A stretch of DNA of 57,163 bases, the filler included, from Candidatus Limnocylindrales bacterium (lineage in GTDB: Bacteria > Moduliflexota > Moduliflexia > Moduliflexales > JAUQPW01): the NCBI GenBank assembly GCA_035559535.1. It is 6 parts of 6 records of this genome, joined end to end, with 100 filler letters (N's around TTAATTAATTAA, not from the genome) between each part and the next. Parts side by side here need not be neighbours in the genome. Positions count along the whole stretch, not along the records: positions 33,146 to 47,655 come from DATMBG010000030.1; 5 more parts are not named here. One strand, written 5' to 3'. The notes beneath the pieces are model-generated. The model made no database searches. It saw nothing but the letters and a program-made list of their open reading frames with translations, and was not told where the DNA came from. Made by a program: the position numbers and the translations under genes. Position 1 is the first letter of the stretch. Each line of letters starts with the position of its first letter. This document shows positions 1 through 57,163 of this stretch, in pieces.

Positions 1-1
1 G

Positions 2-967
2 GCGAATTTAAAAACCGCCAAAGCCAATGTGGAAAAGGCCCAGGTAGCCGTTAAAGACGCTGCCCAAAACTTACAGCGTCGTCTGGAGCTTTTCAAAGCA
101 GCTTTAATTTCAGCCAGTGATCGGGATACGGCCCAAACTGCCTACGATTCAGCGGTTGCTCAGTTGAAGGCAGCGGAGGCCCAGCGAGATGCCGTGGAAG
201 CACAACTTAAATCTGCTAAAGCCCAATATAACTCCGCCCTGGCCCGACGAGAAATGGCTTTGGCCGGGATTAAGCAGGCTGAAGCTGCCCTTGAACAGGC
301 TAAGGTCAACCTGGAACATACCACCATTCGTTCTCCCATAGATGGAATCGTCATTTCCAGAAGTGTCGATGTGGGTCAGACCGTGGCCGCCAGCCTGCAG
401 GCTCCCACTTTATTTACCATTGCCCAAGATCTGACCAGGATGCAGGTAAATGCCAGTATAGATGAAACCGATATTGGGAAAGTTCGAGTAGGCCAGGAAG
501 TTATTTTTACCGTCAGTGCTTATCCTGGGGAGAGTTTCAGTGGGAAAGTGACCCAGATTCGAAATCAGCCCATTACCACCCAGAATGTGGTAACCTATGA
601 TACGATTATTGAGGTAGACAATCCAGAATTAAAGTTGAAGCCTGGGATGACGGCTACGGTGAGTATTATTACGGCCAAGCGGGAGGGTGTAAAGAGAGTT
701 TTAAATGCCGCTCTTAACTTTAAGCCAGCCTCTATAGAGGCCAGACAACCCGTAGCCCTTCCGAAGGGTACCCGTAGGGTCTGGATATTGAGTAATGGAT
801 CGGATCCCCGTCCGGTTAGTGTGGAAGTCGGTCTCACCGATGGAACCTATACCGAAATTAAGGGGGATTCTCTTCAAGAGGGCCAGGAAGTCATCACAGG
901 CATTAAAGAAGCTAAGACAGATTCTCAACAAAGTAGCCGCCCCCCTGGTTTTGGGCGATTTTTCTAA
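2..967 (+). CDS. Efflux transporter periplasmic adaptor subunit (HlyD/MacA-like), 5'-truncated by the window edge
   Basis: The frame is open from base 2. It has a coiled-coil hairpin, the TIRSPIDGIVISRSVDVGQTVAASLQAPTLF lipoyl-like motif and the LKPGMTA beta-barrel motif. Confidence 0.9.
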   Translation, partial: ANLKTAKANVEKAQVAVKDAAQNLQRRLELFKAALISASDRDTAQTAYDSAVAQLKAAEAQRDAVEAQLKSAKAQYNSALARREMALAGIKQAEAALEQAKVNLEHTTIRSPIDGIVISRSVDVGQTVAASLQAPTLFTIAQDLTRMQVNASIDETDIGKVRVGQEVIFTVSAYPGESFSGKVTQIRNQPITTQNVVTYDTIIEVDNPELKLKPGMTATVSIITAKREGVKRVLNAALNFKPASIEARQPVALPKGTRRVWILSNGSDPRPVSVEVGLTDGTYTEIKGDSLQEGQEVITGIKEAKTDSQQSSRPPGFGRFF

Positions 968-1356
968 AGCAGACATTCATCTATGAACTAATAGCTAATA
1001 AACTCCCAGGGAATCACCCAGGTCAAGGGTCACCAATTGATGACCAATAACCAGTGGAGTTTTTTGAGGTTATATCCAGCTAAAAAGCCCCTCGCTTAGA
1101 TCCTCTCGAAGCGTTACATTATGAGTAAAGATAAACCGCAGAAGATAGGAGGGATGTAAGAGAGATTTAAAAATTTGGTGAGATAAGGGGATAGGCCTAG
1201 AGATAGATCCTATGTTGGGTTTTAGCATAACAATTACCGGCTATTAAGCTCCAAACAGCAAAATAGGATCTCCTTAAATAAGAGCAAGTCTATGATAGAC
1301 CGTTAATGGTAAACAGAGTACTGTTTACTATTTTTATCTATCTAAAGAGGTAAATT

Positions 1357-2301
1357 ATGTATAAATCTATTTTAGTACCACTCGATGGTTCCCTATTTGC
1401 GGAATATGCACTTCCGATAGCCAGAAGTGTCGCCTACCGGACAGGGGCGGCAATTCAATTGGTCCATGTGCACGTACCTGTAACAGCCCGGTATGCTAAA
1501 GGCCCTGTGGCTTACGATGAAACACTGGAGGCCAGATATAAAGAACGAGAACGAGCTTATCTTGATAAAGTAAGCAAACGGCTGGAGCCTGGTACGAACG
1601 TTCAAATCCTCTCGGTCTTGCTAGACGAATCCGGGTCGATTGCTGACACCCTAAACAATCATATAAAAACTACAGAGGTGGGTCTGGTGGTTATGGCTAC
1701 CCATGGGCACGGAGCATTAAGCCGTTTCTGGCTTGGAAGTGTTGCAGATAAACTCATACGATGGGTGGAAAAGCCTATCCTGCTGGTACGACCACCAGAA
1801 GAGGTAAAAACTGAGCCAGATCTTTCTCAAGAACGAATCTTCCGACATATACTTATTCCACTGGATGGTTCGGTATGGTCCGAACAAATACTGGAGCATG
1901 CGGTAAGGTTAGGTAAACTCATGCAAGCCGATTATACCTTAGTACGTATTATTGAACCTGTAATACCTGCCACCTACCCACGTACAGATTATACGATCTG
2001 GTTAGAACAACAGTTACTAAGCCAACAGCAAGCTGAAGCCCAAAAAGCTAAAGCACAAACCTACCTTGACAGTGTGGCTGAACGATTGCGATTACGTTCA
2101 TTTCAAGTTCAAACAAAGGTTATTTTCCATCGGCATCCGGCCACGGCCATCCTAGAGGAGGCTAATAAGGGTGGAATCGATCTGATTGCTATGGAAACCC
2201 ATGGTTATGGGGGTTTAAGGCGTTTGTTTATAGGTAGTGTAGCCGATAAGGTCCTACGTGGGACTTCTATACCGGTGCTGTTACACCGTCCGTATGAATA
2301 G
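1357..2301 (+). CDS. Tandem universal stress protein (two USP domains)
   Basis: Two ILVPLDGS...VMATHG...GSVADK repeats; AGAGG RBS before the ATG. Confidence 0.93.
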   Translation: MYKSILVPLDGSLFAEYALPIARSVAYRTGAAIQLVHVHVPVTARYAKGPVAYDETLEARYKERERAYLDKVSKRLEPGTNVQILSVLLDESGSIADTLNNHIKTTEVGLVVMATHGHGALSRFWLGSVADKLIRWVEKPILLVRPPEEVKTEPDLSQERIFRHILIPLDGSVWSEQILEHAVRLGKLMQADYTLVRIIEPVIPATYPRTDYTIWLEQQLLSQQQAEAQKAKAQTYLDSVAERLRLRSFQVQTKVIFHRHPATAILEEANKGGIDLIAMETHGYGGLRRLFIGSVADKVLRGTSIPVLLHRPYE

Positions 2302-2599
2302 TCCTTATAAAAGGAAGATGATCCATATTCATTCAGATACCGCTCATAAACAAATTATTTTAGCTGTTAGGGTCCAAACAAAGGCTTACCAAGCTTTCTA
2401 GAGATTTTATTCGCCCCTTCCTATAGGGATGCTACGCAGTGTAAGCTCAGACAGGAGGATATTTTCGATGTTACCAACAACCTGACCATTCAGCAAAGGG
2501 AAGAACCTTTCACCGGATTTGAGTAAGTTTAGAGGGGGATTTTGACTACCATTCAAAGCTTGGATAAGCTGCTATCTGAAATAGCCGATCAACAGTCAT

Positions 2600-5371
2600 A
2601 TGGAAATCTTTCGCTTAACTGTACCTGAAGCTTTCAAGCAGCTCAAAAGTCAACCTGGAGGTCTGAGTTTTCAAGAAGCCAGACAGCGGTTAAAGGACTT
2701 CGGATTTAATGCCTTACATGAAGAAAAAGGCCTCTCCCCTCTCTGGCTCTTGGGAAAACAGTTTACCCATTTTTTTGCCCTCTTACTGGGAGTCGGTGCA
2801 GGTCTTGCCTTTATGGGGGAGGTAATTCGGCCAGGAGAGGGGATGGGGACCCTGGGTTGGGCAATTTTAGGGGTTATTGTTATCAATGCCGTATTTGCCT
2901 TTTGGGAAGAATATCGTGCTGAAAAGGCTATTCAAGCTTTGAAAAAGCTCTTACCCAACCAGGTACGGGTACGACGCGGGGGTGAGGTTATCTCAATTGA
3001 TGCGATCCAGGTGGTACCCGGCGACATCATGCTTTTGGAAGAAGGGGATAAGATTCCAGCCGATGGTAGAGTGCTGATTTCAAACCTGTTAACCGTCAAT
3101 AATGCTGCCTTAACGGGTGAGTCCTTACCCTTATCTCGAGAGGTAGAGGACCCGGAAGCAACGGATCCACTGAGGGCAAAAAACATGGTCTTCGCGGGGA
3201 CATATGTAGTATCTGGAAATGGAGAGGCACTCGTTACCGCAACGGGGGTCAATACCGAGTTTGGAAAGATAGCCAAGTTGACCGTATGCATTAAGCAAGA
3301 CTTGAGCCCTTTTCAGAAGGAGATCTCCAAAGTCTCCCAATGGATTGCAGTCTTGGCAGTCACGATGGGAGTTCTCTTCTTCTGGATTGGCATGGCTATG
3401 GGACGGGATATATTTTCTACCGTGCTTTTTGCTCTTGGAATTATTGTGGCTAACATTCCCGAAGGACTTTTGCCCACGGTAACTTTGGCCCTATCGATGG
3501 CTAGCTTTCGGCTGGCAAAACAAAATGCTCTTGTTAAAGACCTCAACTCTGTAGAGACCTTGGCCTCCACGACGGTGATCTGTACCGATAAAACCGGTAC
3601 GTTGACCCAAAACCGTATGACGGTGCAAAAGGTTTTCTGTAATAACCGGGCTCTGAAATTGACCGATGAAGGGGTGGAAGAATTGAGAGATCACAGCTCA
3701 GAGCAAACCCGCGAAGCCTTAACCCGGCTCCTTGAGGCTGCAGTCTTAAATGTGAGAGTTACCCTCAAAGGGGAAGAGGTACTGGGGGATCCTACCGAGA
3801 CTGCTTTACTCCAGGCCTTTTTACGATGGGGTAATAGGAATCAAGAGAGTTTGACCCCCCGAGAGAAAATCGGGGAGTTACCTTTTAGTGGGGAACGCAA
3901 ACAGATGTCGACCTTGTATCGGGAAGCCGGAGAGATCATCCTTTACACAAAAGGAGCCCCGGAGGTAATTTTAGAGCATTCCACTCAAATCTGGTCCGAT
4001 GGCATCATACGCCCCCTGGAGGACACGGACCGAAAGAAGATTCAAGAAGCGATCCAGGCCTTTGCCCAAGAAGCTCTACGGGTTTTGGGTATTGCTTATC
4101 GCAGGCTTGCTACTCTCGCAAGCTATCGTAAGGATAACCCTGGAAGTTCATTCCTGACCCATAAAGTTATTCCTGCAAATGACCTGGAACGGGATCTCGT
4201 CTTTCTGGGGTTGGTTGGCCTGGCAGACCCTCCAAGGGAAGGAGTTATCGAGGCCGTTAACCAATGTCATCGTGCAGGTATTCGAGTTATCATGGTTACG
4301 GGAGATAATCCGGCCACTGGTATGGCAATTGGACGTCAGATTGGTTTAGAAAAACCCGATAAGCCATTAATTCCGATTCACAGTGAAGATATGGCGCAAA
4401 TGAGTGATGAATCTTTAAAGGAGATATTACGGACCCAGAATCCCCTCTTCGCACGACTGACGTCGAGGGACAAACTACGCATTGTTTCCCTTTTAAAAGA
4501 ACTGGGGGAAGTAGTGGCAGTAACCGGGGATGGCGTCAATGACGCCCCTGCCTTGAAAAGAGCCGATATTGGCATTGCCATGGGTCTCAGCGGCACGCAA
4601 GTGGCTAAGGAAGCAGCAAATATGGTATTAGTGGATGATCATTTCCAAACCATCGTGAAAGCTATTGAGGAGGGGCGTACGGTCTATTTTAATATCAAAA
4701 AATTTATGACCTACATCCTTGCTAGCAACGTTCCTGAGATCCTTCCCTATCTCGCTTTTTTCCTTTTTCGAATCCCCTTGGGTTTGACGATTATTCAAAT
4801 CCTCTCCATTGACCTTGGAACCGATATGCTACCAGCTCTTGCGCTGGGGGCCGAAAGGAAAGAGCCATATGTTATGCTAAGGCCTCCCATCGGACCTCAA
4901 GAACGCCTTCTAGATCGACAGGTAGTCTGCAGAGGATTCCTCTTTCTAGGGCTCATCGAAGGAATCGGCGCGCTGGTTGTATTCCTTAGTTACCTCAGCC
5001 TTCATGGCTGGCAGTATGGTCAGGAACTGGCCTTCAACGATCCCCTCTATCAACAGGCAACTACTATGACCCTTCTATCTGTCATCACGACCCAGGTAGC
5101 TAATGGGTTAACTTTGCGCTCCTGGCAAGCTTCACCCTGGCAACTGGGCTTTTGGAGCAATCATTTACTCCTCTGGGGAATCGGTCTGGAGCTGGTCCTC
5201 GGAATTTTATTTATGTACTTTCCCCCCTTACAACGGATATTAGGTACCGCGCCCATCGACCTAAAATACGGATGGCTGCTATTACCATTCCCCTTTCTCC
5301 TGTTTGTTCTTCATGAGGGATTAAAAGGGTTGATCAGAAAAAATAAAGATTTTTATTTTAAGCCTGTCTAA
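2600..5371 (+). CDS. Cation-transporting P-type ATPase (P2, Na+/K+-like signatures)
   Basis: TGES, DKTGTLT phosphorylation site, KGAPE, GDGVND, TM4 VANIPEGL and TM6 IDLGTDM. Confidence 0.93.
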   Translation: MEIFRLTVPEAFKQLKSQPGGLSFQEARQRLKDFGFNALHEEKGLSPLWLLGKQFTHFFALLLGVGAGLAFMGEVIRPGEGMGTLGWAILGVIVINAVFAFWEEYRAEKAIQALKKLLPNQVRVRRGGEVISIDAIQVVPGDIMLLEEGDKIPADGRVLISNLLTVNNAALTGESLPLSREVEDPEATDPLRAKNMVFAGTYVVSGNGEALVTATGVNTEFGKIAKLTVCIKQDLSPFQKEISKVSQWIAVLAVTMGVLFFWIGMAMGRDIFSTVLFALGIIVANIPEGLLPTVTLALSMASFRLAKQNALVKDLNSVETLASTTVICTDKTGTLTQNRMTVQKVFCNNRALKLTDEGVEELRDHSSEQTREALTRLLEAAVLNVRVTLKGEEVLGDPTETALLQAFLRWGNRNQESLTPREKIGELPFSGERKQMSTLYREAGEIILYTKGAPEVILEHSTQIWSDGIIRPLEDTDRKKIQEAIQAFAQEALRVLGIAYRRLATLASYRKDNPGSSFLTHKVIPANDLERDLVFLGLVGLADPPREGVIEAVNQCHRAGIRVIMVTGDNPATGMAIGRQIGLEKPDKPLIPIHSEDMAQMSDESLKEILRTQNPLFARLTSRDKLRIVSLLKELGEVVAVTGDGVNDAPALKRADIGIAMGLSGTQVAKEAANMVLVDDHFQTIVKAIEEGRTVYFNIKKFMTYILASNVPEILPYLAFFLFRIPLGLTIIQILSIDLGTDMLPALALGAERKEPYVMLRPPIGPQERLLDRQVVCRGFLFLGLIEGIGALVVFLSYLSLHGWQYGQELAFNDPLYQQATTMTLLSVITTQVANGLTLRSWQASPWQLGFWSNHLLLWGIGLELVLGILFMYFPPLQRILGTAPIDLKYGWLLLPFPFLLFVLHEGLKGLIRKNKDFYFKPV

Positions 5372-5635
5372 AGCAAGGGTATAAGTTAAGTATCCAGCAT
5401 GATATTCTTCACATAGAAGGCAAGAGAAGAAAAGTCGCCTGTTGTTCACAGTTGGTTTTCGTCTTAATTTCTGACACCGCTTAAGATACCAAAATAATTA
5501 AGCTTTAATGGTATTGAAGAATTTTAAGACACAAAGGAAAGCTATCTTTTTTAATAAACCCTTATCGAGGTTGATAATTAATAAATCATTCATTATTAAG
5601 CGGCTTTGTCTATATAAATCCTCCCCTTAGTCTTT

Positions 5636-5651
5636 TGGCAAAAAGTTTGCT
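5636..5651 (+). promoter_or_regulatory. sigma54 (-24/-12) promoter
   Basis: TGGCAAAAAGTTTGCT fits GG-N10-GC with TGGCA/TTGC consensus, about 130 nt upstream of ORF 5784. Confidence 0.65.
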
Positions 5652-5783
5652 TACTTTAAGTGTAAAGTACAAAAGTAAGGTTAGTTGATCAGGCTTTCAG
5701 ATTAAGCAAACAGAGAAAGTAGGGCTTGTTTTAAGTTGCTCAGGCGTTCAAAAAAACGAGCCGTACTTTAAAGGGAACAAAAA

Positions 5784-6044
5784 ATGATAGCCGCACTTAA
5801 AAAACAAGGACCGTTTTCTCTCAAGAAGGAATACACGCTAGAGGAGCTTATTTCTATTTTCAGTGAAGAAGTATCCAAAGCTTATAAAAATTCGGAGTAT
5901 GCAAGTGTTTTAGCTATGGATGCCTTGATTGACTTTGTTAATATGTACAGTGATAATGTTATCATTGATGGGATTAGCTATCCCATTCTGACCAATGAAG
6001 GGGTGTTTTCGAATAGACGAGAGGAGAGTTCCAGAAATGATTAA
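5784..6044 (+). CDS. Hypothetical 86-aa protein
   Basis: ATG preceded by AAAGGGAA; follows the sigma54 site and overlaps the start of the Lon-like gene. No motif recognised. Confidence 0.55.
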   Translation: MIAALKKQGPFSLKKEYTLEELISIFSEEVSKAYKNSEYASVLAMDALIDFVNMYSDNVIIDGISYPILTNEGVFSNRREESSRND

Positions 6045-8457
6045 GCCTTTGAGTCCAAAGGACCTATATCGAAGTTGTGATCCGAATCAGTTCACATTTG
6101 AGACTACGGCGGATCTGGAAGATCTGACAGAAATTATTGGACAGGCCCGGGCTGTAGAAGCGATACATTTTGGTACAGATATTCAGCAGGAAGGTTATAA
6201 TCTCTTTGTCATAGGCTCTCCTGAAACTGCCAAGCAAGCGGTCATACGACAGTTTCTCAAAAGAAAGGCCGTTACCGAACCAACTCCTCCAGACTGGTGT
6301 TACGTCAATAACTTTTCCCAGCCCCATAAGCCCCATGCTTTGAGGCTCCCACCAGGTCAAGGAATTATTCTACGACGCGATGTGGAGCAGTTGATAGAGG
6401 AACTGCGCACTACCATCCCGGCTGTATTTGAAAGTGAGAACTACCGGACCCGAAGGCAAGTGATTGAAGAGGAATTCAAAGAGCGGCAAGATAAAGCCTT
6501 CAAGGAACTTGAGCAACAGGCTAAAGAACGCGGTATCGCACTGCTACAGACTCCTTTGGGATTGGCCTTTGCTCCTATGCGAAGAGATCGGGTCCTTAAT
6601 CCGGAGGAATTTCAAAGGCTTCCGGAGTCAGAGCGGAAGCGCATAGAATCCGAGGTAGCTGCACTTCAAGAGAAACTTCAAGACATTATTCGCAAAATTC
6701 CACAGTGGGAAAGAGAGATCCGGGAGAAGATAAAGGCCCTCAATCATGAGGTGGTGATGTTTGCAGTTGGTCATTTGATAGACGAGTTGAGAAAGAAATA
6801 CACGACCTTACCAGAAGTAGTAAGCTATCTTAATGCCCTGCAACAGGATATAAGCAATAATGCGGAGGACTTCCTCCGCCGACCCGAAGAGATGCCTGCT
6901 TTTATAAATATCCCGGAATCACGGTTCCTGACCAGTACGTCCGCATTTCGTCGTTATCAGGTGAACGTGATAGTAGATCATAGCACGACCCAAGGGGCAC
7001 CGGTAGTCTATGAAGATTATCCCACTTATCAGAACCTGATTGGTCGTATTGAACACATCTCCCAGTTGGGAACCCTGGTAACCGACTTTAATTTGATTAA
7101 GCCTGGAGCGTTACACCGAGCAAACGGAGGATATTTAATGCTCGATGCCCATAAGGTGCTCACACAACCCTTTGCCTGGGAAGGGCTCAAGCGGGTCTTG
7201 CGAGCCCGTAAAATCCATATGGCATCTCTGGGGCAGATGCTCGATTTAGTCAGTACCGTATCCCTGGAACCTGAACCCATTCCGCTGAATGTTAAAGTAG
7301 TCTTGCTCGGCGATCAATTACTTTACTACCTGCTCTGTCAATTTGATCCTGAGTTCAACGAGTTGTTCAAAGTGGTAGTGGATTTTGAGGAACGGATGGA
7401 TCGCACCTTGGAGAACAATCTTCTCTATGCCCGGCTGATTGGTACCTTAACCCGTAAAGAGGGTTTACGGCCCCTTGAACGGAGTGCAGTAGCCCGTGTT
7501 ATTGAGCACAGCGCCCGTATCGTGGGTGATGCAGAGAAGCTCTCTACCCATATACGAAGAATCACCGACTTACTGCGTGAGGCTAATTATTGGGCCGGCG
7601 CGGCAGGTCATAAAATTGTAAATGCCTTTGATGTACAACGAGCTATTGATGCTCAGATTCGCCGGGTTGATCGGATACGGGAGCGGATCCAAGAGGAAAT
7701 TCAGCGGGGAACCATTTTAATAGATACCGATGGGGAGAAGATTGGTCAGATCAATGGTCTTTCAGTTATTGACCTTGGTCAGGTTGCCTTCGGTCGTCCC
7801 AGTCGAATTACAGCTCGTGTGCGGTTGGGTAAAGGAGAGGTCATAGACATCGAACGAGAGGTGGAGTTGGGAGGTCCCATTCATTCTAAAGGAGTCCTTA
7901 TTCTTTCTAGCTTTCTTTCTACACGGTACGCGATAGATAAACCTCTTTCGCTCTTTGCCAGTCTGGTTTTTGAGCAGTCCTACAATGGAGTAGAGGGGGA
8001 TAGTGCTTCGTCGGCTGAGTTGTATGCTTTACTTTCAGCCCTTGCAGAGGTACCTATCCGACAATCCCTGGCCGTAACAGGTTCGGTGAATCAGCACGGT
8101 CAAGTACAGGCCATTGGGGGGGTCAACGAAAAGATCGAGGGTTTTTTTGACATATGCAAGGCCAGAGGTTTAACGGGTAAACAAGGCGTGTTGATTCCGG
8201 CTTCCAATGTAAAACACTTGATGTTACGTCAGGATGTTGTTGAGGCCGCAGCGGCCGGGAAGTTTCATATATATCCTGTAGAAACGGTTGATGAGGGAAT
8301 TGAGATTCTAACCGGAATACCGGCTGGTGAACGGGATGAAACGGGAAATTTCCCCCAAGGAAGTATTAACCAGCGGGTGGAAGCACGGCTTATTGCCTTG
8401 GCTGAGAAACGGATGGCCCTTGCTGCATCTGCAAAGGGAGAGAATGCTCATGAATAA
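6037..8457 (+). CDS. Lon-like protease (LonC/AAA_32 type, peptidase S16 C-terminal domain)
   Basis: IIGQARA N-terminus, GALHRANGGYL, Ser-Lys dyad GDSASS...GGVNEKIEG. ATG at 6037 follows a GAGGAG RBS. Confidence 0.9.
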   Translation: MIKPLSPKDLYRSCDPNQFTFETTADLEDLTEIIGQARAVEAIHFGTDIQQEGYNLFVIGSPETAKQAVIRQFLKRKAVTEPTPPDWCYVNNFSQPHKPHALRLPPGQGIILRRDVEQLIEELRTTIPAVFESENYRTRRQVIEEEFKERQDKAFKELEQQAKERGIALLQTPLGLAFAPMRRDRVLNPEEFQRLPESERKRIESEVAALQEKLQDIIRKIPQWEREIREKIKALNHEVVMFAVGHLIDELRKKYTTLPEVVSYLNALQQDISNNAEDFLRRPEEMPAFINIPESRFLTSTSAFRRYQVNVIVDHSTTQGAPVVYEDYPTYQNLIGRIEHISQLGTLVTDFNLIKPGALHRANGGYLMLDAHKVLTQPFAWEGLKRVLRARKIHMASLGQMLDLVSTVSLEPEPIPLNVKVVLLGDQLLYYLLCQFDPEFNELFKVVVDFEERMDRTLENNLLYARLIGTLTRKEGLRPLERSAVARVIEHSARIVGDAEKLSTHIRRITDLLREANYWAGAAGHKIVNAFDVQRAIDAQIRRVDRIRERIQEEIQRGTILIDTDGEKIGQINGLSVIDLGQVAFGRPSRITARVRLGKGEVIDIEREVELGGPIHSKGVLILSSFLSTRYAIDKPLSLFASLVFEQSYNGVEGDSASSAELYALLSALAEVPIRQSLAVTGSVNQHGQVQAIGGVNEKIEGFFDICKARGLTGKQGVLIPASNVKHLMLRQDVVEAAAAGKFHIYPVETVDEGIEILTGIPAGERDETGNFPQGSINQRVEARLIALAEKRMALAASAKGENAHE

Positions 8458-9301
8458 ACAAGAATCTAAAACCGCTATTCGACGTATTTTGGTGGCTGTG
8501 GATGCCTCATCCCATAGTTTAGCAGCACTGGAAGCAGCTGCTGAATTAGCTGCCAGAATGGAGGCAGAATTATTGGGACTCTTCGTCGAAGATATCAATT
8601 TACTCCAACTTGCTGAATTACCCTTTGTCCAAGGGGTCAGTTATCCTTCTACGGTGGGTCAACAACTGGATAAATCCAAGATGGAGCGGGCGTTAAAGGT
8701 AAAGGCTGAGCAAGCCCGTCGGGCTCTGGCGACAATAGCCGAGCAGCTACATGTTCGATGGTCGTTTCGTACTGTACGTGGTTACATTACCTCAGAGGTA
8801 TTGGAAGCCGCATTGGAAGCAGACCTGCTTACCTTAGGGAAGTCGAGTCGACAGGTAGCCCGACGTGTAGAATTAGGTTCCACAGCACGGGAGGCTATAG
8901 CAAGGGCCCCTCGCCCTGTACTGCTAGTCCAACACGGTATCAGTATTAAGCAACCAGTATTGGTCGTTTACGATGGTTCAGAGTTTGCCAAACAAGCTTT
9001 AGCTATAGGCGCAGATATGGCCCAAGCCTATGGGGACGGACTGGTTGTACTTATCCTGGCTGAGACATCCGACGTAGCTCAACGATTAGAAAACGAAGTT
9101 ACAGCGTGGCTACAAGGGCGGAAACTACAAGTAGACTATCGGTGGTTAGATAAGCTGGATGCGCAAAGCCTGATACAAACTATCCAGACGGAAAGGGGGG
9201 GAATCTTGATACTGAGCAGTAAGAGTCCCGATCTATCCCTAGAAACCATCCAAGAGATTCTGGAAAAGATAAATTGTCCGGTGTTGTTAGTTCGACCCTA
9301 A
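8450..9301 (+). CDS. Universal stress protein
   Basis: RRILVAVDAS, LGSTA and VLVVYDGS USP motifs; ATG 8450 overlaps the upstream gene end. Confidence 0.88.
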   Translation: MNKQESKTAIRRILVAVDASSHSLAALEAAAELAARMEAELLGLFVEDINLLQLAELPFVQGVSYPSTVGQQLDKSKMERALKVKAEQARRALATIAEQLHVRWSFRTVRGYITSEVLEAALEADLLTLGKSSRQVARRVELGSTAREAIARAPRPVLLVQHGISIKQPVLVVYDGSEFAKQALAIGADMAQAYGDGLVVLILAETSDVAQRLENEVTAWLQGRKLQVDYRWLDKLDAQSLIQTIQTERGGILILSSKSPDLSLETIQEILEKINCPVLLVRP

Positions 9302-9380
9302 AGGCTAATTTTTCCAGGGCAGATTGTCAAAGACGTAGACCAATACCTATGAATCCATTCTCATCTGCCCTTGTTTATGG

Positions 9381-9560
9381 CTATAACGCTATATCTTTCA
9401 GGTTGTTTAATTCTTTATTATTGTTTTTTACTGGCTCGGGTCGAGACTCGACCTGACATGAGTTTGCCATTCAAGTCGATATGCCGAGGTACGGTAATAG
9501 CCAACGCATTAAAACAACATAGGCTACAATAAACAGCATTGATCCCAGCCATTCAGTCAT
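9381..9560 (-). CDS. Candidate small membrane selenoprotein, 59 aa: MTEWLGSMLFIVAYVVLMRWLLPYLGIST-U-MANSCQVESRPEPVKNNNKELNNLKDIAL (29 aa if UGA terminates)
   Basis: AAGGAGG RBS, ATG 9560, one hydrophobic helix, in-frame TGA at 9473-9471 and 29 more sense codons to TAG 9383-9381. A SECIS-like hairpin lies directly 3' of the TGA. Confidence 0.65.
9432..9470 (-). promoter_or_regulatory. Bacterial SECIS-like hairpin
   Basis: The mRNA 3' of UGA reads AUGGCAAACUCAUGUCAGGUCGAGUCUCGACCCGAGCCA. Upper stem GGUCGA/UCGACC with loop GUC (G at +24), lower pairings CUC/GAG and UGG/CCA. Confidence 0.6.
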
Positions 9561-9676
9561 GTTCAATATCCTCCTTAACCCCTATAGAGCTTTTCGTTTG
9601 TTCTAATAGCAATACGCTTTCTTTCGGATGCCGAGGTAATCAATGACATCTTGGTCGCATCTATCTTAGTATATTT

Positions 9677-9705
9677 ATTATACTCTCCTGTTTTGGTTTA
9701 TTCAA
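9677..9705 (-). promoter_or_regulatory. sigma70-type promoter for the 9560 small ORF
   Basis: Minus strand TTGAAT-N17-TATAAT. Confidence 0.7.
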
Positions 9706-9745
9706 GCTTAGCTAAAGCAGATTTATTTACAACAAGCTTTTATGA

Positions 9746-9773
9746 GTACGGGCGTAAGGCATTACGCCCCTAC
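9746..9773. repeat. GTAG-type REP-like palindrome overlapping the RND gene stop codon
   Basis: Minus strand GTAGGGGCGTAATGCCTTACGCCCGTAC, a self-complementary hairpin. Confidence 0.65.
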
Positions 9774-12700
9774 GCGGAATGGGTCATGGGTCTCGGCTCA
9801 GTAATCACATGTGTCTGGGCAGGTTCAGATTTTTGTAATCCTTGCTTCTTTCTCTTGCTCAGATAGTAAAATATGGGTACGGTCATACGAGATAACAATA
9901 ATGAAGCGACTTCTCCGGCCATGAGTGAGATGGCTAAGCCTTGAAAGATAGGATCAAAAAGCATAACGGCGGAGCCGACAATGACTGCTGCTGCCGTCAG
10001 CATCATGGGACGGAAGCGAACGGCTCCAGCATCTACAACCGCATCAGCAAGGGACATACCTTGCTGTAGTCGGAGTTCAACAAAATCAACCAGGATAATG
10101 GAGTTCCGCACGACGATTCCGGCTCCAGCAATGAACCCAATCATGGAAGTTGCCGTGAAAAAGGCATCCCATAATCCATGGGCAGGTAATATCCCAACCA
10201 GGGAGAAAGGGATTGCAGTCATAATGGTAATCGGGGTTTTGAAGGATTGAAACCAGCCGACTACTAAAATGTAGATGAGAATCAGCACTGCCGCAAACGC
10301 TAAACCGAGATCTCGAAACACCTCATAGGTGATGTGCCATTCCCCATCCCACTTCATAGCAAACTTGTCTGTAATAAAAGGTTGCTGTGCGACATAACGT
10401 TCGAGTCCATATCCTTCAGGTAATCTCAACTGATCGAGAGCTTCGTTGAGTTTGAGAATAGCATAAACTGGACTCTCCTCTTGCCCGGCAACATCACCGG
10501 TTACATAAACTACGGGCATCAGATTCTTGTGATAGATACTCTTGTCAGCCACTTGCTGTTCGATCCGTACCAATGCACTCAAGGGAACAAGGTTTCCTTG
10601 TTGGCCTAAGACCTTGATATGCTTCAAATCCTCCACACTGGAACGCTCTTCTCGGGGTAATCGGAGCAGTATAGGAACATCCTCCTTCTCTTGTGGTTGA
10701 TGCAATAAGCCGATCTTTGTTCCTTCCAAAGCAATTCGGAGCGTGGTGGCAATCTGTTCAGTTGATATACCATTTAAAGTGGCTTTCTCTTTGTCGACAA
10801 CCCAACGATATTTGACCTGATCATCCTCGACATACCAATCCACATCCACAACGCCTTCAGTCTTATCAAAAATATCTCGGATCTGACGGGCGATTTCTAT
10901 CTGACGTTGATAATCTGGACCGTAAACTTCAGCAACTAATGTTTGAAGGACCGGTGGGCCAGGTGGAACTTCAGAGACTTTTATTCGAGCCTGATATTTA
11001 GCAGCTATCCGTTGGAGATCTGGACGTACTCGCTTCGCAATATCATGACTTTGTGCCTTTCGCTCACTTTTGGACGTAAGATTAACCTGAATATCCGCTA
11101 CGTTAGAACCACGTCGCAAGAAGTAATGACGAACGAGACCGTTGAAATTGTAAGGGGAGGCTGTGCCAATATACATTTGATAATTGACCACTTCAGGTAC
11201 AGTCCGGATATAATCTCCCAGCTCGTAGGTCACGCTGGCTGTTTCTTCAAGAGTCGTTCCCTCGGGCATATCAATAATCACTTGAAATTCACTTTTGTTA
11301 TCAAATGGCAACATTTTTACACGAACCCATTTAACTGCTAAAAGTGACAAAGAAGCCAATAGTAACATAACAACGATAGCTAAAAATCCGTAGCGCCAGA
11401 GAGGATTGTGAACGAGCCGGGTCATCACACGACGATAAAGTTGCGTAGACCATCCCTCCTCTGCATGAATAGTTCCTCCCTCTCGTTTAAGCAGACGCAA
11501 ACTAGCCCATGGCGTTACAATGAAAGCAACAAGGAGTGAGAATATCATCGCTGCAGACGCCCCTACTGGAATCGGGCGCATATACGGCCCCATTAACCCT
11601 CGAACAAAGGCCATAGGAATAATAGCACTAATTACGGCAAAGGTAGCCAGGATGGTAGGATTTCCTACCTCGTCCACAGCTTCGACAGCAATATCCAACA
11701 TTGAGCGTCCATGATTTTGCGGTAAATGATAATGACGGACTATATTCTCCACAACAACAATAGCATCGTCTACTAAAATACCGATGGAGAAAATTAAAGC
11801 GAAAAGCGTAATACGATTGAGGGTATAGCCATAAAGGTAGAAAACCGTCAGAGTTAAAGCCAGGGTGACAGGAATAGCAATAGCTACAATGCCAGACTCG
11901 CGTAATCCAATCGTTAACCAAATCAAAGCTGAAACGGAGATAATAGCAATAAACATGTGGAACAGTAACTCATTGGATTTCTCCTGAGCTGTTTCACCAT
12001 AGTTGCGCGTAATAGAAACCTGGACTTCGCCCGGGATCAATGTTCCCTTTAAGTGGTTCACTTTTTCAATAACCTGATCAGCTATCTTAATGGCATTAGT
12101 TCCCTTACGTTTTGCAATTGAGATAGTAACAGCCGGATAAACCGATTTTAATTCAGATTTTGAACCCTTCGACCTTTCAGAGGTATTCAAGATGCCACTT
12201 TCGACTTTGGATTCTGAACTTTGTTGACTGGACGCAGGTCCTATGCCGAACAGCACATAATCGGTAGGTTCCTCAGGACCGTCTTCTATTTTAGCTATAT
12301 CACGCAAATAAACAGGTCGGTTGTTGGCGACACTCACAACTACCTTGCCGACTTCTTCAGAAGTTGTCAAAAATCCCCCTGCCTCGACCAGAAATTCTCG
12401 ATTACCAGAAGAAAAACTACCTGATTGCAGTTGTTGGTTCGCCTGCTCCAATATGGGAACAACAACTGCTGGAGCGAGATGATAAGCGGCCATCTTCGCA
12501 TCATCAAGGGTGACCAGAACTTGCCGCCGTTGACCCCCAATGATTTTCACTTCTGAGACATCGCTAATCTCTTTAATTTGATCATGAACCTGAGCCGCTA
12601 TGCGTCGTAGCATAAAGTGGTCATAACGATCACTCCAAAGCGTCAGGGCCAGTATAGGGACATCATCAATCGAGCGTGGCTTGATAAGCGGTTGGCTTGC

Positions 12701-13087
12701 ACCGGGAGGGATCAAGTCAAAGTTAGCGAACATCTTTTGATTAAGCCGCACAATACTATTCTCTTCATCCTCACCCACATAAAACCGGACTATCGCCAAA
12801 GCATAACCTGGTGCCGAAGTCGAATAAATATACTCAACCCCAGGAATTTCCCAGAGCAGCTTCTCCATGGGTTTAGTTATACGTTCCTCGACTTCCTTAG
12901 CCGATGCCCCGGGCATTTGTACAAAGACATCAATCATCGGCACTATGATTTGTGGTTCTTCTTCTCGTGGGAGCAACAGCACGGCACCTATACCAAGCAA
13001 TATAGAAGCCACAATAATGAGTGGTGTCAATTTGGAGTCAATGAAGGCTTGCGCTACTTTTCCAGCGAGTCCAAGTTTTTCTCTCAT
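9770..13087 (-). CDS. RND efflux permease (AcrB/AcrD/AcrF family)
   Basis: 1105 aa with [23 protein letters not shown] and RFRPMMLT transmembrane motifs. Confidence 0.95.
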
Positions 13088-13150
13088 CTTAAATTAAGCG
13101 ATAAGTAACGGGTGATGAGTGACAAAAACTAATGATTCATCACTCATTAC

Positions 13151-14389
13151 TTAATTAGAAGCCAATGGTGCATTTGTGGATCGCACCTGGCTTCCGTCAT
13201 CCAATGCTTCAATACCTTCAACGACAACCTGATCCCCATCATTGAGTCCTGACAGAACCTCTACGCGGTCGCCGTATTGTTTTCCAGTCTTAATAAGTCG
13301 TAGACGAGCTATATGAGATGAATCCACGACATAGACATTAGTAAGTTGACCCCGTTCAATAATAGCCTTTTGCAAAACCATTATCACCTCCTTATGGCCA
13401 AGACTAAAATGAGCCCTACCAAAAAGCCCTGAACGTAGAATTTGCGGAGTATCGGTTTCCTTTGTTTCTGTTGGGAGATCTATCTTTACAGTATAACTGC
13501 GACTCGCCGGATCTGAAGCAGGTACAATCTCCGTAACACGACCCTCCAGCTCTTTATCTCCAAGGGCATCTATGCGTACACGGACGGGGTCTTTCAGATG
13601 AATCTTTCCTATTTGCGATTCTTCTACAGAAGCTTCAAGTCGATACTGCGTATCATCTTCAATGGTAAGAAGCGGTACCCCCGGTACGGCAAGAAAACCC
13701 ACATCGATTTGCCTGGCAGTCACAATCCCAGAGATGGGAGAAGTAATCCTTGTATAACCTAGATATATTTGAGCATTAGCGACATCAGCCTTTGCTTGAT
13801 CAATTTTTGCCAATACCTGGTTTTTCTTAGCCATCACAGACTGAAGGACTTTGTTAGCCCTGTCTACTTCAGCATCTGCCATTCTGTACTTAGCCTGTGC
13901 CTCATCGAACTGCTGCTGACTGATTATCTGACTTTCACGAAGAGACTTATAACGATCGAAGGTCGAGGCCGCGAGGGCCTTGTGGGCTTCAGCAGCTTCC
14001 TTACTGGCTTCTGAGGCCCGAATAGTTCGCTCCACCTCCTCAAGCGCGTCTTGGGCTTCACGCAACCCTGCCTGCGCTTTCTGAAGTTGGGCCCTTGCAT
14101 CGCGATCATCGATTTCAATCAATAATTGTCCGGCACGTACACGATCTCCTTCATGAACATGTATAGTCTTAACATACCCTATGATCTTTGAGGACAAAAC
14201 GCTGGTCGTTTTCGATCGAACGGTTCCTATAGCTTCATAATAACCTTCTATGGGAGATAACCTTACTGTTTCAACTTTCACATCTTTAACCGTAGAAGTT
14301 TTCTCTGGAGTAGCTTTTTCCTTCTCTCCACAGGAAGTTACTAAGATACCAAGTAAGTTTATTAAGGGGATAACTGTTTTCTTTCGCAT
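13151..14389 (-). CDS. RND efflux periplasmic adaptor (MFP) lipoprotein
   Basis: Lipobox VTSC, VHEGDRVRAGQLL, ITSPISG and VEVLSGL; directly upstream of the RND permease. Confidence 0.93.
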   Translation of the reverse strand: MRKKTVIPLINLLGILVTSCGEKEKATPEKTSTVKDVKVETVRLSPIEGYYEAIGTVRSKTTSVLSSKIIGYVKTIHVHEGDRVRAGQLLIEIDDRDARAQLQKAQAGLREAQDALEEVERTIRASEASKEAAEAHKALAASTFDRYKSLRESQIISQQQFDEAQAKYRMADAEVDRANKVLQSVMAKKNQVLAKIDQAKADVANAQIYLGYTRITSPISGIVTARQIDVGFLAVPGVPLLTIEDDTQYRLEASVEESQIGKIHLKDPVRVRIDALGDKELEGRVTEIVPASDPASRSYTVKIDLPTETKETDTPQILRSGLFGRAHFSLGHKEVIMVLQKAIIERGQLTNVYVVDSSHIARLRLIKTGKQYGDRVEVLSGLNDGDQVVVEGIEALDDGSQVRSTNAPLASN

Positions 14390-14696
14390 AGATATTCTCT
14401 CTCAAAAATCCTTCAATAGTAGAAAGTAAGATAAAAGATACAAATAGCGCGGCCATCTTACTATCTCCCTATGCAAGGGCAGGCTTTTAGGGGTATCTTT
14501 TTCAGACCCGACCCCTCTAACTCCCCGCCCCCACCCCCTCTCCCTCCCCGTCCACAGCTTATCTTTACCCACATTTTTCGATTTGGGAGGATGGGTTCAA
14601 AACGGTTAGTAGGTCAACCGTCCCGGTTGACCCACCTTGCAAAAAGAGGGAGCTTGCCCTCACGAAGGAGATTCAATGCATTTCGCTACTCAACCA

Positions 14697-14796
14697 NNNN
14701 NNNNNNNNNNNNNNNNNNNNNNNNNNNNNNNNNNNNNNNNTTAATTAATTAANNNNNNNNNNNNNNNNNNNNNNNNNNNNNNNNNNNNNNNNNNNN
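14697..14796. other. Artificial contig linker
   Basis: 100 nt of N around TTAATTAATTAA, which gives stops in all six frames. Confidence 0.97.
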
Positions 14797-14915
14797 CGGG
14801 AGGCCTCCCGCCCCTACAGAGGGGGAACTGGGGGGCTAGGGGGGAATGGGGGTGAGGGGAGAGGGGTCGGGGGTGAGGGCCACTTAAACGTTAAACAAAA
14901 CTAAGTAAACAGTGT
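14797..14915. mobile_element. Right half of a MITE-like element
   Basis: Ends in CAAAACTAAGTAAACAGTGT, identical to the right terminal repeat at 40723-40742; G-rich hairpin arm. Confidence 0.7.
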
Positions 14916-15122
14916 AGTAGAATATCTTGTTGCCGGCGTCTTGTTCAGGGTTTCGCCTCCCTGCCGTTGGTTTCAGGTTTGAACAGCCCCGGCAGAGCTA
15001 AAAAGGGGCCTGTTTACCCGGGTTCGACCTTTTTTACTCGTTCTCAAGTTAAACGACGTTGAGGTTCCGCCCGGGAATAAGAAAAAAGGGGTCACGAACC
15101 CGAAATAGGAGCCTGAGGAATC

Positions 15123-17312
15123 ATGATCTGGTTGAACCGTTACAAAAGAGTTTCAGGAAAGTGTATTTTTAGCATCCTGATCTCCTTGCTGGCCGGTATC
15201 CTGCTGGTATCAGATAATTCCTCATTGCCGGCCACGGAACGCTGGTTCCCACCTTTGGAGATCAAAGCAGGTCTTTCCTCGGTTTTTGGTGACTTTCGGG
15301 AAACCCATCTTCATAGCGGAATTGATTTTCGAACCAACGGTCAGATCGGTTATAAAGTTTTTGCAGTAGACGACGGAGTGATTTATCGTCTCTCGGTTCG
15401 GAAGCGAGGATTTGGAAAGGCCCTTTACATCCGGCATAGAGATGGCATCGAGAGTGTCTATGCTCACCTGGACAAATTTGAGGAAGAGCGGCTGGGGTTG
15501 GAAACTTTTGTCAAACAAGCCCAGCGAAGCCAGGGAACCAAATATCCCGGTGACTTATTTCTGGAGAAGGCGGTTAGACGGGGTCAGCTCATTGCCTTCT
15601 CAGGCGAGACGGGGGCCGGATTACCCCATCTCCATTTCGAACTCAGAAGAGGAGGTGGAAATCCCCTGGATCCCTTCTCCCTCGGCTTTTATTACTTAGA
15701 TGAAACACCTCCGGTAATCGAAAGGGTCGTGATGGAACCTGTGGGGTCTGGATCTTATGTGGAGGGGGAACATGATCCCCGGGAATATAAATTTGAGAAA
15801 GCAGGTTCTGAATATACCCTGCGGGAAGTACCTGAGGTGTCGGGGCGTATTCAGTTTCGGGCAGCCATGTACGACCAAATCGGGGCCGAGAATCATTGTA
15901 GTGTACAGGCCATGCAGTTGCTCATCGATGGAAAACCCCTGTATGGAGTCCGTTTTGATACCTTTACTTTTAAAACCAACCATCGGGTGGGTCTGATCTA
16001 TGACTTCAATAAAACCCGCTATTATCCGGCCCAATATTATTATAAGCTTTACAATCCCTATGGTCATATGCCCTATGCAAAAAGTTTTAACCGAAAGGGA
16101 GGTATCTGGGACACAGATCAGGAAGCCGAAGGTCTTCATACCGTCGAGATTCAAGCAGAAGACGCCGTTGGTCATAAGGCTGTGGCTACTTTTAAGGTCA
16201 GAGTCGTTCACGAAGTAGAACGTGTAAATGTCTCACCCCGTGAGAACCCGGAAGTACGGAGACGCGGAGACAAAGCGCAGGCTATACAACAGAGTATCAG
16301 AAGCCCGGCAGGCACGGCTATGGAACCCAACTCTTCTCGGCCTTCCAGGGCTCCCGGATCGCTTCAGGGAATAACCGTCGGTTTGCGTGATTTTGGAAAT
16401 TTTATTGAGATTGTGATTCTTCCCGGCATGCCCTTGAGTACCTTCCCTGAAGTAATCGTACAACAAGAGGGTGGGGAAAAAGTCCAGGTTCCGGTTCGTC
16501 AGATTGGATCTTCCGATTCAAAGAGGCCGGGTAGATTTGTGGGAACCTATGATTTAATTCCAGGATTGGATGGACAGGCCGAGATTACAGTTTCCGGAAC
16601 AGACCGGTCGGGAAAGACTTATCAAGTCCGCGAATTCTTCCTGGTCCAAACTATTTTTGCCCAGAAGGGTGGGACGGCCCGTTGGGGGGAAGATACGTTT
16701 ATCTCCTTCCCCCCAGGGGCTCTCTACGAAGATACCTTTATTACCATTGTTCCCGAAACTGATTATCAAGAAGAAGCCGATTTGCCACTGGTTTCTCCGG
16801 TTTACGAGTTTCGTCCTCGTGGAATACCCCTGGAGCGGAAAGCAACGGTTGGAATCCGCTATCCGACCCAGATCCAGGATCTCAAGAAGTTGGGGGTTTA
16901 TCGCTGGGACCCCCTCCAAAGGCATTGGGATTATCTGGATGACCGGCTTAATCTCCCTCATCGAACCGTCTCTGCCGAAGTCAATTTTTTGGCGACCTAT
17001 GCCCTTCGTATAGATAATGCCGTTCCGGTTATTTCCGATCTTCGACCCGCTCCTGACAGTAAAGTCAAGGGCACTCTTTCTGAAATCTCTGCCATTATTA
17101 AAGATCGGGGTAAGGGCGTGGATGAAGATTCTATCCTTATGGAACTGGATGGGGTTCGGGTAGAGGCCGAATACGACCCCGACCGTGACAAAGTAGCCTT
17201 TGTGCCGGAGCGACCTTTAAGGCCGGGTAAACATACCCTCAGAATTCAAGCTTCGGACCTTGCCGGAAATAAAGCAATCCCGGTTCAATCGGAATTCTGG
17301 GTGGAACCTTAA
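15123..17312 (+). CDS. M23 family metallopeptidase with C-terminal Ig-like domains
   Basis: Signal peptide, HSGID (HxxxD), YAHL and PHLHFE (HxH) zinc motifs. Confidence 0.88.
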   Translation: MIWLNRYKRVSGKCIFSILISLLAGILLVSDNSSLPATERWFPPLEIKAGLSSVFGDFRETHLHSGIDFRTNGQIGYKVFAVDDGVIYRLSVRKRGFGKALYIRHRDGIESVYAHLDKFEEERLGLETFVKQAQRSQGTKYPGDLFLEKAVRRGQLIAFSGETGAGLPHLHFELRRGGGNPLDPFSLGFYYLDETPPVIERVVMEPVGSGSYVEGEHDPREYKFEKAGSEYTLREVPEVSGRIQFRAAMYDQIGAENHCSVQAMQLLIDGKPLYGVRFDTFTFKTNHRVGLIYDFNKTRYYPAQYYYKLYNPYGHMPYAKSFNRKGGIWDTDQEAEGLHTVEIQAEDAVGHKAVATFKVRVVHEVERVNVSPRENPEVRRRGDKAQAIQQSIRSPAGTAMEPNSSRPSRAPGSLQGITVGLRDFGNFIEIVILPGMPLSTFPEVIVQQEGGEKVQVPVRQIGSSDSKRPGRFVGTYDLIPGLDGQAEITVSGTDRSGKTYQVREFFLVQTIFAQKGGTARWGEDTFISFPPGALYEDTFITIVPETDYQEEADLPLVSPVYEFRPRGIPLERKATVGIRYPTQIQDLKKLGVYRWDPLQRHWDYLDDRLNLPHRTVSAEVNFLATYALRIDNAVPVISDLRPAPDSKVKGTLSEISAIIKDRGKGVDEDSILMELDGVRVEAEYDPDRDKVAFVPERPLRPGKHTLRIQASDLAGNKAIPVQSEFWVEP

Positions 17313-17439
17313 AACCAGGAGACTTTGGGAATGTGGGACGCAGGAATATGGAGAAGGTGGGAGTATAGGGGTGTGGAAGTTCTATCTTCTACCCCCACAC
17401 TCCCATACATCCCTTTGTCCGAAAGTCCCCATCCTAAGA

Positions 17440-17742
17440 TCAGAGATTCAACGCCATAGCCCGAATGGTGGGTCGATCCAGGCGCCCGGTGACCCGAAGA
17501 TAATGCCGATACTGGTACTTCCGAATAGCCTCCCGTGTGGCGGGACCCAGAATTCCGTCAATAGGCCCATAATATAACCCTTCTGCCCGAAGGACCCTCT
17601 GGGCTGCCTTAATGGCAGCTCTTGAATGATAACCCCTATCAACGATAATGACCCGGGTTCTGGGATGTGCTGACGCGACCGAGGGTGCTACCACCGAAGA
17701 AAGAAGGAGCGCCAGCAGTAAGATGATGATATTTTTCTTCAT
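17440..17742 (-). CDS. Secreted peptidoglycan-binding domain protein
   Basis: Signal peptide, QRVL...YGPIDGILGPATREAIRKYQ...LRVTG PG_binding_1 pattern, and AGGAGG RBS. Confidence 0.85.
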   Translation of the reverse strand: MKKNIIILLLALLLSSVVAPSVASAHPRTRVIIVDRGYHSRAAIKAAQRVLRAEGLYYGPIDGILGPATREAIRKYQYRHYLRVTGRLDRPTIRAMALNL

Positions 17743-18069
17743 AGCTTATTCCTCCTGGACTCGCCTGCTCAGGAATCAGAACTCAGAAGCCATACCAGCC
17801 TGCCCGATATCCGATAACCGGATTTGGCCTTTCCCCTGACCTTCAGAGAAAAGAGCCTTGACTTAACGCCATGGCTCCAACCCGGAAAAGGGTCAGGGTC
17901 AGCTTATTTTTTGAAGCAAAAGTCTGCCGTTTTCCAGCTTCTGAGTTCTGACTCTCGGGTTTCTAACCGGTTATTCTCCTTCAGTCATTTTTTCCCACGC
18001 TTGTGGCAAAAGTTTTGTTTATGGATCTATCTCTTAAGATGATGGTTTCTCTCATTAGTTTCATCGTTC

Positions 18070-18333
18070 TTAAAGCCCGGTAGGGCATCCTCCCGGTGGA
18101 GCCGGAATAATATCTCCATGGCGCCGATGCGAATCCAAGGCATTGGAACTGATAGTAATTCTTCTATAGGGGTTTTCTTTAGAGCCCGTCCTATGGCAAA
18201 TCGTTACTTTATGCCCGGTTGGGCTCGATATCTTTTTCTTTTTTCCGGCAGCCTGGACCTGGAAACTGAAGGAGGATAATACAGCCACCACCAGAATGCC
18301 TATCACCGTTACTTTCCAAATAAGCTGTTTCAT
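18070..18333 (-). CDS. Small secreted protein with KVTICH...HxxHGD...C motif
   Basis: AAGGAGG RBS before ATG 18333, signal peptide ending VQA, compact Cys/His motif. Confidence 0.75.
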   Translation of the reverse strand: MKQLIWKVTVIGILVVAVLSSFSFQVQAAGKKKKISSPTGHKVTICHRTGSKENPYRRITISSNALDSHRRHGDIIPAPPGGCPTGL

Positions 18334-18533
18334 CCAAAACCTCCTTTTTGAAGGAAAAAACTGCAGGAAATACCTCTTTTTCACAGAAGCTTCAGTTTTT
18401 TAAAATTCTACCGAAAGTTTTTACCGGAGATTTTACCGAATCTGATAAATAAGACGTAGTTACCCAGGGATTTGTTCCCAACGGGAAAGGTTGGCCGAAG
18501 GAGGCTTTTGGCTAAAAATTTTAAAAAAATCCC

Positions 18534-18563
18534 TTGACGGATTGATAAATTTTGTTCTATACA
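18534..18563 (+). promoter_or_regulatory. Possible sigma70 promoter of the lasso operon
   Basis: TTGACG-N18-TATACA about 50 nt upstream of ATG 18612. Confidence 0.4.
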
Positions 18564-18611
18564 GGACAAACAAAAATTAAGGGATACGTTTAGAGAAACG
18601 GGGTTTCCAAC

Positions 18612-18911
18612 ATGGAGAATCCTCTATACAGATACTCAGTTGTTGTAGCAGTTAAAGACCTGGTTTCCTGCGAGCTGGCCGGGGAGATGGTTATCCTGCA
18701 TCTCAAGGATGGGATATATTACGGTTTGAATCCTGTAGGGACCCGGATTTGGAATCTTATCCAGGAACCGACAACCGTGGACGAAATTCGTGGAGTCCTT
18801 TTGAGGGAGTACGACGTTGAAGAGGAGCGTTGTGAGCGTGATTTACTCGTGCTGCTTCAGGAGCTGGCAGGCAAAGGTCTCATCGAGGTAAAGAATGAAA
18901 CGGTTGTATAG
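18612..18911 (+). CDS. Lasso peptide RiPP recognition element (B1, PqqD family)
   Basis: GEMVILHLKDGIYYGLNPVGTRIWNLI...EYDV...DL..LL.EL...GLI PqqD pattern. Confidence 0.92.
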   Translation: MENPLYRYSVVVAVKDLVSCELAGEMVILHLKDGIYYGLNPVGTRIWNLIQEPTTVDEIRGVLLREYDVEEERCERDLLVLLQELAGKGLIEVKNETVV

Positions 18912-19335
18912 GTTCTTGTCCCTTCCCTCTCGGGATCGACATCTCCTGATTAAAGCTGCGCTTCTGCTTGGGGTAATCCGGTTAGGGTTATGGTTGCTGG
19001 CCTTTCAAACCCTGCAAGGTCTTCTTCTGAGAATACGATGGAAGTCCGCAAGGTTACGAGAAGCCGATCCTTTATCCCTTGAGCGGATTGCCTGGGCCAT
19101 CCGGGTGGCCGGTCGGTATGTACCTGGAGTGACCTGTCTGATTCAGGCTCTGGCCGCTCAGGTACTCCTTGAGCAGGAAGGTCATCCTGCTTGCCTTCGC
19201 ATCGGTGTTGCCAAAGACAAAAATGGGCGATTGCAGGCCCATGCCTGGACTGAGAGTGGGGGTAAGGTCGTGGTAGGTGGCGGAAATCTGTCCTCCTATA
19301 CGCTGTTATCTACCCCGGCTGGGAAAAAGTTATGA
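18895..19335 (+). CDS. Lasso peptide leader peptidase (B2, transglutaminase-like)
   Basis: TCLIQALA catalytic Cys, LRIGV, and AHAW catalytic His; overlaps B1 and C. Confidence 0.92.
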   Translation: MKRLYRFLSLPSRDRHLLIKAALLLGVIRLGLWLLAFQTLQGLLLRIRWKSARLREADPLSLERIAWAIRVAGRYVPGVTCLIQALAAQVLLEQEGHPACLRIGVAKDKNGRLQAHAWTESGGKVVVGGGNLSSYTLLSTPAGKKL

Positions 19336-21227
19336 GTGCCATCGTTGGGATTTACTATCCTGATAACCGGCCTGTAAATTCCCTGCATCTGGATCACATG
19401 TTAAAAAGCCTGGCCCATCGGGGACCCGACGGTGCGGGGGCATGGCAGGAAGGACCGATGGGTCTCGGCCATGGAAGGCTGTGGACGACCCCGGAGTCTG
19501 TTCACGAAAAACTTCCCCTGGCAAACAAGACCGGGGATTTTATCCTGACTGCCGATGCCCGCATTGATAATCGCAACGAGTTGATAGCGACCCTGGAGAT
19601 TACCGACCCACCGTCCAACGAAATTACCGATGGTGAGTTGATTCTCAGGGCCTATGAGCAGTGGGGTGAACACTGTCTAGAGAAGCTGTTAGGAGACTTT
19701 GCCTTTGCTCTTTGGGATCGCAGAAGGCAGGTATTATTCTGTGCCCGGGATCCCTTTGGCGTTAAACCTTTTTATTATTATCATTCTGATCGGATCTTTG
19801 CCTTTGCCTCTGAAATTAAAGCACTTCTTTGTCTTCCAGAGGTACCACGACGGCTTAACGAAGTAAGGGTAGCCGACTACCTGGTATCGATCCTGGAGGA
19901 CAAGATTATTACCTTTTATCGGGAAATTTTCCGTCTTCCGCCGGGTCACTGTATGACCGTAGACCGCGAGAAAGTATCGATACACTCCTACTGGTCCCTG
20001 GATCCCACCCATGACATCCGCTACGGTTCAAACGAAGAGTATGCCGAAGCCTTCCACGATCTCTTCAGGGAAGCAGTTCGTTGTCGTCTGCGAAGTGCTT
20101 TTCCCATAGGCTCAACCTTAAGCGGAGGGTTAGACTCCTCCTCCGTTGTCTGTATGGCCCGGAAAATCCTGGCCCAGGACCATAGCCGGGGATTACAGAC
20201 GTTTTCTGCCATCTTTGATACGGTTCCCCAATGTGACGAACGGCCGTTTATCAATGCCGTTCTGGCTCAGGACGGATTAAAGCCGCACTATATTCCTGCA
20301 GATAGGTTGAGCCCTTTAACCGATCTGGAACGTATGTTTTGGCATGAGGATGAAGCCTTCTACACCCCTAATTTATTCATACACTGGGGCCTATACAAGG
20401 CCGCCCATCAACAAAATGTTCGAGTCTTTCTGGACGGTCTGGATGGGGATACCACCGTGTCTCATGGTCTTTCTTTGTTAACCGAACTTTTCCGTGCCGG
20501 AAAATGGTACTCCCTGATCATGGAAATTAAGGATCTCTCCCGGTATTTTAATCGCTCACCCTGGCGGCTTTTTCGAATGTATGTTCTTAGACCCTTCACG
20601 CCCAAACCGATACGACAGGTTTGGCGGGTACTCCGGGGACGGGCCCGGCCGGATTGGATGGTCGGTACGGTTATTAACCCTTATTTTGCCTCCCGTATCG
20701 GCCTGACAGAGCGTTACCAAACCTTGCTGAAGGGACACCTGGATGTGGCTTACTCTTCAAGAGAGAATCACTGGAGACGGCTCACGGCCGGTCTTATTCC
20801 CTTTGCCCTTGAAGTTGCCGATAAAGCTGCTGCGGCCTTTTCACTCGAACCCCGTTATCCCTTCTTCGACCGGCGATTGGTAGAGTTCTGCCTGGCCCTC
20901 CCTCCTGAACAGAAACTCTACCGGGGTTGGACCCGAATTATTCTGCGTCGTGCTATGGCCGATGTCTTGCCCGTGGAAGTCCAGTGGCGAAGGGACAAAT
21001 CGAACCTGGCCCCGAACTTCACCCAGGGGCTGTTGGCCTTTGAGCGAGAACGTCTGGAAGAGGTAATCCTGAACAACTCTAACAGGGTCGAGGAATAGGT
21101 GGATATTCCTGCTCTACGTAAAGCTTATCAACAATATCTGGATGAAAGAGATCCTTCCAGTGCCCTTACAGTATGGAAAACTGTGACGTTAGCTTTGTGG
21201 CTCCGCCAGACCGGATTAACTCCATGA
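19332..21227 (+). CDS. Lasso peptide cyclase (asparagine synthetase-like C protein), interrupted by an in-frame TAG at 21096-21098
   Basis: N-terminus MSAIVG lacks the AsnB Cys1. HRGPDG, DARIDNR, SGGLDSS and RYPFFD motifs are present. The frame continues 42 codons after the TAG (VDIPALRKAY...VWKTVTLALWL) to TGA 21225-21227. Confidence 0.88.
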
Positions 21228-21326
21228 ATTCTTTCAGAAAGGAGGTGGAGAAACGGCAACTAAACCCAGTAATTTATAGGAACCCGAGATAACCATCAAC
21301 CCTTTTCATGAAAGGAGTTTAAGACC

Positions 21327-21488
21327 ATGAAAAAAGAGGAAGCGAATTTGTTAGGGTTTGAAGGAGAGGAGAAGCCGACAAAGAAACCTTATCATGCCCC
21401 TCAACTCACGGTATACGGTACCGTGGAGCAGATTACAAGATATTTGGAGGGTCCTCCAGTCGATCTAACTTTAGGCTACCTGCTGTAA
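21327..21488 (+). CDS. Lasso peptide precursor (A), 53 aa: MKKEEANLLGFEGEEKPTKKPYHAPQLTVYGTVEQITR-YLEGPPVDLTLGYLL
   Basis: AAGGAG RBS, leader YxxPxL (YHAPQL), Gly and Thr(-2), core Asp8; lies between the cyclase and kinase genes. Confidence 0.9.
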   Translation: MKKEEANLLGFEGEEKPTKKPYHAPQLTVYGTVEQITRYLEGPPVDLTLGYLL

Positions 21489-21706
21489 CTATAGAAGTAC
21501 AGGAATTTCGATATAGTTAATGGTTATCCCCTATTATAGAGAGTTGGTATGATAAAAGCTATTGTCTATTCACCGTATTGACTTCTCTTAAATTAAAGAC
21601 TGTGGTCTTTATGAGGCTAGGCGGTTTATTCAATCAGAAGGATACGAGAGCATAGAGAGGATTTACCATTTCTGCGGGTTGGTATAATTTCCCGGAGGAG
21701 AGGCGC

Positions 21707-22597
21707 ATGTTTTCTTATCTGGCATATGGTCTGACGGTCCACTCCACTTTGTCCTTACCGGAGCTTGTACCGGGTGAAGCGGAAGCAGATGTCATGGTTC
21801 GTCTGGAAAAGGTAGCATACGGTCTGCCGGAGCCGGTGGATGGAAGGAGTCATTTTTGGATGACCGATGAAGGGATTTATCTTTTCTATGAAGAGGCCGG
21901 AACGTTCCTGATACGAGGGGGGAGGGAAATTCTTATAGACCCGGTTCCAGGAGTGGAGGAGCGGGTTCTTCGGCTTTTCATCTTAGGACCGGCTCTGAGA
22001 GTACTACTCCATCAACGAGGACTTTTAGTGTTCCATGCCAGTGCTGTTTCGATGAACGGTGCTGCGATTGCTTTTCTAGGCGGGCCGGGTTGGGGTAAAT
22101 CTACTACGGTTGCTGCCCTGTATGCCCGAGGGCACGGGGTAGTGGCGGATGATATAACGGCCGTTGAGGTAGCTAAAGACCATCCCTTGGTATTTCCGGG
22201 TTTTCCACAACTCAAGCTTTGGCCGGAAGCAGTCACGGCTCTGGGAGAAGATCCGGGAATGCTATATTCCCTTCATCCTCATCTGGAAAAACGTGGTAAG
22301 CGGATTACAAAGGGGTTTTCCCCTCATCCCTTACCCCTGCGGTGTATCTATGTCCTGGCCGAAGGCCAGATTCCTGAGATCGAATCTATCCAACCTCAGG
22401 AAACCTTAATAGAACTGATACGCCATTTCTATGGGATTAAACTGCTTCGATCCTCAGAGGTCTCTTCTCACTTCCTGCGATGTGCCAGCCTTGCTAAAAA
22501 AGTAGCCATCCGTCGCTTGAAGAGGCCGCGTTCCCTTTCAAGTCTCTTCAATGTGGTACAGATGGTGGAGGAAGACCTTGTCCGGAATTTCCAATAA
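21707..22597 (+). CDS. HPr-kinase-like lasso peptide kinase (PadeK/ThcoK-like)
   Basis: FHASAV, Walker A GGPGWGKST, VVADD and PQLKLW; located in the lasso cluster. Confidence 0.85.
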   Translation: MFSYLAYGLTVHSTLSLPELVPGEAEADVMVRLEKVAYGLPEPVDGRSHFWMTDEGIYLFYEEAGTFLIRGGREILIDPVPGVEERVLRLFILGPALRVLLHQRGLLVFHASAVSMNGAAIAFLGGPGWGKSTTVAALYARGHGVVADDITAVEVAKDHPLVFPGFPQLKLWPEAVTALGEDPGMLYSLHPHLEKRGKRITKGFSPHPLPLRCIYVLAEGQIPEIESIQPQETLIELIRHFYGIKLLRSSEVSSHFLRCASLAKKVAIRRLKRPRSLSSLFNVVQMVEEDLVRNFQ

Positions 22598-23792
22598 AAT
22601 TTCAATATGGGGTATTCGCCCCGAAGTCGAACTACTCCTGGATTGTGCCAGGACCCATATGGATCCTGAAAGGGCCGAACGAATTAAGAGAATATCGCAG
22701 GAGGGGTTAGACTGGGATTACTTGCTCCGGACGGCGCTGTTGCACAGAACGACGCCGCTTTTGTACTGGCACCTTAACATCCTCTGCCCGGAAGTTGTTC
22801 CGAAAACTATTCTGGATCAACTACGAGACTTTTTTCATGGTAATGTCCGGCGTAATCTTTTCCTGACCGGAGAACTGCTTAAACTCTTGAGCCTGTTGGA
22901 GGTCCATAAAATTACTGCGATTCCCTACAAAGGACCGATTCTGGCTCTGTCTGCATATGGAAATCTTGCCTTTCGGCACTTCGATGATCTGGACATCTTA
23001 ATCCGCAAGCAGGATATCTTGAAGGCCAAGGATCTTTTAATTTCCCAGGGGTACCGGCCGAAATATCCTTTCTTTTCCACACGTGAAGAAGCTTATCTGG
23101 AATTCCATCGACAACTCCCCTTTACCCGGGACGATGGCATAGGGGTGGTAGAGTTACATACGGCAACTACCCAGAAATACCTCTCTTTCCCCGATCCGGA
23201 GTCCTTATGGAGTCGCCTTACTCCGGTATCTTTCCAGGGTACCCAGGTTCTGACGCTCTCTTCCGAGGATTTACTCCTTATTCTCTGTATACATGGGGCC
23301 AAACATTTATGGGAAAGGATAGGATGGATCTGTGATATTGCCGAACTGATTCGAACCCATCCCGACATAGACTGGGAATGGACACTGGAACAGGCCAGGA
23401 CCCTGGGTGGAGAGCGGGCCTTGTTGCTGGGCCTTTATTTAGCTACCGATCTTCTGGGCACTTCCCTTCCCCAGGAAATCTCTCAAAAGCTGTCCGATCC
23501 GGTGGTAAAAAATCTTGCCCGGCGGTTATCCAACAAACTTCTCCAGAAGTCAAACCCTCGACCTGGAATTTTCGAACCCTCCCTTTTCCAACCCCTTTAT
23601 CTCCAGATGCGGGAGCGTTTACAGGACAGGGTTCGATATGGTCTTTATCTTCCCTATCTTGCCATAACCCCGACCCGCGAAGACCATCAATTTCTACCCC
23701 TACCGGCATCTTTCTTTTTTCTTTATTATTTGATTCGGCCAATCCGACTGACCGGAAAGTACTTCTGGAGGCTCTTTCGGCGTCTTCTCTGA
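22578..23792 (+). CDS. Nucleotidyltransferase family protein (NTP_transf_5-like), lasso-associated
   Basis: PYKGP...YG...RHFDDLDILI and LCIHGAKHLWERIGWICDI motifs. TTG 22578 follows GGAGG (alternative ATG at 22551). Confidence 0.85.
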   Translation: MSGISNKISIWGIRPEVELLLDCARTHMDPERAERIKRISQEGLDWDYLLRTALLHRTTPLLYWHLNILCPEVVPKTILDQLRDFFHGNVRRNLFLTGELLKLLSLLEVHKITAIPYKGPILALSAYGNLAFRHFDDLDILIRKQDILKAKDLLISQGYRPKYPFFSTREEAYLEFHRQLPFTRDDGIGVVELHTATTQKYLSFPDPESLWSRLTPVSFQGTQVLTLSSEDLLLILCIHGAKHLWERIGWICDIAELIRTHPDIDWEWTLEQARTLGGERALLLGLYLATDLLGTSLPQEISQKLSDPVVKNLARRLSNKLLQKSNPRPGIFEPSLFQPLYLQMRERLQDRVRYGLYLPYLAITPTREDHQFLPLPASFFFLYYLIRPIRLTGKYFWRLFRRLL

Positions 23793-24156
23793 TCGGAGAA
23801 TCTACGAACTTGCAGATTTGATAAACGGTTTTCTATCCTATCGGGGGGCCTGGGTCAGAATCCTAACTGTTTTTTTACACCATTACTTTGTAAAGTTAGT
23901 TTTCATATACCTTCCTTAAAACTCTGTTAGGGATAATCTGTTTATAGCAAAATAGCTCCCCAACCCTATGTGTGAAGCTCCGTTAGGAACGGCCTGTCCA
24001 GGACAGATTCCAAACAGATTGCTCCTGGTGGAGCGTAGAGGTTGAGGAGAGGCATCAATAGAATTCGATACGAAATGACGCGCTACAGAATGATGATCTT
24101 GATTGAGTAAGGAAACAAATACGTTTTCAATCTGCCCTCCAATGAAGCCCGTAGTA

Positions 24157-25812
24157 TCACTTCCTGGCCAGAAACTTCTTTGCTTCTCGAAGCTCGGTCC
24201 TCTGACTGTCCGGACACCTGCAAACCTCCAGGAGTTTTGTATAGAATTCCCTGGCTTTTTCGTAATTCCCCGAAAGTTCGGCCGCCTTGGCTGCACCATA
24301 GAGGCCATGAAGACGGTTCGGGAAAGCTTTAAGGGAAGTTTCAAACTCGACCAGAGCCTGCGCAGGTTCCCGAGCCTCAACAAAGGAATCTTCCAGTAAG
24401 TCGGCACAGACCATGGCCTGGGCGGAACGGGCTGGTTCATAAAGCTCAAGGAGTAAATCTCCCAGGAGCTCCCGTGCGGGAAGGATAGGACCTGGAGTTA
24501 CACCGGGTTTTCCCAGGGAATCTTCAAGATCGGCAGCAGACCGCATCAGCTTTAAGGCCTCATCGTTCTTTCCTTCGGCATGGGCCAGAAGGGCAGCCGC
24601 GGCTCTGCGCTGAACTTCAACCTGATCGACCCAGTAGGTCTGCCGGGCTTCAAGGAGCTTTTCATGGATTGCCTGAAGCTTTTCAACAGCTTCACGAGCT
24701 TTGGCGGTGTCGCCCATCCGTGCAGATCCGATGGCCCGGGCAAAATAGGTTATGGCCTCCGCAGCCGGATAACGACCTGGGCGAGGCTCAAGGGAAGCCG
24801 CTTCAACCCAACGTCGGGTTTCAACGGTATAACGGGCCGGGATGGCTGCAGCAGCATAGGCCAAGGCCATATTCTCTCCAGGCTCCTGGACGGTATTTAG
24901 CTCCTCGAGGATCCGCCTGACCTCAGCATCCCTAGCCTGCTGCAGGTAAGCATAGGCTCCATAATCCAGGGCATGGAATTGTTCGAATATCAGGTTTTGA
25001 TCCTTTGCCGCAGCCGCAGACGCAAGACTGGACGCAATGGCTTCATCCCACAAGCCGAGTCGGATAAAAATATGGGACGGCATATGGAGGGCGTGGGGAA
25101 CTGAGGGGGCAATCTTTGCGTATCTCCGAGCCGCGGTAAGGGCCCGATCTGCCAGGGGTGGGAAATCATAAGCGTGGATGAGGTAATGGGCTGCCCCGGG
25201 ATGATTGGGCTCTTGGGCAAAAATTTTCTCCAGAAGCTCTCCAGCTTTCTTCTGATTCGTATAGGTTTTATCGGTTGGACTCGCCGTGGCAATAAGGGCA
25301 AGGGCATAAAAGGCCGTTGCTTCCCTGTCCTCCGGATAGTTTAGATGAACCTTTTCCATCGCCCTCTGATAAGCCAGGGCCCGTGTTCGGTGATCGAGCC
25401 GGTCGGCATCTTTATAAAACACCTCGACAGCCGAAATGTAATCCCGCTCCCGTTGGGTCTTTCCACCCAATGCTTTGGCTTTTTCGACGGCTTCCTGCCC
25501 TTTCTTCAAATCCGCCTCGCCGGGCGGCTCCCAAAGGGGATGATAGAAGCTCATGGCAATTCCCCAATAACCCATCCCACAATCTGGATCTTTCTCTGTA
25601 ACAGCCGCAAAAGCTTTACCTGCTTCTTCAAACCAAAAGGAATGAAGCAGGGCCACGGCACGCTCGAATTGCTTCTGAACCTCAGAATTACACGAAATGG
25701 GGAAGTGAACCTGTCCCAATTTCTCGGAGTTATCAACTTTTTCTTGGGCTATTACCGGGGAAGTACAAAGAGCTATCCCCAAGACTATCCCTAAAAACCA
25801 TTTTTCTTTCAT
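24157..25812 (-). CDS. Secreted TPR-like helical repeat protein
   Basis: Signal peptide, LGQVHFPISC, ALLHSFW, HPGAAHYLIHAYD and PHALHMPSHIF. Confidence 0.8.
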   Translation of the reverse strand: MKEKWFLGIVLGIALCTSPVIAQEKVDNSEKLGQVHFPISCNSEVQKQFERAVALLHSFWFEEAGKAFAAVTEKDPDCGMGYWGIAMSFYHPLWEPPGEADLKKGQEAVEKAKALGGKTQRERDYISAVEVFYKDADRLDHRTRALAYQRAMEKVHLNYPEDREATAFYALALIATASPTDKTYTNQKKAGELLEKIFAQEPNHPGAAHYLIHAYDFPPLADRALTAARRYAKIAPSVPHALHMPSHIFIRLGLWDEAIASSLASAAAAKDQNLIFEQFHALDYGAYAYLQQARDAEVRRILEELNTVQEPGENMALAYAAAAIPARYTVETRRWVEAASLEPRPGRYPAAEAITYFARAIGSARMGDTAKAREAVEKLQAIHEKLLEARQTYWVDQVEVQRRAAAALLAHAEGKNDEALKLMRSAADLEDSLGKPGVTPGPILPARELLGDLLLELYEPARSAQAMVCADLLEDSFVEAREPAQALVEFETSLKAFPNRLHGLYGAAKAAELSGNYEKAREFYTKLLEVCRCPDSQRTELREAKKFLARK

Positions 25813-25845
25813 GCGATCCTCCTATCTAAACCATGAATTCAAGGT

Positions 25846-26943
25846 TTAACGAAAATACTCTTTTACCTTATTTTCTATATAAGCTTTCATCTCTGCTTTA
25901 AATCGCTCTTTGCTAAATCGGAGGGCCTGCTCTCGGATTTTGGTTTTGTCAAAACTCATCTGATTAAATCGAATGATGGTCTGACAGAGGCTTTCCACAG
26001 TTGGCTCCTGAAAGAAAAGTCCAGTAACCCCCTCTATAACGGTTTCCAGTACACCGCCCCGGGCATAGGCTATAACGGGTCGTCCGGTGGCCTGAGCTTC
26101 GAGGGGCGTTAACCCCAGGTCTTCCTCCCCAGGAAAAATCAACGCCCGACACCTGCGGTAATAATCCCGGACTTCCTCATCGGAAAGACTACCCAAAAAC
26201 TCAATGGTAGTTCCGGCCAATCGTCTTAAAGCCTTCTCCTCCTGACCTTTACCAATGATCTTGAGGGGGAGTTTTAACCGATTGAAAGCCTCAATGGCGA
26301 GATCGATCCGCTTGTAGGGGGCAAAGGCGGAAACTATCAAGAAATAATCTCCATCCTGGGCACCGGGGGTATAAAACCCGGTATTCACAGGAGGATAAAT
26401 GACGTCACATTCTCGCCGATAGTACTTTCGTACCCGTCGGGCTACATGCTCGGAGATCGCAACAAAATAGTCTACCCGATTACTGGAAGCTACATCCCAG
26501 GTTCTGAGATAATTGAGAAAAAAGGGAATCATCCATTTTTGAAACCCCCGGATTTTTTCCCGACCAAAATAGTCCTGATAAAGGTCCCAGGCATATCGCA
26601 TGGGGGTTAAAATGTAACAAATGTGACAGGTGGCAGGTCTGGTTAAAATTCCTTTGGCCACGCAGTGGCTCAAACTAACCACCAGGTCATAATCCCTGAG
26701 GTCGAATTGCTCTATGGCTGTGGGAAACAAGGGAAGATATTGCCGGTATTTCTTGAAAACAAAGGGAAGCCTTTGAATAAAACTGGTATAAATACGCCTT
26801 CCTTCGATGGTAGAGGTCAGCTTTCCCTTCTCATAAAGTAAGGTATAGAGAACCGCCTGGGGGTAGATTTCACAGAGAGCCTCCAGGCATTTTTCTCCCC
26901 CTCGCATCCCGTTGAGCCAATCATGGGCAAAGGCAATTTTCAT
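25846..26943 (-). CDS. Glycosyltransferase family 4
   Basis: HDWL..MRGGEK, YKRIDL and the EDLGLTPLEAQATG (ExxGxxxxE) motif. Confidence 0.92.
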   Translation of the reverse strand: MKIAFAHDWLNGMRGGEKCLEALCEIYPQAVLYTLLYEKGKLTSTIEGRRIYTSFIQRLPFVFKKYRQYLPLFPTAIEQFDLRDYDLVVSLSHCVAKGILTRPATCHICYILTPMRYAWDLYQDYFGREKIRGFQKWMIPFFLNYLRTWDVASSNRVDYFVAISEHVARRVRKYYRRECDVIYPPVNTGFYTPGAQDGDYFLIVSAFAPYKRIDLAIEAFNRLKLPLKIIGKGQEEKALRRLAGTTIEFLGSLSDEEVRDYYRRCRALIFPGEEDLGLTPLEAQATGRPVIAYARGGVLETVIEGVTGLFFQEPTVESLCQTIIRFNQMSFDKTKIREQALRFSKERFKAEMKAYIENKVKEYFR

Positions 26944-27268
26944 GTTTTGGCAGTTATCCTTCATCCCCGCTTTCTTAAATTAACCATGGCAGGGCGACCT
27001 GTTGATAGTTTTTATTCTTATGCGGATAACAGGTTCTTCTTTCCCTCACCCCAGACCCCTCTCCCACGCTGCGAGAGAGGGGAACCGACAGATCTCCAGG
27101 CCAATTTCCCAAACCTTATCCTGGTACCTATGCCCCTACGTGAACAGGATTTAGTTTCCCCTGGTTTACGCCAGGGACTACCCACAGGTTGCCCCGCCGG
27201 GGCTAACCTTCTTATCCTGTCTTGGCGCGTAGGCCCTCACTCCCCCTCTCCTGTGTAGGGGCGGGAGG

Positions 27269-27368
27269 NNNNNNNNNNNNNNNNNNNNNNNNNNNNNNNN
27301 NNNNNNNNNNNNTTAATTAATTAANNNNNNNNNNNNNNNNNNNNNNNNNNNNNNNNNNNNNNNNNNNN
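27269..27368. other. Artificial contig linker
   Basis: N-run around TTAATTAATTAA. Confidence 0.97.
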
Positions 27369-27426
27369 AGGAAAGGCTTGCTCGTTGCGATAAACATTGG
27401 CTTCTTGTTGGTAGACCAGGGTGAAG
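27369..27426. repeat. 58-bp direct repeat, identical to 32988-33045
   Basis: AGGAAAGGCTTGCTCGTTGCG...CCAGGGTGAAG occurs at both ends of contig 3. Confidence 0.95.
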
Positions 27427-30011
27427 AAGGGAGCCGGTGGGGGGGTCCAGGGGGCCGTGACCAGATATTTGAGGTTAAGAAAGCTGAAGAATCGGTTCTC
27501 TACGTTGGGGACACTGAAACCGTTAAAGTAGCCTTCATAAGGACGAAATAACTTTTGTGAAAACTCAGTATATCGGCGATAGAACAGCGCATCAACGGCA
27601 CCAAAATCATCCAGTCCATAACCGCTGGCCGTACTGGGAAACAAGAACGTATCGAGACCGTAAACCCGGAAAATCCCAGGATCTTGTCGGATAAATTTTA
27701 TATGAGCTGGAGGGTCCTGATAGGGAATTAAATCCGATCTTTTATGATGGATTTTGGGCATCCAGATGAAAAGTTCCAGGATTAGAAGAAGACCGAAAAT
27801 AAAGGTAAGGGTTTTATCTGTGGGCAATAATAAGGATAAAGGAGAGGGAAAAGAGAAAGGGGGCGGGGTCGGAAAGGAGGCTTTCTTTTCTTCCTTCTTC
27901 CCTTCTCCCTCCCTTCCTTCAATCCCTCTTTCTTCGATCCTTTGTCTTACATATCGCAATTCCATCGTTACGCCCAGGAGTAAACAGAAAATGGCCGGGG
28001 GGCGGATTTGCCGGATGGCATAATCCAGTTTCTTGAGTTCCATCAGACGGGGATAATAAAGTGCCAGCAACCCTCCCAGGGAAACAAATCCAAGGACGGT
28101 AGAAAGAATTACATAGCGTAGACGGACCCGTCCTTCTCCCAGTCGCTGGAGAAATATTCCGGTCAAAGCGGCGGTGGAGAACATAAATTCTCCCGGAAAG
28201 TATCGGGTAAAAAAGCTAACACGAAATGCCGGGAGGTTTCCAACCCATTCGTTAAGGCTAGAGGAAAGACCATAACCCTTTAGTAAGAAAAAGAGGACCA
28301 TGGCTACAAAAAACAGGGATTTTCCCTGGAACGCAAATCCTTGCAGGCATAAAGCTGTTACGAACACGGCAACCAACAGGCCTATATATCCGGGAAAAAT
28401 CTGCCAATTTAAACCATCCCAGGCGTCATTAATGGGCCCCCAGAAATACGGTACCCACAATCCAAACAGATAGGAAGGAGATACCGTCAAGAGTCCTACT
28501 TTATGTTCGGTCCCATGGACTCCAATGTCTGCTAACTGAACAAATTCCAGAAAGGGAATCAAGGCAATCGCCGAAAGAAGAAATCCCAGGAGAACGGCTA
28601 CGGCAAAAAGAAATAACTGTTTATAAAAAAAGAAGGAGAATAGAGCAGAGTCCCTCTTCTTCACTTCTGTTATCCAGCGGAACAGGTAATAGACCGATCC
28701 ATAAAACAGAGCAAAAAAAGTAGCTTCGGGATGCCCGCCCAGAATAATAAGTCCGACGAAAACAGCCGTTAAAAGGAGGTTTCTTAACTTGGGTACCGCC
28801 AGCAGGAGTTCAGATGTGTAGAGAAGACCGGGCAGGAGAACCACCGCATTGATGTAAACCATGTTGAGGTTGAGGATGAGATGCCCCGAGAGCATAAAGG
28901 CTGCAGCCCCAAAGAAAGCCGGAGGCCTATCCAGGGAGAGGAATCTGCGGAAGAAAGCATAAGCCAGAAGACCTGCTGAGAGGATCCGGAGAATCATAAA
29001 GGTATCCCACATCTTATCGCTGGGGTTCAGGAAGAGGGGTAAATGAGGCGGAAAGAATACTGCCGTATGCATATGACCGTTTAAAGGAGATCCTAAAGCG
29101 GAGTGGGGATTCCACAGGGGAATCCAGCCGTTTTTATAGGCTTTAGAAGCAAATTGGGTATAGGGTTCATGCTGAAGGGCCGAAGCCGAAGGGTCAATGA
29201 CATGATGAGGCTTTGTAGGCGGCCCTCCGGTCAGGAGGCTGTAATCCAGGAAGAGAATATCGTAAAAAAAAACCAGAATCACCAGAGCAAATCCGATCAG
29301 GACCCCTGCTGTTGGGAGAGAGAAGGATTTAGCCCAGAGGCGAGGAAGTCTCCGTAAAAGTTCGTAGAAAACTTTCAAGAAGTCAGGGAGAGTCTTATAG
29401 GTTAATCCCACCCCGGACAGAACCATCAAAACCCAAAATACCCCCTGGATTCTCTTAAGCCTTTCATACTTCTCCACTTCAAGACTTATGGGAAATAAGT
29501 TCTCCGCCTTTAACTCGCTTAATGCCTTCTCCTTCTTTCCCCATTTCACTTCTATTTTCAGAAGTCCACCCCCCTGTACGTATTCCACCCGCACCGGATG
29601 TAAGCCCGGGTCTAAGGACACATCTCCCATCGCCTTCTGCAATCCCATCCCCCCAGCATTGTCCACCACCAATTGCTCCCTTATATATAATCTGGATCCA
29701 TCGTCCGATTCCAGCCTAAACTGATACTCCCCGGATTTCCTCACCTCTATATAACCTTCCCACCTTACACTGAATCGATTTACCCCTAACTCCTCTCTCC
29801 GCTCCTTCAACACGGCAGTAGATACTTCCGGGTCTAACTTAACCAGAGCCGGTGGACCCTGCCAGGATAAATTGGAATAGTACCGACCCTGTAACCCATG
29901 GAAAGGGGCTTCTTTCCCGATCGACAGGTAACCCCCCAAAGCGATTACAAACAAAATGAGAAAAAGAATTTTTTGATTCTTAATCCAATGTGTTTTGTAG
30001 AAGAATCCCAC
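27369..30011 (-). CDS. PA14-domain YfhO-like (GT-C) membrane glycosyltransferase, 3'-truncated at the contig end
   Basis: PA14 motif FSVRWEGY...SDDGSRL, PLWNPHSALGSP, GGHPE and many TM helices. Confidence 0.8.
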
Positions 30012-30146
30012 GATGGCTTTGTGCCCTCTACGACTTCCCCTCCATTACCCAGACAGGCTTTACGATCTCTGAGGTTAAGAGATAAGCCAGACAGGATGAT
30101 GGAAAGACATAGAAGCTATCGAAATAATTCCAGAACAATCGTTCTC

Positions 30147-32516
30147 TCAATTTTTTCTACAACAAACCCAGGTCCACAAGGCAGCTACCGTGCCACATCC
30201 CAGAAGGGTCAGCCAGGCCCCCAGCTTATAGGAAACAGGTTGGTAAACGAATTCTACCGTATGAACTCCTGGATCAACAAAGACCGATCGAATCAAGGCA
30301 TCGGTCAGATACATTTTCTTTTCCTGGCCATCCACAAATACCTTCCAACCGGGAAAGTAGGGATCACTTAAAACTAAAAATCCGGCATGTTCCAGGTGAG
30401 CTTTTATAACGATCCGGGTTGGGGTATATTTTACTATTTCGGCGGTGGATTCATCAACCTCCGGAGCCTGATATCCGGTCAACATGGCCGGATCCTCCAC
30501 CGATCTCTCTAAAATAATCCGTCTTCTTAGATCAAATGACGCTTCCTTCAACCGTTTGATGGCGGCTTCTAAATTCGGGACGATCTCGGCCCGATGAACG
30601 ATGAAGGCTCTGGGAAAGGCGTTTTCATTCCGATAGACACAGGCATCCTGCCAAAAAACCAGGGTAAAAAAGGGCGCCGGGGGAGGAGCTCCGGGGTTGG
30701 TAATGACATATTTCAGGTTAAGAAGACTGAAAAATCGATTTTCCACATCGGGAACGCTGATTCCGGTAATATAAAAATTTTTGTAAGGACGGATCAACTC
30801 CCGGACAAAAGTCACATATAGACTATTAAACAGTCCATCGATGGCACCAAAATCATCCAGCCCATATCCGCTGGCCGTGGTGGGAAACAAGAAGCCGTGC
30901 AATCCATAAACCCGGAAGACTCCGGGTTCCTGCTTGATAAATTTTATATGGGGAGGGGGATTTGCATAGGAGTAGAGTTGAGAGCGTTTATAATGGGCTT
31001 TAGGGAGCCAGATAAAAAGTTCTAAAATCAAAAGAAAACCCAGAAAGACCGGAAGGATTAGGTGGAGGAAGAGGGGTTTTTTCCATAGTACGCCGGTTCC
31101 TATCCCGGTAAGCAGACAAAGAAGAGCCGGAATTTGCACCTGTTGAAGGGCATAATCCAGCTTGTTCTGTTCTCTCAACACGGTATAGTGAAGTCCCAGG
31201 AGTAATACCAGGGATAGAAGTCCCAGGAAGGCCGAGAGGGCCAGATAACGTATTCGAATACGACCTTCTTTCCATTGCTGTAAGAAGATACCTGCCAGGG
31301 CCGCCGTAGAAAACATAAATTCGCCCGTAAAGTAGCGGGTAAAGAAGCTGACCCGAAAGATGGGGAGATAGCCCCCCACCCATATATGAAAAGCGGGCCA
31401 AAGACGGTAAGCCTTTAAGAGGAAAAAGAGCACCATGAGGGTAAAAAAGAGGGCTTTTCCACGAAAGGCCAATCCTTGAAAACCCAGAGCCAGGATCATC
31501 AAAACAACCATTATACCGATATATCCCGGAAAGAGTTGCCAGTTCGAGTTATCCCAGGTAGTCTGAAGGAGGGGACCCCAGAAATAAGGAACCCACAATC
31601 CAAATAAATGGGAAGGAGAAACGGCTTCGAGTCCTACCCTAAAATATCGATCATCATGGATGCCGAGATTGGCAATTCTTAGAAATTCTGTGAAAGGAAG
31701 TAAAGTAATAGCCGAAAGGGCAAAGCCTAGAAGAGTCGCCCCTACAAACCAGCAGCCAGAAGTCAGAAGCCGGAAGCCGAAGGTGAGAAACCTTACCTTT
31801 GACTCCTGGTTTCCAGCTTCTTGAACAGTTCGAAATAAAAAGTAAATTCCCGTATAAAAAAGAGCAAAAAAAGTCGGCTCCGGATGCCCACCTAAAATGG
31901 CCAGGCCTATGAGAAGTCCGGTTAAACTTAAAGTTTTTAGACCCGGATTTTCCACAAGCAGCTCCGATACGTATAAGAGACCGGGGAGTAACATGACGGT
32001 GTTGATGTAAACCAAATTAAGATTTAACACGAGATGACCGCAGAACATAAAAGCTGCAGCCCCTACAAAGGCGGCAAAGCTTTCCAATTTCAAAAAGCGA
32101 CGAAAGAACCAGTAAGCCAAGACCCCGGCAATGAAAAATCTAAGAAGAATAAAGAAATCCCACATCTTCGGACTGGGATTCCAGAACAGGAGGAAATACA
32201 GGGGGAAGAATACCGCCGACTCCATGATGGCATTGAGGGGAATCCCCAGGGAAGAATGGGGATTCCAAAGGGGAATCTGACCGCTTTTATAAATTCTAGA
32301 AGTCAACTGAATCAGGGGTTCATAATAAGCGGACGAGGATATGGGATCGATAACATGATAGGGTTTGATAGGAGGTCCGCTGGTCAATAAGGTATAATCT
32401 AAAAAGACCACATCATAAAAAAAGATCCCCATGAGAAGGATAAATCCCATAATGGCCCAGAAGTCTTTTTTAATCCTTGCTTTTTTAAGCTGAAGTATCC
32501 TGAATCTTAAAGCCAT
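30147..32516 (-). CDS. YfhO-like membrane glycosyltransferase
   Basis: PLWNPHSSLGIP, GGHPE and the C-terminal FLVLSDPYFPGWKVFVDG YfhO motif. Confidence 0.85.
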   Translation of the reverse strand: MALRFRILQLKKARIKKDFWAIMGFILLMGIFFYDVVFLDYTLLTSGPPIKPYHVIDPISSSAYYEPLIQLTSRIYKSGQIPLWNPHSSLGIPLNAIMESAVFFPLYFLLFWNPSPKMWDFFILLRFFIAGVLAYWFFRRFLKLESFAAFVGAAAFMFCGHLVLNLNLVYINTVMLLPGLLYVSELLVENPGLKTLSLTGLLIGLAILGGHPEPTFFALFYTGIYFLFRTVQEAGNQESKVRFLTFGFRLLTSGCWFVGATLLGFALSAITLLPFTEFLRIANLGIHDDRYFRVGLEAVSPSHLFGLWVPYFWGPLLQTTWDNSNWQLFPGYIGIMVVLMILALGFQGLAFRGKALFFTLMVLFFLLKAYRLWPAFHIWVGGYLPIFRVSFFTRYFTGEFMFSTAALAGIFLQQWKEGRIRIRYLALSAFLGLLSLVLLLGLHYTVLREQNKLDYALQQVQIPALLCLLTGIGTGVLWKKPLFLHLILPVFLGFLLILELFIWLPKAHYKRSQLYSYANPPPHIKFIKQEPGVFRVYGLHGFLFPTTASGYGLDDFGAIDGLFNSLYVTFVRELIRPYKNFYITGISVPDVENRFFSLLNLKYVITNPGAPPPAPFFTLVFWQDACVYRNENAFPRAFIVHRAEIVPNLEAAIKRLKEASFDLRRRIILERSVEDPAMLTGYQAPEVDESTAEIVKYTPTRIVIKAHLEHAGFLVLSDPYFPGWKVFVDGQEKKMYLTDALIRSVFVDPGVHTVEFVYQPVSYKLGAWLTLLGCGTVAALWTWVCCRKN

Positions 32517-33044
32517 TTATTTTTTATTCCTGACCCTGCCGGAATAAATCCAGATAGCGACCACTATTCCACATCCCAGGAGGGTCAGCCAGGCTCCTAA
32601 TTTATAGGATAGGGGTTGGTAAATAAACTCTATGTGGTGGGTTCCTGACTCTACAAAGACCGATCGGATAAAGTAATTCGTCAAGTAGAGGGGGGTTTCC
32701 TTACCATCGATAAACCCTTTCCAACCGGGAAAATAGGCATCGGTTAAAACTAAAAAACCGGGGTGCTCCAGATTAGCTTTTATGAGAACCCGATTAGGGG
32801 TATAGCGTATTATTTCTGCCGTAGAACCATCCACCTCTGGAGCGTTATACCCGGTTAACATATGGGGGTCTTTAACCGCTTCCTCCAGAACAATCTGTCT
32901 TCGTAGATCAAAGGAAGCATCCTTCAACCGCTGAATCACCTCCTCAGGATCTGATACCACAAAAGCCCGATGCACCACAAAAACCCGAGGAAAGGCTTGC
33001 TCGTTGCGATAAACATTGGCTTCTTGTTGGTAGACCAGGGTGAA
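32517..33044 (-). CDS. C-terminal part of a YfhO-like protein, 5'-truncated at the contig end
   Basis: Open from the contig edge (FTLVYQQEANVYRNEQAFPR...); contains FLVLTDAYFPGW. Confidence 0.85.
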   Translation of the reverse strand, partial: FTLVYQQEANVYRNEQAFPRVFVVHRAFVVSDPEEVIQRLKDASFDLRRQIVLEEAVKDPHMLTGYNAPEVDGSTAEIIRYTPNRVLIKANLEHPGFLVLTDAYFPGWKGFIDGKETPLYLTNYFIRSVFVESGTHHIEFIYQPLSYKLGAWLTLLGCGIVVAIWIYSGRVRNKK

Positions 33045-33045
33045 G

Positions 33046-33145
33046 NNNNNNNNNNNNNNNNNNNNNNNNNNNNNNNNNNNNNNNNNNNNTTAATTAATTA
33101 ANNNNNNNNNNNNNNNNNNNNNNNNNNNNNNNNNNNNNNNNNNNN
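33046..33145. other. Artificial contig linker
   Basis: N-run around TTAATTAATTAA. Confidence 0.97.
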
Positions 33146-35062
33146 GATGGAGGTAATGAGGCCGGTTTCTTCGGCCAGTCGGATAAAGTTTCCTGGGAGG
33201 ACCAGTCCCAATTCTGGGTGTTGCCAGCGGATCAAGGCTTCCACGCCGACCATCTTTCCGGTTTTGAGATTTACCTGGGGTTGATAGTAAACTGCAAATT
33301 CTTCTCGCTCCACAGTATGACGTAATTGAGCTTCCAGAACCAAGCGTTCAAGAGCCTTCGCATTCATGGTTGAAGTATAAAATCGGTAGCTGTTCCGGCC
33401 CCATTCCTTGGCCCGATACATGGCAGCATCTGCATTCTTTAATAAAGTCTGGGCATCTTTACCATCATTGGGATAGAAGGCAATCCCTAAACTTGTGGTA
33501 ATATGGAGTTCATGTCCATCCAGATAAAAGGGGGGTTTAAGGGTGTCCAGGATTCTTTGAGCAATCCTAGCCGCATCGTCTACCTGATGGATTCTCGGTA
33601 GGAGAATGGTAAATTCGTCGCCCCCCAGGCGGGAGATAATACATTCATCGCTTCCGAAGCGAGAGACGGTATCGCTTCTTCGTAAACAACCTACCAATCG
33701 TTTAGCAATTTCTCGCAACAACCGGTCTCCGAGGGTATGACCCAGGGTATCATTGATGGTTTTAAAGCGATCCAGGTCGAGGAAGATCAGGGCCAACGTT
33801 TGCTGGTTACGAGAAGCCTGGGCCAGGGCCAGATTGAGGCGGTCGTTGAAAAGTAACCGGTTAGGTAGACCGGTGAGGGCGTCATAATACGCAAGTTTCT
33901 TAACCATTTTTTCTGCCCGTTTGCGTTCGGTAATATCCGTCAGTGAGGAGATTACACCGGTAATGGCTCCCTTGGCATCCCGAAGGGGAGCTGCATTGAG
34001 GGATACAATCACTTGAGTTCCGTCAGGACGATGGATGACCTGTTCTACGCCATAAACGGGTTGACCCGTTCGTAGGACTTGAGTGAAGGGCCGCTTCTCA
34101 TCGGGAAAAGGTTTTCCTCGTAGTGTCGTAATTTTCCAATCCTTCATCCTCCTTCCCTCTTTTCCATCCTGGTGGAAGGAAAGCGAAGAGGCCGAAGAGT
34201 GGGATATTCCGTAAATTTTCTCTGCAGCAGCGTTGGCAAAAATAATTCGACCTTCCAGATCTTCTATCAGAATGCCATCAGCAACCGTCTCAACGATACG
34301 TGCCAGACGTTCTTCATTTGCCCGAAGGGCTTCTTCTGCCTGCCTGCGCTCAAACAATTCCTGTTCAATGGAGGTGTATAATCGGGCGTTATCCAGGGCT
34401 ATAGAGGCTAACTCGGCAAACCGGCTCAACAGCTTAACCTCGTCTTCGCTGAAGGTTCGATCTTCCTTAGAATAGGCCAGTCCGATCACCCCTACCGTCT
34501 GGGAATCCGATTTCAGCGGTACCGCTATAACTGCATGAAGGCCCTCACTTCTCATTTCCCCCTTACCCCCTCCTTTACCCTTCCCCCTGCTCTCCTCGTT
34601 TCCCTTCTCCCAACTTGGGAGGGGGGAATAGGAGGAGAGAGATGGAGAGGTGAGAGGGGGGAGGTAAGGAGCAGGTGAACGGCCCCACCAGGTCTGGTAA
34701 TCTTCCACAATCAAAGGCTGACCGGTTTGCCAGATAATTCCTGCGATCCCTTCTCCGGGTTTGAGACGGTGACCTGTATACCGGCTATAAGCCCCCATAC
34801 CTACCTGTAAAACCATCTCGGCTTCTCCCTCTTGAGCCAGGTAGATAAACCCATGAGGTGTTCCCAATAAAGCCCCGGCACGGGAAACAATGGCTTCAAG
34901 CAAGTCGTTCAATTTCAGCCGATTCATCAATCCCAGAGCCGTTTCGTGTAAAGCATCCAGATATTCATTCTGTTGGTTTAGTTTCTCCCTTACTCGCTTA
35001 CGCCGGAAAATTTTTTTGATGATTCGTTTTATCCTCATCTTACGAGCTCCCTCCCTATCCAT
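33146..35062 (-). CDS. GAF-PAS-GGDEF-EAL diguanylate cyclase/phosphodiesterase, 3'-truncated
   Basis: GAF (ASIALDNARL), PAS, DALTGLPNR, GGDEF and VEALIRW. Confidence 0.92.
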
Positions 35063-35137
35063 GCCTTTGGTACATCTTTTTCTGATTGAATATGTCGTTT
35101 ACTATTAATTTTCTATATGAAGAGATTACATCCTGGG

Positions 35138-35410
35138 TAGAGGCGATCCAGCAGGGTCATCCTCCTATAGGTAGCCCCCCCTCGGCTCCTTTCAGGGGTA
35201 ATTTTCTGACCTAACCCCCTTCCCCGCGGGAAGGGGGGATTCGTGAATGACCTGGGTTCCCACTCTCGCTTTCCCTTACGGGGAAGGGAAGTCAGAGGAG
35301 TCAGGTTTAAAAACCTGCCCCAGAAAGCCTAACCCCCTTCCAGGGGAAATTTAGAAGGTTACCTGCCGGATTCCTTCCTCGAGGGAGAAGAGGGGGGGTT
35401 CAGGTCGAAA
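35138..35410. repeat. Cluster of REP-like C-rich/G-rich hairpins
   Basis: CCTAACCCCCTTCCCCGCGGGAAGGGGG, CTTTCCCTTACGGGGAAGGGAAG, CCTAACCCCCCTTCCAGGGG and related units. Confidence 0.55.
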
Positions 35411-35560
35411 ATAAAGCTTTTCCCCTTCTTAACTGGATACGGATGGGACGGTCCCTATCCGTTATGCCACATTTCAACATTGATTTGGTATCATCCTTAC
35501 AGACAGGGCTCCTGGGAAAGGGCTAGGAAAGAAAATCAGGAAGAAGCTATCTAATGCTTC

Positions 35561-35662
35561 GTTATTTCTTTCGGCAGCCCTTCTACCCTGGTGTCAGAGC
35601 ACTTTAGGTCAGTGGCTTTCCGTCCTATGTTTTCACATAGTCTGGCCTTATCGAGAAATAAC
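35561..35662 (-). ncRNA. c-di-GMP-I (GEMM-I) riboswitch
   Basis: Minus strand GTTATTTCTCGATAAGGCCAGACTATGT-GAAA-ACATAGGACGGAAAGCC...CCTAAAG...GGTAG...GGGCTGCCGAAAGAAATAAC. It shows P1, a GAAA tetraloop on P2, the receptor in P3 and the conserved GACGxAAAGCC junction. Confidence 0.88.
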
Positions 35663-35703
35663 TTTCCATGCGCAGCTTTAAAACCTGTTCTGTTAAGATT
35701 AAC

Positions 35704-35719
35704 AGCAACTCCAATGCCA
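35704..35719 (-). promoter_or_regulatory. sigma54 promoter upstream of the riboswitch
   Basis: Minus strand TGGCATTGGAGTTGCT (GG-N10-GC). Confidence 0.7.
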
Positions 35720-36140
35720 AGAAGTTTTTAATCCTGAAGAATTTCTGTAAAGGAATTCTGAGAGTTTTATCTTCCTGGTTTTTTGCGTCTTATGGTTTCC
35801 TGAAAGGCGTCTAGAAATTAGACGTTTAAAACCCAAAACTTTCCGGATGGTCTCCTGGAACTTCAACCGAATACCTCTTTTAGGGGGAAAATAGAGGCTA
35901 ATTACTTTTCAGGATAAAAATACCGGGAATAAAATACGAATTTGATTGTTTTAACTAAAAAACAGGATGAGAACATCAAAATAACAACCTAACATAACCA
36001 GTGAAATCCGATGATGGTGATTCTTACCGGCCGTTTCCCACACAGGCAGGATAGTCGGCCGGGAGGAGAAAGAAACCCTTCCGTACTGAACCTGAAGATT
36101 TTCAGATGAGCCTTTTCCTATTCAACAAAGGAGGTGCGAG

Positions 36141-36881
36141 ATGCGACAAAATAAAAAGATGTGGCTGATACTACCGGCCATTATCATAAGCTTTATGGGG
36201 TCGTTTTCTGCCCAGGCCTATGAAGTTATGGAAGTTAAAGATGGAGGAACCCTAGAGGGAAAAGTAATATTTAAAGGAACCGTTCCTCCTCCTAAGGACG
36301 CCGTTATTACCAAAGATAAGGAAGTCTGCGATAAAGACGGGACCGGGATCAAGAAACTCCCCCAAATTAAGATATCCGGGGATAGTGGGGTCCTGGACGC
36401 TATTGTCTTCATAGACGGGATCGGCAAGGGAAAAGACTGGCCGAAACGGGAGGGAATTCCTTTTATCAACAATAAAAATTGCGAATTTGAGCCCTATGTG
36501 CAGGTGGTTCCTACAGGAACCGACTTCGAAGTGGTCAACAGCGATCCGGTTCTACATAACACCCATTCCTTTATCGATAAACGTACGCTGTTTAATTTGG
36601 CTCTTCCTAATCAAGGCATGCGGATTAAAAAGTCCATGCCTAAGAAACCTGAATTAGTAAGGTTTGAATGCGATGCCCATGGATGGATGTTGGGTTGGGT
36701 TTATGCTTCCGATAATCCTTACTATGCCGTAACAGGTGAGGGGGGAGCGTTTAAAATAGAGAATATTCCACCGGGTACTTATAAGGTTAAGGTATGGCAG
36801 GATTACGTGGGTACAAAAGAACAGGAGGTGACCATTGAGGCGGGGAAAACAACTACGTTAAATGTAGAACTAACTAAATAA
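36141..36881 (+). CDS. Secreted cupredoxin-like / carboxypeptidase-regulatory-like domain protein
   Basis: Signal peptide, NSDPVLHNTH and CDAHGWM (His/Cys/His/Met set), IPPGTYKVKVW. Confidence 0.8.
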   Translation: MRQNKKMWLILPAIIISFMGSFSAQAYEVMEVKDGGTLEGKVIFKGTVPPPKDAVITKDKEVCDKDGTGIKKLPQIKISGDSGVLDAIVFIDGIGKGKDWPKREGIPFINNKNCEFEPYVQVVPTGTDFEVVNSDPVLHNTHSFIDKRTLFNLALPNQGMRIKKSMPKKPELVRFECDAHGWMLGWVYASDNPYYAVTGEGGAFKIENIPPGTYKVKVWQDYVGTKEQEVTIEAGKTTTLNVELTK

Positions 36882-37028
36882 GAAGAAAAGTCCAGGATTC
36901 TGAACCGACCGAGAGTGCAAGCCTCTGCTTCATCCCTTATCCTCCTTTCCTGAAACTTCAGGAAAGGGGAGCAAAGGGGTGAGGTACCAGATGCTCGCAC
37001 TTTCGGATATGAATCAGGAGGGTAAAGT

Positions 37029-38123
37029 ATGGAGAAGGATAAAGAAAAACAAGAGCTTCGAGGGGATTCATCCTTTATGATGACCCGTCGAACATTCCTT
37101 CATAAGACCGTCGTAGCCGGTGTGGCAGTAGGTGCGGCCTCCGTCGGCTGGTTCCCTACCATCAACACGATGGATATTGCCCTCGGTGCAGAAACTTTTA
37201 AGTTTGCCTGGATTTCGGACACCCATCTCTATCCCAAGGATGTTAATACCCGTTTTGTTGAAAAGGCGGTTCGGGCTGCCAAAGAGGTTCAGGCCATGAA
37301 TCCTCCGGCAGACTTCCTCATCTTTGGAGGGGATTTATCCCAATTGGGTGAGAGGGTTGAGCTGGAGTTGGGTAGAGATATTTTATCCGAGATTACAGCC
37401 AAGAAATACTTTATCCCCGGCGAGCATGACTGGTATCTGGATATGGGGGAAACCTGGCGGAAGTTCTTTGGAGAGACTCCCTGGTACTTCGATCATAAAG
37501 GGGTTCGCTTCATCGGATTGAATACGGTGGCCTGGGCTCCGGATTACTGGACAGAGCGGAAATTGACTCCTAAGGAGCGGATGGCGGCTATGGCGACCCT
37601 GGATAGTATTATTGCGGGTCCCTGGGCAGCTGTAGAAAAGGAACAGCGTCAGTGGTTAAACGATAAGGCCTTATCCGGAATTTCCAAAGAAACTCCCATC
37701 GTACTGTTTACCCATACTCCTTTGTATGAGTACTATCCACCCTGGAACTTCTGGACTCGAGACTGGAAAGAGGTTCTAGAGATCCTCAAGCCGTTTAAAA
37801 ATGTAACCAATATTCATGGACATACCCATCAGGTTCTCTATAACGAGATCGGTAATATGCGTTCTATCGGTATGCTGGCGACTTCCTGGCCCTGGCCTTA
37901 TGCGCCCACGGGAGTGCCACCTCTCACCAAGCCCATGATTCGAGTAGACCCAGGAGATCCCTTTGATGGAGTTGGTTGGTCTAAGCTCACGGTAACCGAT
38001 ACCCAAAGAGTTGAAAATGAATATGTGATGTGGCGTAAACAGGTCTTTGCAGAGAGTCCTTCGGATCGTGGCGATGCCGATAACATCAACCAACGTCTGA
38101 CGCCACGTATTGTGGAATTCTAA
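37029..38123 (+). CDS. Tat-exported calcineurin-like metallophosphoesterase
   Basis: TRRTFL Tat motif; SDTH, GGD, GEHD, THTP and GHTH metal motifs. Confidence 0.88.
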   Translation: MEKDKEKQELRGDSSFMMTRRTFLHKTVVAGVAVGAASVGWFPTINTMDIALGAETFKFAWISDTHLYPKDVNTRFVEKAVRAAKEVQAMNPPADFLIFGGDLSQLGERVELELGRDILSEITAKKYFIPGEHDWYLDMGETWRKFFGETPWYFDHKGVRFIGLNTVAWAPDYWTERKLTPKERMAAMATLDSIIAGPWAAVEKEQRQWLNDKALSGISKETPIVLFTHTPLYEYYPPWNFWTRDWKEVLEILKPFKNVTNIHGHTHQVLYNEIGNMRSIGMLATSWPWPYAPTGVPPLTKPMIRVDPGDPFDGVGWSKLTVTDTQRVENEYVMWRKQVFAESPSDRGDADNINQRLTPRIVEF

Positions 38124-38171
38124 AAGAGAAGGAACCTTATCTTTCAACCTTTAGCCAAAGGAGGATGTGCC

Positions 38172-38633
38172 ATGATAAAACAAAAAAAACTCCTGGCCTT
38201 TATAAGTTTATTCATCGGATTTTTGGTATTTTTTTCGGCTCTCCTGTTGAAGGAAATCTGGATCCCACCCTCTGCAGAAGCTCATAAGGAACCTCATACG
38301 CCTCAACAGCTTAAAGCCTTCCAGGATCAGTTCATGGCCATGGTCATCGAAGGGGATAAGCTCTTTCATGGAGGGGGAAGTGTTAAACTCAGCAAGACCG
38401 GAATGGCCTGTGCCATGTGTCACCCCTATGCTTCGGATACACATCCCCATGAGTTCCCCAAGTATCAGGAGCAAATGGGAAAATTTGCCACCCTCCGGGA
38501 TATGATCAACTGGTGCATCGAAAAACCCAACGAAGGGGAGAAGATTGATCCGGAAAGTGACGCCATGAAGGCTCTGGAAGCTTATATTTACTGGTCCAAT
38601 AAGGGTTCCGTTTTGGATCCGGGTCGTCATTAA
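38172..38633 (+). CDS. Monoheme cytochrome c, SoxA/TsdA-domain-like
   Basis: N-terminal membrane/signal helix, CAMCH, FPKY...TLRDMINWC...ESDAMKALEAYI. Confidence 0.8.
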   Translation: MIKQKKLLAFISLFIGFLVFFSALLLKEIWIPPSAEAHKEPHTPQQLKAFQDQFMAMVIEGDKLFHGGGSVKLSKTGMACAMCHPYASDTHPHEFPKYQEQMGKFATLRDMINWCIEKPNEGEKIDPESDAMKALEAYIYWSNKGSVLDPGRH

Positions 38634-38710
38634 AAGACTGAAGAGGCTGGAAACAAGGGGTTAACCGGGCAGGTTTCTAACCTCGGGTTTCCAGCCTCCA
38701 GGTTGATGGT

Positions 38711-39547
38711 ATGTACCCCCTAACCCGACGACGCTTTCTCAAATTTTCGACCCTTTTCGGGATAAGCTGTAGCCTGTCCCTGGAGCCGGTCAAAACCCTG
38801 GCCGAAGAACAGATCCACCGGGTCACCGATGTGGATCACCTTACCGAGTTTGAAAAACTTCATCTTCCCAGGATTACGGCGCCTGATCTGACCGGAAATG
38901 GCCATGTCGTTCCCATTATCGTTGAAATGGATCACCCCATGGAACCGGATCACTATATTAAAAGTATTGAGATTCTCAATCGCAGGGACCCGGTGGTTTC
39001 CAAAGGACGATTCTATATGACCCCGGCCAACGGGGCTGCCTATCTCTCCACGCAGGTTCGTATGCATAGCGGCAGCTCGCAGGTGGAGGTTATTGCAGAA
39101 TGTAATCAGCACGGAACGTGGATTGCCCAAAAGCCGATTACTATCAAAGAAGGAGGGGGCGGATGTGCTACCGAAACCGATGCTCAACAAGAAGAAACCT
39201 TTGATATTCGTCCACCAACCCTTAGAATTCCTCATTTGATCGAGGAAGGAGCTATAGTTGCTGGGGAAATTATCAAAATTCAGGTAAAATTTAAACATCC
39301 TAGCCGAACCGGTTTAAAACTGGTAGACGGGCAGTTCGTTCCGGTTAAGCCCCCTTTTTATGTGAAAACCATGGAGGTCTTTTACGACGGAAATCAAGTC
39401 AGTTTGTATAAGATGACAGAGGCTCTCAGTGACAATCCATTTATCGGATTTAAACTCAGAATCCATAAAGAGGCTCCCCTGCGCATCGTTTTTACGAACA
39501 GTCGGGATCAACGGTTCGAGGTCACTGAGAATTTTAAATTCGGATAA
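38711..39547 (+). CDS. Tat-exported SoxY/desulfoferrodoxin-like plus SoxZ fusion protein
   Basis: TRRRFLK, EKLHLP, HPMEPDHYI, CNQHGTW, GGGGC linker, and the SoxZ-like KHPSRTG...ALSDNPFIGF. Confidence 0.78.
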   Translation: MYPLTRRRFLKFSTLFGISCSLSLEPVKTLAEEQIHRVTDVDHLTEFEKLHLPRITAPDLTGNGHVVPIIVEMDHPMEPDHYIKSIEILNRRDPVVSKGRFYMTPANGAAYLSTQVRMHSGSSQVEVIAECNQHGTWIAQKPITIKEGGGGCATETDAQQEETFDIRPPTLRIPHLIEEGAIVAGEIIKIQVKFKHPSRTGLKLVDGQFVPVKPPFYVKTMEVFYDGNQVSLYKMTEALSDNPFIGFKLRIHKEAPLRIVFTNSRDQRFEVTENFKFG

Positions 39548-39549
39548 AT

Positions 39550-40503
39550 ATGAAAAACCTATACCGGATTCTGGTCCTTTTTCTCTTTCTCAGCTTATGT
39601 GGGATAAATTCGGCTTCTGCCGGTGAACTCTGGATTACCAATCAGTCTTCCAATACCCTTTCCATTATTGATACAGAAACTTATCAAACCCTGGCGACCC
39701 TTCCTTCCGGTGGGAGTGAACCTCACAATATTACCTTTAGTCCTGATGGTAAGGAAGCCTGGGTTTGTCACGTAGGTTCCAACAATGTGGCGGTCTTTGA
39801 TGTAGGCTCCAGAAAACTTTTAACGATACTCCCGGGAGGTAAACGGGCCCATGCGGTTACCTTCACACCGGATGGTCGTTATGCCTACCTGGCCAATCCG
39901 GGCTCCAACGATGTCTGGGTCTTTGAAGCGGCGACTAAAAACCTAATCAAAGTTATTCCGGTGGGTGAAGCCCCCCAGTTAATTACTTTCTCCCGGGACG
40001 GAAAAAAAGCCTTTGTAACCAATAGCAAAAGCGAAGAGGTCTGGGTGTTGGATACGACCAGTTATGAAGTTCTTGCAAAGATTCCGGCAGGAAGGGATGT
40101 GATGGGTTGTGGGACTACCCAGGATAGTCGACATCTCTATGTAACGGCCGGAGGCGATAACGGAGTTGCACTCATCGATACCCTGGCGTATCAAAATGTA
40201 AAGTTTATAGAGACTGGGCTGGATGCCCATGGATTGGTGATTTCCCCCGATGATAAATACGTTTATGTCGCCAATCGGGGAGAGAATACGCTTTCGGTTA
40301 TCGATAGCTCTACCAATCAAGTGATTGGAGCCATTCCGGTTGGGAAAAAGCCGGATATTTTAACCATTTCTCCAGATGGTCACTATGTTTATGTTACCAA
40401 TCGCCTGGAGGATACCATTTCGGTGGTAGATACAGTCTCCAGGCAGGCTCTGAAAGTTATACCGGTAGGAAAGGAACCCCATGGCATTGCTTTAAAACCT
40501 TAA
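39550..40503 (+). CDS. Secreted YVTN-type beta-propeller protein
   Basis: Repeated YVTN/YVAN...IPVG..P blades after a signal peptide. Confidence 0.9.
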   Translation: MKNLYRILVLFLFLSLCGINSASAGELWITNQSSNTLSIIDTETYQTLATLPSGGSEPHNITFSPDGKEAWVCHVGSNNVAVFDVGSRKLLTILPGGKRAHAVTFTPDGRYAYLANPGSNDVWVFEAATKNLIKVIPVGEAPQLITFSRDGKKAFVTNSKSEEVWVLDTTSYEVLAKIPAGRDVMGCGTTQDSRHLYVTAGGDNGVALIDTLAYQNVKFIETGLDAHGLVISPDDKYVYVANRGENTLSVIDSSTNQVIGAIPVGKKPDILTISPDGHYVYVTNRLEDTISVVDTVSRQALKVIPVGKEPHGIALKP

Positions 40504-40560
40504 GGATTGGAAAGAAGAGTGGGATAAGGAAAGACAAAAGGCAAACAGTAGTCCTCTATA

Positions 40561-40742
40561 ACACTGTTTACTTAATTTTGATCTCATGGTACGACTTTCA
40601 CTTCCCAACTCCCCGCTCCCAGCTCTTCCCTCTCTGCCTTCTCCCTCCCTGCATGCGGGGAGGGAAGAGGTGGGGTGGGGGGGGGAGAGGGGCCGGGGGG
40701 TGAGGGCCCTTTAAAAGTCAAGCAAAACTAAGTAAACAGTGT
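40561..40742. mobile_element. Complete MITE-like element, 182 bp
   Basis: 20-bp terminal inverted repeats ACACTGTTTACTTAATTTTG / CAAAACTAAGTAAACAGTGT (19/20 match), internal C-rich/G-rich hairpin, no ORF. Confidence 0.75.
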
Positions 40743-40775
40743 ACTACTTTTACCCTTTGTCTTTCTGTTTTCAGA

Positions 40776-42197
40776 ATGGCCGACGCGGTTGAAGTCAAGC
40801 AAGAGGAACGGGAGCTGGCTCTGGAAGATGAGCTGGTCAACAAATCATTGGTTAAGAAATGGCTTTTATGGGGATTCGTCTGGGTACTCTTCGCCCCGAC
40901 GGTCGGAGTTATTGTCTCCACGAAGTTTAATTACCCGGAATTTTTAGGTAATTCCCCCTATTTTACCTTTGGGCGACTTCGCCCGATTCATGTAAACGGT
41001 GTGATCTTAGGGGTTTTCAGTACCCTTTTCATAGGAATGTGTTATTATGTGGTCCCCCGACTTACCGGAACCCGGGTATATCTGGGAGACAAACTCGGTA
41101 ATATCCTTCTGTGGGTCTGGAATCTGACCCTGGCCGGAGGATTTATTTCCCTGGCTTTTGGATCAAATCAGGGTATCGAGGCCGGAGAAGCTCCTTTAAT
41201 AACCGATATTATTCTGGAAATCTGCTTTTTGATTTTGACGCTCCAATTCTTCGTGACCATTGCCAAACGGCGAGAAGAAAAGCTCTATGTAAGTCTCTGG
41301 TATCTCATCGCAGCCTTTGTCTGGACCGATATAAACTGGGCCTTTGGGAATTTTATCGTTCCATATTCGGTTCCGGGCATCAATAATGCTGCACTGCATG
41401 GACTTTTTATTCATTATGTGGTTGGGCTCTGGATTACTCCGGCCGGATATGTCATGATTTACTATTTTCTACCGGCTTCGGTCCGAAATCCCATTTATAG
41501 CCATAAACTTTCCCTCATCGGATTCTGGTCACTGGCTTTCTTCTATCCCTTTGTAGGAATCCACCATTATCTCTATAGCCCTATCGCAGATTGGGCTGAG
41601 ACCCTTGCCATTGTCAGCAGTATGATGTTAATCATACCGGTTTGGACCGTCATCCAGAACTTCTTCGGGACGATGATCGGGCGATGGTCTCAATTCCATG
41701 AGAATTACACCGCCAAGTTTCTAATCCTGGGATCCATCATGTATCTATTCGGTTGTTTCCAGGGCTCTACAGAAGCTTTACGAAGCCTTCAACAGCCCAC
41801 CCATTTTACAGATTTTGTTATTTCCCATTCACATCTTACAGTATTTGGAACCTTTGTGCTTTGGGTGTTAGGTCCTGCAATTTTTGTATGGCAGCGAATT
41901 ACAGGGCAGGAGTTGTGGAGCTCCCGTATGGCAAACTGGAGTTTCTGGCTCATTACAGCCGGAATTTCCAGCATGGGCATCGGACTCACCTTTGGTGGAT
42001 TACAGCAAGGTTATATGTGGATGAAACAGGTGGAATGGGTAGAGTCTGTGATTGCCACCAAACCTTTCTGGCTTTTCAGAACCTTTTCAGGAATCTCCAT
42101 GGATATTGGAATGTCACTTTTGGTGATTAACTTACTCCTGACAACCAGAGCCAGATCTAGAACTGAGTTGCTGGGACGTACGGTACCCAGTATGTGA
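40776..42197 (+). CDS. ccoN: cbb3-type cytochrome c oxidase subunit I
   Basis: GRLRPIH, FIHYVVG, FFYPFVGIHHY (Tyr plus HH of CuB) and ISHSH heme ligands; about 12 TM helices. Confidence 0.88.
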   Translation: MADAVEVKQEERELALEDELVNKSLVKKWLLWGFVWVLFAPTVGVIVSTKFNYPEFLGNSPYFTFGRLRPIHVNGVILGVFSTLFIGMCYYVVPRLTGTRVYLGDKLGNILLWVWNLTLAGGFISLAFGSNQGIEAGEAPLITDIILEICFLILTLQFFVTIAKRREEKLYVSLWYLIAAFVWTDINWAFGNFIVPYSVPGINNAALHGLFIHYVVGLWITPAGYVMIYYFLPASVRNPIYSHKLSLIGFWSLAFFYPFVGIHHYLYSPIADWAETLAIVSSMMLIIPVWTVIQNFFGTMIGRWSQFHENYTAKFLILGSIMYLFGCFQGSTEALRSLQQPTHFTDFVISHSHLTVFGTFVLWVLGPAIFVWQRITGQELWSSRMANWSFWLITAGISSMGIGLTFGGLQQGYMWMKQVEWVESVIATKPFWLFRTFSGISMDIGMSLLVINLLLTTRARSRTELLGRTVPSM

Positions 42198-42213
42198 GAG
42201 GAGGCCATAGAAC

Positions 42214-43848
42214 ATGCGACATGCCAAAACCGTTGCGGTTATAGCCGGATTTTTATTCATCACCCTGGCGATTTTTGTTCAGGGATTTCTCCCGGCCATG
42301 CTTCCCCAGTCCCGGGAGAAAAGGGTTACCATGGCTGTGAGGACCCATCTGGGAGAGATCAAGTGGGTACAACATGAAGCCACCGATTATACGGAATTGG
42401 AAAAGCTAGGACGACGGGTCTACATCCGAGAAGGGTGTTGGTATTGCCATTCTCAGTATGTAAGACCGGTAGCCGGTGAAGATCAACGTTGGGGACCTGT
42501 CTCTCAGGCCGGAGAATATGCCTTTGATATTCCTCATCTTTTCTCCACCCGCCGCATTGGACCTGATCTGACCCGGGTAGGTTTAAAATACTCCGATGGC
42601 TGGCATTATGCCCATCACTGGGACCCTAGAATGTTGACCCCGGACTCCAACATGCCTTCCTTCCGATGGCTTTTCTATGATCCCATCCGGGTGGCCATAA
42701 AACGGGAGGGAGATACCCTCAGCCTGGATACCGATAACCCGCAGCTTAGAAAAACGTTCACGTTTAATCCAGATAAAGAAATTCATTTAACGCCCAATGA
42801 AGAGGGATTGGCCTTTACCAAGGAAACCGACGGCACGCCGGTTCTATTCTTTGGAAATATGTCCACCGAGTATTTTAAGAAAGATTTTGTGGATATTCTC
42901 ATTCCCCGACAGGATCTACGAGGTTTGATAGCTTATATCCAGAAACTCGGTATGAATCGAGGTAACTGGCGAGATACCTTTGAACCTCAGCGGGTGTTTG
43001 CCACGGAGTTTGAAGTGCCGGAATCGGAGGAATGGATTGCCCGAGGCCGGGAAGTCTATCAGATGCGATGTCAGGGATGCCATGGGGTCAAAGGAGATGG
43101 TAACGGCCCGGCCGCTACCTTCTTCTCTGGAGAATTCCGACCCAGGGACTTTACCAGTGCTACCTTTAAATTCCGGACCACTCCCTCCGGCTCTCTCCCT
43201 ACCAATGGAGATCTTTTGAGGACCATCACCGTGGGGGTACGGGGAACGGCTATGCCAACCTGGCACGAGTTGACCGAAAAGGATCGGCTGGCCGTGATTC
43301 AGTATATTAAAACTTTTTCGGAGTTTTGGAAAGAAGAAACCCCGCTACCGCCCATTGAAATTCCAAAACCACCCCCTGCCAGTCCGGAAATGATTGCCAA
43401 GGGAAAAGAAGCCTTTGAGTCGGCTAAGTGCTGGCAATGCCATGGGAGAGGAGGAAAGGGAGATGGACCTTCTGCCAATGAGCTTAAAGACGATTGGGGG
43501 TTCCCGATCCGCCCGGCCGACTTTACAAGGGGTATTTTTAAGTCGGGACCCGGCGTCCGGGATATCTTCCGGACTATGTCCACCGGGTTAAATGGAACTC
43601 CAATGCCTTCTTATATCGATACCCTTTCGGAAGAGCAACGCTGGCAAATCTCTTACTATGTCTTATCCTTTTCTGCTTATAGGGATCCCCTGCATAATAA
43701 AGAGTATGATATTCCCGAAGCCGTAAAAACTGCCCTGGATTCTCCCGATGTGCAGGCTCCGGATTCCAAACATGCTTTTAACCCTGCCACCTTGAAGAAA
43801 ACGATGGCGGCAACCGTGGAGGATCAGTTGAAAGCGGCGAAAGAGTAA
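42214..43848 (+). CDS. ccoO: cbb3-type oxidase subunit II fused to two extra cytochrome c domains
   Basis: GRRVYIREGCWYCHSQYVRP...RRIGPDL CcoO motif, plus CQGCH and CWQCH. Confidence 0.88.
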   Translation: MRHAKTVAVIAGFLFITLAIFVQGFLPAMLPQSREKRVTMAVRTHLGEIKWVQHEATDYTELEKLGRRVYIREGCWYCHSQYVRPVAGEDQRWGPVSQAGEYAFDIPHLFSTRRIGPDLTRVGLKYSDGWHYAHHWDPRMLTPDSNMPSFRWLFYDPIRVAIKREGDTLSLDTDNPQLRKTFTFNPDKEIHLTPNEEGLAFTKETDGTPVLFFGNMSTEYFKKDFVDILIPRQDLRGLIAYIQKLGMNRGNWRDTFEPQRVFATEFEVPESEEWIARGREVYQMRCQGCHGVKGDGNGPAATFFSGEFRPRDFTSATFKFRTTPSGSLPTNGDLLRTITVGVRGTAMPTWHELTEKDRLAVIQYIKTFSEFWKEETPLPPIEIPKPPPASPEMIAKGKEAFESAKCWQCHGRGGKGDGPSANELKDDWGFPIRPADFTRGIFKSGPGVRDIFRTMSTGLNGTPMPSYIDTLSEEQRWQISYYVLSFSAYRDPLHNKEYDIPEAVKTALDSPDVQAPDSKHAFNPATLKKTMAATVEDQLKAAKE

Positions 43849-43935
43849 TCGGCGGTGAGACCGATAACCTGCGTAAAACGGAATATGCGAGACGTAGCTT
43901 TACGTTTCACGATTCACGTTTTACGCCTTAGATTA

Positions 43936-44130
43936 ATGAAAGATGTCTTTTTACTTGAGTTTCTAACCTTTTATGAGTTTTTTGTAGCCCTTCTCATGGG
44001 TTTTGCCGCTCTATGCTTTTTTATATGGGCTATTCTAACAGGAAATTTCAAAGATGTTGAAGCTATTAAGTATAAGGTCTACGAGATGGAGGTCGTCCAT
44101 GAAGAGGGAAGAAAAGGAAAAAACAGGTGA
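43936..44130 (+). CDS. ccoS: cbb3 oxidase maturation protein CcoS-like
   Basis: Single TM helix followed by FIWAILTGNFKDVE (CcoS W-A-x-x-x-G-Q-F-x-D pattern). Confidence 0.72.
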   Translation: MKDVFLLEFLTFYEFFVALLMGFAALCFFIWAILTGNFKDVEAIKYKVYEMEVVHEEGRKGKNR

Positions 44131-44338
44131 ACAAAGCTCAGATAAAAAATCTACTCCCCCGGTAGAACCTGTGCAGGGGAAGTATGGACCTGTGGAAGAA
44201 TACCACTTCTCAGGCATCCGGGTCTACCATGGTATTGTTAACAAATGGCTCCTTATCGTCTACCTGGTCCTGGTAATATGGGCTCTTTTCTATCTCTTTA
44301 AACATTGGGGAGGACTTGGACCAGGATTGGGATTCTAA
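44099..44338 (+). CDS. Small membrane protein resembling the CcoP N-terminal segment
   Basis: GGAGG RBS; EEYHFSGIRVYHGIVNKWLLIVYLVLVIWALFY resembles the FixP_N pattern. Confidence 0.6.
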   Translation: MKREEKEKTGEQSSDKKSTPPVEPVQGKYGPVEEYHFSGIRVYHGIVNKWLLIVYLVLVIWALFYLFKHWGGLGPGLGF

Positions 44339-44349
44339 AGGAGAAGTTT

Positions 44350-44457
44350 ATGTCCCTGGCAGAAAGAATCGTTTTTATTTTAGCCATCCTGAATCTGATA
44401 TTTCTCGGACTGGAACTGTTATATAACATCTTAAACGCGCTCGTTGCTTATTTATAA
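44350..44457 (+). CDS. 35-aa single-TM protein MSLAERIVFILAILNLIFLGLELLYNILNALVAYL
   Basis: AAGGAG RBS, ATG 44350, TAA 44455-44457; fills the gap inside the cco operon. Confidence 0.6.
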   Translation: MSLAERIVFILAILNLIFLGLELLYNILNALVAYL

Positions 44458-44509
44458 AGACGAGCTTCCTGCTCATGTTTCCGAAAAGTGATTTTTAGAG
44501 GAACGACCT

Positions 44510-46693
44510 ATGGTGTGTAAACATTGCGGGCTTCCTCTACCTTATGCCAGAAGCCGGGACTATCAGATCAGAAACCAGCTCAACATCCCCCCTGGCCCCC
44601 CTCCAGGGGGGATGAAGAACGAAACTGAAAAATCCTCAGAATTCAGGGATTCCCATTCAGAACTGGAAAAGGATCGATTCTGTTGCTATGGTTGTTATAT
44701 TGCCTACCAGGTTGTAGGGGAAAAAGGGGAAGAGGGAGAAGCCTCCTGGAATTTAATCAAGTTAGGATTAGGCGTTTTTTTATCCATGAACGCCATGATG
44801 TTCAACCTGGTGCTTTACTTTGGAGATCTCCGGGAGATAAGTGCGGATCTCCTTCCCCTTATTCATTATCTCCTCTTTGTCCTTTCCACGCTGGTCATGG
44901 GCTTTCTGGGTCTTCCCTTTCTTTATAGCGCCTGGCGAAGTCTCCGACGGGTTTCTTTTACCATGGATAGTTTAATTGCCGTAGGAGCCTTCTCCGCCTA
45001 TTTTTATTCCAGCTATATCACTTTCACCCGGCAACAGGGGGTTTACTTCGATACCGGCAATATGATCCTGGTTCTGGTAACCCTGGGAAGATTCCTGGAG
45101 GCAAAGGCTAAAGCCAGCACTTCGGATTCTATTCGAAAATTTCTTCAATTGGGAGCCTCAGAGGCAACCGTCCTGAAAGATGGAAAAATCCTGAAAGTTC
45201 CGGTCCAGGCTATCCAGGTGGGAGACATCCTCCAGGTTCTGCCTGGAGAAAAAATTCCGGTAGACGGAAGAATTATCCAGGGAGAAACCAGTGTGGATGA
45301 ATCCATGCTCACAGGGGAGTCAAGACCTGTTCAAAAGGGTAAAGACGATAAGGTATTCGGTGCAACCCTTAACCGGGAAGGGTATATCTTGATGGAAGCA
45401 ACCCATGTCGGTCAGGATACCGTCTTATCTCAAATTGTGAGGCTTATGGAACAAGCCCAACTGAGTCGAGCCTCTATCCAAAACCTGGTCGATAAGATTT
45501 CAAATCTGTTTGTTCCGGTTATCTTAAGTATAGCTTTGATAACATTTACGGTATGGTTTTTCAAGGGACATACAGAGGCTGCGTTACTGAACTCCCTGGC
45601 CGTATTACTTATTTCCTGTCCCTGTGCCCTGGGAATTGCAACCCCTATGGTAACCTGTATCGGTATCGGAAGGGCTGCAAGGGAAGGAATTCTTATCAGA
45701 ACCGGGGAGGTTCTGGAAAAACTTCCTCGACTTCAATCCATTTTCTTCGATAAAACGGGAACCCTCACCCAGGGTAAAATGACCCTCTCTTCCTGGTTGA
45801 TAGATCCTTCCTCCGAAGACTATGATGAGAATCAACTCCTGACCCTTGCAGCTTCTTTAGAAACCTGCTCTGAACATTCTTTAGGAAAGAGCATTGTAGA
45901 AGCGGCCAGACAAAGAAATTTGCCCCTTTATAAGGTCTTAGAATTCAAGGTAAAGCCGGGAATGGGTATTCAGGGGAGAATCCTCTGGAAAGAAAATCCG
46001 TTGGTTTACCTGGGTAGTGAGCGTTATTTTCGGGAAAATCATCTTGCCCTCTCAGAGACTCTCTTATCTGAAAAGGAACGGCTCCAATCGGTGGGAAAAA
46101 CGGTCATTTTTTGTGGCTGGCAGGGAAAAGCCCGGGGCCTTTTAAGTTTCTCCGATGAAGTCAGAGAGGAAGCCTATCAGGCTATAAAGGCCTGCCGTCG
46201 GCTGGGATTAGAAGTCTCCATTTTGTCGGGAGATCATCCACTCGTGGCTTATGAGGTCGGCAAAAAGTTAAATATCTCCCGGGTTTACGCTCATTTGCTT
46301 CCTTCTGAAAAAGCGCAGGAAATCCAGAAAGCCCAAAATCAAGGCTACAAAGTAGCTATGGTAGGGGATGGAATTAACGACGCACCCTCCTTAGCTCAGG
46401 CCGATGTAGGGATTGCAATGGGTTCTGGAACGGATCTGGCCAAAGAAACCGCAGATATTAGCATTCTAGGAGGGGATTTGCGAAAGATCCCCTGGGCTAT
46501 TCAGCTGGCCTCTGCCGCTTATAAAAAGATTCAAGAGAATTTATTCTGGGCATTCATCTACAATATCCTGGGTATCGCTCTGGCCGCTTCAGGGGTCCTG
46601 ACCCCTATCCTTTCTGCAGGGATGATGGTGATCAGCAGTCTCTGTGTCATCGGAAATTCCCTGAGGTTACAAAAATTTAACGGTGGTGAGTAA
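44510..46693 (+). CDS. ccoI: Heavy-metal (Cu) P1B-type ATPase, CcoI/FixI-like
   Basis: N-terminal CKHC...FCCYGC, TGES, CPC, DKTGT, YN...MxxSS; located in the cco operon. Confidence 0.85.
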
Positions 46694-46772
46694 GTGAGCA
46701 AGGGAGTAAGGGCCAGGGAGTAAAAAACAAAGGAGCAAAAGGTCGGGGAAACTCACTCCCTTACTCCCTTAC

Positions 46773-47528
46773 TTGCTTACTCCCTGCGATGGGGTGACAT
46801 ATTTTCTTGCTTTCCTTTTTGGCCTCGTAGGGAGCACCCACTGCATTGGAATGTGTGGTCCTATGGTGGTCCTCTATTCAACCCGACCGATTTCTGTCGG
46901 TAGCCTTAAAATGGCTCCACGATCACGGGCCTTTTTGCATCGCCAGCACTTCCTTTTTAACCTGGGTCGGGTAGTCCTTTACACCTATTTCGGATTCATC
47001 TGTGGATTTGTGGGGTATCTCTTCCGTCTTCGCACAGAACTCGAAGGTTACGTCGGTTTATTGGGTGGACTTTTCATCGTCTTCATGGGATTTAGCCTGA
47101 TAGGCTTTTCTCCTCAACTTTCCTTCCTGAATACCCTCCTTTCAAAATCGGCCGGGATCTTCCAGGCCATCTGGAGACAGTATCGCAAACTGGCAGATTC
47201 TTCTGGTGTGTTCCTTCTGGGCTGTGCCCATGGATTCCTCCCCTGTCCCCTCCTCTACACGTTGTTTGCCTTTTCAGCTTCTACCGGAGATCCTTTTCGT
47301 GGGGCTCTCCTCATGCTGGTTTTCAGCCTGGGGACCGTTCCGGCCATGTGGGGACTGGGAATCCTTTCGGGATGGTTCGATGAAAAAAAACGTAATAAAG
47401 TTTTACGCTTTATGGGCTTAGGGATAGCTCTCTGGGGAACAGTTCTTCTGAGCCACGGATTAAAAACTCTGGGTCTCCTTCCCCCTGAAATGTCCCACCG
47501 GATTCCGGAGATCCACTTCTTCCACTAA
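46773..47528 (+). CDS. DsbD_2 / TauE-SafE family membrane protein (cbb3 assembly-associated)
   Basis: HCIGMCGP and GFLPCPLLY motifs; the true start may be GTG 46794. Confidence 0.82.
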   Translation: MLTPCDGVTYFLAFLFGLVGSTHCIGMCGPMVVLYSTRPISVGSLKMAPRSRAFLHRQHFLFNLGRVVLYTYFGFICGFVGYLFRLRTELEGYVGLLGGLFIVFMGFSLIGFSPQLSFLNTLLSKSAGIFQAIWRQYRKLADSSGVFLLGCAHGFLPCPLLYTLFAFSASTGDPFRGALLMLVFSLGTVPAMWGLGILSGWFDEKKRNKVLRFMGLGIALWGTVLLSHGLKTLGLLPPEMSHRIPEIHFFH

Positions 47529-47537
47529 GAAACTACT

Positions 47538-47655
47538 ACACTGTTTACTTAATTTCGATCTCATAGTACTGCTTTCACTTCCCAACTCCCCTCACCCCCA
47601 TCCCCCCTAGCCCCCCAGTTCCCCCTTTCCGTAGGGGCGGGAGGCCTCCCGCCCC
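47538..47655. mobile_element. Left half of the MITE-like element, broken at the contig end
   Basis: ACACTGTTTACTTAATTTCGATCTCATAGTACTGCTTTCACTTCCCAACTCCCC nearly matches the start of the copy at 40561. Confidence 0.72.
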
Positions 47656-47755
47656 NNNNNNNNNNNNNNNNNNNNNNNNNNNNNNNNNNNNNNNNNNNNT
47701 TAATTAATTAANNNNNNNNNNNNNNNNNNNNNNNNNNNNNNNNNNNNNNNNNNNN
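47656..47755. other. Artificial contig linker
   Basis: N-run around TTAATTAATTAA. Confidence 0.97.
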
Positions 47756-47966
47756 TGCCGCCATAAAACAGAGCAAGCCCAGGGGCGGTCATCATCAAAA
47801 CCAGGGCCGCTGAGGTCAGCATCCAGGCCGTATCTCCGGCACTAATTTGAGGGGGAGGGGTCTCCTCGGCACTCCATGCAAAGTTCAAATTTCCAAATCC
47901 AAATAAAAGAAAAACAAGACTTCCCAACAGGATACCAATTAATTTCCTTAACATTCTTCCCATCAT
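47756..47966 (-). CDS. amtB: Ammonium transporter, N-terminal fragment (truncated by the contig end)
   Basis: [27 protein letters not shown] Amt signature; GGAGG RBS. Confidence 0.88.
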
Positions 47967-48094
47967 AGTCAAAGCCTCCAAGGTTTATTTATAAAAATAT
48001 TGTAATGATTTAGGAGTCAGAAATCAGAAAATCCCGAAGTTATTCTGATCTTTGATCCTTGATTTTTCTGTAAACATCATTTGATGGTTTTATG

Positions 48095-48110
48095 AGCAAT
48101 GAGCATACCA
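48095..48110 (-). promoter_or_regulatory. sigma54 promoter of amt
   Basis: Minus strand TGGTATGCTCATTGCT (GG-N10-GC) upstream of a nitrogen-uptake gene. Confidence 0.7.
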
Positions 48111-48489
48111 GAAAGTTTATAAGGGTTTATAAGACCCGAAAAGCCTTGTCATACCTTTGAACGTAGGGGATGAGAGCCTTGATGTTTAAAAAAAGGGAGC
48201 TGACTAAGTTTTGAGCATTATGGAGGGATATTCGATTAATTTTTGGTCAGGTGGAAACGAATAGGTTAAGACCTTATTGAGATAACGACGGAAACTGAGC
48301 GTTGAAAATATTCTGAAAAAATCTTCCAGAACAAAAAGCTTATTTTTTAGGCAGGATGATTTTCTCTCCGCGAAGTTGATGAGAAATTGGGCAATGGAGG
48401 TTGGGGAGGAGGTTTGTAGTCGGGGAGAGGACCGCCATGGAAGGGGCGGCCCTGGGGTTTTGCTCAGCATCAAAGGGGGAGCTTTTTTT

Positions 48490-49902
48490 TTACCCATCGT
48501 AATAGAGGGCAAACTCCCAAGGGATCGGGCGAAGTCGGATCGGATTAATTTCCTTTTCGGTTTTATATTTAATCCAGGTTTCGATAAGATCCTCTGTAAA
48601 AACATCTCCTTTCATGAGAAATTCATGATCTTCTTTAAGAGCCTGAAGCGCTTCTTGCAAAGAACCCGGTACGGAAGGGACGTTGGCTAGTTCTTCAGGT
48701 TCAAGGGCATAGATATCCTTATCTAAAGGATCTCCGGGGTGGAGTTTATTGGCAACCCCATCCAGTCCGGCCATCAACATGGCCGAGAAGGCCAGGTAGC
48801 CATTACAGAGTGGGTCAGGAAATCGAACCTCTATGCGCTTGGCTTTAGGACTAGGGGAATACATGGGGATTCGTACGCCGGCGCTTCGGTTTCTGCTGGA
48901 ATAGGCCAGGTTAACCGGGGCTTCAAAACCCGGGGTCAATCTTTTGTAAGAATTCGTGGTTGGAGCCACAAAGGCACATAAAGCCGGAGCGTGGGCCAGA
49001 ATCCCTCCAATATAGTACAGAGCAAAATCGCTCAGGCCCGCGTATTCATCCCCTGCAAAGAGAGGTCGCCCGGCCTTCCAGACACTTTGATGGGTATGCA
49101 TTCCGGAGCCATTATCCCCAAAGAGGGGTTTCGGCATGAAAGTAGCAGTCTTATTGTGTCGACGGGCTACATTCTTAACGATGTACTTGTACCACATAAG
49201 TTTGTCGGCCATTCGGGTTAAACTATCGAACCGCATATCGATCTCGCACTGACCCGCCGTGGCTACTTCATGATGCTCCTTTTCCACCTGGATACCTACC
49301 TTTTCCATCGTCTTAACCATCTCGGCCCGAAGTTTTTGAAGGCTATCGATGGGAGGTACGGGAAAATATCCTTCTTTATATCGAGGTTTGTAACCCAGAT
49401 TGGGTTTTTCCTCTTTTCCGGTATTCCAGAATCCTTCCACAGAATCAATGTAGAAGAAGCCGTAATTTTCTGCCTGACCAAACCGTATATCATCGAAAAC
49501 AAAAAACTCCGGTTCTGGACCAAAATAAGCTACTTCTCCCATTCCCGAAGCAATCAGGTAGGCTTCTGCTTTTTGAGCTACATAGCGGGGATCTCGGCTG
49601 TAATGCTCCCGGGTTACCGGATCTACAATGGTACATATAAGGCTCAAGGTAGGAATTTCTTGAAATGGATCCATAACGGCAGTGGTTGGATCCGGGACGA
49701 CGAGCATATCACTGGCTTCAATGGATTGCCAACCTCGAATACTGGACCCATCGAATCCAATCCCCTCCTCGAAGGCTTCTTCCGTTAGCTCGCCCAAGGG
49801 GATTCCAAAATGTTGCCATTGCCCCAGGAGATCCGTAAACTTCAGGTCTACCCGCTCTGCCCGGTTGTCCTTGGCAAATTTAATAACTTCCTTTGGAGTC
49901 AT
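48490..49902 (-). CDS. glnA: Glutamine synthetase type I
   Basis: [47 protein letters not shown] and the adenylylation-site KDIY. Confidence 0.97.
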
Positions 49903-50042
49903 ATAGTCCCTTTATCTGTTGTTCGTTGTTCGTTGTCGGGGTGGGTATAACCTGTAAATCCACTTATCTGACTTTCTCCCCTTACACCCTACACAGGGGA
50001 TCCCAGACAACGAACAGCGAACCTTTCTAAATACCCCGTAGT

Positions 50043-51653
50043 TTATTGTTCGGGTTGCTTGACTGTAGTTTGACTTAGTAACTCTTTAACCCCTGGCAGT
50101 TGATCCAGAAGGCTTTTGACGGCTTTACCGGTATCGATTTTGGAAAATTCTAGTAATTCTTTTAACAAGGGAAGAGCAGCTCCCACATTGAGAAGCGTAC
50201 TTAAAATAGTTCCCATGGGATAAGAACCATTTCCCTCGGCCCCATGCCCGTTCAAGCCATGAATATCCAGGACCTTAATACTCTCGATTTGTTTGGCCGG
50301 AGCCATGAGTTCACCCAGGATTTGAGGAGCTTTATCGATTAAATTCTGGAGCACATCCCGGTAGATGAATTTGAGATCCAACAAGTTCTCGGCTTCGCGA
50401 ATCTTGGCTTTAACATAGGCTTCAGCTTCTCCATCTTTTATCTTCGATAAGGCCATCCGTTCCATGGCCTCGGCTTTTTTCTGAGTCACTTCCAGTTCTC
50501 GCATGGCTTCAATCAAAGCAAGCATTTTGGCCCGCTCGACTTTCGCCTTCTCAATGGTATCGATGACCCTTTGGGCCGCTTCTTCCTTGCTCATCAAAGT
50601 AGCAAGTTGGGCTTTTTCCTCTTCGATTTTCTGTTTTTCTTTCAAAATAATAGCAATTTCTTTATCTCGCTTGGCCTCTTCAATAACCCGCTCCTTTTCA
50701 ATCTCAGCCTGCTCTCGGGAACGAATCTGTTCAAGCAACGAAATCTCTCTCTTCAACTGGGCCTCTTTAATAGCCCTCTCTCTTTCAATTTGAAGTTCCT
50801 CAATCATCTGTTCTTTAAGGATCTCAGCCTCCCGGATCTTTTGTTCCTGTTGGTAAGCAAACTGCTCTGTTTCGGCCCGCTTCTGGGCACGATAGGTTTC
50901 AATCTGATGACGTTGTTCGGCCTCTGCAAACTCACGATCTTTATCCAGTTCCAGTTTGAGTTTAACCGCCTCTACATCTTTTCTCCGAATAGCTACCTCG
51001 GTGTTGCGCTCGATTTCGTTTCGTTCCCGTTGACGCTCGGAGGTTTGAGCCGTAATCTGCTTGAGACCTTCTGCATCGAAAATGTTGTTGGGATCTAACT
51101 GACCCTTTTCGGTTTGATCTAGATGGAAAATGGAAACATCTTCCAGGGTTAAACCGTTGGGAAGCAGGGCATCTTTCAAACTCTCCATAACCAGTTTAGC
51201 AAAACCTCGTCGGTTCTCATGGAGCTCTATTAAGGTCATACTCGCCGCCGTGGAACGAAGTGCGGAAACCAACTTCTCTTCCACCAGACTTTTAATTCCT
51301 TCGGCACTAAAGGACTTATCTCCTAAGCTTCTGGATGCTTTTTCAATATGGTCTTCCTTCGCTTCAATTTTTACATAGAACTCTGCTCCAATATCTACCC
51401 TCATTTTATCCTTTGTAATAAAGGCTTCTCTATCGGCTTTAAAAACTTCCAGTTTAAAGGTCTCCAGGGAAATCCATTGAATATTTTGAACAATGGGAAG
51501 AACAATGGCTCCGCTATCCACCACAACCTTTTTACCTCCCAGTCCGGTGCGAACAAACGCCATATTCGTTGGGGCTTTAACATACCACCTGGTAAAAGCC
51601 AGGATACCCATAGCCACCCCAATGGCCAGGATGATTAAAATAGTGGTAATCAT
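50043..51653 (-). CDS. SPFH/flotillin domain protein (YqiK-like)
   Basis: N-terminal TM helix, AFVRTGLGGKKVV, NNIFDAEGL and a long coiled coil. Confidence 0.88.
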   Translation of the reverse strand: MITTILIILAIGVAMGILAFTRWYVKAPTNMAFVRTGLGGKKVVVDSGAIVLPIVQNIQWISLETFKLEVFKADREAFITKDKMRVDIGAEFYVKIEAKEDHIEKASRSLGDKSFSAEGIKSLVEEKLVSALRSTAASMTLIELHENRRGFAKLVMESLKDALLPNGLTLEDVSIFHLDQTEKGQLDPNNIFDAEGLKQITAQTSERQRERNEIERNTEVAIRRKDVEAVKLKLELDKDREFAEAEQRHQIETYRAQKRAETEQFAYQQEQKIREAEILKEQMIEELQIERERAIKEAQLKREISLLEQIRSREQAEIEKERVIEEAKRDKEIAIILKEKQKIEEEKAQLATLMSKEEAAQRVIDTIEKAKVERAKMLALIEAMRELEVTQKKAEAMERMALSKIKDGEAEAYVKAKIREAENLLDLKFIYRDVLQNLIDKAPQILGELMAPAKQIESIKVLDIHGLNGHGAEGNGSYPMGTILSTLLNVGAALPLLKELLEFSKIDTGKAVKSLLDQLPGVKELLSQTTVKQPEQ

Positions 51654-51725
51654 CTTTCTCTCTCCTGAATCCTTCGTAGTCCGTTGCCGAAGACAATCGA
51701 TAACAGGCAACCGACCACGAATAAA

Positions 51726-52391
51726 TCAGGTTTCAATTTCAACCTTTGCCGATTCGATTCCATATTGCTGGAGAAGCTTTTCCAGCCTTTCCCGGAAGGC
51801 ATAGGGGTCTCCCTTACTAAAGGTTAAGGTATTCTGACTAAAAAATTTAACGTGGGGATATAACTCTTGAAATTCCGGTGGAACCTGGTGGGGATAGGCT
51901 CTACAAAGCCCCTGCCAAAAATCTGTAAAGGTTTTCTTATCAATATTTGTAACAACCAGTTTAAAAGATTTATCTGCATAGGAAGACTCTCGAGATCCCG
52001 ACGAAGGAACTACCGGCGGCTTACGGGAAGAGGTAATCGGAGGCGTTCGGGTTCCTATTGTTGGTTTACCCGAAGTTTGAACCATCTGTTTAACTGTTTC
52101 TAAAGGTTTGGGAACAAAGGTAGGACTGATACTGGCCGAGACCGATTCTCCATACCCTGCCAAACCAAAGGCATAGGCACTCTCGTTGTGTTGACTTAAA
52201 TCCAACCCCATCTCCTCTTCCTCCTCACTGACCCTTAACCCCACAATCCCATCCACAACCTTCAGCAATATCAAAGACCCAAAAAACGCCAACACCCACG
52301 AAGCTAATACCCCTATTGCCTGCACCTTGAGCTGATTGGGATTACCAAAGAAAAGTCCATCACTCCCTGCTCCATTGATCGCCTTCGATGC
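51726..52391 (-). CDS. Ammonium transporter C-terminal part with a long cytoplasmic extension (5'-truncated)
   Basis: GLFFGNPNQLKVQAIG...GLRVSEEEEEMGLDLSQHNESAY Amt C-terminal motif, then about 145 further residues. Confidence 0.85.
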   Translation of the reverse strand, partial: ASKAINGAGSDGLFFGNPNQLKVQAIGVLASWVLAFFGSLILLKVVDGIVGLRVSEEEEEMGLDLSQHNESAYAFGLAGYGESVSASISPTFVPKPLETVKQMVQTSGKPTIGTRTPPITSSRKPPVVPSSGSRESSYADKSFKLVVTNIDKKTFTDFWQGLCRAYPHQVPPEFQELYPHVKFFSQNTLTFSKGDPYAFRERLEKLLQQYGIESAKVEIET

Positions 52392-52491
52392 NNNNNNNNN
52401 NNNNNNNNNNNNNNNNNNNNNNNNNNNNNNNNNNNTTAATTAATTAANNNNNNNNNNNNNNNNNNNNNNNNNNNNNNNNNNNNNNNNNNNN
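52392..52491. other. Artificial contig linker
   Basis: N-run around TTAATTAATTAA. Confidence 0.97.
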
Positions 52492-54342
52492 GAGTTCCTG
52501 GTTGCTTCGTTCCAATTCTTGGGTGTAGTGGGCGAGGGTTTGTTCGGCTTTGATGCGTTTGGTCAGTTCTTGTTGGGTGGAGGTATAGAGTCGGGCGTTA
52601 TCCAGGGCTATGGAAGCTAACTCGGCAAATCGTTTTAATAGCTCTATCTCATCTTCTCCAAATGTCCGACCTTCTTCAAGATAAGCCAGTGCCAGCACGC
52701 CCACGACTTCCGGGCCGGATTTAAGCGGCACACCTACGACCGCACGAAAAATATCATAACGGGAATCCGGCATCCGATCAGGCCAGGTGCGATAGTCATT
52801 TATTATGATCGGCTGACCGGTCTGCCAGACCTTTCCCCCCAGACTCTCGCCCCACTTTAAGCGATGATTGATGAATTGGCTGTAAATTCCTACACCCACC
52901 TTAATTACCATGGCGGCTTCTTCAGGATCGATTAGGCGGATATATCCATGTTGGGTGTTCAACAACGCCCCGGCAAGCGTAACAATGGTTTCAAGTAGAT
53001 CATTCAATTCTAGACGATTCATCAAAGCCAGACTGGTTTCATGTAGAGCGGTTAAATAGACATTTTGTTGATGCAGCTTCCTTTCTACCTGCTTTCGTTC
53101 GATGATCTCTTGCTGTAATTGTTGATTAGATATCTGCAATTGAACGGTTCTTTCTTTTACCCGGATCTCCAGTTCATCCTTTGCTTTAAGTAGCTCCTTT
53201 TCCGCTCTTCTCCGCCTGATCACATTTATACTGAGGGTAAATACGAGGAATATAAGGCTCCCTATACAGGCTATGGTAGCCCAGACTAAACCTTTATGTT
53301 CTATATAAAAGGAATAAGGTCGGTTGATAACTATGCTCCCTTTGGGTAAACTGGAAAGTTTAATGCCAAAACGCTGCATCTGTTGGTAATCAAACATATA
53401 ACGGTTTGGACTCTCCTCGTGGACAGGAATGTTTATGGCTTTTTCGCCCTGTAAAATTTGGAGAGCCATCTTTGCAGCCTCTTCTCCCTGGGCGTAGCCG
53501 CTGATCATTTTACCTCCTACGACTCCATGACCCAAAAAAAGATCCCAGGAGCTGTAAACAGGGACTTTCGACGCAGTAGAAATAAGAGCCGTACTTTCTT
53601 CATAAGAAAATACTTTACCCGACTTATCTCGAATAAAAGATAATAAAAGCACAAAACTGTCTGGGGACAAATTTTTGACGCGTTCCTGGACCTCTTCCAT
53701 GTTGAGATTTTCTAAAAAGATAAACTCCACGGAATTTGGGAATTTTGGGATTAGTTCCTGCACAATCCTTCTGAAAGCAATACCTGCCGTTGTTTCATCA
53801 CTTACAACCGCAATTTGTCTGGTGGCTGGATGGAGTTTCAGGGCAATATCCAGAGTTCCCTTGATATCGGCTGCCTCTACGACTCCGGTCATCATATCGT
53901 GACCGATCAAATCCGAATCTTTGAAATAGTTAACTCCACAGAAAACCACCGGTACGTCGGGAAATAAATCATCCTGGTATTTGAGCAGGAAATTATAGGC
54001 ATCATCATCGGAAGAGAGAATCACATCCAACTTGCGCTGGTCATACTTATATTTATACAAGTCACGAAGTTTTTGAAAATACCATTCATCGGAAATCCTT
54101 TTAGTATCCATGTATTCGATGTAGAGGTCCATGTTTTGTTGGTCGGCTTTTAAAACCGATTCCATGCCCTTCATAATACTATCTGTCCAGGTAAATCCTT
54201 TATGATAAGAGTGGAGTACCAGTATATTTTTCTTTTGATGGGGCTGTGAATAACAAAGAGGATGGGAGAATGTCAGGAAGCAGATGATCGGGAAAGACAA
54301 ACGTATCCACTTACGGATTCTTTTAGGTTGGTTTTCCCACAT
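52492..54342 (-). CDS. Sensor protein, probable histidine kinase (periplasmic ABC substrate-binding-like domain plus GAF), 3'-truncated
   Basis: ILVLHSYH, PVVFCGVN, TM helix and GAF; ends at ELERSNQEL, the usual lead-in to a HisKA domain. Confidence 0.82.
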
Positions 54343-54355
54343 AGATGTTTTTCAC

Positions 54356-56518
54356 TTAACTCTCAAGGTGATTAGAAGTGGAGTTTCCTAAGCTCAAATG
54401 TCGTCCTTCTTGAAGTAACTGAGTCATGATCTCAGCCGGTACAGGTCGGCTAAAATAATATCCTTGCATTTCATCACAGTGATGAGCGCGTAAGAATCTC
54501 AACTGTTCTTCGGTTTCCACCCCTTCAGCCGTTACTTTCAATTTCAGGCTATGGGCCATGGCAATTATAGCCATGGCAATGGCCGCATCGTCTGGATCAC
54601 CGGTAATATCCAGTACAAACGATCGATCTATTTTCAACTTATCTATAGGAAACCGCTTCAGATAACTCAACGACGAGTAACCGGTACCAAAATCATCGAT
54701 GGAAAGATGGATTCCCATGGCTTTCAGTTCATGTAAGATGGATAGGGTGGCTTCTACATTTTCCATAAGGTGACTTTCGGTCAACTCCAGTTCCAGGTAG
54801 TTGGGATCAAGTCCGGTTTCTTTAAGTATCCTGACTATGTCTTTTATCAAACCTTTTTGTTTGAAGCGACGGGCCGAGAGGTTTACGGCAACCCGTAAAG
54901 GAAAGAAGCCTGCTTTTTGCCAGGTCTGGTTTTGAGCACAGGCCGTCCGGAATACCCAATCTCCAAGAGGGATAATGAGTCCGGTTTCTTCTGCCAGGGG
55001 AATAAACTCCATGGGAGGAACTAATCCTTTATCCGGGTGTTGCCAGCGTACTAACGCTTCTACCCCAACGATTTGACCGGTGTGGAGGCTTACCTGGGGT
55101 TGATAATAAACTACAAATTCTTGTCGTTCCAAAGCCCGTCTTAGATCATTCTCCAGGATGAGGCGCTCGAAGGCTTTAGCGTTCATGGAGGGGGTGTAAA
55201 ATTGGTAGGTTCCTCGACCCTGTTCTTTGGTACGGTACATCGCAGCGTCTGCATTTTTAATTAAGGTTTCGGCATCTCTGCCATCTGAGGGATATAAGCT
55301 TATCCCCATGCTACCGGTAATGTGAAGCTCCTGTCCATCGACATTAAAGGGAGGTTTAAGCACCTCAAGAATTCTTCGAGCGACTTTGGCTACATCTTCC
55401 CCATGGGTAATACCAGGTAATAACAACATGAATTCGTCTCCTCCCAAACGGGCAACGGTATCTCCTCCTCGAAGACAACCTGTCAGCCGTTTAGCGACTT
55501 CTTGTAACAATTGATCTCCGATGGCATGCCCTAATGTATCGTTGATGGTTTTGAACCGATCCAGATCGAGAAATATTACGGCCACCATACCTTTGTTACG
55601 CCGGGCGTGTGCTAATTCCAGGGTAAGATGATCATTAAACAATACCCGGTTGGGTAACCCCGTTAAAGGATCATGATAGGCCAGATGATGAACCATCTCC
55701 TCAGCCTGTTTACGTTCCGTGATGTCAATATGGGTAACCACCACACCGCCCCGTTGGCTCTGCAAAGGGGTTACCCGCATTAAAAACCAGCGTCTTTCCT
55801 TCCTCGAATGGCAGGAATATTCCAGTGTGAATTGATCTTGCAAACCCTTCAATACCACTTGAATCCCAACCAGAGCTCTTAGCGCATCTTCGGAACCTCG
55901 CTTCAGAGCCTGTTGACACTCTTCCAGATAGTTAGTTCCAACACCGGTACCAGAAAGAAGTGGATCGCCGTTTTCTTGGGCAAATCGTTCCCATGCCTTG
56001 TTGACGGCAATAACATTTCCAGCTCTATCCAGTACGGCAATATGCGATGTCAGGGAGCTCAATACCGCCCGATTAAATTCTTCACTCTCCTTGAGGGCTA
56101 CTTCGGCCTTCTTCCGAAACATTTCTTTTTCATGCAATTCCATCGCATACCGAATAGACTGACATAACAACTCTGAAGATAACTTTGCTTTAGGAAGATA
56201 ATCTGCCGCACCGGCTTTCATGGCTTCTACGGCAATTTCCTCATCCCCCTGTCCTGTTAGAAAAATAACCGGAACCGAAACTCCCTCTGCCCGAATCCTG
56301 CGTAAGACCTCTAGGCCATCTACTTCCCCTAATCGATAGTCGAATAAACAAACTTCATAATTCGTCCTGCTTACACAACTTATCGCTTCTGAGAAAGAAG
56401 GGGCATGATCTAGAACAAACCTGAATCCCTTCATCCCAGATTGAAGTAAATCTTGGATGAGTATTACACCCTCGGTATCGTCGTCAACAACCAATATTTT
56501 TATTTCGGGTTCGTCCAT
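54356..56518 (-). CDS. REC-PAS-GGDEF-EAL diguanylate cyclase/phosphodiesterase
   Basis: ILVVDDD receiver, PAS, GGDEF, EAL and DDFGTGYSSL. Confidence 0.93.
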   Translation of the reverse strand: MDEPEIKILVVDDDTEGVILIQDLLQSGMKGFRFVLDHAPSFSEAISCVSRTNYEVCLFDYRLGEVDGLEVLRRIRAEGVSVPVIFLTGQGDEEIAVEAMKAGAADYLPKAKLSSELLCQSIRYAMELHEKEMFRKKAEVALKESEEFNRAVLSSLTSHIAVLDRAGNVIAVNKAWERFAQENGDPLLSGTGVGTNYLEECQQALKRGSEDALRALVGIQVVLKGLQDQFTLEYSCHSRKERRWFLMRVTPLQSQRGGVVVTHIDITERKQAEEMVHHLAYHDPLTGLPNRVLFNDHLTLELAHARRNKGMVAVIFLDLDRFKTINDTLGHAIGDQLLQEVAKRLTGCLRGGDTVARLGGDEFMLLLPGITHGEDVAKVARRILEVLKPPFNVDGQELHITGSMGISLYPSDGRDAETLIKNADAAMYRTKEQGRGTYQFYTPSMNAKAFERLILENDLRRALERQEFVVYYQPQVSLHTGQIVGVEALVRWQHPDKGLVPPMEFIPLAEETGLIIPLGDWVFRTACAQNQTWQKAGFFPLRVAVNLSARRFKQKGLIKDIVRILKETGLDPNYLELELTESHLMENVEATLSILHELKAMGIHLSIDDFGTGYSSLSYLKRFPIDKLKIDRSFVLDITGDPDDAAIAMAIIAMAHSLKLKVTAEGVETEEQLRFLRAHHCDEMQGYYFSRPVPAEIMTQLLQEGRHLSLGNSTSNHLES

Positions 56519-56534
56519 GCCGGTTCTCCCTATA

Positions 56535-56981
56535 CTAGCCAGGTAGTTCAACAATCTCTAACCAATATTTACCCAGTAATTTCATGGCATCTACCAATTG
56601 ATCAAAACTGACGGGTTTCTTAATAAAGGAATTTACACCAGAATGATAGGATCGAATAATGTCCTCATCGGCTTTTGAAGTGGTTAAAACGACTACCGGG
56701 ATCTTTTTCAACTCGGGATTTAGTTTAATTTCGTGTAAAGCTTCCCGGCCATCCTTCCTCGGCATATTCAAATCTAACAGGATTAAGCCCGGTCTTGGGG
56801 AGGTTTGGGGATCTTGAAAAGAACCTTGATGAAGCAAATAATCTATTAACTCCTCCCCATTTCTGACCCGATAGACTTCATTGGTTATTAAAGCCTCTCT
56901 TAAAGCATCCAGAGTCAACAGATAATCGTCGTCGTCATCCTCAGCAAGTAAAATGACAATGGAGTTTGTATTCTTACCCAT
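56535..56981 (-). CDS. Single-domain response regulator
   Basis: ILLAEDD, LLDLNMP, LTTS and KP motifs. Confidence 0.93.
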
Positions 56982-57162
56982 GGTTTTCTCCTATCTTCTT
57001 AGATTGTTGAGCTGGGAGTAGGATAGTAAAAGTACTTCCTTTTCCCGGTACACTGCGAGCCGTAATCTCCCCCTTGTGCCGCTTGACAATCTTCTGACAA
57101 ATCGCCAACCCCATCCCCGTCCCCTCAAACTCATGACGACCCTGTAAACGTTGAAACGGCTT
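56974..57162 (-). CDS. Histidine kinase HATPase C-terminus (5'-truncated by the window edge)
   Basis: KPFQRL...[21 protein letters not shown]...PGKGSTF (F and G2 boxes). Confidence 0.9.
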
Positions 57163-57163
57163 G

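Follow-up and report, generated by a model that had tools for sequence, protein, structure and literature searches.

A small gene interrupted by an in-frame TGA lies on the minus strand of the window, the 57,163-nucleotide stretch of DNA that was analysed. All the elements of the gene described here lie on that strand. The gene begins with a 29-codon open reading frame (ORF) (codons 1–29, MTEW...GIST, 9560–9474) with the sequence MTEWLGSMLFIVAYVVLMRWLLPYLGIST, which contains a transmembrane (TM) helix and a conserved RW-LP-x-x-G-x-x-T segment. The in-frame TGA, proposed as the selenocysteine (Sec) codon U30, follows at 9473–9471. Next come a further 29 sense codons (31–59, MANSC...DIAL, 9470–9384), which encode MANSCQVESRPE and then a variable hydrophilic tail, and which include C35. 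A TAG at 9383–9381 ends the full-length frame of 59 residues.

Upstream of the gene, a Shine-Dalgarno sequence, AAGGAGG (9576–9570), precedes the ATG (9560) by 9 nt, and relatives have GAGGA or GGAGG at the matching position. A candidate sigma-70-like promoter, TTGAAT-N17-TATAAT (9705–9677), is a consensus match only, at 10 of 12 positions. The region holds three promoter-like sites compared with 1.7 ± 1.4 in shuffled sequences, which is not significant by itself. Thus the elements listed in the earlier note (promoter-like site, ribosome-binding site, ORF, TGA, 29 codons and hairpin) are all present.

The hairpin downstream of the TGA

A SECIS-like stem-loop occupies 9469–9432. Its core, GGUCGA-GUC-UCGACC, spans 9453–9439 with the loop G at 9447, and UGGC (9469–9466) pairs with GCCA (9435–9432) to form a weaker lower stem. 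As the earlier note had it, the loop G is the 24th nucleotide after the UGA, a spacing of 23 nt between UGA and loop. The equation with G23/U24 of fdhF does not hold, since the count in fdhF starts from the U of UGA. Numbered that way, the loop is G27/U28, some 4 nt more distant than in fdhF and still inside the 16–37 nt of the published model.

Like SECIS elements of the fdhF and bSECIS type, the candidate is a stem-loop that lies within the coding sequence immediately 3' of the UGA, with a small G-U apical loop, 23-nt spacing and a minimum free energy (MFE) below −7.5 kcal/mol. It differs from fdhF, besides its distance from the UGA, in having a loop of only 3 nt and a weak lower stem. The bSECIS model, as given in PMC13188914, specifies a loop of 3–9 nt, a stem of 4–16 bp, a G in the first two loop positions, a spacing of 16–37 nt from the UGA and an MFE ≤ −7.5. 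Compared with these published values, the hairpin falls within every constraint. A search of Rfam at E ≤ 10 found no SECIS family, returning only two chance-level matches, to a CRISPR repeat and a snoRNA.

Folding energies were compared across five sequences, those of the window and four related loci. The 60 nt 3' of the UGA in the window fold at −12.5 kcal/mol (z = −1.9; 9 of 200 shuffles equally stable), and the 42 nt 3' of the UGA reach −10.4 to −14.5 kcal/mol in all five. Single-sequence z-scores are weak (−0.3 to −1.9). The stem varies from 5 to 9 bp and the 3-nt loop always begins with G-U. Five core pairs are kept in every sequence, with one U-A becoming U-G, and the lower stem is poorly conserved. 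The hairpin is weakened in L001, the locus most similar to the window, where the loop is GUU instead of GUC, the sixth pair is lost and the energy is −4.9 kcal/mol. Within the stem, the codons GTC and GAG show no synonymous change, and the sole change, CGA to CGG, preserves its pair. This is conservation and not true covariation, as one pair is doubly changed and is broken in two of the five sequences.

Taken alone, the window sequence is within chance expectation. For instance, an open extension of 29 codons has a chance of about one quarter, calculated here as (61/64)^29. The significance of the arrangement comes from the same TGA, downstream peptide and hairpin in all four related loci of other bacteria.

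Related loci and the Cys-containing family

The readable DNA comprised the 57-kb window and four 20-kb loci, L001–L004. One of these (L001) is 95% identical to the window, two come from Pyrinomonadaceae metagenome-assembled genomes (MAGs), and one comes from a deltaproteobacterial MAG. TGA stands at the same codon in all five sequences. In each of the four loci it is followed by ATG-GCN-AAN-TCN-TGY and by the hairpin GUCGA-GUC-UCGAC, with the loop change noted above for L001. Eight residues 3' of the TGA are invariant in a 4-sequence alignment: M31, A32, S34, C35, V37, E38, R40 and E42.

The codons vary synonymously on both sides of the TGA. Before it, 10 of the 12 degenerate columns whose amino acid is invariant vary synonymously in the codon table. 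After it, synonymous changes occur at S34, C35 (third position) and R40. Because such changes are found on both sides, translation runs on past the TGA in the same phase.

Between the window and L001 the small gene differs by five non-synonymous and two synonymous substitutions, a ratio that by itself is no demonstration of purifying selection; all five non-synonymous differences lie at positions that are variable across the family. L004 has 13 nt where the others have 15, which puts its N-terminal part in another frame than the TGA; the downstream frame is kept.

The genes adjoining the small gene are full length under table 11, and in L003 and L004 the small gene itself terminates in TGA. 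Thus TGA is not reassigned genome-wide.

An exhaustive profile search found 239 relatives at E ≤ 1e-3. Among the 150 listed of these, 89 have Cys aligned exactly to the TGA and a second Cys five residues on (85 recognised by pattern and 4 by eye), with the motif T-C-M-S-G-A-C. Another 37 of the 150 end right before the TGA column. W is found there in 16, and L, S, G or R in 7, each one base from TGA; one relative is unclassifiable at this column. Most likely, the W forms arose when TGA was translated with code 4. Their tails contain W about 22 times as often as the tails of the Cys forms do (10/568 vs 5/5991), an excess that is expected if TGA was called with this code.

In an alignment of 29 family members, C30 and C35 are invariant (29/29). 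The Cys forms are single polypeptides in which a Met directly after the Cys is nearly invariant, and for this reason the conserved ATG after the TGA is taken to encode a residue, not to be a start codon. At the level of the sequences, the distribution of Cys, TGA and truncation is the classical Sec/Cys pattern. The membrane-anchored selenoprotein proposed in the earlier note is supported by these comparisons: of the possible grounds for rejecting it, lack of conservation 3' of the UGA, lack of Cys-containing homologues and a variable stop codon at that position were put to the test, and all three results favour it.

The family is named only “hypothetical protein” in databases. Neither Pfam nor NCBIfam has a family for the read-through protein, for either of its halves, or for 15 family members (NCBIfam thresholds of E ≤ 10 for the window protein and E ≤ 1 for the 15 members). 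It is absent from a 2026 inventory of 119 prokaryotic selenoprotein families, although supplementary tables of selenoprotein papers may list it. A word-based search for homologues of the window protein alone found nothing, and only alignment-based searches succeeded. Likewise, nothing meaningful was found in a PDB sequence search with the family profile, no match was found by tblastn of a Cys form against plasmids, and an HMM search of six-frame translations of the window and the loci found no second copy and no Cys paralogue. Searches of the same DNA for other selenoprotein genes (ORFs with one or two in-frame TGA) found no convincing internal TGA, and none of the neighbouring UshA/SoxB-like, rhodanese and TlpA-like proteins reaches the cut-off of an NCBIfam selenoprotein model. 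The ESM Atlas offered one unnamed cluster of 123 members, commonest in Planctomycetota (score 0.85), as a lead only.

Gene neighbourhoods and known systems

ArsR-type regulators, TauE exporters, rhodaneses or persulfide-dioxygenase-like genes are located near the small gene in four of the five loci. In L002 the order is ArsR, small gene, TauE. In L003 it is ArsR, small gene, DUF302, with divergent rhodanese-YgaP, MBL-rhodanese and TlpA-like genes. In L004 the small gene is followed by DUF442-like, MBL-rhodanese, TauE and SoxB-like genes. Finally, L001 has an orthologous ArsR (50–64% identity, with a shared C-terminal CxxxC), rhodanese-YgaP and TauE at a distance of 3.7–5.5 kb. The window has no sulfur genes of the other loci within ~10 kb, and tblastn of the L001 ArsR, rhodanese-YgaP and TauE against its 57 kb found nothing.

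The neighbouring regulators score 94 and 90 bits with the ArsR/SmtB “metalloregulator” model (cut-off 55), and their similarity to CmtR is sub-threshold. They reach neither the BigR nor the TsoR cut-off of NCBIfam and do not have the usual N-terminal Cys; for instance, the ArsR proteins of L002 and L003 match the TsoR model only weakly (47–49 bits, cut-off 115). BigR-type operons are described as acting in the oxidation of H2S to sulfite (PMC5823870), and YgaV, an ArsR-type protein of E. coli, is described as responding to sulfide (PMC9774250).

In the window, the small gene lies downstream of an RND pump with a CusB/HlyD_D23-type adaptor, and the earlier note had offered, as speculation, a redox or sulfur-efflux role linked to that pump. 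The pump itself scores best with multidrug-type models, not with CusA/CzcA. In L001, where the flanking DNA has diverged by 4.7%, the adjacent RND operon is largely deleted and only RND remnants lie beside an intact small gene. An RND gene is found 5 kb away in L002, and none within ~6 kb in L003 and L004. The link to the pump is thus not supported, and what survives of the suggestion is a looser sulfur-related role, supported by the neighbourhoods elsewhere.

Several known systems resemble the small gene. The selenoprotein TsoA (NF045695) has an LULAxC motif and a neighbourhood with TsoR (ArsR-type) and TsoB (rhodanese/DsbD-like), according to Table 1 of PMC13188914 and the NCBIfam names. Both proteins have a short Sec...Cys motif with a hydrophobic residue and then Ala after the U (U-L-A-x-C in TsoA, U-M-A-x-S-C here), and both are associated with rhodanese-domain proteins and a regulator of the ArsR/SmtB family. 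The spacing differs, being UxxxC in TsoA and UxxxxC in the candidate motif T-U-M-A-x-S-C. Identity with TsoA was rejected, as neither the window protein nor 15 family members had an NCBIfam match in searches whose models included TsoB and TsoR.

Other small or membrane selenoproteins have been predicted, such as KCU-star/DUF466, dual-CXXC OS_HP3, YeeE/YedE, MerT-like and SO_0444 transporters (Table 1, PMC13188914). They share with the candidate a tiny size, or a membrane location with Sec near a Cys, links to sulfur or metals, and their status as predictions from comparative genomics only. None is a single-helix protein of 45–90 residues with G-x-x-T-U/C-M-x-x-x-C, and Pfam and NCBIfam reveal no detectable similarity of the small gene to any of them.

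Three further candidates were considered and rejected. The C-terminus of the YgaP-like TM domain (DUF2892, PF11127) resembles ...CP-x-Y-x-x-LGI-x-T-C. The small protein shares the LP..G(I/V).T-C ending after a TM helix, and rhodanese-YgaP genes lie near it in L001 and L003. The YgaP domain has two helices and the small protein only one; there was no Pfam match, and hhalign gave a probability of 0.5% against the YgaP-like protein of L003. RND accessory proteins of the AcrZ type also have a single helix, ~50 residues and, as in the window, a gene beside an RND pump. AcrZ is not known to have a Cys/Sec motif. An intact RND gene adjoins the small gene only in the window, a context that is not conserved, and no Pfam similarity was found. 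In lipoprotein precursors, the lipobox has G, A or S at −1 before the Cys and is preceded by a positively charged n-region. In the 29-sequence alignment the residue at −1 is always Thr and that at −2 usually P, Q or S; the Cys lies ~30 residues from the start, and no basic residue precedes the helix in the window protein.

Function and alternatives

Comparative sequence evidence makes it very probable that the product of the 59-codon gene with its in-frame UGA is a tiny selenoprotein that spans the membrane once. There is good confidence that this is a true selenoprotein gene, belonging to an unnamed family of small membrane proteins. The single TM helix claimed earlier is supported by an AF2 model, which predicts a helix at residues 2–24 with a pLDDT of ~90. 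The N-terminal stubs are too short for a positive-inside count to decide the orientation; R19 and the basic tail suggest that the N-terminus is probably out and the C-terminus in.

The best explanation of the whole, given a probability of about 0.75, is a membrane selenoprotein of ~59 residues, decoded by SelB and the hairpin, whose U30/C35 site would act, much more tentatively, in reactive-sulfur handling. UGA30 would be read as Sec by the standard bacterial route, in which the stem-loop starting a few nucleotides after the UGA recruits SelB and Sec-tRNA(Sec). The helix at residues 2–24 would be followed by a short flexible juxtamembrane segment, G26-x-x-T29-U30-M31-x-x-x-C35, and then by the variable charged tail. 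U30 and C35 are the counterparts of the invariant C-M-S-G-x-C pair of the Cys-containing small membrane proteins. Such a pair may form a membrane-anchored redox or sulfur-carrying site (selenenylsulfide/perselenosulfide) that handles reactive sulfur species. If selenium or SelB were lacking, translation would end at codon 30, leaving a 29-residue helix that has no active pair.

The sulfur role is suggested because the gene in relatives lies directly behind an ArsR-family regulator and beside TauE, rhodanese-YgaP, a DUF442 sulfurtransferase and MBL-rhodanese. Considered by itself and from gene context, this role is tentative, its chances being somewhat short of even. A competing job for the same selenoprotein, though an unlikely one, is metal sensing or efflux, with U/C-M-x-x-x-C as a site for a soft metal (Cu(I), Hg, Cd or Ag). 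Motifs rich in Cys and Met are typical metal ligands. The metalloregulator scores and sub-threshold CmtR similarity of the ArsR proteins would fit this job, as would the window pump with its CusB-type adaptor and the HupE/UreJ, YtkA-like and OEP-HlyD-RND genes 1.4–10 kb downstream in L002; several known selenoproteins are also metal-binding or metal transporters (Table 1, PMC13188914). Yet the immediate neighbours in L002–L004 are TauE, DUF302, a DUF442-like sulfurtransferase, rhodanese and MBL-rhodanese, the window pump is closest to multidrug-type models, and the pump is dispensable in L001.

The selenoprotein reading itself has two competitors. In one, the Sec family exists elsewhere and the gene is a relic in the source organism, a lineage without Sec machinery, where it would make a 29-residue stub or nothing useful. 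Searches of the 57-kb window and the four 20-kb loci found no selA, selB, selC (tRNA-Sec) or selD gene. A relic would also agree with the preponderance of non-synonymous differences between the window and L001, with the weakened L001 hairpin, and with the separation of the window gene from the sulfur genes that accompany its relatives. Decay of this kind is nevertheless improbable: neither the window nor L001 has lost any family-invariant position, the TGA, the open frame of 29 codons after it or any of the five core pairs, the gene has outlasted the divergence and deletion around it in L001, and the strong Shine-Dalgarno sequence and promoter-like site are retained. Least probable is the other competitor, in which two small genes, for a 29-residue membrane peptide and a MANSC... 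peptide, are coupled by UGA-AUG termination-reinitiation. It draws on the ATG directly after the TGA in all five sequences, on the 37 of 150 listed entries annotated as ending there, and on L004, where the upstream ORF is in a different frame from the TGA-ATG unit, as two independent ORFs would tolerate. However, L004 lacks only 2 nt and is a single MAG, no Shine-Dalgarno-like sequence precedes the second ATG, two genes would leave the conserved hairpin and its frozen synonymous sites without a role, and the 89 Cys forms run through the junction as single polypeptides with Met nearly invariant after it.

The membrane selenoprotein reading has consequences for annotation. Gene callers truncate or skip the small gene, so that databases contain 29-residue stubs, “W” mistranslations, or nothing at all. 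If confirmed, it would be an added family in the prokaryotic selenoproteome, and its members would be among the smallest selenoproteins and among the few that are membrane-anchored.

A bolder combination of these ideas, speculative and rather doubtful, is that an uncatalogued family of mini single-helix proteins, part of which has switched to Sec, relays selenium/sulfur to TauE under the control of a UGA switch. If true, this would be the first sighting of a widespread family of 45–90 residues with a juxtamembrane C/U-M-x-x-x-C site. Its Sec sub-branch would make up about a third of the cluster representatives, in at least three phyla. In sulfide-stress regulons, a membrane-tethered relay would pass sulfane sulfur or sulfite to TauE-type exporters, and the UGA would make the choice between the active 59-residue protein and an inert 29-residue helix depend on selenium.

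More broadly, the finding points to an unrecognised component of ArsR-controlled modules for sulfide and sulfite detoxification (TauE, rhodanese-YgaP, persulfide dioxygenase) in Acidobacteriota, Planctomycetota, deltaproteobacteria and others. Why Sec replaces Cys is a question for which the 475 or more Cys and Sec relatives provide a natural experiment.

The small gene and its relatives

The small gene lies on the minus strand, and its parts can be read directly in the sequence. A promoter-like TTGAAT-N17-TATAAT site (9705-9677; 10 of 12 positions match) precedes AAGGAGG (9576-9570) and a 29-codon reading frame, MTEWLGSMLFIVAYVVLMRWLLPYLGIST, with its ATG at 9560. An in-frame TGA follows (9473-9471), after which the frame stays open for 29 more sense codons, MANSCQVESRPEPVKNNNKELNNLKDIAL (9470-9384), up to TAG. 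A hairpin, GGUCGA-GUC-UCGACC (9453-9439), has its loop G at nucleotide 24 after the UGA. All of these elements had been listed in an earlier note proposing a membrane selenoprotein, and all are present on the minus strand. From the window sequence alone, the statistical case is not compelling. Promoter-like sites in the region are no more numerous than in shuffles, the 60 nt after the UGA fold with z = -1.9, and 29 open codons past a TGA are not a rare event.

A genome scan with the read-through peptide as query gave four related loci. L001 comes from an unclassified bacterial MAG and matches the window at 95.3% DNA identity across 8.9 kb. L002 and L003 come from two Pyrinomonadaceae MAGs, and L004 from a deltaproteobacterial MAG. 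The earlier note had raised both variability of the stop codon and conservation beyond it. The homologous codon is constant, being TGA in 4/4 loci, and in each it is followed by ATG-GCN-AAN-TCN-TGY-...-GTC-GAG-TCT-CGR. Beyond CGR, the tails (22-36 codons) are hydrophilic and unrelated among loci. In a codon table of the window and the four loci, 12 columns upstream of the TGA combine an invariant amino acid with degenerate codons, and 10 of them show synonymous variation. Downstream, S34 (TCA/TCT/TCC) and C35 (TGT/TGC) also vary synonymously, which indicates that the frame after the TGA is translated in phase with it.

The hairpin-stem codons V37 (GTC) and E38 (GAG) are identical in all five sequences, and the sole stem change, CGA>CGG, replaces a U-A pair by U-G. 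Such invariance, together with a change that keeps the pair, points to a constraint at the nucleotide level on top of coding. The bacterial SECIS model drawn in Fig. 2 of PMC13188914 has an apical loop of 3-9 nt, an upper stem of 4-16 bp, a G within the first two loop positions (usually G then G or U), a UGA-to-loop distance of 16-37 nt and an MFE of at most -7.5 kcal/mol. The observed loop is GUC (GUU in L001), beginning with G then U, on a stem of 5-6 bp (9 in L003), 23 nt from the UGA. The 42 nt after the UGA have an MFE of -10.4 to -14.5 kcal/mol in 5/5 sequences. The hairpin called SECIS-like in the earlier note thus agrees with every constraint of the published model. RNAalifold saw conservation only and no covariation in the hairpin, the minimum-energy fold of L001 favours a different pairing, and Rfam gave no match. 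Use of an ordinary bacterial SECIS is a supported prediction.

The protein family and other readings of the TGA

A profile of four in-frame read-through proteins, with U entered as C, was searched against 1.84 billion representatives and found 239 proteins at E <= 1e-3. The sequences of the best 150 of the 239 were read and classified at the TGA column. Cys homologues, which the earlier note had suggested seeking, are the largest class: 89 of the 150 have Cys exactly at this column (85 via a pattern, 4 by eye). Another 37 end exactly before it, many at 29 residues. W is found in 16, and L, S, G or R, each one base away from TGA, in 7; one (P0059) is unclassifiable. The tails of the W forms contain 1.76% W compared with 0.08% in those of the Cys forms, as gene calling under code 4 would give.

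Cys forms share the motif ...RW-V-L-P-x-F-G-V-P-T-C-M-S-G-A-C..., in which the second Cys aligns with C35 of the window. A 29-sequence alignment shows no variation at G26, T29, C/U30 and C35 and very little at L22, P23 and M31. Truncated (Sec-type) forms have ...LMRW... in 30 of 42 cases whereas Cys forms mostly have ...LNRW... and related sequences, making the Sec forms a recognisable sub-branch. When the 29-sequence profile was used in a word-based search, 475 proteins reached E <= 1e-3. Where the source gives a name it is “hypothetical protein”, with one “uncharacterized protein HemY”. Named members are from MAGs of Planctomycetes, Acidobacteriota and Omnitrophota, and no precomputed Pfam domain is assigned to any of them.

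Global reassignment of TGA is excluded, because table 11 yields complete neighbouring genes and L003 and L004 end the small gene itself with TGA. Alternatively, two coupled reading frames could replace read-through. An ATG does stand directly after the TGA, and in L004 the upstream frame is shifted by a 2-nt shortfall. However, the Cys forms are fused, no SD precedes the second ATG and the hairpin codons are frozen. Since a Met also follows the Cys in Cys forms, the conserved ATG is a residue of one polypeptide and not a start codon. Coupled frames are therefore very improbable. In L004 (10001-10160), the distance from the Gly codon to the TGA is 13 nt compared with 15 in relatives, which puts the N-terminal helix in a different frame from the TGA-ATG...Cys part; either the assembly is wrong here or the gene is a pseudogene.

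The small gene could also, with low probability, be a relic in the window's lineage. No Sec machinery was seen in the 57-kb window or the four 20-kb loci, and within the gene the window and L001 differ by 5 non-synonymous and 2 synonymous changes. Yet all five replacements fall where the family varies, and every invariant feature is intact.

Topology, gene neighbourhood and function

With the family alignment, AlphaFold2 predicts one helix at residues 2-24 (pLDDT about 90) and an unstructured remainder (pLDDT 60-69; mean over the whole protein 71.7), in line with the single-pass membrane protein first proposed. No basic residue precedes the helix in the window protein, and five lie from R19 onward. 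Family-wide, the 15 residues past the second Cys hold 452 K+R versus 355 D+E. The protein is probably oriented N-out/C-in, which would place the U/C pair at the cytoplasmic face.

In the window, the small gene is preceded by co-oriented genes for an HlyD-type adaptor and an RND permease, and it is convergent with a Usp gene. The link to this pump suggested in the earlier note fails elsewhere: L001 keeps only remnants of the operon beside an intact small gene, and no RND gene lies within about 6 kb in L003 or L004. By blastn, L001 9348-9806 retains two pieces (159 and 294 nt) of window 9770-14389, and a 112-residue C-terminal ORF matches ACR_tran positions 847-940. The loss reflects a real deletion or, alternatively, an artefact of MAG assembly.

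Sulfur genes are the recurring neighbours in the four loci. L002 has the order ArsR, small gene, TauE, with divergent SoxB-like and TlpA-like genes. In L003 the order is ArsR, small gene, DUF302, and the divergent genes are rhodanese-YgaP, MBL-rhodanese, a two-domain rhodanese and two that are TlpA-like. The L004 gene is followed by a DUF442/Blh-N-terminal-like sulfurtransferase, MBL-rhodanese, TauE and two SoxB-like genes. L001 has ArsR, rhodanese-YgaP and TauE 3.7-5.5 kb upstream.

Identity among the ArsR proteins (L001 5996-6346, L002 8508-8885, L003 9558-9932) is 50-64%, and a C-terminal C-x-x-x-C is common to all three. Judged by sequence, they are one orthologous group, that of the window's close relative L001 included. 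The usual helix-3 Cys pair was not found in the three. They score under the cut-offs of the BigR, TsoR and CmtR models and are therefore called ArsR/SmtB-family regulators with no assigned effector. In BigR operons, H2S is oxidised to sulfite (PMC5823870). E. coli YgaV, whose gene accompanies that of the rhodanese YgaP, is described as a SqrR/BigR homologue that responds to sulfide (PMC9774250).

The 57-kb window has no homologues of the ArsR, TauE and YgaP of L001. It does hold Sox genes at 37-40 kb and a cbb3 oxidase. The block at 37029-46693 encodes a Metallophos protein, a SoxA/TsdA-type cytochrome c, a SoxY-SoxZ fusion, a YNCE-like beta-propeller, cbb3-type oxidase subunits (COX1, FixO/cytochrome c) and a P-type ATPase. 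This block, which suggests that the host oxidises sulfur, lies about 28 kb away from the small gene.

Other parts of the window hold unrelated features. A lasso-peptide-like biosynthesis cluster (18895-23792) comprises a transglutaminase-like B protein (18895-19335), an asparagine-synthase-like cyclase (19332-21098), an HPr-kinase-like protein (21707-22597) and an uncharacterised nucleotidyltransferase (22551-23792). For each of two adjacent ORFs of 789 and 153 residues (30147-32978), the sole match is to the C-terminal ~80 positions of the model for the membrane protein YfhO, which could mean a duplication or a fragment. In a GAF-PAS-GGDEF protein (33098-35062), the EAL match runs out at position 64 of the 236-position profile, where the ORF ends; this domain may be truncated or frameshifted. 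At 50043-52325, a 199-residue ORF matches only the last 50 positions of an ammonium-transporter model and is probably a transporter remnant. A single TGA separates it from a downstream flotillin/SPFH gene in the same frame.

The small protein could hold a Sec/Cys redox or sulfur-relay site at the membrane for the handling of reactive sulfur, a tentative reading with a probability of about 0.4. Its main functional rival, a soft-metal role, is unlikely.

Relation to known selenoproteins

Table 1 of a 2026 review (PMC13188914) gives 119 prokaryotic selenoprotein families, none of them a single-helix mini-protein with a UxxxxC motif; TsoA (LULAxC, NF045695) is the nearest in motif. Neither the window protein nor 15 relatives matched any model in NCBIfam, a library that includes TsoB and TsoR. 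The passages compared from the deep-Sep and BSepDB papers make no mention of membrane proteins of this kind. Literature searches over the full text of articles gave no description of the small protein.

The feature is real, and the core interpretation of the earlier note is supported. Comparative sequence evidence places the gene product in a large and still unnamed family of tiny membrane proteins, as an uncatalogued and putatively Sec-containing member. Bacterial selenoproteins as a kind are already known; so far as the comparison reached, the family is new, and so are its size class and its sulfur-regulon context.

Follow-up and report, generated by a model that had tools for sequence, protein, structure and literature searches.

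A Sox-related periplasmic gene module ahead of a divergent cbb3-type oxidase, with a possible role in sulfur oxidation

What do five exported proteins do that are encoded directly ahead of a cbb3-type oxidase? The window (the whole stretch of DNA analysed, 57,163 nucleotides) consists of six short contigs with N spacers between them, and the module lies entirely within the contig at 33146-47655, so that its true context is that stretch alone. A first-pass annotation had proposed a minimal analogue of the Sox cycle. Our best explanation is that the module is a non-canonical Sox-related sulfur-oxidising front end, which would pass electrons to its own cbb3-type oxidase; as a reading of sequence data, we regard this as about evenly poised. 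Directly established are which genes are present, their motifs and how far these are conserved, the folds, and the patterns of synteny and co-occurrence.

Gene content and domain assignments

ORF calling gives five co-oriented ORFs for exported proteins at 36141-40503, all on the + strand, with intergenic spacings of 147, 48, 77 and 2 bp. After a further 272 bp the same contig continues with ccoN, a ccoO-P fusion, a P-type ATPase gene and a DsbD_2 gene. All of the ORFs that the first-pass annotation had placed directly 5' of the cbb3 genes are present where it put them. The export signals, which are of Sec type in the first and fifth proteins (Cup and Prop) and twin-arginine motifs in the second (MPE, TRRTFL) and fourth (YZ, TRRRFL), were read from the sequence, as was the hydrophobic N-terminal helix of the third (CytA).

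Cup (36141..36881, + strand, 246 aa) carries a Sec-type export signal; its N-domain is cupredoxin-like, and a CarboxypepD_reg domain (PF13620, 41.2 bits, residues 192-245 in the Pfam search) lies at the C-terminus. Its N-terminal 164 residues are matched by no Pfam model, and it is called cupredoxin-like because of the motif HNTH...CDAHGWM, which is invariant in 16/16 aligned sequences and whose CDAHGWM part has the amicyanin-type C-x2-H-x2-M spacing, together with a weak PDB match to the type-1 copper protein 5fc9 (E 0.062).

MPE (37029..38123, + strand, 364 aa) is a Tat-exported metallophosphoesterase of the GpdQ/Rv0805-like branch (PF00149, 53.2 bits in the Pfam search), with 1914 homologues, the best 120 of which are at 65-98% identity. 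The usual GNHD is replaced by GEHD, with E132 and the remaining motif residues invariant in 27/27 sequences, and this Asn-to-Glu change in motif III would put a negative charge at the second metal. MPE is not SoxB-like: SoxB models give no match to it at E 0.01, the Pfam search finds no 5'-nucleotidase C-domain, and a pairwise comparison with a SoxB-like protein shows no similarity. The top Foldseek matches are GpdQ (3d03, E 4.9e-12) and Rv0805, obtained with a model whose mean pLDDT is 65.5 and whose C-terminal 80 residues are poorly modelled; on this model, MPE groups structurally with GpdQ, Rv0805 and the purple acid phosphatases.

CytA (38172..38633, + strand, 153 aa) is a monohaem c-type cytochrome of the SoxA/TsdA family. 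It scores 42.7 bits against PF21342 (SoxA/TsdA, cut-off 27) and 39.1 bits against TIGR04484, under the cut-off of 110. The haem site is CAMCH, the Cys of INWC takes the place of the axial Cys ligand in the alignment, and both MACAMCH and TLRDMINWCIEK are invariant in 19/19 sequences. The only solved structures to which CytA aligns are SoxA (1h31, in the first haem domain, with MINAC) and TsdA (4wq7); its Cys falls at the ligand position, and its original description as a SoxA/TsdA-like monohaem cytochrome with an INWC segment stands.

YZ (38711..39547, + strand, 278 aa) is a Tat-exported SoxY-SoxZ fusion, matched by PF13501 (SoxY, 73.4 bits), PF08770 (SoxZ, 53.9 bits) and PF01880 (desulfoferrodoxin, 48.4 bits). 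Its arm, GGGGC at residues 148-152, ends in Cys152. Loss of this Cys in relatives had been named as something that would count against the Sox reading, and it is present in 121/121 sequences; 37 unfused relatives have the C-terminal end VAAGGC-COOH. Profile matches are to SoxZ (4uwq_C, 2.6e-8), superoxide reductase (SOR; 2amu, 4e-7, with ligands aligned) and SoxY (4uwq_B, 1.9e-6), and Foldseek recovers the same three folds from a model with a pLDDT of 87.8.

The SoxY half also retains the SOR-type ligands H51, H75, H81, C131 and H134, a set missed in the first-pass annotation. In the 121 sequences they are conserved in 99, 116, 119, 121 and 117 cases, respectively. A Sox-type mechanism does not explain them.

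Prop (39550..40503, + strand, 317 aa) is a Sec-exported seven-bladed YVTN β-propeller (TIGR03866, 293.7 bits, cut-off 287.3). It is found beside the module at loci L002, L003, L060, L067, L069, L127 and L128, and beside split Y/Z genes at L014, L018, L020 and L024-L029; it is an accessory, outside the module core.

CcoN (40776..42197, + strand) is the catalytic subunit of a divergent cbb3-type haem-copper oxidase, with 245 bits to PF00115 and 244.8 bits to TIGR00780, under the cut-off of 583. Its alignment with CcoN chains of solved cbb3 structures covers the full length (E 1.7e-52), and it is the sole C-type enzyme among the four haem-copper oxidases of the genome. It is followed by a CcoO-P-like fusion of CcoO with two c-type cytochrome domains (42214..43848, + strand; PF02433, 143.8 bits; NF011054, 187.7 bits) and by two small overlapping ORFs of 91 and 94 aa (43855..44338, + strand, from ORF calling), which have hydrophobic segments and no Pfam match and are possibly CcoS/CcoQ-like proteins. 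A P-type ATPase in a CcoI/FixI-like operon position (44510..46693, + strand; PF00122, 203.9 bits, and PF00702) and a DsbD_2 family membrane protein (46773..47528, + strand; PF13386, 155.2 bits) complete the series, and are kept downstream in L004, L005, L097, L127 and L044.

Conservation of the gene neighbourhood

Whether these genes co-occur in other genomes had been set as a test of the Sox reading, and they do. Of 30 loci seeded with MPE, 27 have Cup as a direct neighbour, 28 CytA and 27 YZ, with all four genes together in 24/30. The misses are mostly at contig ends. Among 19 loci with fused YZ, MPE is directly upstream in 17; of the other two, one begins at CytA and one has a 30-residue cytochrome remnant, full-length CytA being present in 18/19. 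The gene set is also found in Methylomirabilota, Entotheonella, another small phylum and Sinorhizobium pSymA, with sequence identities of 61-73% for MPE, 52-77% for CytA, 39-58% for YZ and 42-53% for Cup. The neighbourhood is not a chance one. No description of the Cup-MPE-CytA-YZ gene set was found in the literature.

The trio Cup-MPE-CytA is accompanied by three SoxY/SoxZ subtypes across lineages, these being the fused SOR-like carrier and, in Sinorhizobium and genome G282, split carriers whose arms are of the NGC form. On pSymA of Sinorhizobium meliloti the trio lies beside SoxY, SoxZ, a cytochrome c and an FCSD/SQR-like flavoprotein, with a CcoN of the same type and a 554-aa CcoO-P about 5 kb away. 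The order in G282 is Cup-MPE-CytA-CcoN-CcoOP-DsbD2-CcoI-SoxY-SoxZ-SCO, and its SoxY is without the SOR ligands.

Proposed function

We propose that the module is an optional periplasmic electron donor ahead of a divergent cbb3-type oxidase, and a differently built relative of Sox. YZ would be the carrier, with the invariant Cys152 on its flexible arm as the attachment point of a sulfur adduct. CytA, with its predicted His/Cys haem, would load the carrier, forming or oxidising the adduct with two electrons per step, and the two-metal MPE, encoded beside it, would act on the bound sulfur, either by hydrolysing sulfate off as SoxB does or as a redox-active two-metal centre. Electrons would leave through Cup, enter the c-haems of CcoO-P and finally reach oxygen. 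We infer each of these catalytic steps, and likewise a substrate that may be thiosulfate, sulfide/sulfane or sulfite. Since MPE is not SoxB-like, CytA is its invariant partner and the pair also occurs without a carrier, hydrolysis of the adduct in particular is put forward conditionally. The SOR-type site would be an extra of the carrier subfamily to which YZ belongs, one that the trio does not need.

Alternative explanations

A different reading, which we consider unlikely, is that MPE and CytA form a self-standing periplasmic redox enzyme, combining a two-metal centre with a thiolate-ligated haem and acting on a small non-sulfur substrate or on another protein. The electron links would then be interchangeable (Cup, a MauG-type enzyme or a bc1-type complex), and YZ would be just one of several optional partners, for example an electron or metal carrier by way of its SOR-type site. 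The pair is indeed the most constant adjacency (28/30 loci) and the best conserved in sequence, and the negative charge proposed for the invariant Glu of motif III would suit such an enzyme. A second class of the pair, at 46-53% identity, has no SoxYZ within 15 kb, and in one such locus (L129) it adjoins genes for a MauG/CCP-type dihaem enzyme, a Rieske protein and a cytochrome b; moreover, a distant Burkholderia relative of MPE (29% identity) retains GEHD and is followed by an amicyanin-like ORF. These two observations speak against the sulfur-carrier reading, since they point to a redox role of MPE in which neither carrier nor sulfur is needed, and MPE may thus be a redox partner instead of a SoxB-like hydrolase. 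The pairing of bthA with phosA in Burkholderia fits the same picture: bthA always adjoins this putative purple acid phosphatase gene, and the authors of that work suggest that BthA may oxidise its phosA partner (PMC6405878). Against this, nearly all of the high-identity loci have a SoxY/SoxZ carrier, three subtypes of which have been recruited, and no neighbourhood offers a candidate for a non-sulfur substrate. To our knowledge, and in agreement with the PDB matches, sulfur chemistry is also the sole setting in which the SoxA/TsdA haem family is known.

It is improbable that the module is instead an accessory of the cbb3 clade, for copper or haem delivery, protection from inhibitory sulfide, or repair. 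It does share an operon with ccoN, ccoO-P, the P-type ATPase and DsbD_2, SCO genes are near it in L044 and L097, and YZ has conserved His/Met/Cys-rich sites. Among nine genomes of the window's phylum, the module and the oxidase are both present in two, and these are the same two genomes, so that module and oxidase were gained jointly in this lineage, a point that also counts for the donor reading. However, 51 of the 76 Methylomirabilota genomes with the same CcoN clade have no MPE match, and 13 of the 38 MPE-bearing genomes have no match to that clade, both counts being weakened by MAG incompleteness. Six of these 13 hold high-identity modules, with the propeller gene 5' in three, and 12 of the 14 sampled oxidase-clade cases without an MPE match have no module gene upstream. 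The oxidase clade occurs without the module, which is therefore not required for assembly, and their separability favours a donor module over an assembly factor. The cbb3 link drawn in the first-pass annotation is accordingly frequent (ccoN and ccoO-P come next in 15/16 fused-YZ loci with downstream sequence) but not obligatory.

Very improbable, too, is that YZ is a Tat-exported superoxide reductase acting against periplasmic reactive oxygen, with Cup and CytA as reductants. YZ has the full set of five SOR iron ligands, aligned and conserved, Foldseek matches the YZ model to neelaredoxins at 26-28% identity, and the literature describes a TAT-SOR class (PMC3116461). Yet SOR chemistry gives no role to the arm Cys or to the SoxZ half, both of them equally invariant, YZ scores 39 against TIGR00332 (cut-off 61.9), the trio also occurs with ligand-free carriers (S. 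meliloti SoxY; P0241), and such a system leaves no place for MPE.

That MPE works as an ordinary phosphatase or phosphodiesterase of the periplasm, in a coincidental neighbourhood, as the CpdA/Icc labels of its homologues in the sources, its closest solved folds (phosphodiesterases and phosphatases) and an isolated Methylocystis relative (41% identity) might suggest, can hardly be credited, because adjacency to CytA and Cup is maintained over several phyla, no annotated neighbourhood has pho/pst genes, the interphylum identity of MPE (61-73%) is in our judgement unusual for a scavenging phosphatase, and the gene context is not that of an ordinary phosphatase; an ordinary phosphatase with no affinity for the carrier was a case that the first-pass annotation had named as a refutation.

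Comparison with known Sox systems

The whole genome has one SoxY-domain gene and one SoxA/TsdA-domain gene, both in the module, where all equivalog models of the Sox family are under cut-off. The lack of soxB and soxCD noted earlier for the window extends to SoxB (170 vs 550 bits) and SoxC (170 vs 420) genome-wide; an FCSD domain is absent from the whole genome, and no SoxX, SoxCD or FCSD accompanies the module there. The module differs from Sox in that its dimetal enzyme is GpdQ/Rv0805-like, with canonical SoxB absent. As an analogue of the Sox cycle it is thus upheld in part, by the co-occurrence, the arm Cys and the carrier subtypes, and loses ground on the nature of MPE and on the carrier-free pairs. 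Gene neighbourhoods speak for the Sox-like reading. Three SoxY/SoxZ subtypes join the same trio, and the Sinorhizobium locus adds an FCSD/SQR-like flavoprotein and a cytochrome c. The closest unfused relatives of YZ are flanked by a propeller gene on one side and by a SoxB-like gene and SoxZ on the other, as at L025, where the order is Prop, Y, SoxB-like, Z and cytochrome c, the SoxB-like gene scores 410.5 bits to TIGR04486, and TauE and YeeE-type transporters lie upstream.

Gene organisation

The module and the oxidase genes lie wholly within a single contig (C30, window 33146-47655). The window itself consists of contigs C19, C24, C28, C30, C53 and C56 joined by paired 44-N spacers (14697-14796, 27269-27368, 33046-33145, 47656-47755 and 52392-52491), and genes on opposite sides of a spacer need not be adjacent in the genome. 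All genes of the row are on the plus strand. It opens with Cup, a cupredoxin-like protein of 246 aa with a Sec signal (36141-36881), followed by MPE, a metallophosphoesterase of 364 aa with the twin-arginine motif TRRTFL (37029-38123), CytA, a SoxA/TsdA-type monohaem cytochrome of 153 aa with an N-terminal hydrophobic helix (38172-38633), YZ, a fused SoxY-SoxZ carrier of 278 aa with the twin-arginine motif TRRRFL (38711-39547), and Prop, a YVTN β-propeller of 317 aa with a Sec signal (39550-40503), these export features all being read from the sequence. The first gene after Prop is ccoN (40776-42197), and after it come a ccoO fused to two more cytochrome c domains (42214-43848), two small ORFs from the ORF calls, a P-type ATPase gene (44510-46693) and finally a gene for a DsbD_2 protein (46773-47528). 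ORF calls and family matches therefore bear out the first-pass annotation, which had placed five exported proteins on one strand ahead of the cco genes. A promoter and terminator scan of 35000-47655 gave counts not above those of shuffles and reported no terminator-like site in the 272-bp gap before ccoN; an operon is suggested by co-orientation and short gaps only.

The 1.08-kb spacer upstream of Cup contains a c-di-GMP-I riboswitch aptamer (RF01051, 35570-35656, minus strand, 73.2 bits, E 4e-13), which points to a divergent gene (33098-35062, minus strand) for a putative GAF/PAS-GGDEF-EAL protein, as read from the translation. The gene for this c-di-GMP enzyme may thus itself be under c-di-GMP control. 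Between the same gene and Cup there are also a 14-nt direct repeat, CCTAACCCCCTTCC (35210-35223 and 35328-35341), and G/C-rich inverted repeats. Elsewhere in the window, four consecutive genes on the plus strand (18895-23792) encode transglutaminase-like (PF13471), asparagine-synthase-like (PF00733), HPr-kinase-C-like and NTP_transf_5 proteins, a row that resembles a lasso-peptide biosynthesis cluster.

The carrier protein

YZ matches the Pfam SoxY domain (PF13501, 73.4 bits, cut-off 28.4) and falls below the cut-off of the SoxY equivalog model (TIGR04488, 57.1 bits, cut-off 125). Its SoxZ half behaves in the same way (PF08770, 53.9 bits; TIGR04490, 43.6 bits, below the cut-off of 76), with Foldseek target TM-scores of 0.81-0.84 to 1v8h, 2oxh and 2ox5. 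In place of GGCGG at the C-terminus of a separate SoxY subunit, the arm of YZ is GGGGC at residues 148-152 and leads into a linker and the SoxZ domain; the unfused relatives (n = 37) end in VAAGGC. The first-pass annotation had made its reading depend on conservation of the arm cysteine, and Cys152 is indeed present in 121 of 121 sequences.

What that annotation overlooked is a site of the superoxide reductase (SOR) type in the SoxY half. YZ scores 48.4 bits against the desulfoferrodoxin domain PF01880 (cut-off 22.2), and 39 bits against TIGR00332, below its cut-off of 61.9. The ligand motifs of 2amu line up with H51, H75, H81, C131 and H134, so that a complete Fe(His)4Cys ligand set is predicted, these positions being equivalent to the iron ligands of SOR. 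C131 is conserved in 121/121 sequences, H81 in 119/121, H134 in 117/121, H75 in 116/121 and H51 in 99/121. A profile of 38 YZ homologues matches SoxZ (2.6e-8), superoxide reductase (4e-7) and SoxY (1.9e-6), with the SOR ligand motifs aligned, and in the YZ model (pLDDT 87.8) Foldseek matches one half to SoxY or superoxide reductase and the other to SoxZ. In our search of the full-text literature, no paper connected SoxY with desulfoferrodoxin as in YZ.

The cytochrome and the cupredoxin-like protein

CytA scores 42.7 bits against the SoxA/TsdA domain PF21342 (cut-off 27), and among solved chains it aligns to SoxA and TsdA only. It has a CxxCH motif and a conserved cysteine at the axial position, from which the haem ligation typical of the SoxA/TsdA haem domain is predicted: the cysteine of its INWC segment lies opposite that of MINAC in SoxA (1h31), the latter being the haem ligand there. 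The haem site and the INWC segment are invariant in 19/19 sequences. The SoxA equivalog model gives 39.1 bits, below the cut-off of 110 (TIGR04484), and family searches of the cluster found no SoxX-like gene. Comparison with the Sox families as a whole, which the first-pass annotation had proposed, thus comes out in two parts: the Pfam SoxY, SoxZ and SoxA/TsdA domains all match, but every Sox equivalog model remains below its cut-off.

In Cup, the pattern HNTH...CDAHGWM is invariant in 16/16 sequences, and its C-x2-H-x2-M spacing is that of amicyanin. The N-terminal 164 residues have no Pfam match even at E 10, the cupredoxin models included. Against the PDB the only support is a weak match to 5fc9 (E 0.062), and a single neighbouring cluster in the Atlas bears the name 'Blue (Type 1) copper domain protein'.

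The metallophosphoesterase

MPE matches PF00149 (53.2 bits). It has 1914 homologues, the best 120 of which are 65-98% identical to it. The metal-binding motifs SDTH, GGD, GEHD, FTH and HGHTH are all invariant in 27/27 sequences, and they correspond to the superfamily pattern DxH, GD, GNH(D/E), H, GHxH, with Glu for Asn in motif III. Its closest relatives of solved structure, in sequence as well as in fold (Foldseek), are GpdQ, Rv0805 and the purple acid phosphatases; SoxB was not found among them. Nor does MPE match the SoxB model TIGR04486 at E 0.01 (cut-off 550 bits) or contain a 5'-nucleotidase C-domain (PF02872), and pairwise comparison with the SoxB-like protein of L025, a locus described below, shows no similarity. 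The model of MPE has a mean pLDDT of 65.5 and is poor beyond residue 288, with pLDDT below 50 in the C-terminal third.

The more distant relatives occur in other settings. In a second class of MPE (46-53% identity), CytA is present and there is no carrier. One such MPE-CytA pair, in Methylomirabilota genome G062 (L129 5837-14339), has a gene for a CCP_MauG dihaem enzyme on one side and, on the other, genes for a Rieske protein, cytochrome b and a 908-aa multihaem cytochrome; SoxYZ was not found nearby. A relative from Burkholderia (29% identity) retains GEHD, with an amicyanin-like ORF downstream of it. An MPE-cupredoxin fusion in this relative (Burkholderia stagnalis ORF L112:3880-5136) was considered and ruled out, because the MPE lies in another frame (3275-4777) and is a separate gene. 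A relative on a Methylocystis plasmid (41% identity) is solitary and lacks an informative context. According to PMC6405878, the Burkholderia gene bthA, for a MauG-like enzyme, always adjoins a putative purple acid phosphatase gene. Taken together, the second-class pairs, the Burkholderia relative and the bthA/phosphatase pairing suggest from gene content that MPE works with electron carriers. It would then be either a redox centre itself or a hydrolase whose metal centre requires redox upkeep. The second class and the Burkholderia cases do not fit a simple Sox analogy.

Prop and the oxidase

Prop scores 293.7 bits against TIGR03866, above the cut-off of 287.3; the ABC-transporter and PQQ context that defines this family is absent from contig C30. 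Further YVTN propeller paralogues are present in the genome, one of them near two PQQ alcohol dehydrogenase genes. CcoN scores 244.8 bits against the equivalog TIGR00780, below the cut-off of 583. Its alignment to solved CcoN chains (E 1.7e-52) runs from end to end, and the His of the HH pair, the other conserved histidines and the tyrosine before the HH pair, ligand residues among them, all line up.

The rest of the genome

The genome (5.6 Mb, 95.8% complete) contains one gene with a SoxY domain, which is YZ, and one with a SoxA/TsdA domain, which is CytA. The absence of soxB and soxCD had been noted for the window; across the whole genome there is likewise no SoxB (best 170 bits, cut-off 550) and no SoxC (best 170 bits, cut-off 420). 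A whole-genome search found no FCSD domain either. There are four haem-copper oxidases, the one linked to the module being the only C-type. At least 11 PQQ alcohol dehydrogenases score above the TIGR03075 cut-off elsewhere in the genome (for example at C44:185777-189609 and C44:71082-72662), with none on C30.

Conservation of the gene neighbourhood

Co-occurrence of these genes in other genomes, which the first-pass annotation had left as a check, was borne out by synteny seeded from either protein. Seeding with the carrier, at one genome per species, gave 30 loci, 19 of them with a fused YZ. In these 19, MPE is directly upstream in 17, a complete cytochrome is present in 18 and Cup in 14, and where there is downstream sequence, ccoN and ccoO-P come next in 15/16. 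There are two exceptions: L023 has lost the trio Cup-MPE-CytA and keeps a 30-residue cytochrome remnant, and in L011 ccoN is absent within 3.4 kb. Seeding with MPE gave a further view of 30 loci, the locus of one unpublished genome being left out; Cup is adjacent in 27/30, CytA in 28/30, YZ in 27/30 and all four are together in 24/30, most misses being at contig ends. Going by record titles, the loci come from Methylomirabilota/Rokubacteria, from Entotheonella and from an unclassified MAG that shares 96% identity with the window. All five proteins recur in another order, YZ...Prop-Cup-MPE-CytA-CcoN, in two loci (L127 and L128), and in three more (L060, L067 and L069) a partial Prop ORF precedes Cup-MPE-CytA-YZ.

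The trio is also found with other carriers. On plasmid pSymA of Sinorhizobium meliloti, Cup-MPE-CytA (MPE 62% identical) adjoins a SoxY whose arm is NGCL, a SoxZ that passes its cut-off, a cytochrome c and an FCSD/SQR-like flavoprotein; at a distance of about 5 kb are SCO, hemA, groEL, a CcoN of the same type and a 554-aa CcoO-P. The order in genome G282 is CcmF, Cup-MPE-CytA-CcoN-CcoOP-DsbD2-CcoI-SoxY-SoxZ-SCO, the SoxY being without the SOR ligands, and genome G297 carries both trio and oxidase, a SoxY lying about 8.5 kb off. In L025, an unfused SOR-like Y stands between Prop and a SoxB-like gene (410.5 bits to TIGR04486, cut-off 550), after which come Z and cytochrome c; TauE- and YeeE-type transporter genes precede the row, and that genome has no MPE of the module type. 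Carrier-based sulfur chemistry is argued for most strongly by two observations: a single trio has recruited three carrier subtypes, and the nearest relatives of the carrier are paired with a SoxB-like enzyme.

Two Nitrospiraceae MAGs (L014 4767-12156 and L020 5287-12237) present another unstudied arrangement around the carrier subfamily of YZ, with neither MPE nor oxidase: two or three tandem SoxA/TsdA-type cytochromes, CcoO-like dihaem cytochromes, a BNR propeller, a split SOR-like SoxY and SoxZ, a small cytochrome c, a YVTN propeller and a Ycf48-like protein.

Separability of module and oxidase

In the phylum of the window, MPE and the CcoN clade are found in the same 2/9 genomes, both belonging to the window's genus, which fits joint acquisition. 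Among 251 genomes of Methylomirabilota, MPE is present in 38, the CcoN clade in 76 and both in 25; these tallies include unpublished genomes (G228 in both, G229 in that for CcoN), and the counts are blurred by MAG incompleteness. A sample of 14 was taken from the 51 genomes that have the oxidase only; 12 of these show nothing of the module upstream and two have remnants. The latter (L116 and L121, without MPE) carry YZ remnants directly upstream of ccoN, joined in L121 by a CytA remnant, which suggests secondary loss of the module. Conversely, MPE occurs without the CcoN clade in 13 genomes, six of them with high-identity modules. Despite the incompleteness of the MAGs, the counts argue against a role as assembly factor and for an optional donor module.

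Possible function and significance

The clear result is that the module is real, conserved and uncharacterised; a search of full-text literature, with most subscription journals outside its scope, found no paper on the Cup-MPE-CytA-YZ gene set. The favoured reading, to which we give roughly an even chance, is that of a non-canonical, Sox-related donor to the divergent cbb3 oxidase. A more ambitious proposal, which we consider improbable as a whole, is that MPE-CytA is a new periplasmic oxidoreductase, in which a redox-active two-metal centre with Glu for Asn is coupled to a thiolate-ligated haem and oxidises and releases carrier-bound sulfane sulfur. Cup-MPE-CytA-SoxYZ would then be a complete, molybdenum-independent pathway of the Sox type, which replaces SoxX, SoxB and SoxCD, is connected to a cbb3 oxidase of its own and has reached soil and subsurface phyla by gene transfer.

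If the reading as a Sox-related donor is right, reduced sulfur can be oxidised on a SoxYZ-type carrier by a second, differently built route, which is present in Methylomirabilota/Rokubacteria, Entotheonella, rhizobial symbiosis plasmids and other lineages. Gene-based surveys would at present record these as 'SoxY only' or overlook them. The reading would also assign a function to a family of exported metallophosphoesterases that is very highly conserved and named CpdA/Icc in databases, link superoxide reductases with SoxY carriers, and identify the dedicated donor of a cbb3 oxidase clade that is so far unstudied. Since the gene set is found on pSymA of S. meliloti, the hypothesis is directly testable in an organism that is tractable and harmless.

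Comparison with known systems

The closest solved folds to the core of MPE, the phosphodiesterases GpdQ (Enterobacter) and Rv0805 (Mycobacterium), have the metal-binding motifs in common with it. However, MPE is only 16-18% identical to them, is Tat-exported, has the Glu for Asn substitution in motif III and about 90 additional C-terminal residues with many invariant positions, and is encoded among redox proteins. With BthA and its phosphatase PhosA (PMC6405878), it shares the obligate pairing of an exported two-metal protein of phosphatase fold with a c-type haem enzyme, the haem partner there being a MauG-like dihaem protein and here a SoxA-type monohaem one. TsdA resembles CytA in its conserved-Cys haem domain (PF21342; alignment to 4wq7), but has two haems, whereas CytA has one in 153 aa and is always paired with MPE.

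For the carrier, two known groups are relevant. The TAT-SOR class of SORGOdb is already known (PMC3116461), and SOR (neelaredoxin) shares with YZ the Ig-like fold, the motifs EK-x-H-x-P, HPxxxxH and CNxHG and, in that class, the Tat signal; YZ adds the C-terminal Cys arm and the SoxZ domain, sits in a Sox-like gene set, and has an iron site that is predicted. SoxYZ fusions are also known, beside PQQ dehydrogenases and xoxF/fdh (PMC11237559). These quinoprotein-dehydrogenase-associated proteins (TIGR04557; SoxYZ-S2/S4) have the same fusion architecture, and a YVTN propeller that passes TIGR03866 adjoins YZ; YZ nevertheless scores 91.7 against the cut-off of 140 and has a Cup-MPE-CytA-cbb3 context instead, with no PQQ dehydrogenase, xoxF or fdh on contig C30.

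Canonical Sox (Paracoccus, Rhodovulum, Thermus) differs from the module in several respects. SoxY and SoxZ are fused in YZ, hence the internal arm, and the SoxY half has SOR-type metal ligands; the gene set has no SoxCD, and a blue-copper-type protein in the place of SoxX; and the hydrolase-fold enzyme is GpdQ/Rv0805-like, without the 5'-nucleotidase C-domain and with GEHD for GNHD. What the two have in common is a Tat-exported carrier of SoxY/SoxZ fold whose Gly-rich arm ends in an invariant cysteine, a SoxA-family cytochrome with a cysteine at the axial-ligand position, a Tat-exported two-metal enzyme of the metallophosphoesterase superfamily and, by analogy, a probable exit of electrons to a c-type cytochrome oxidase.
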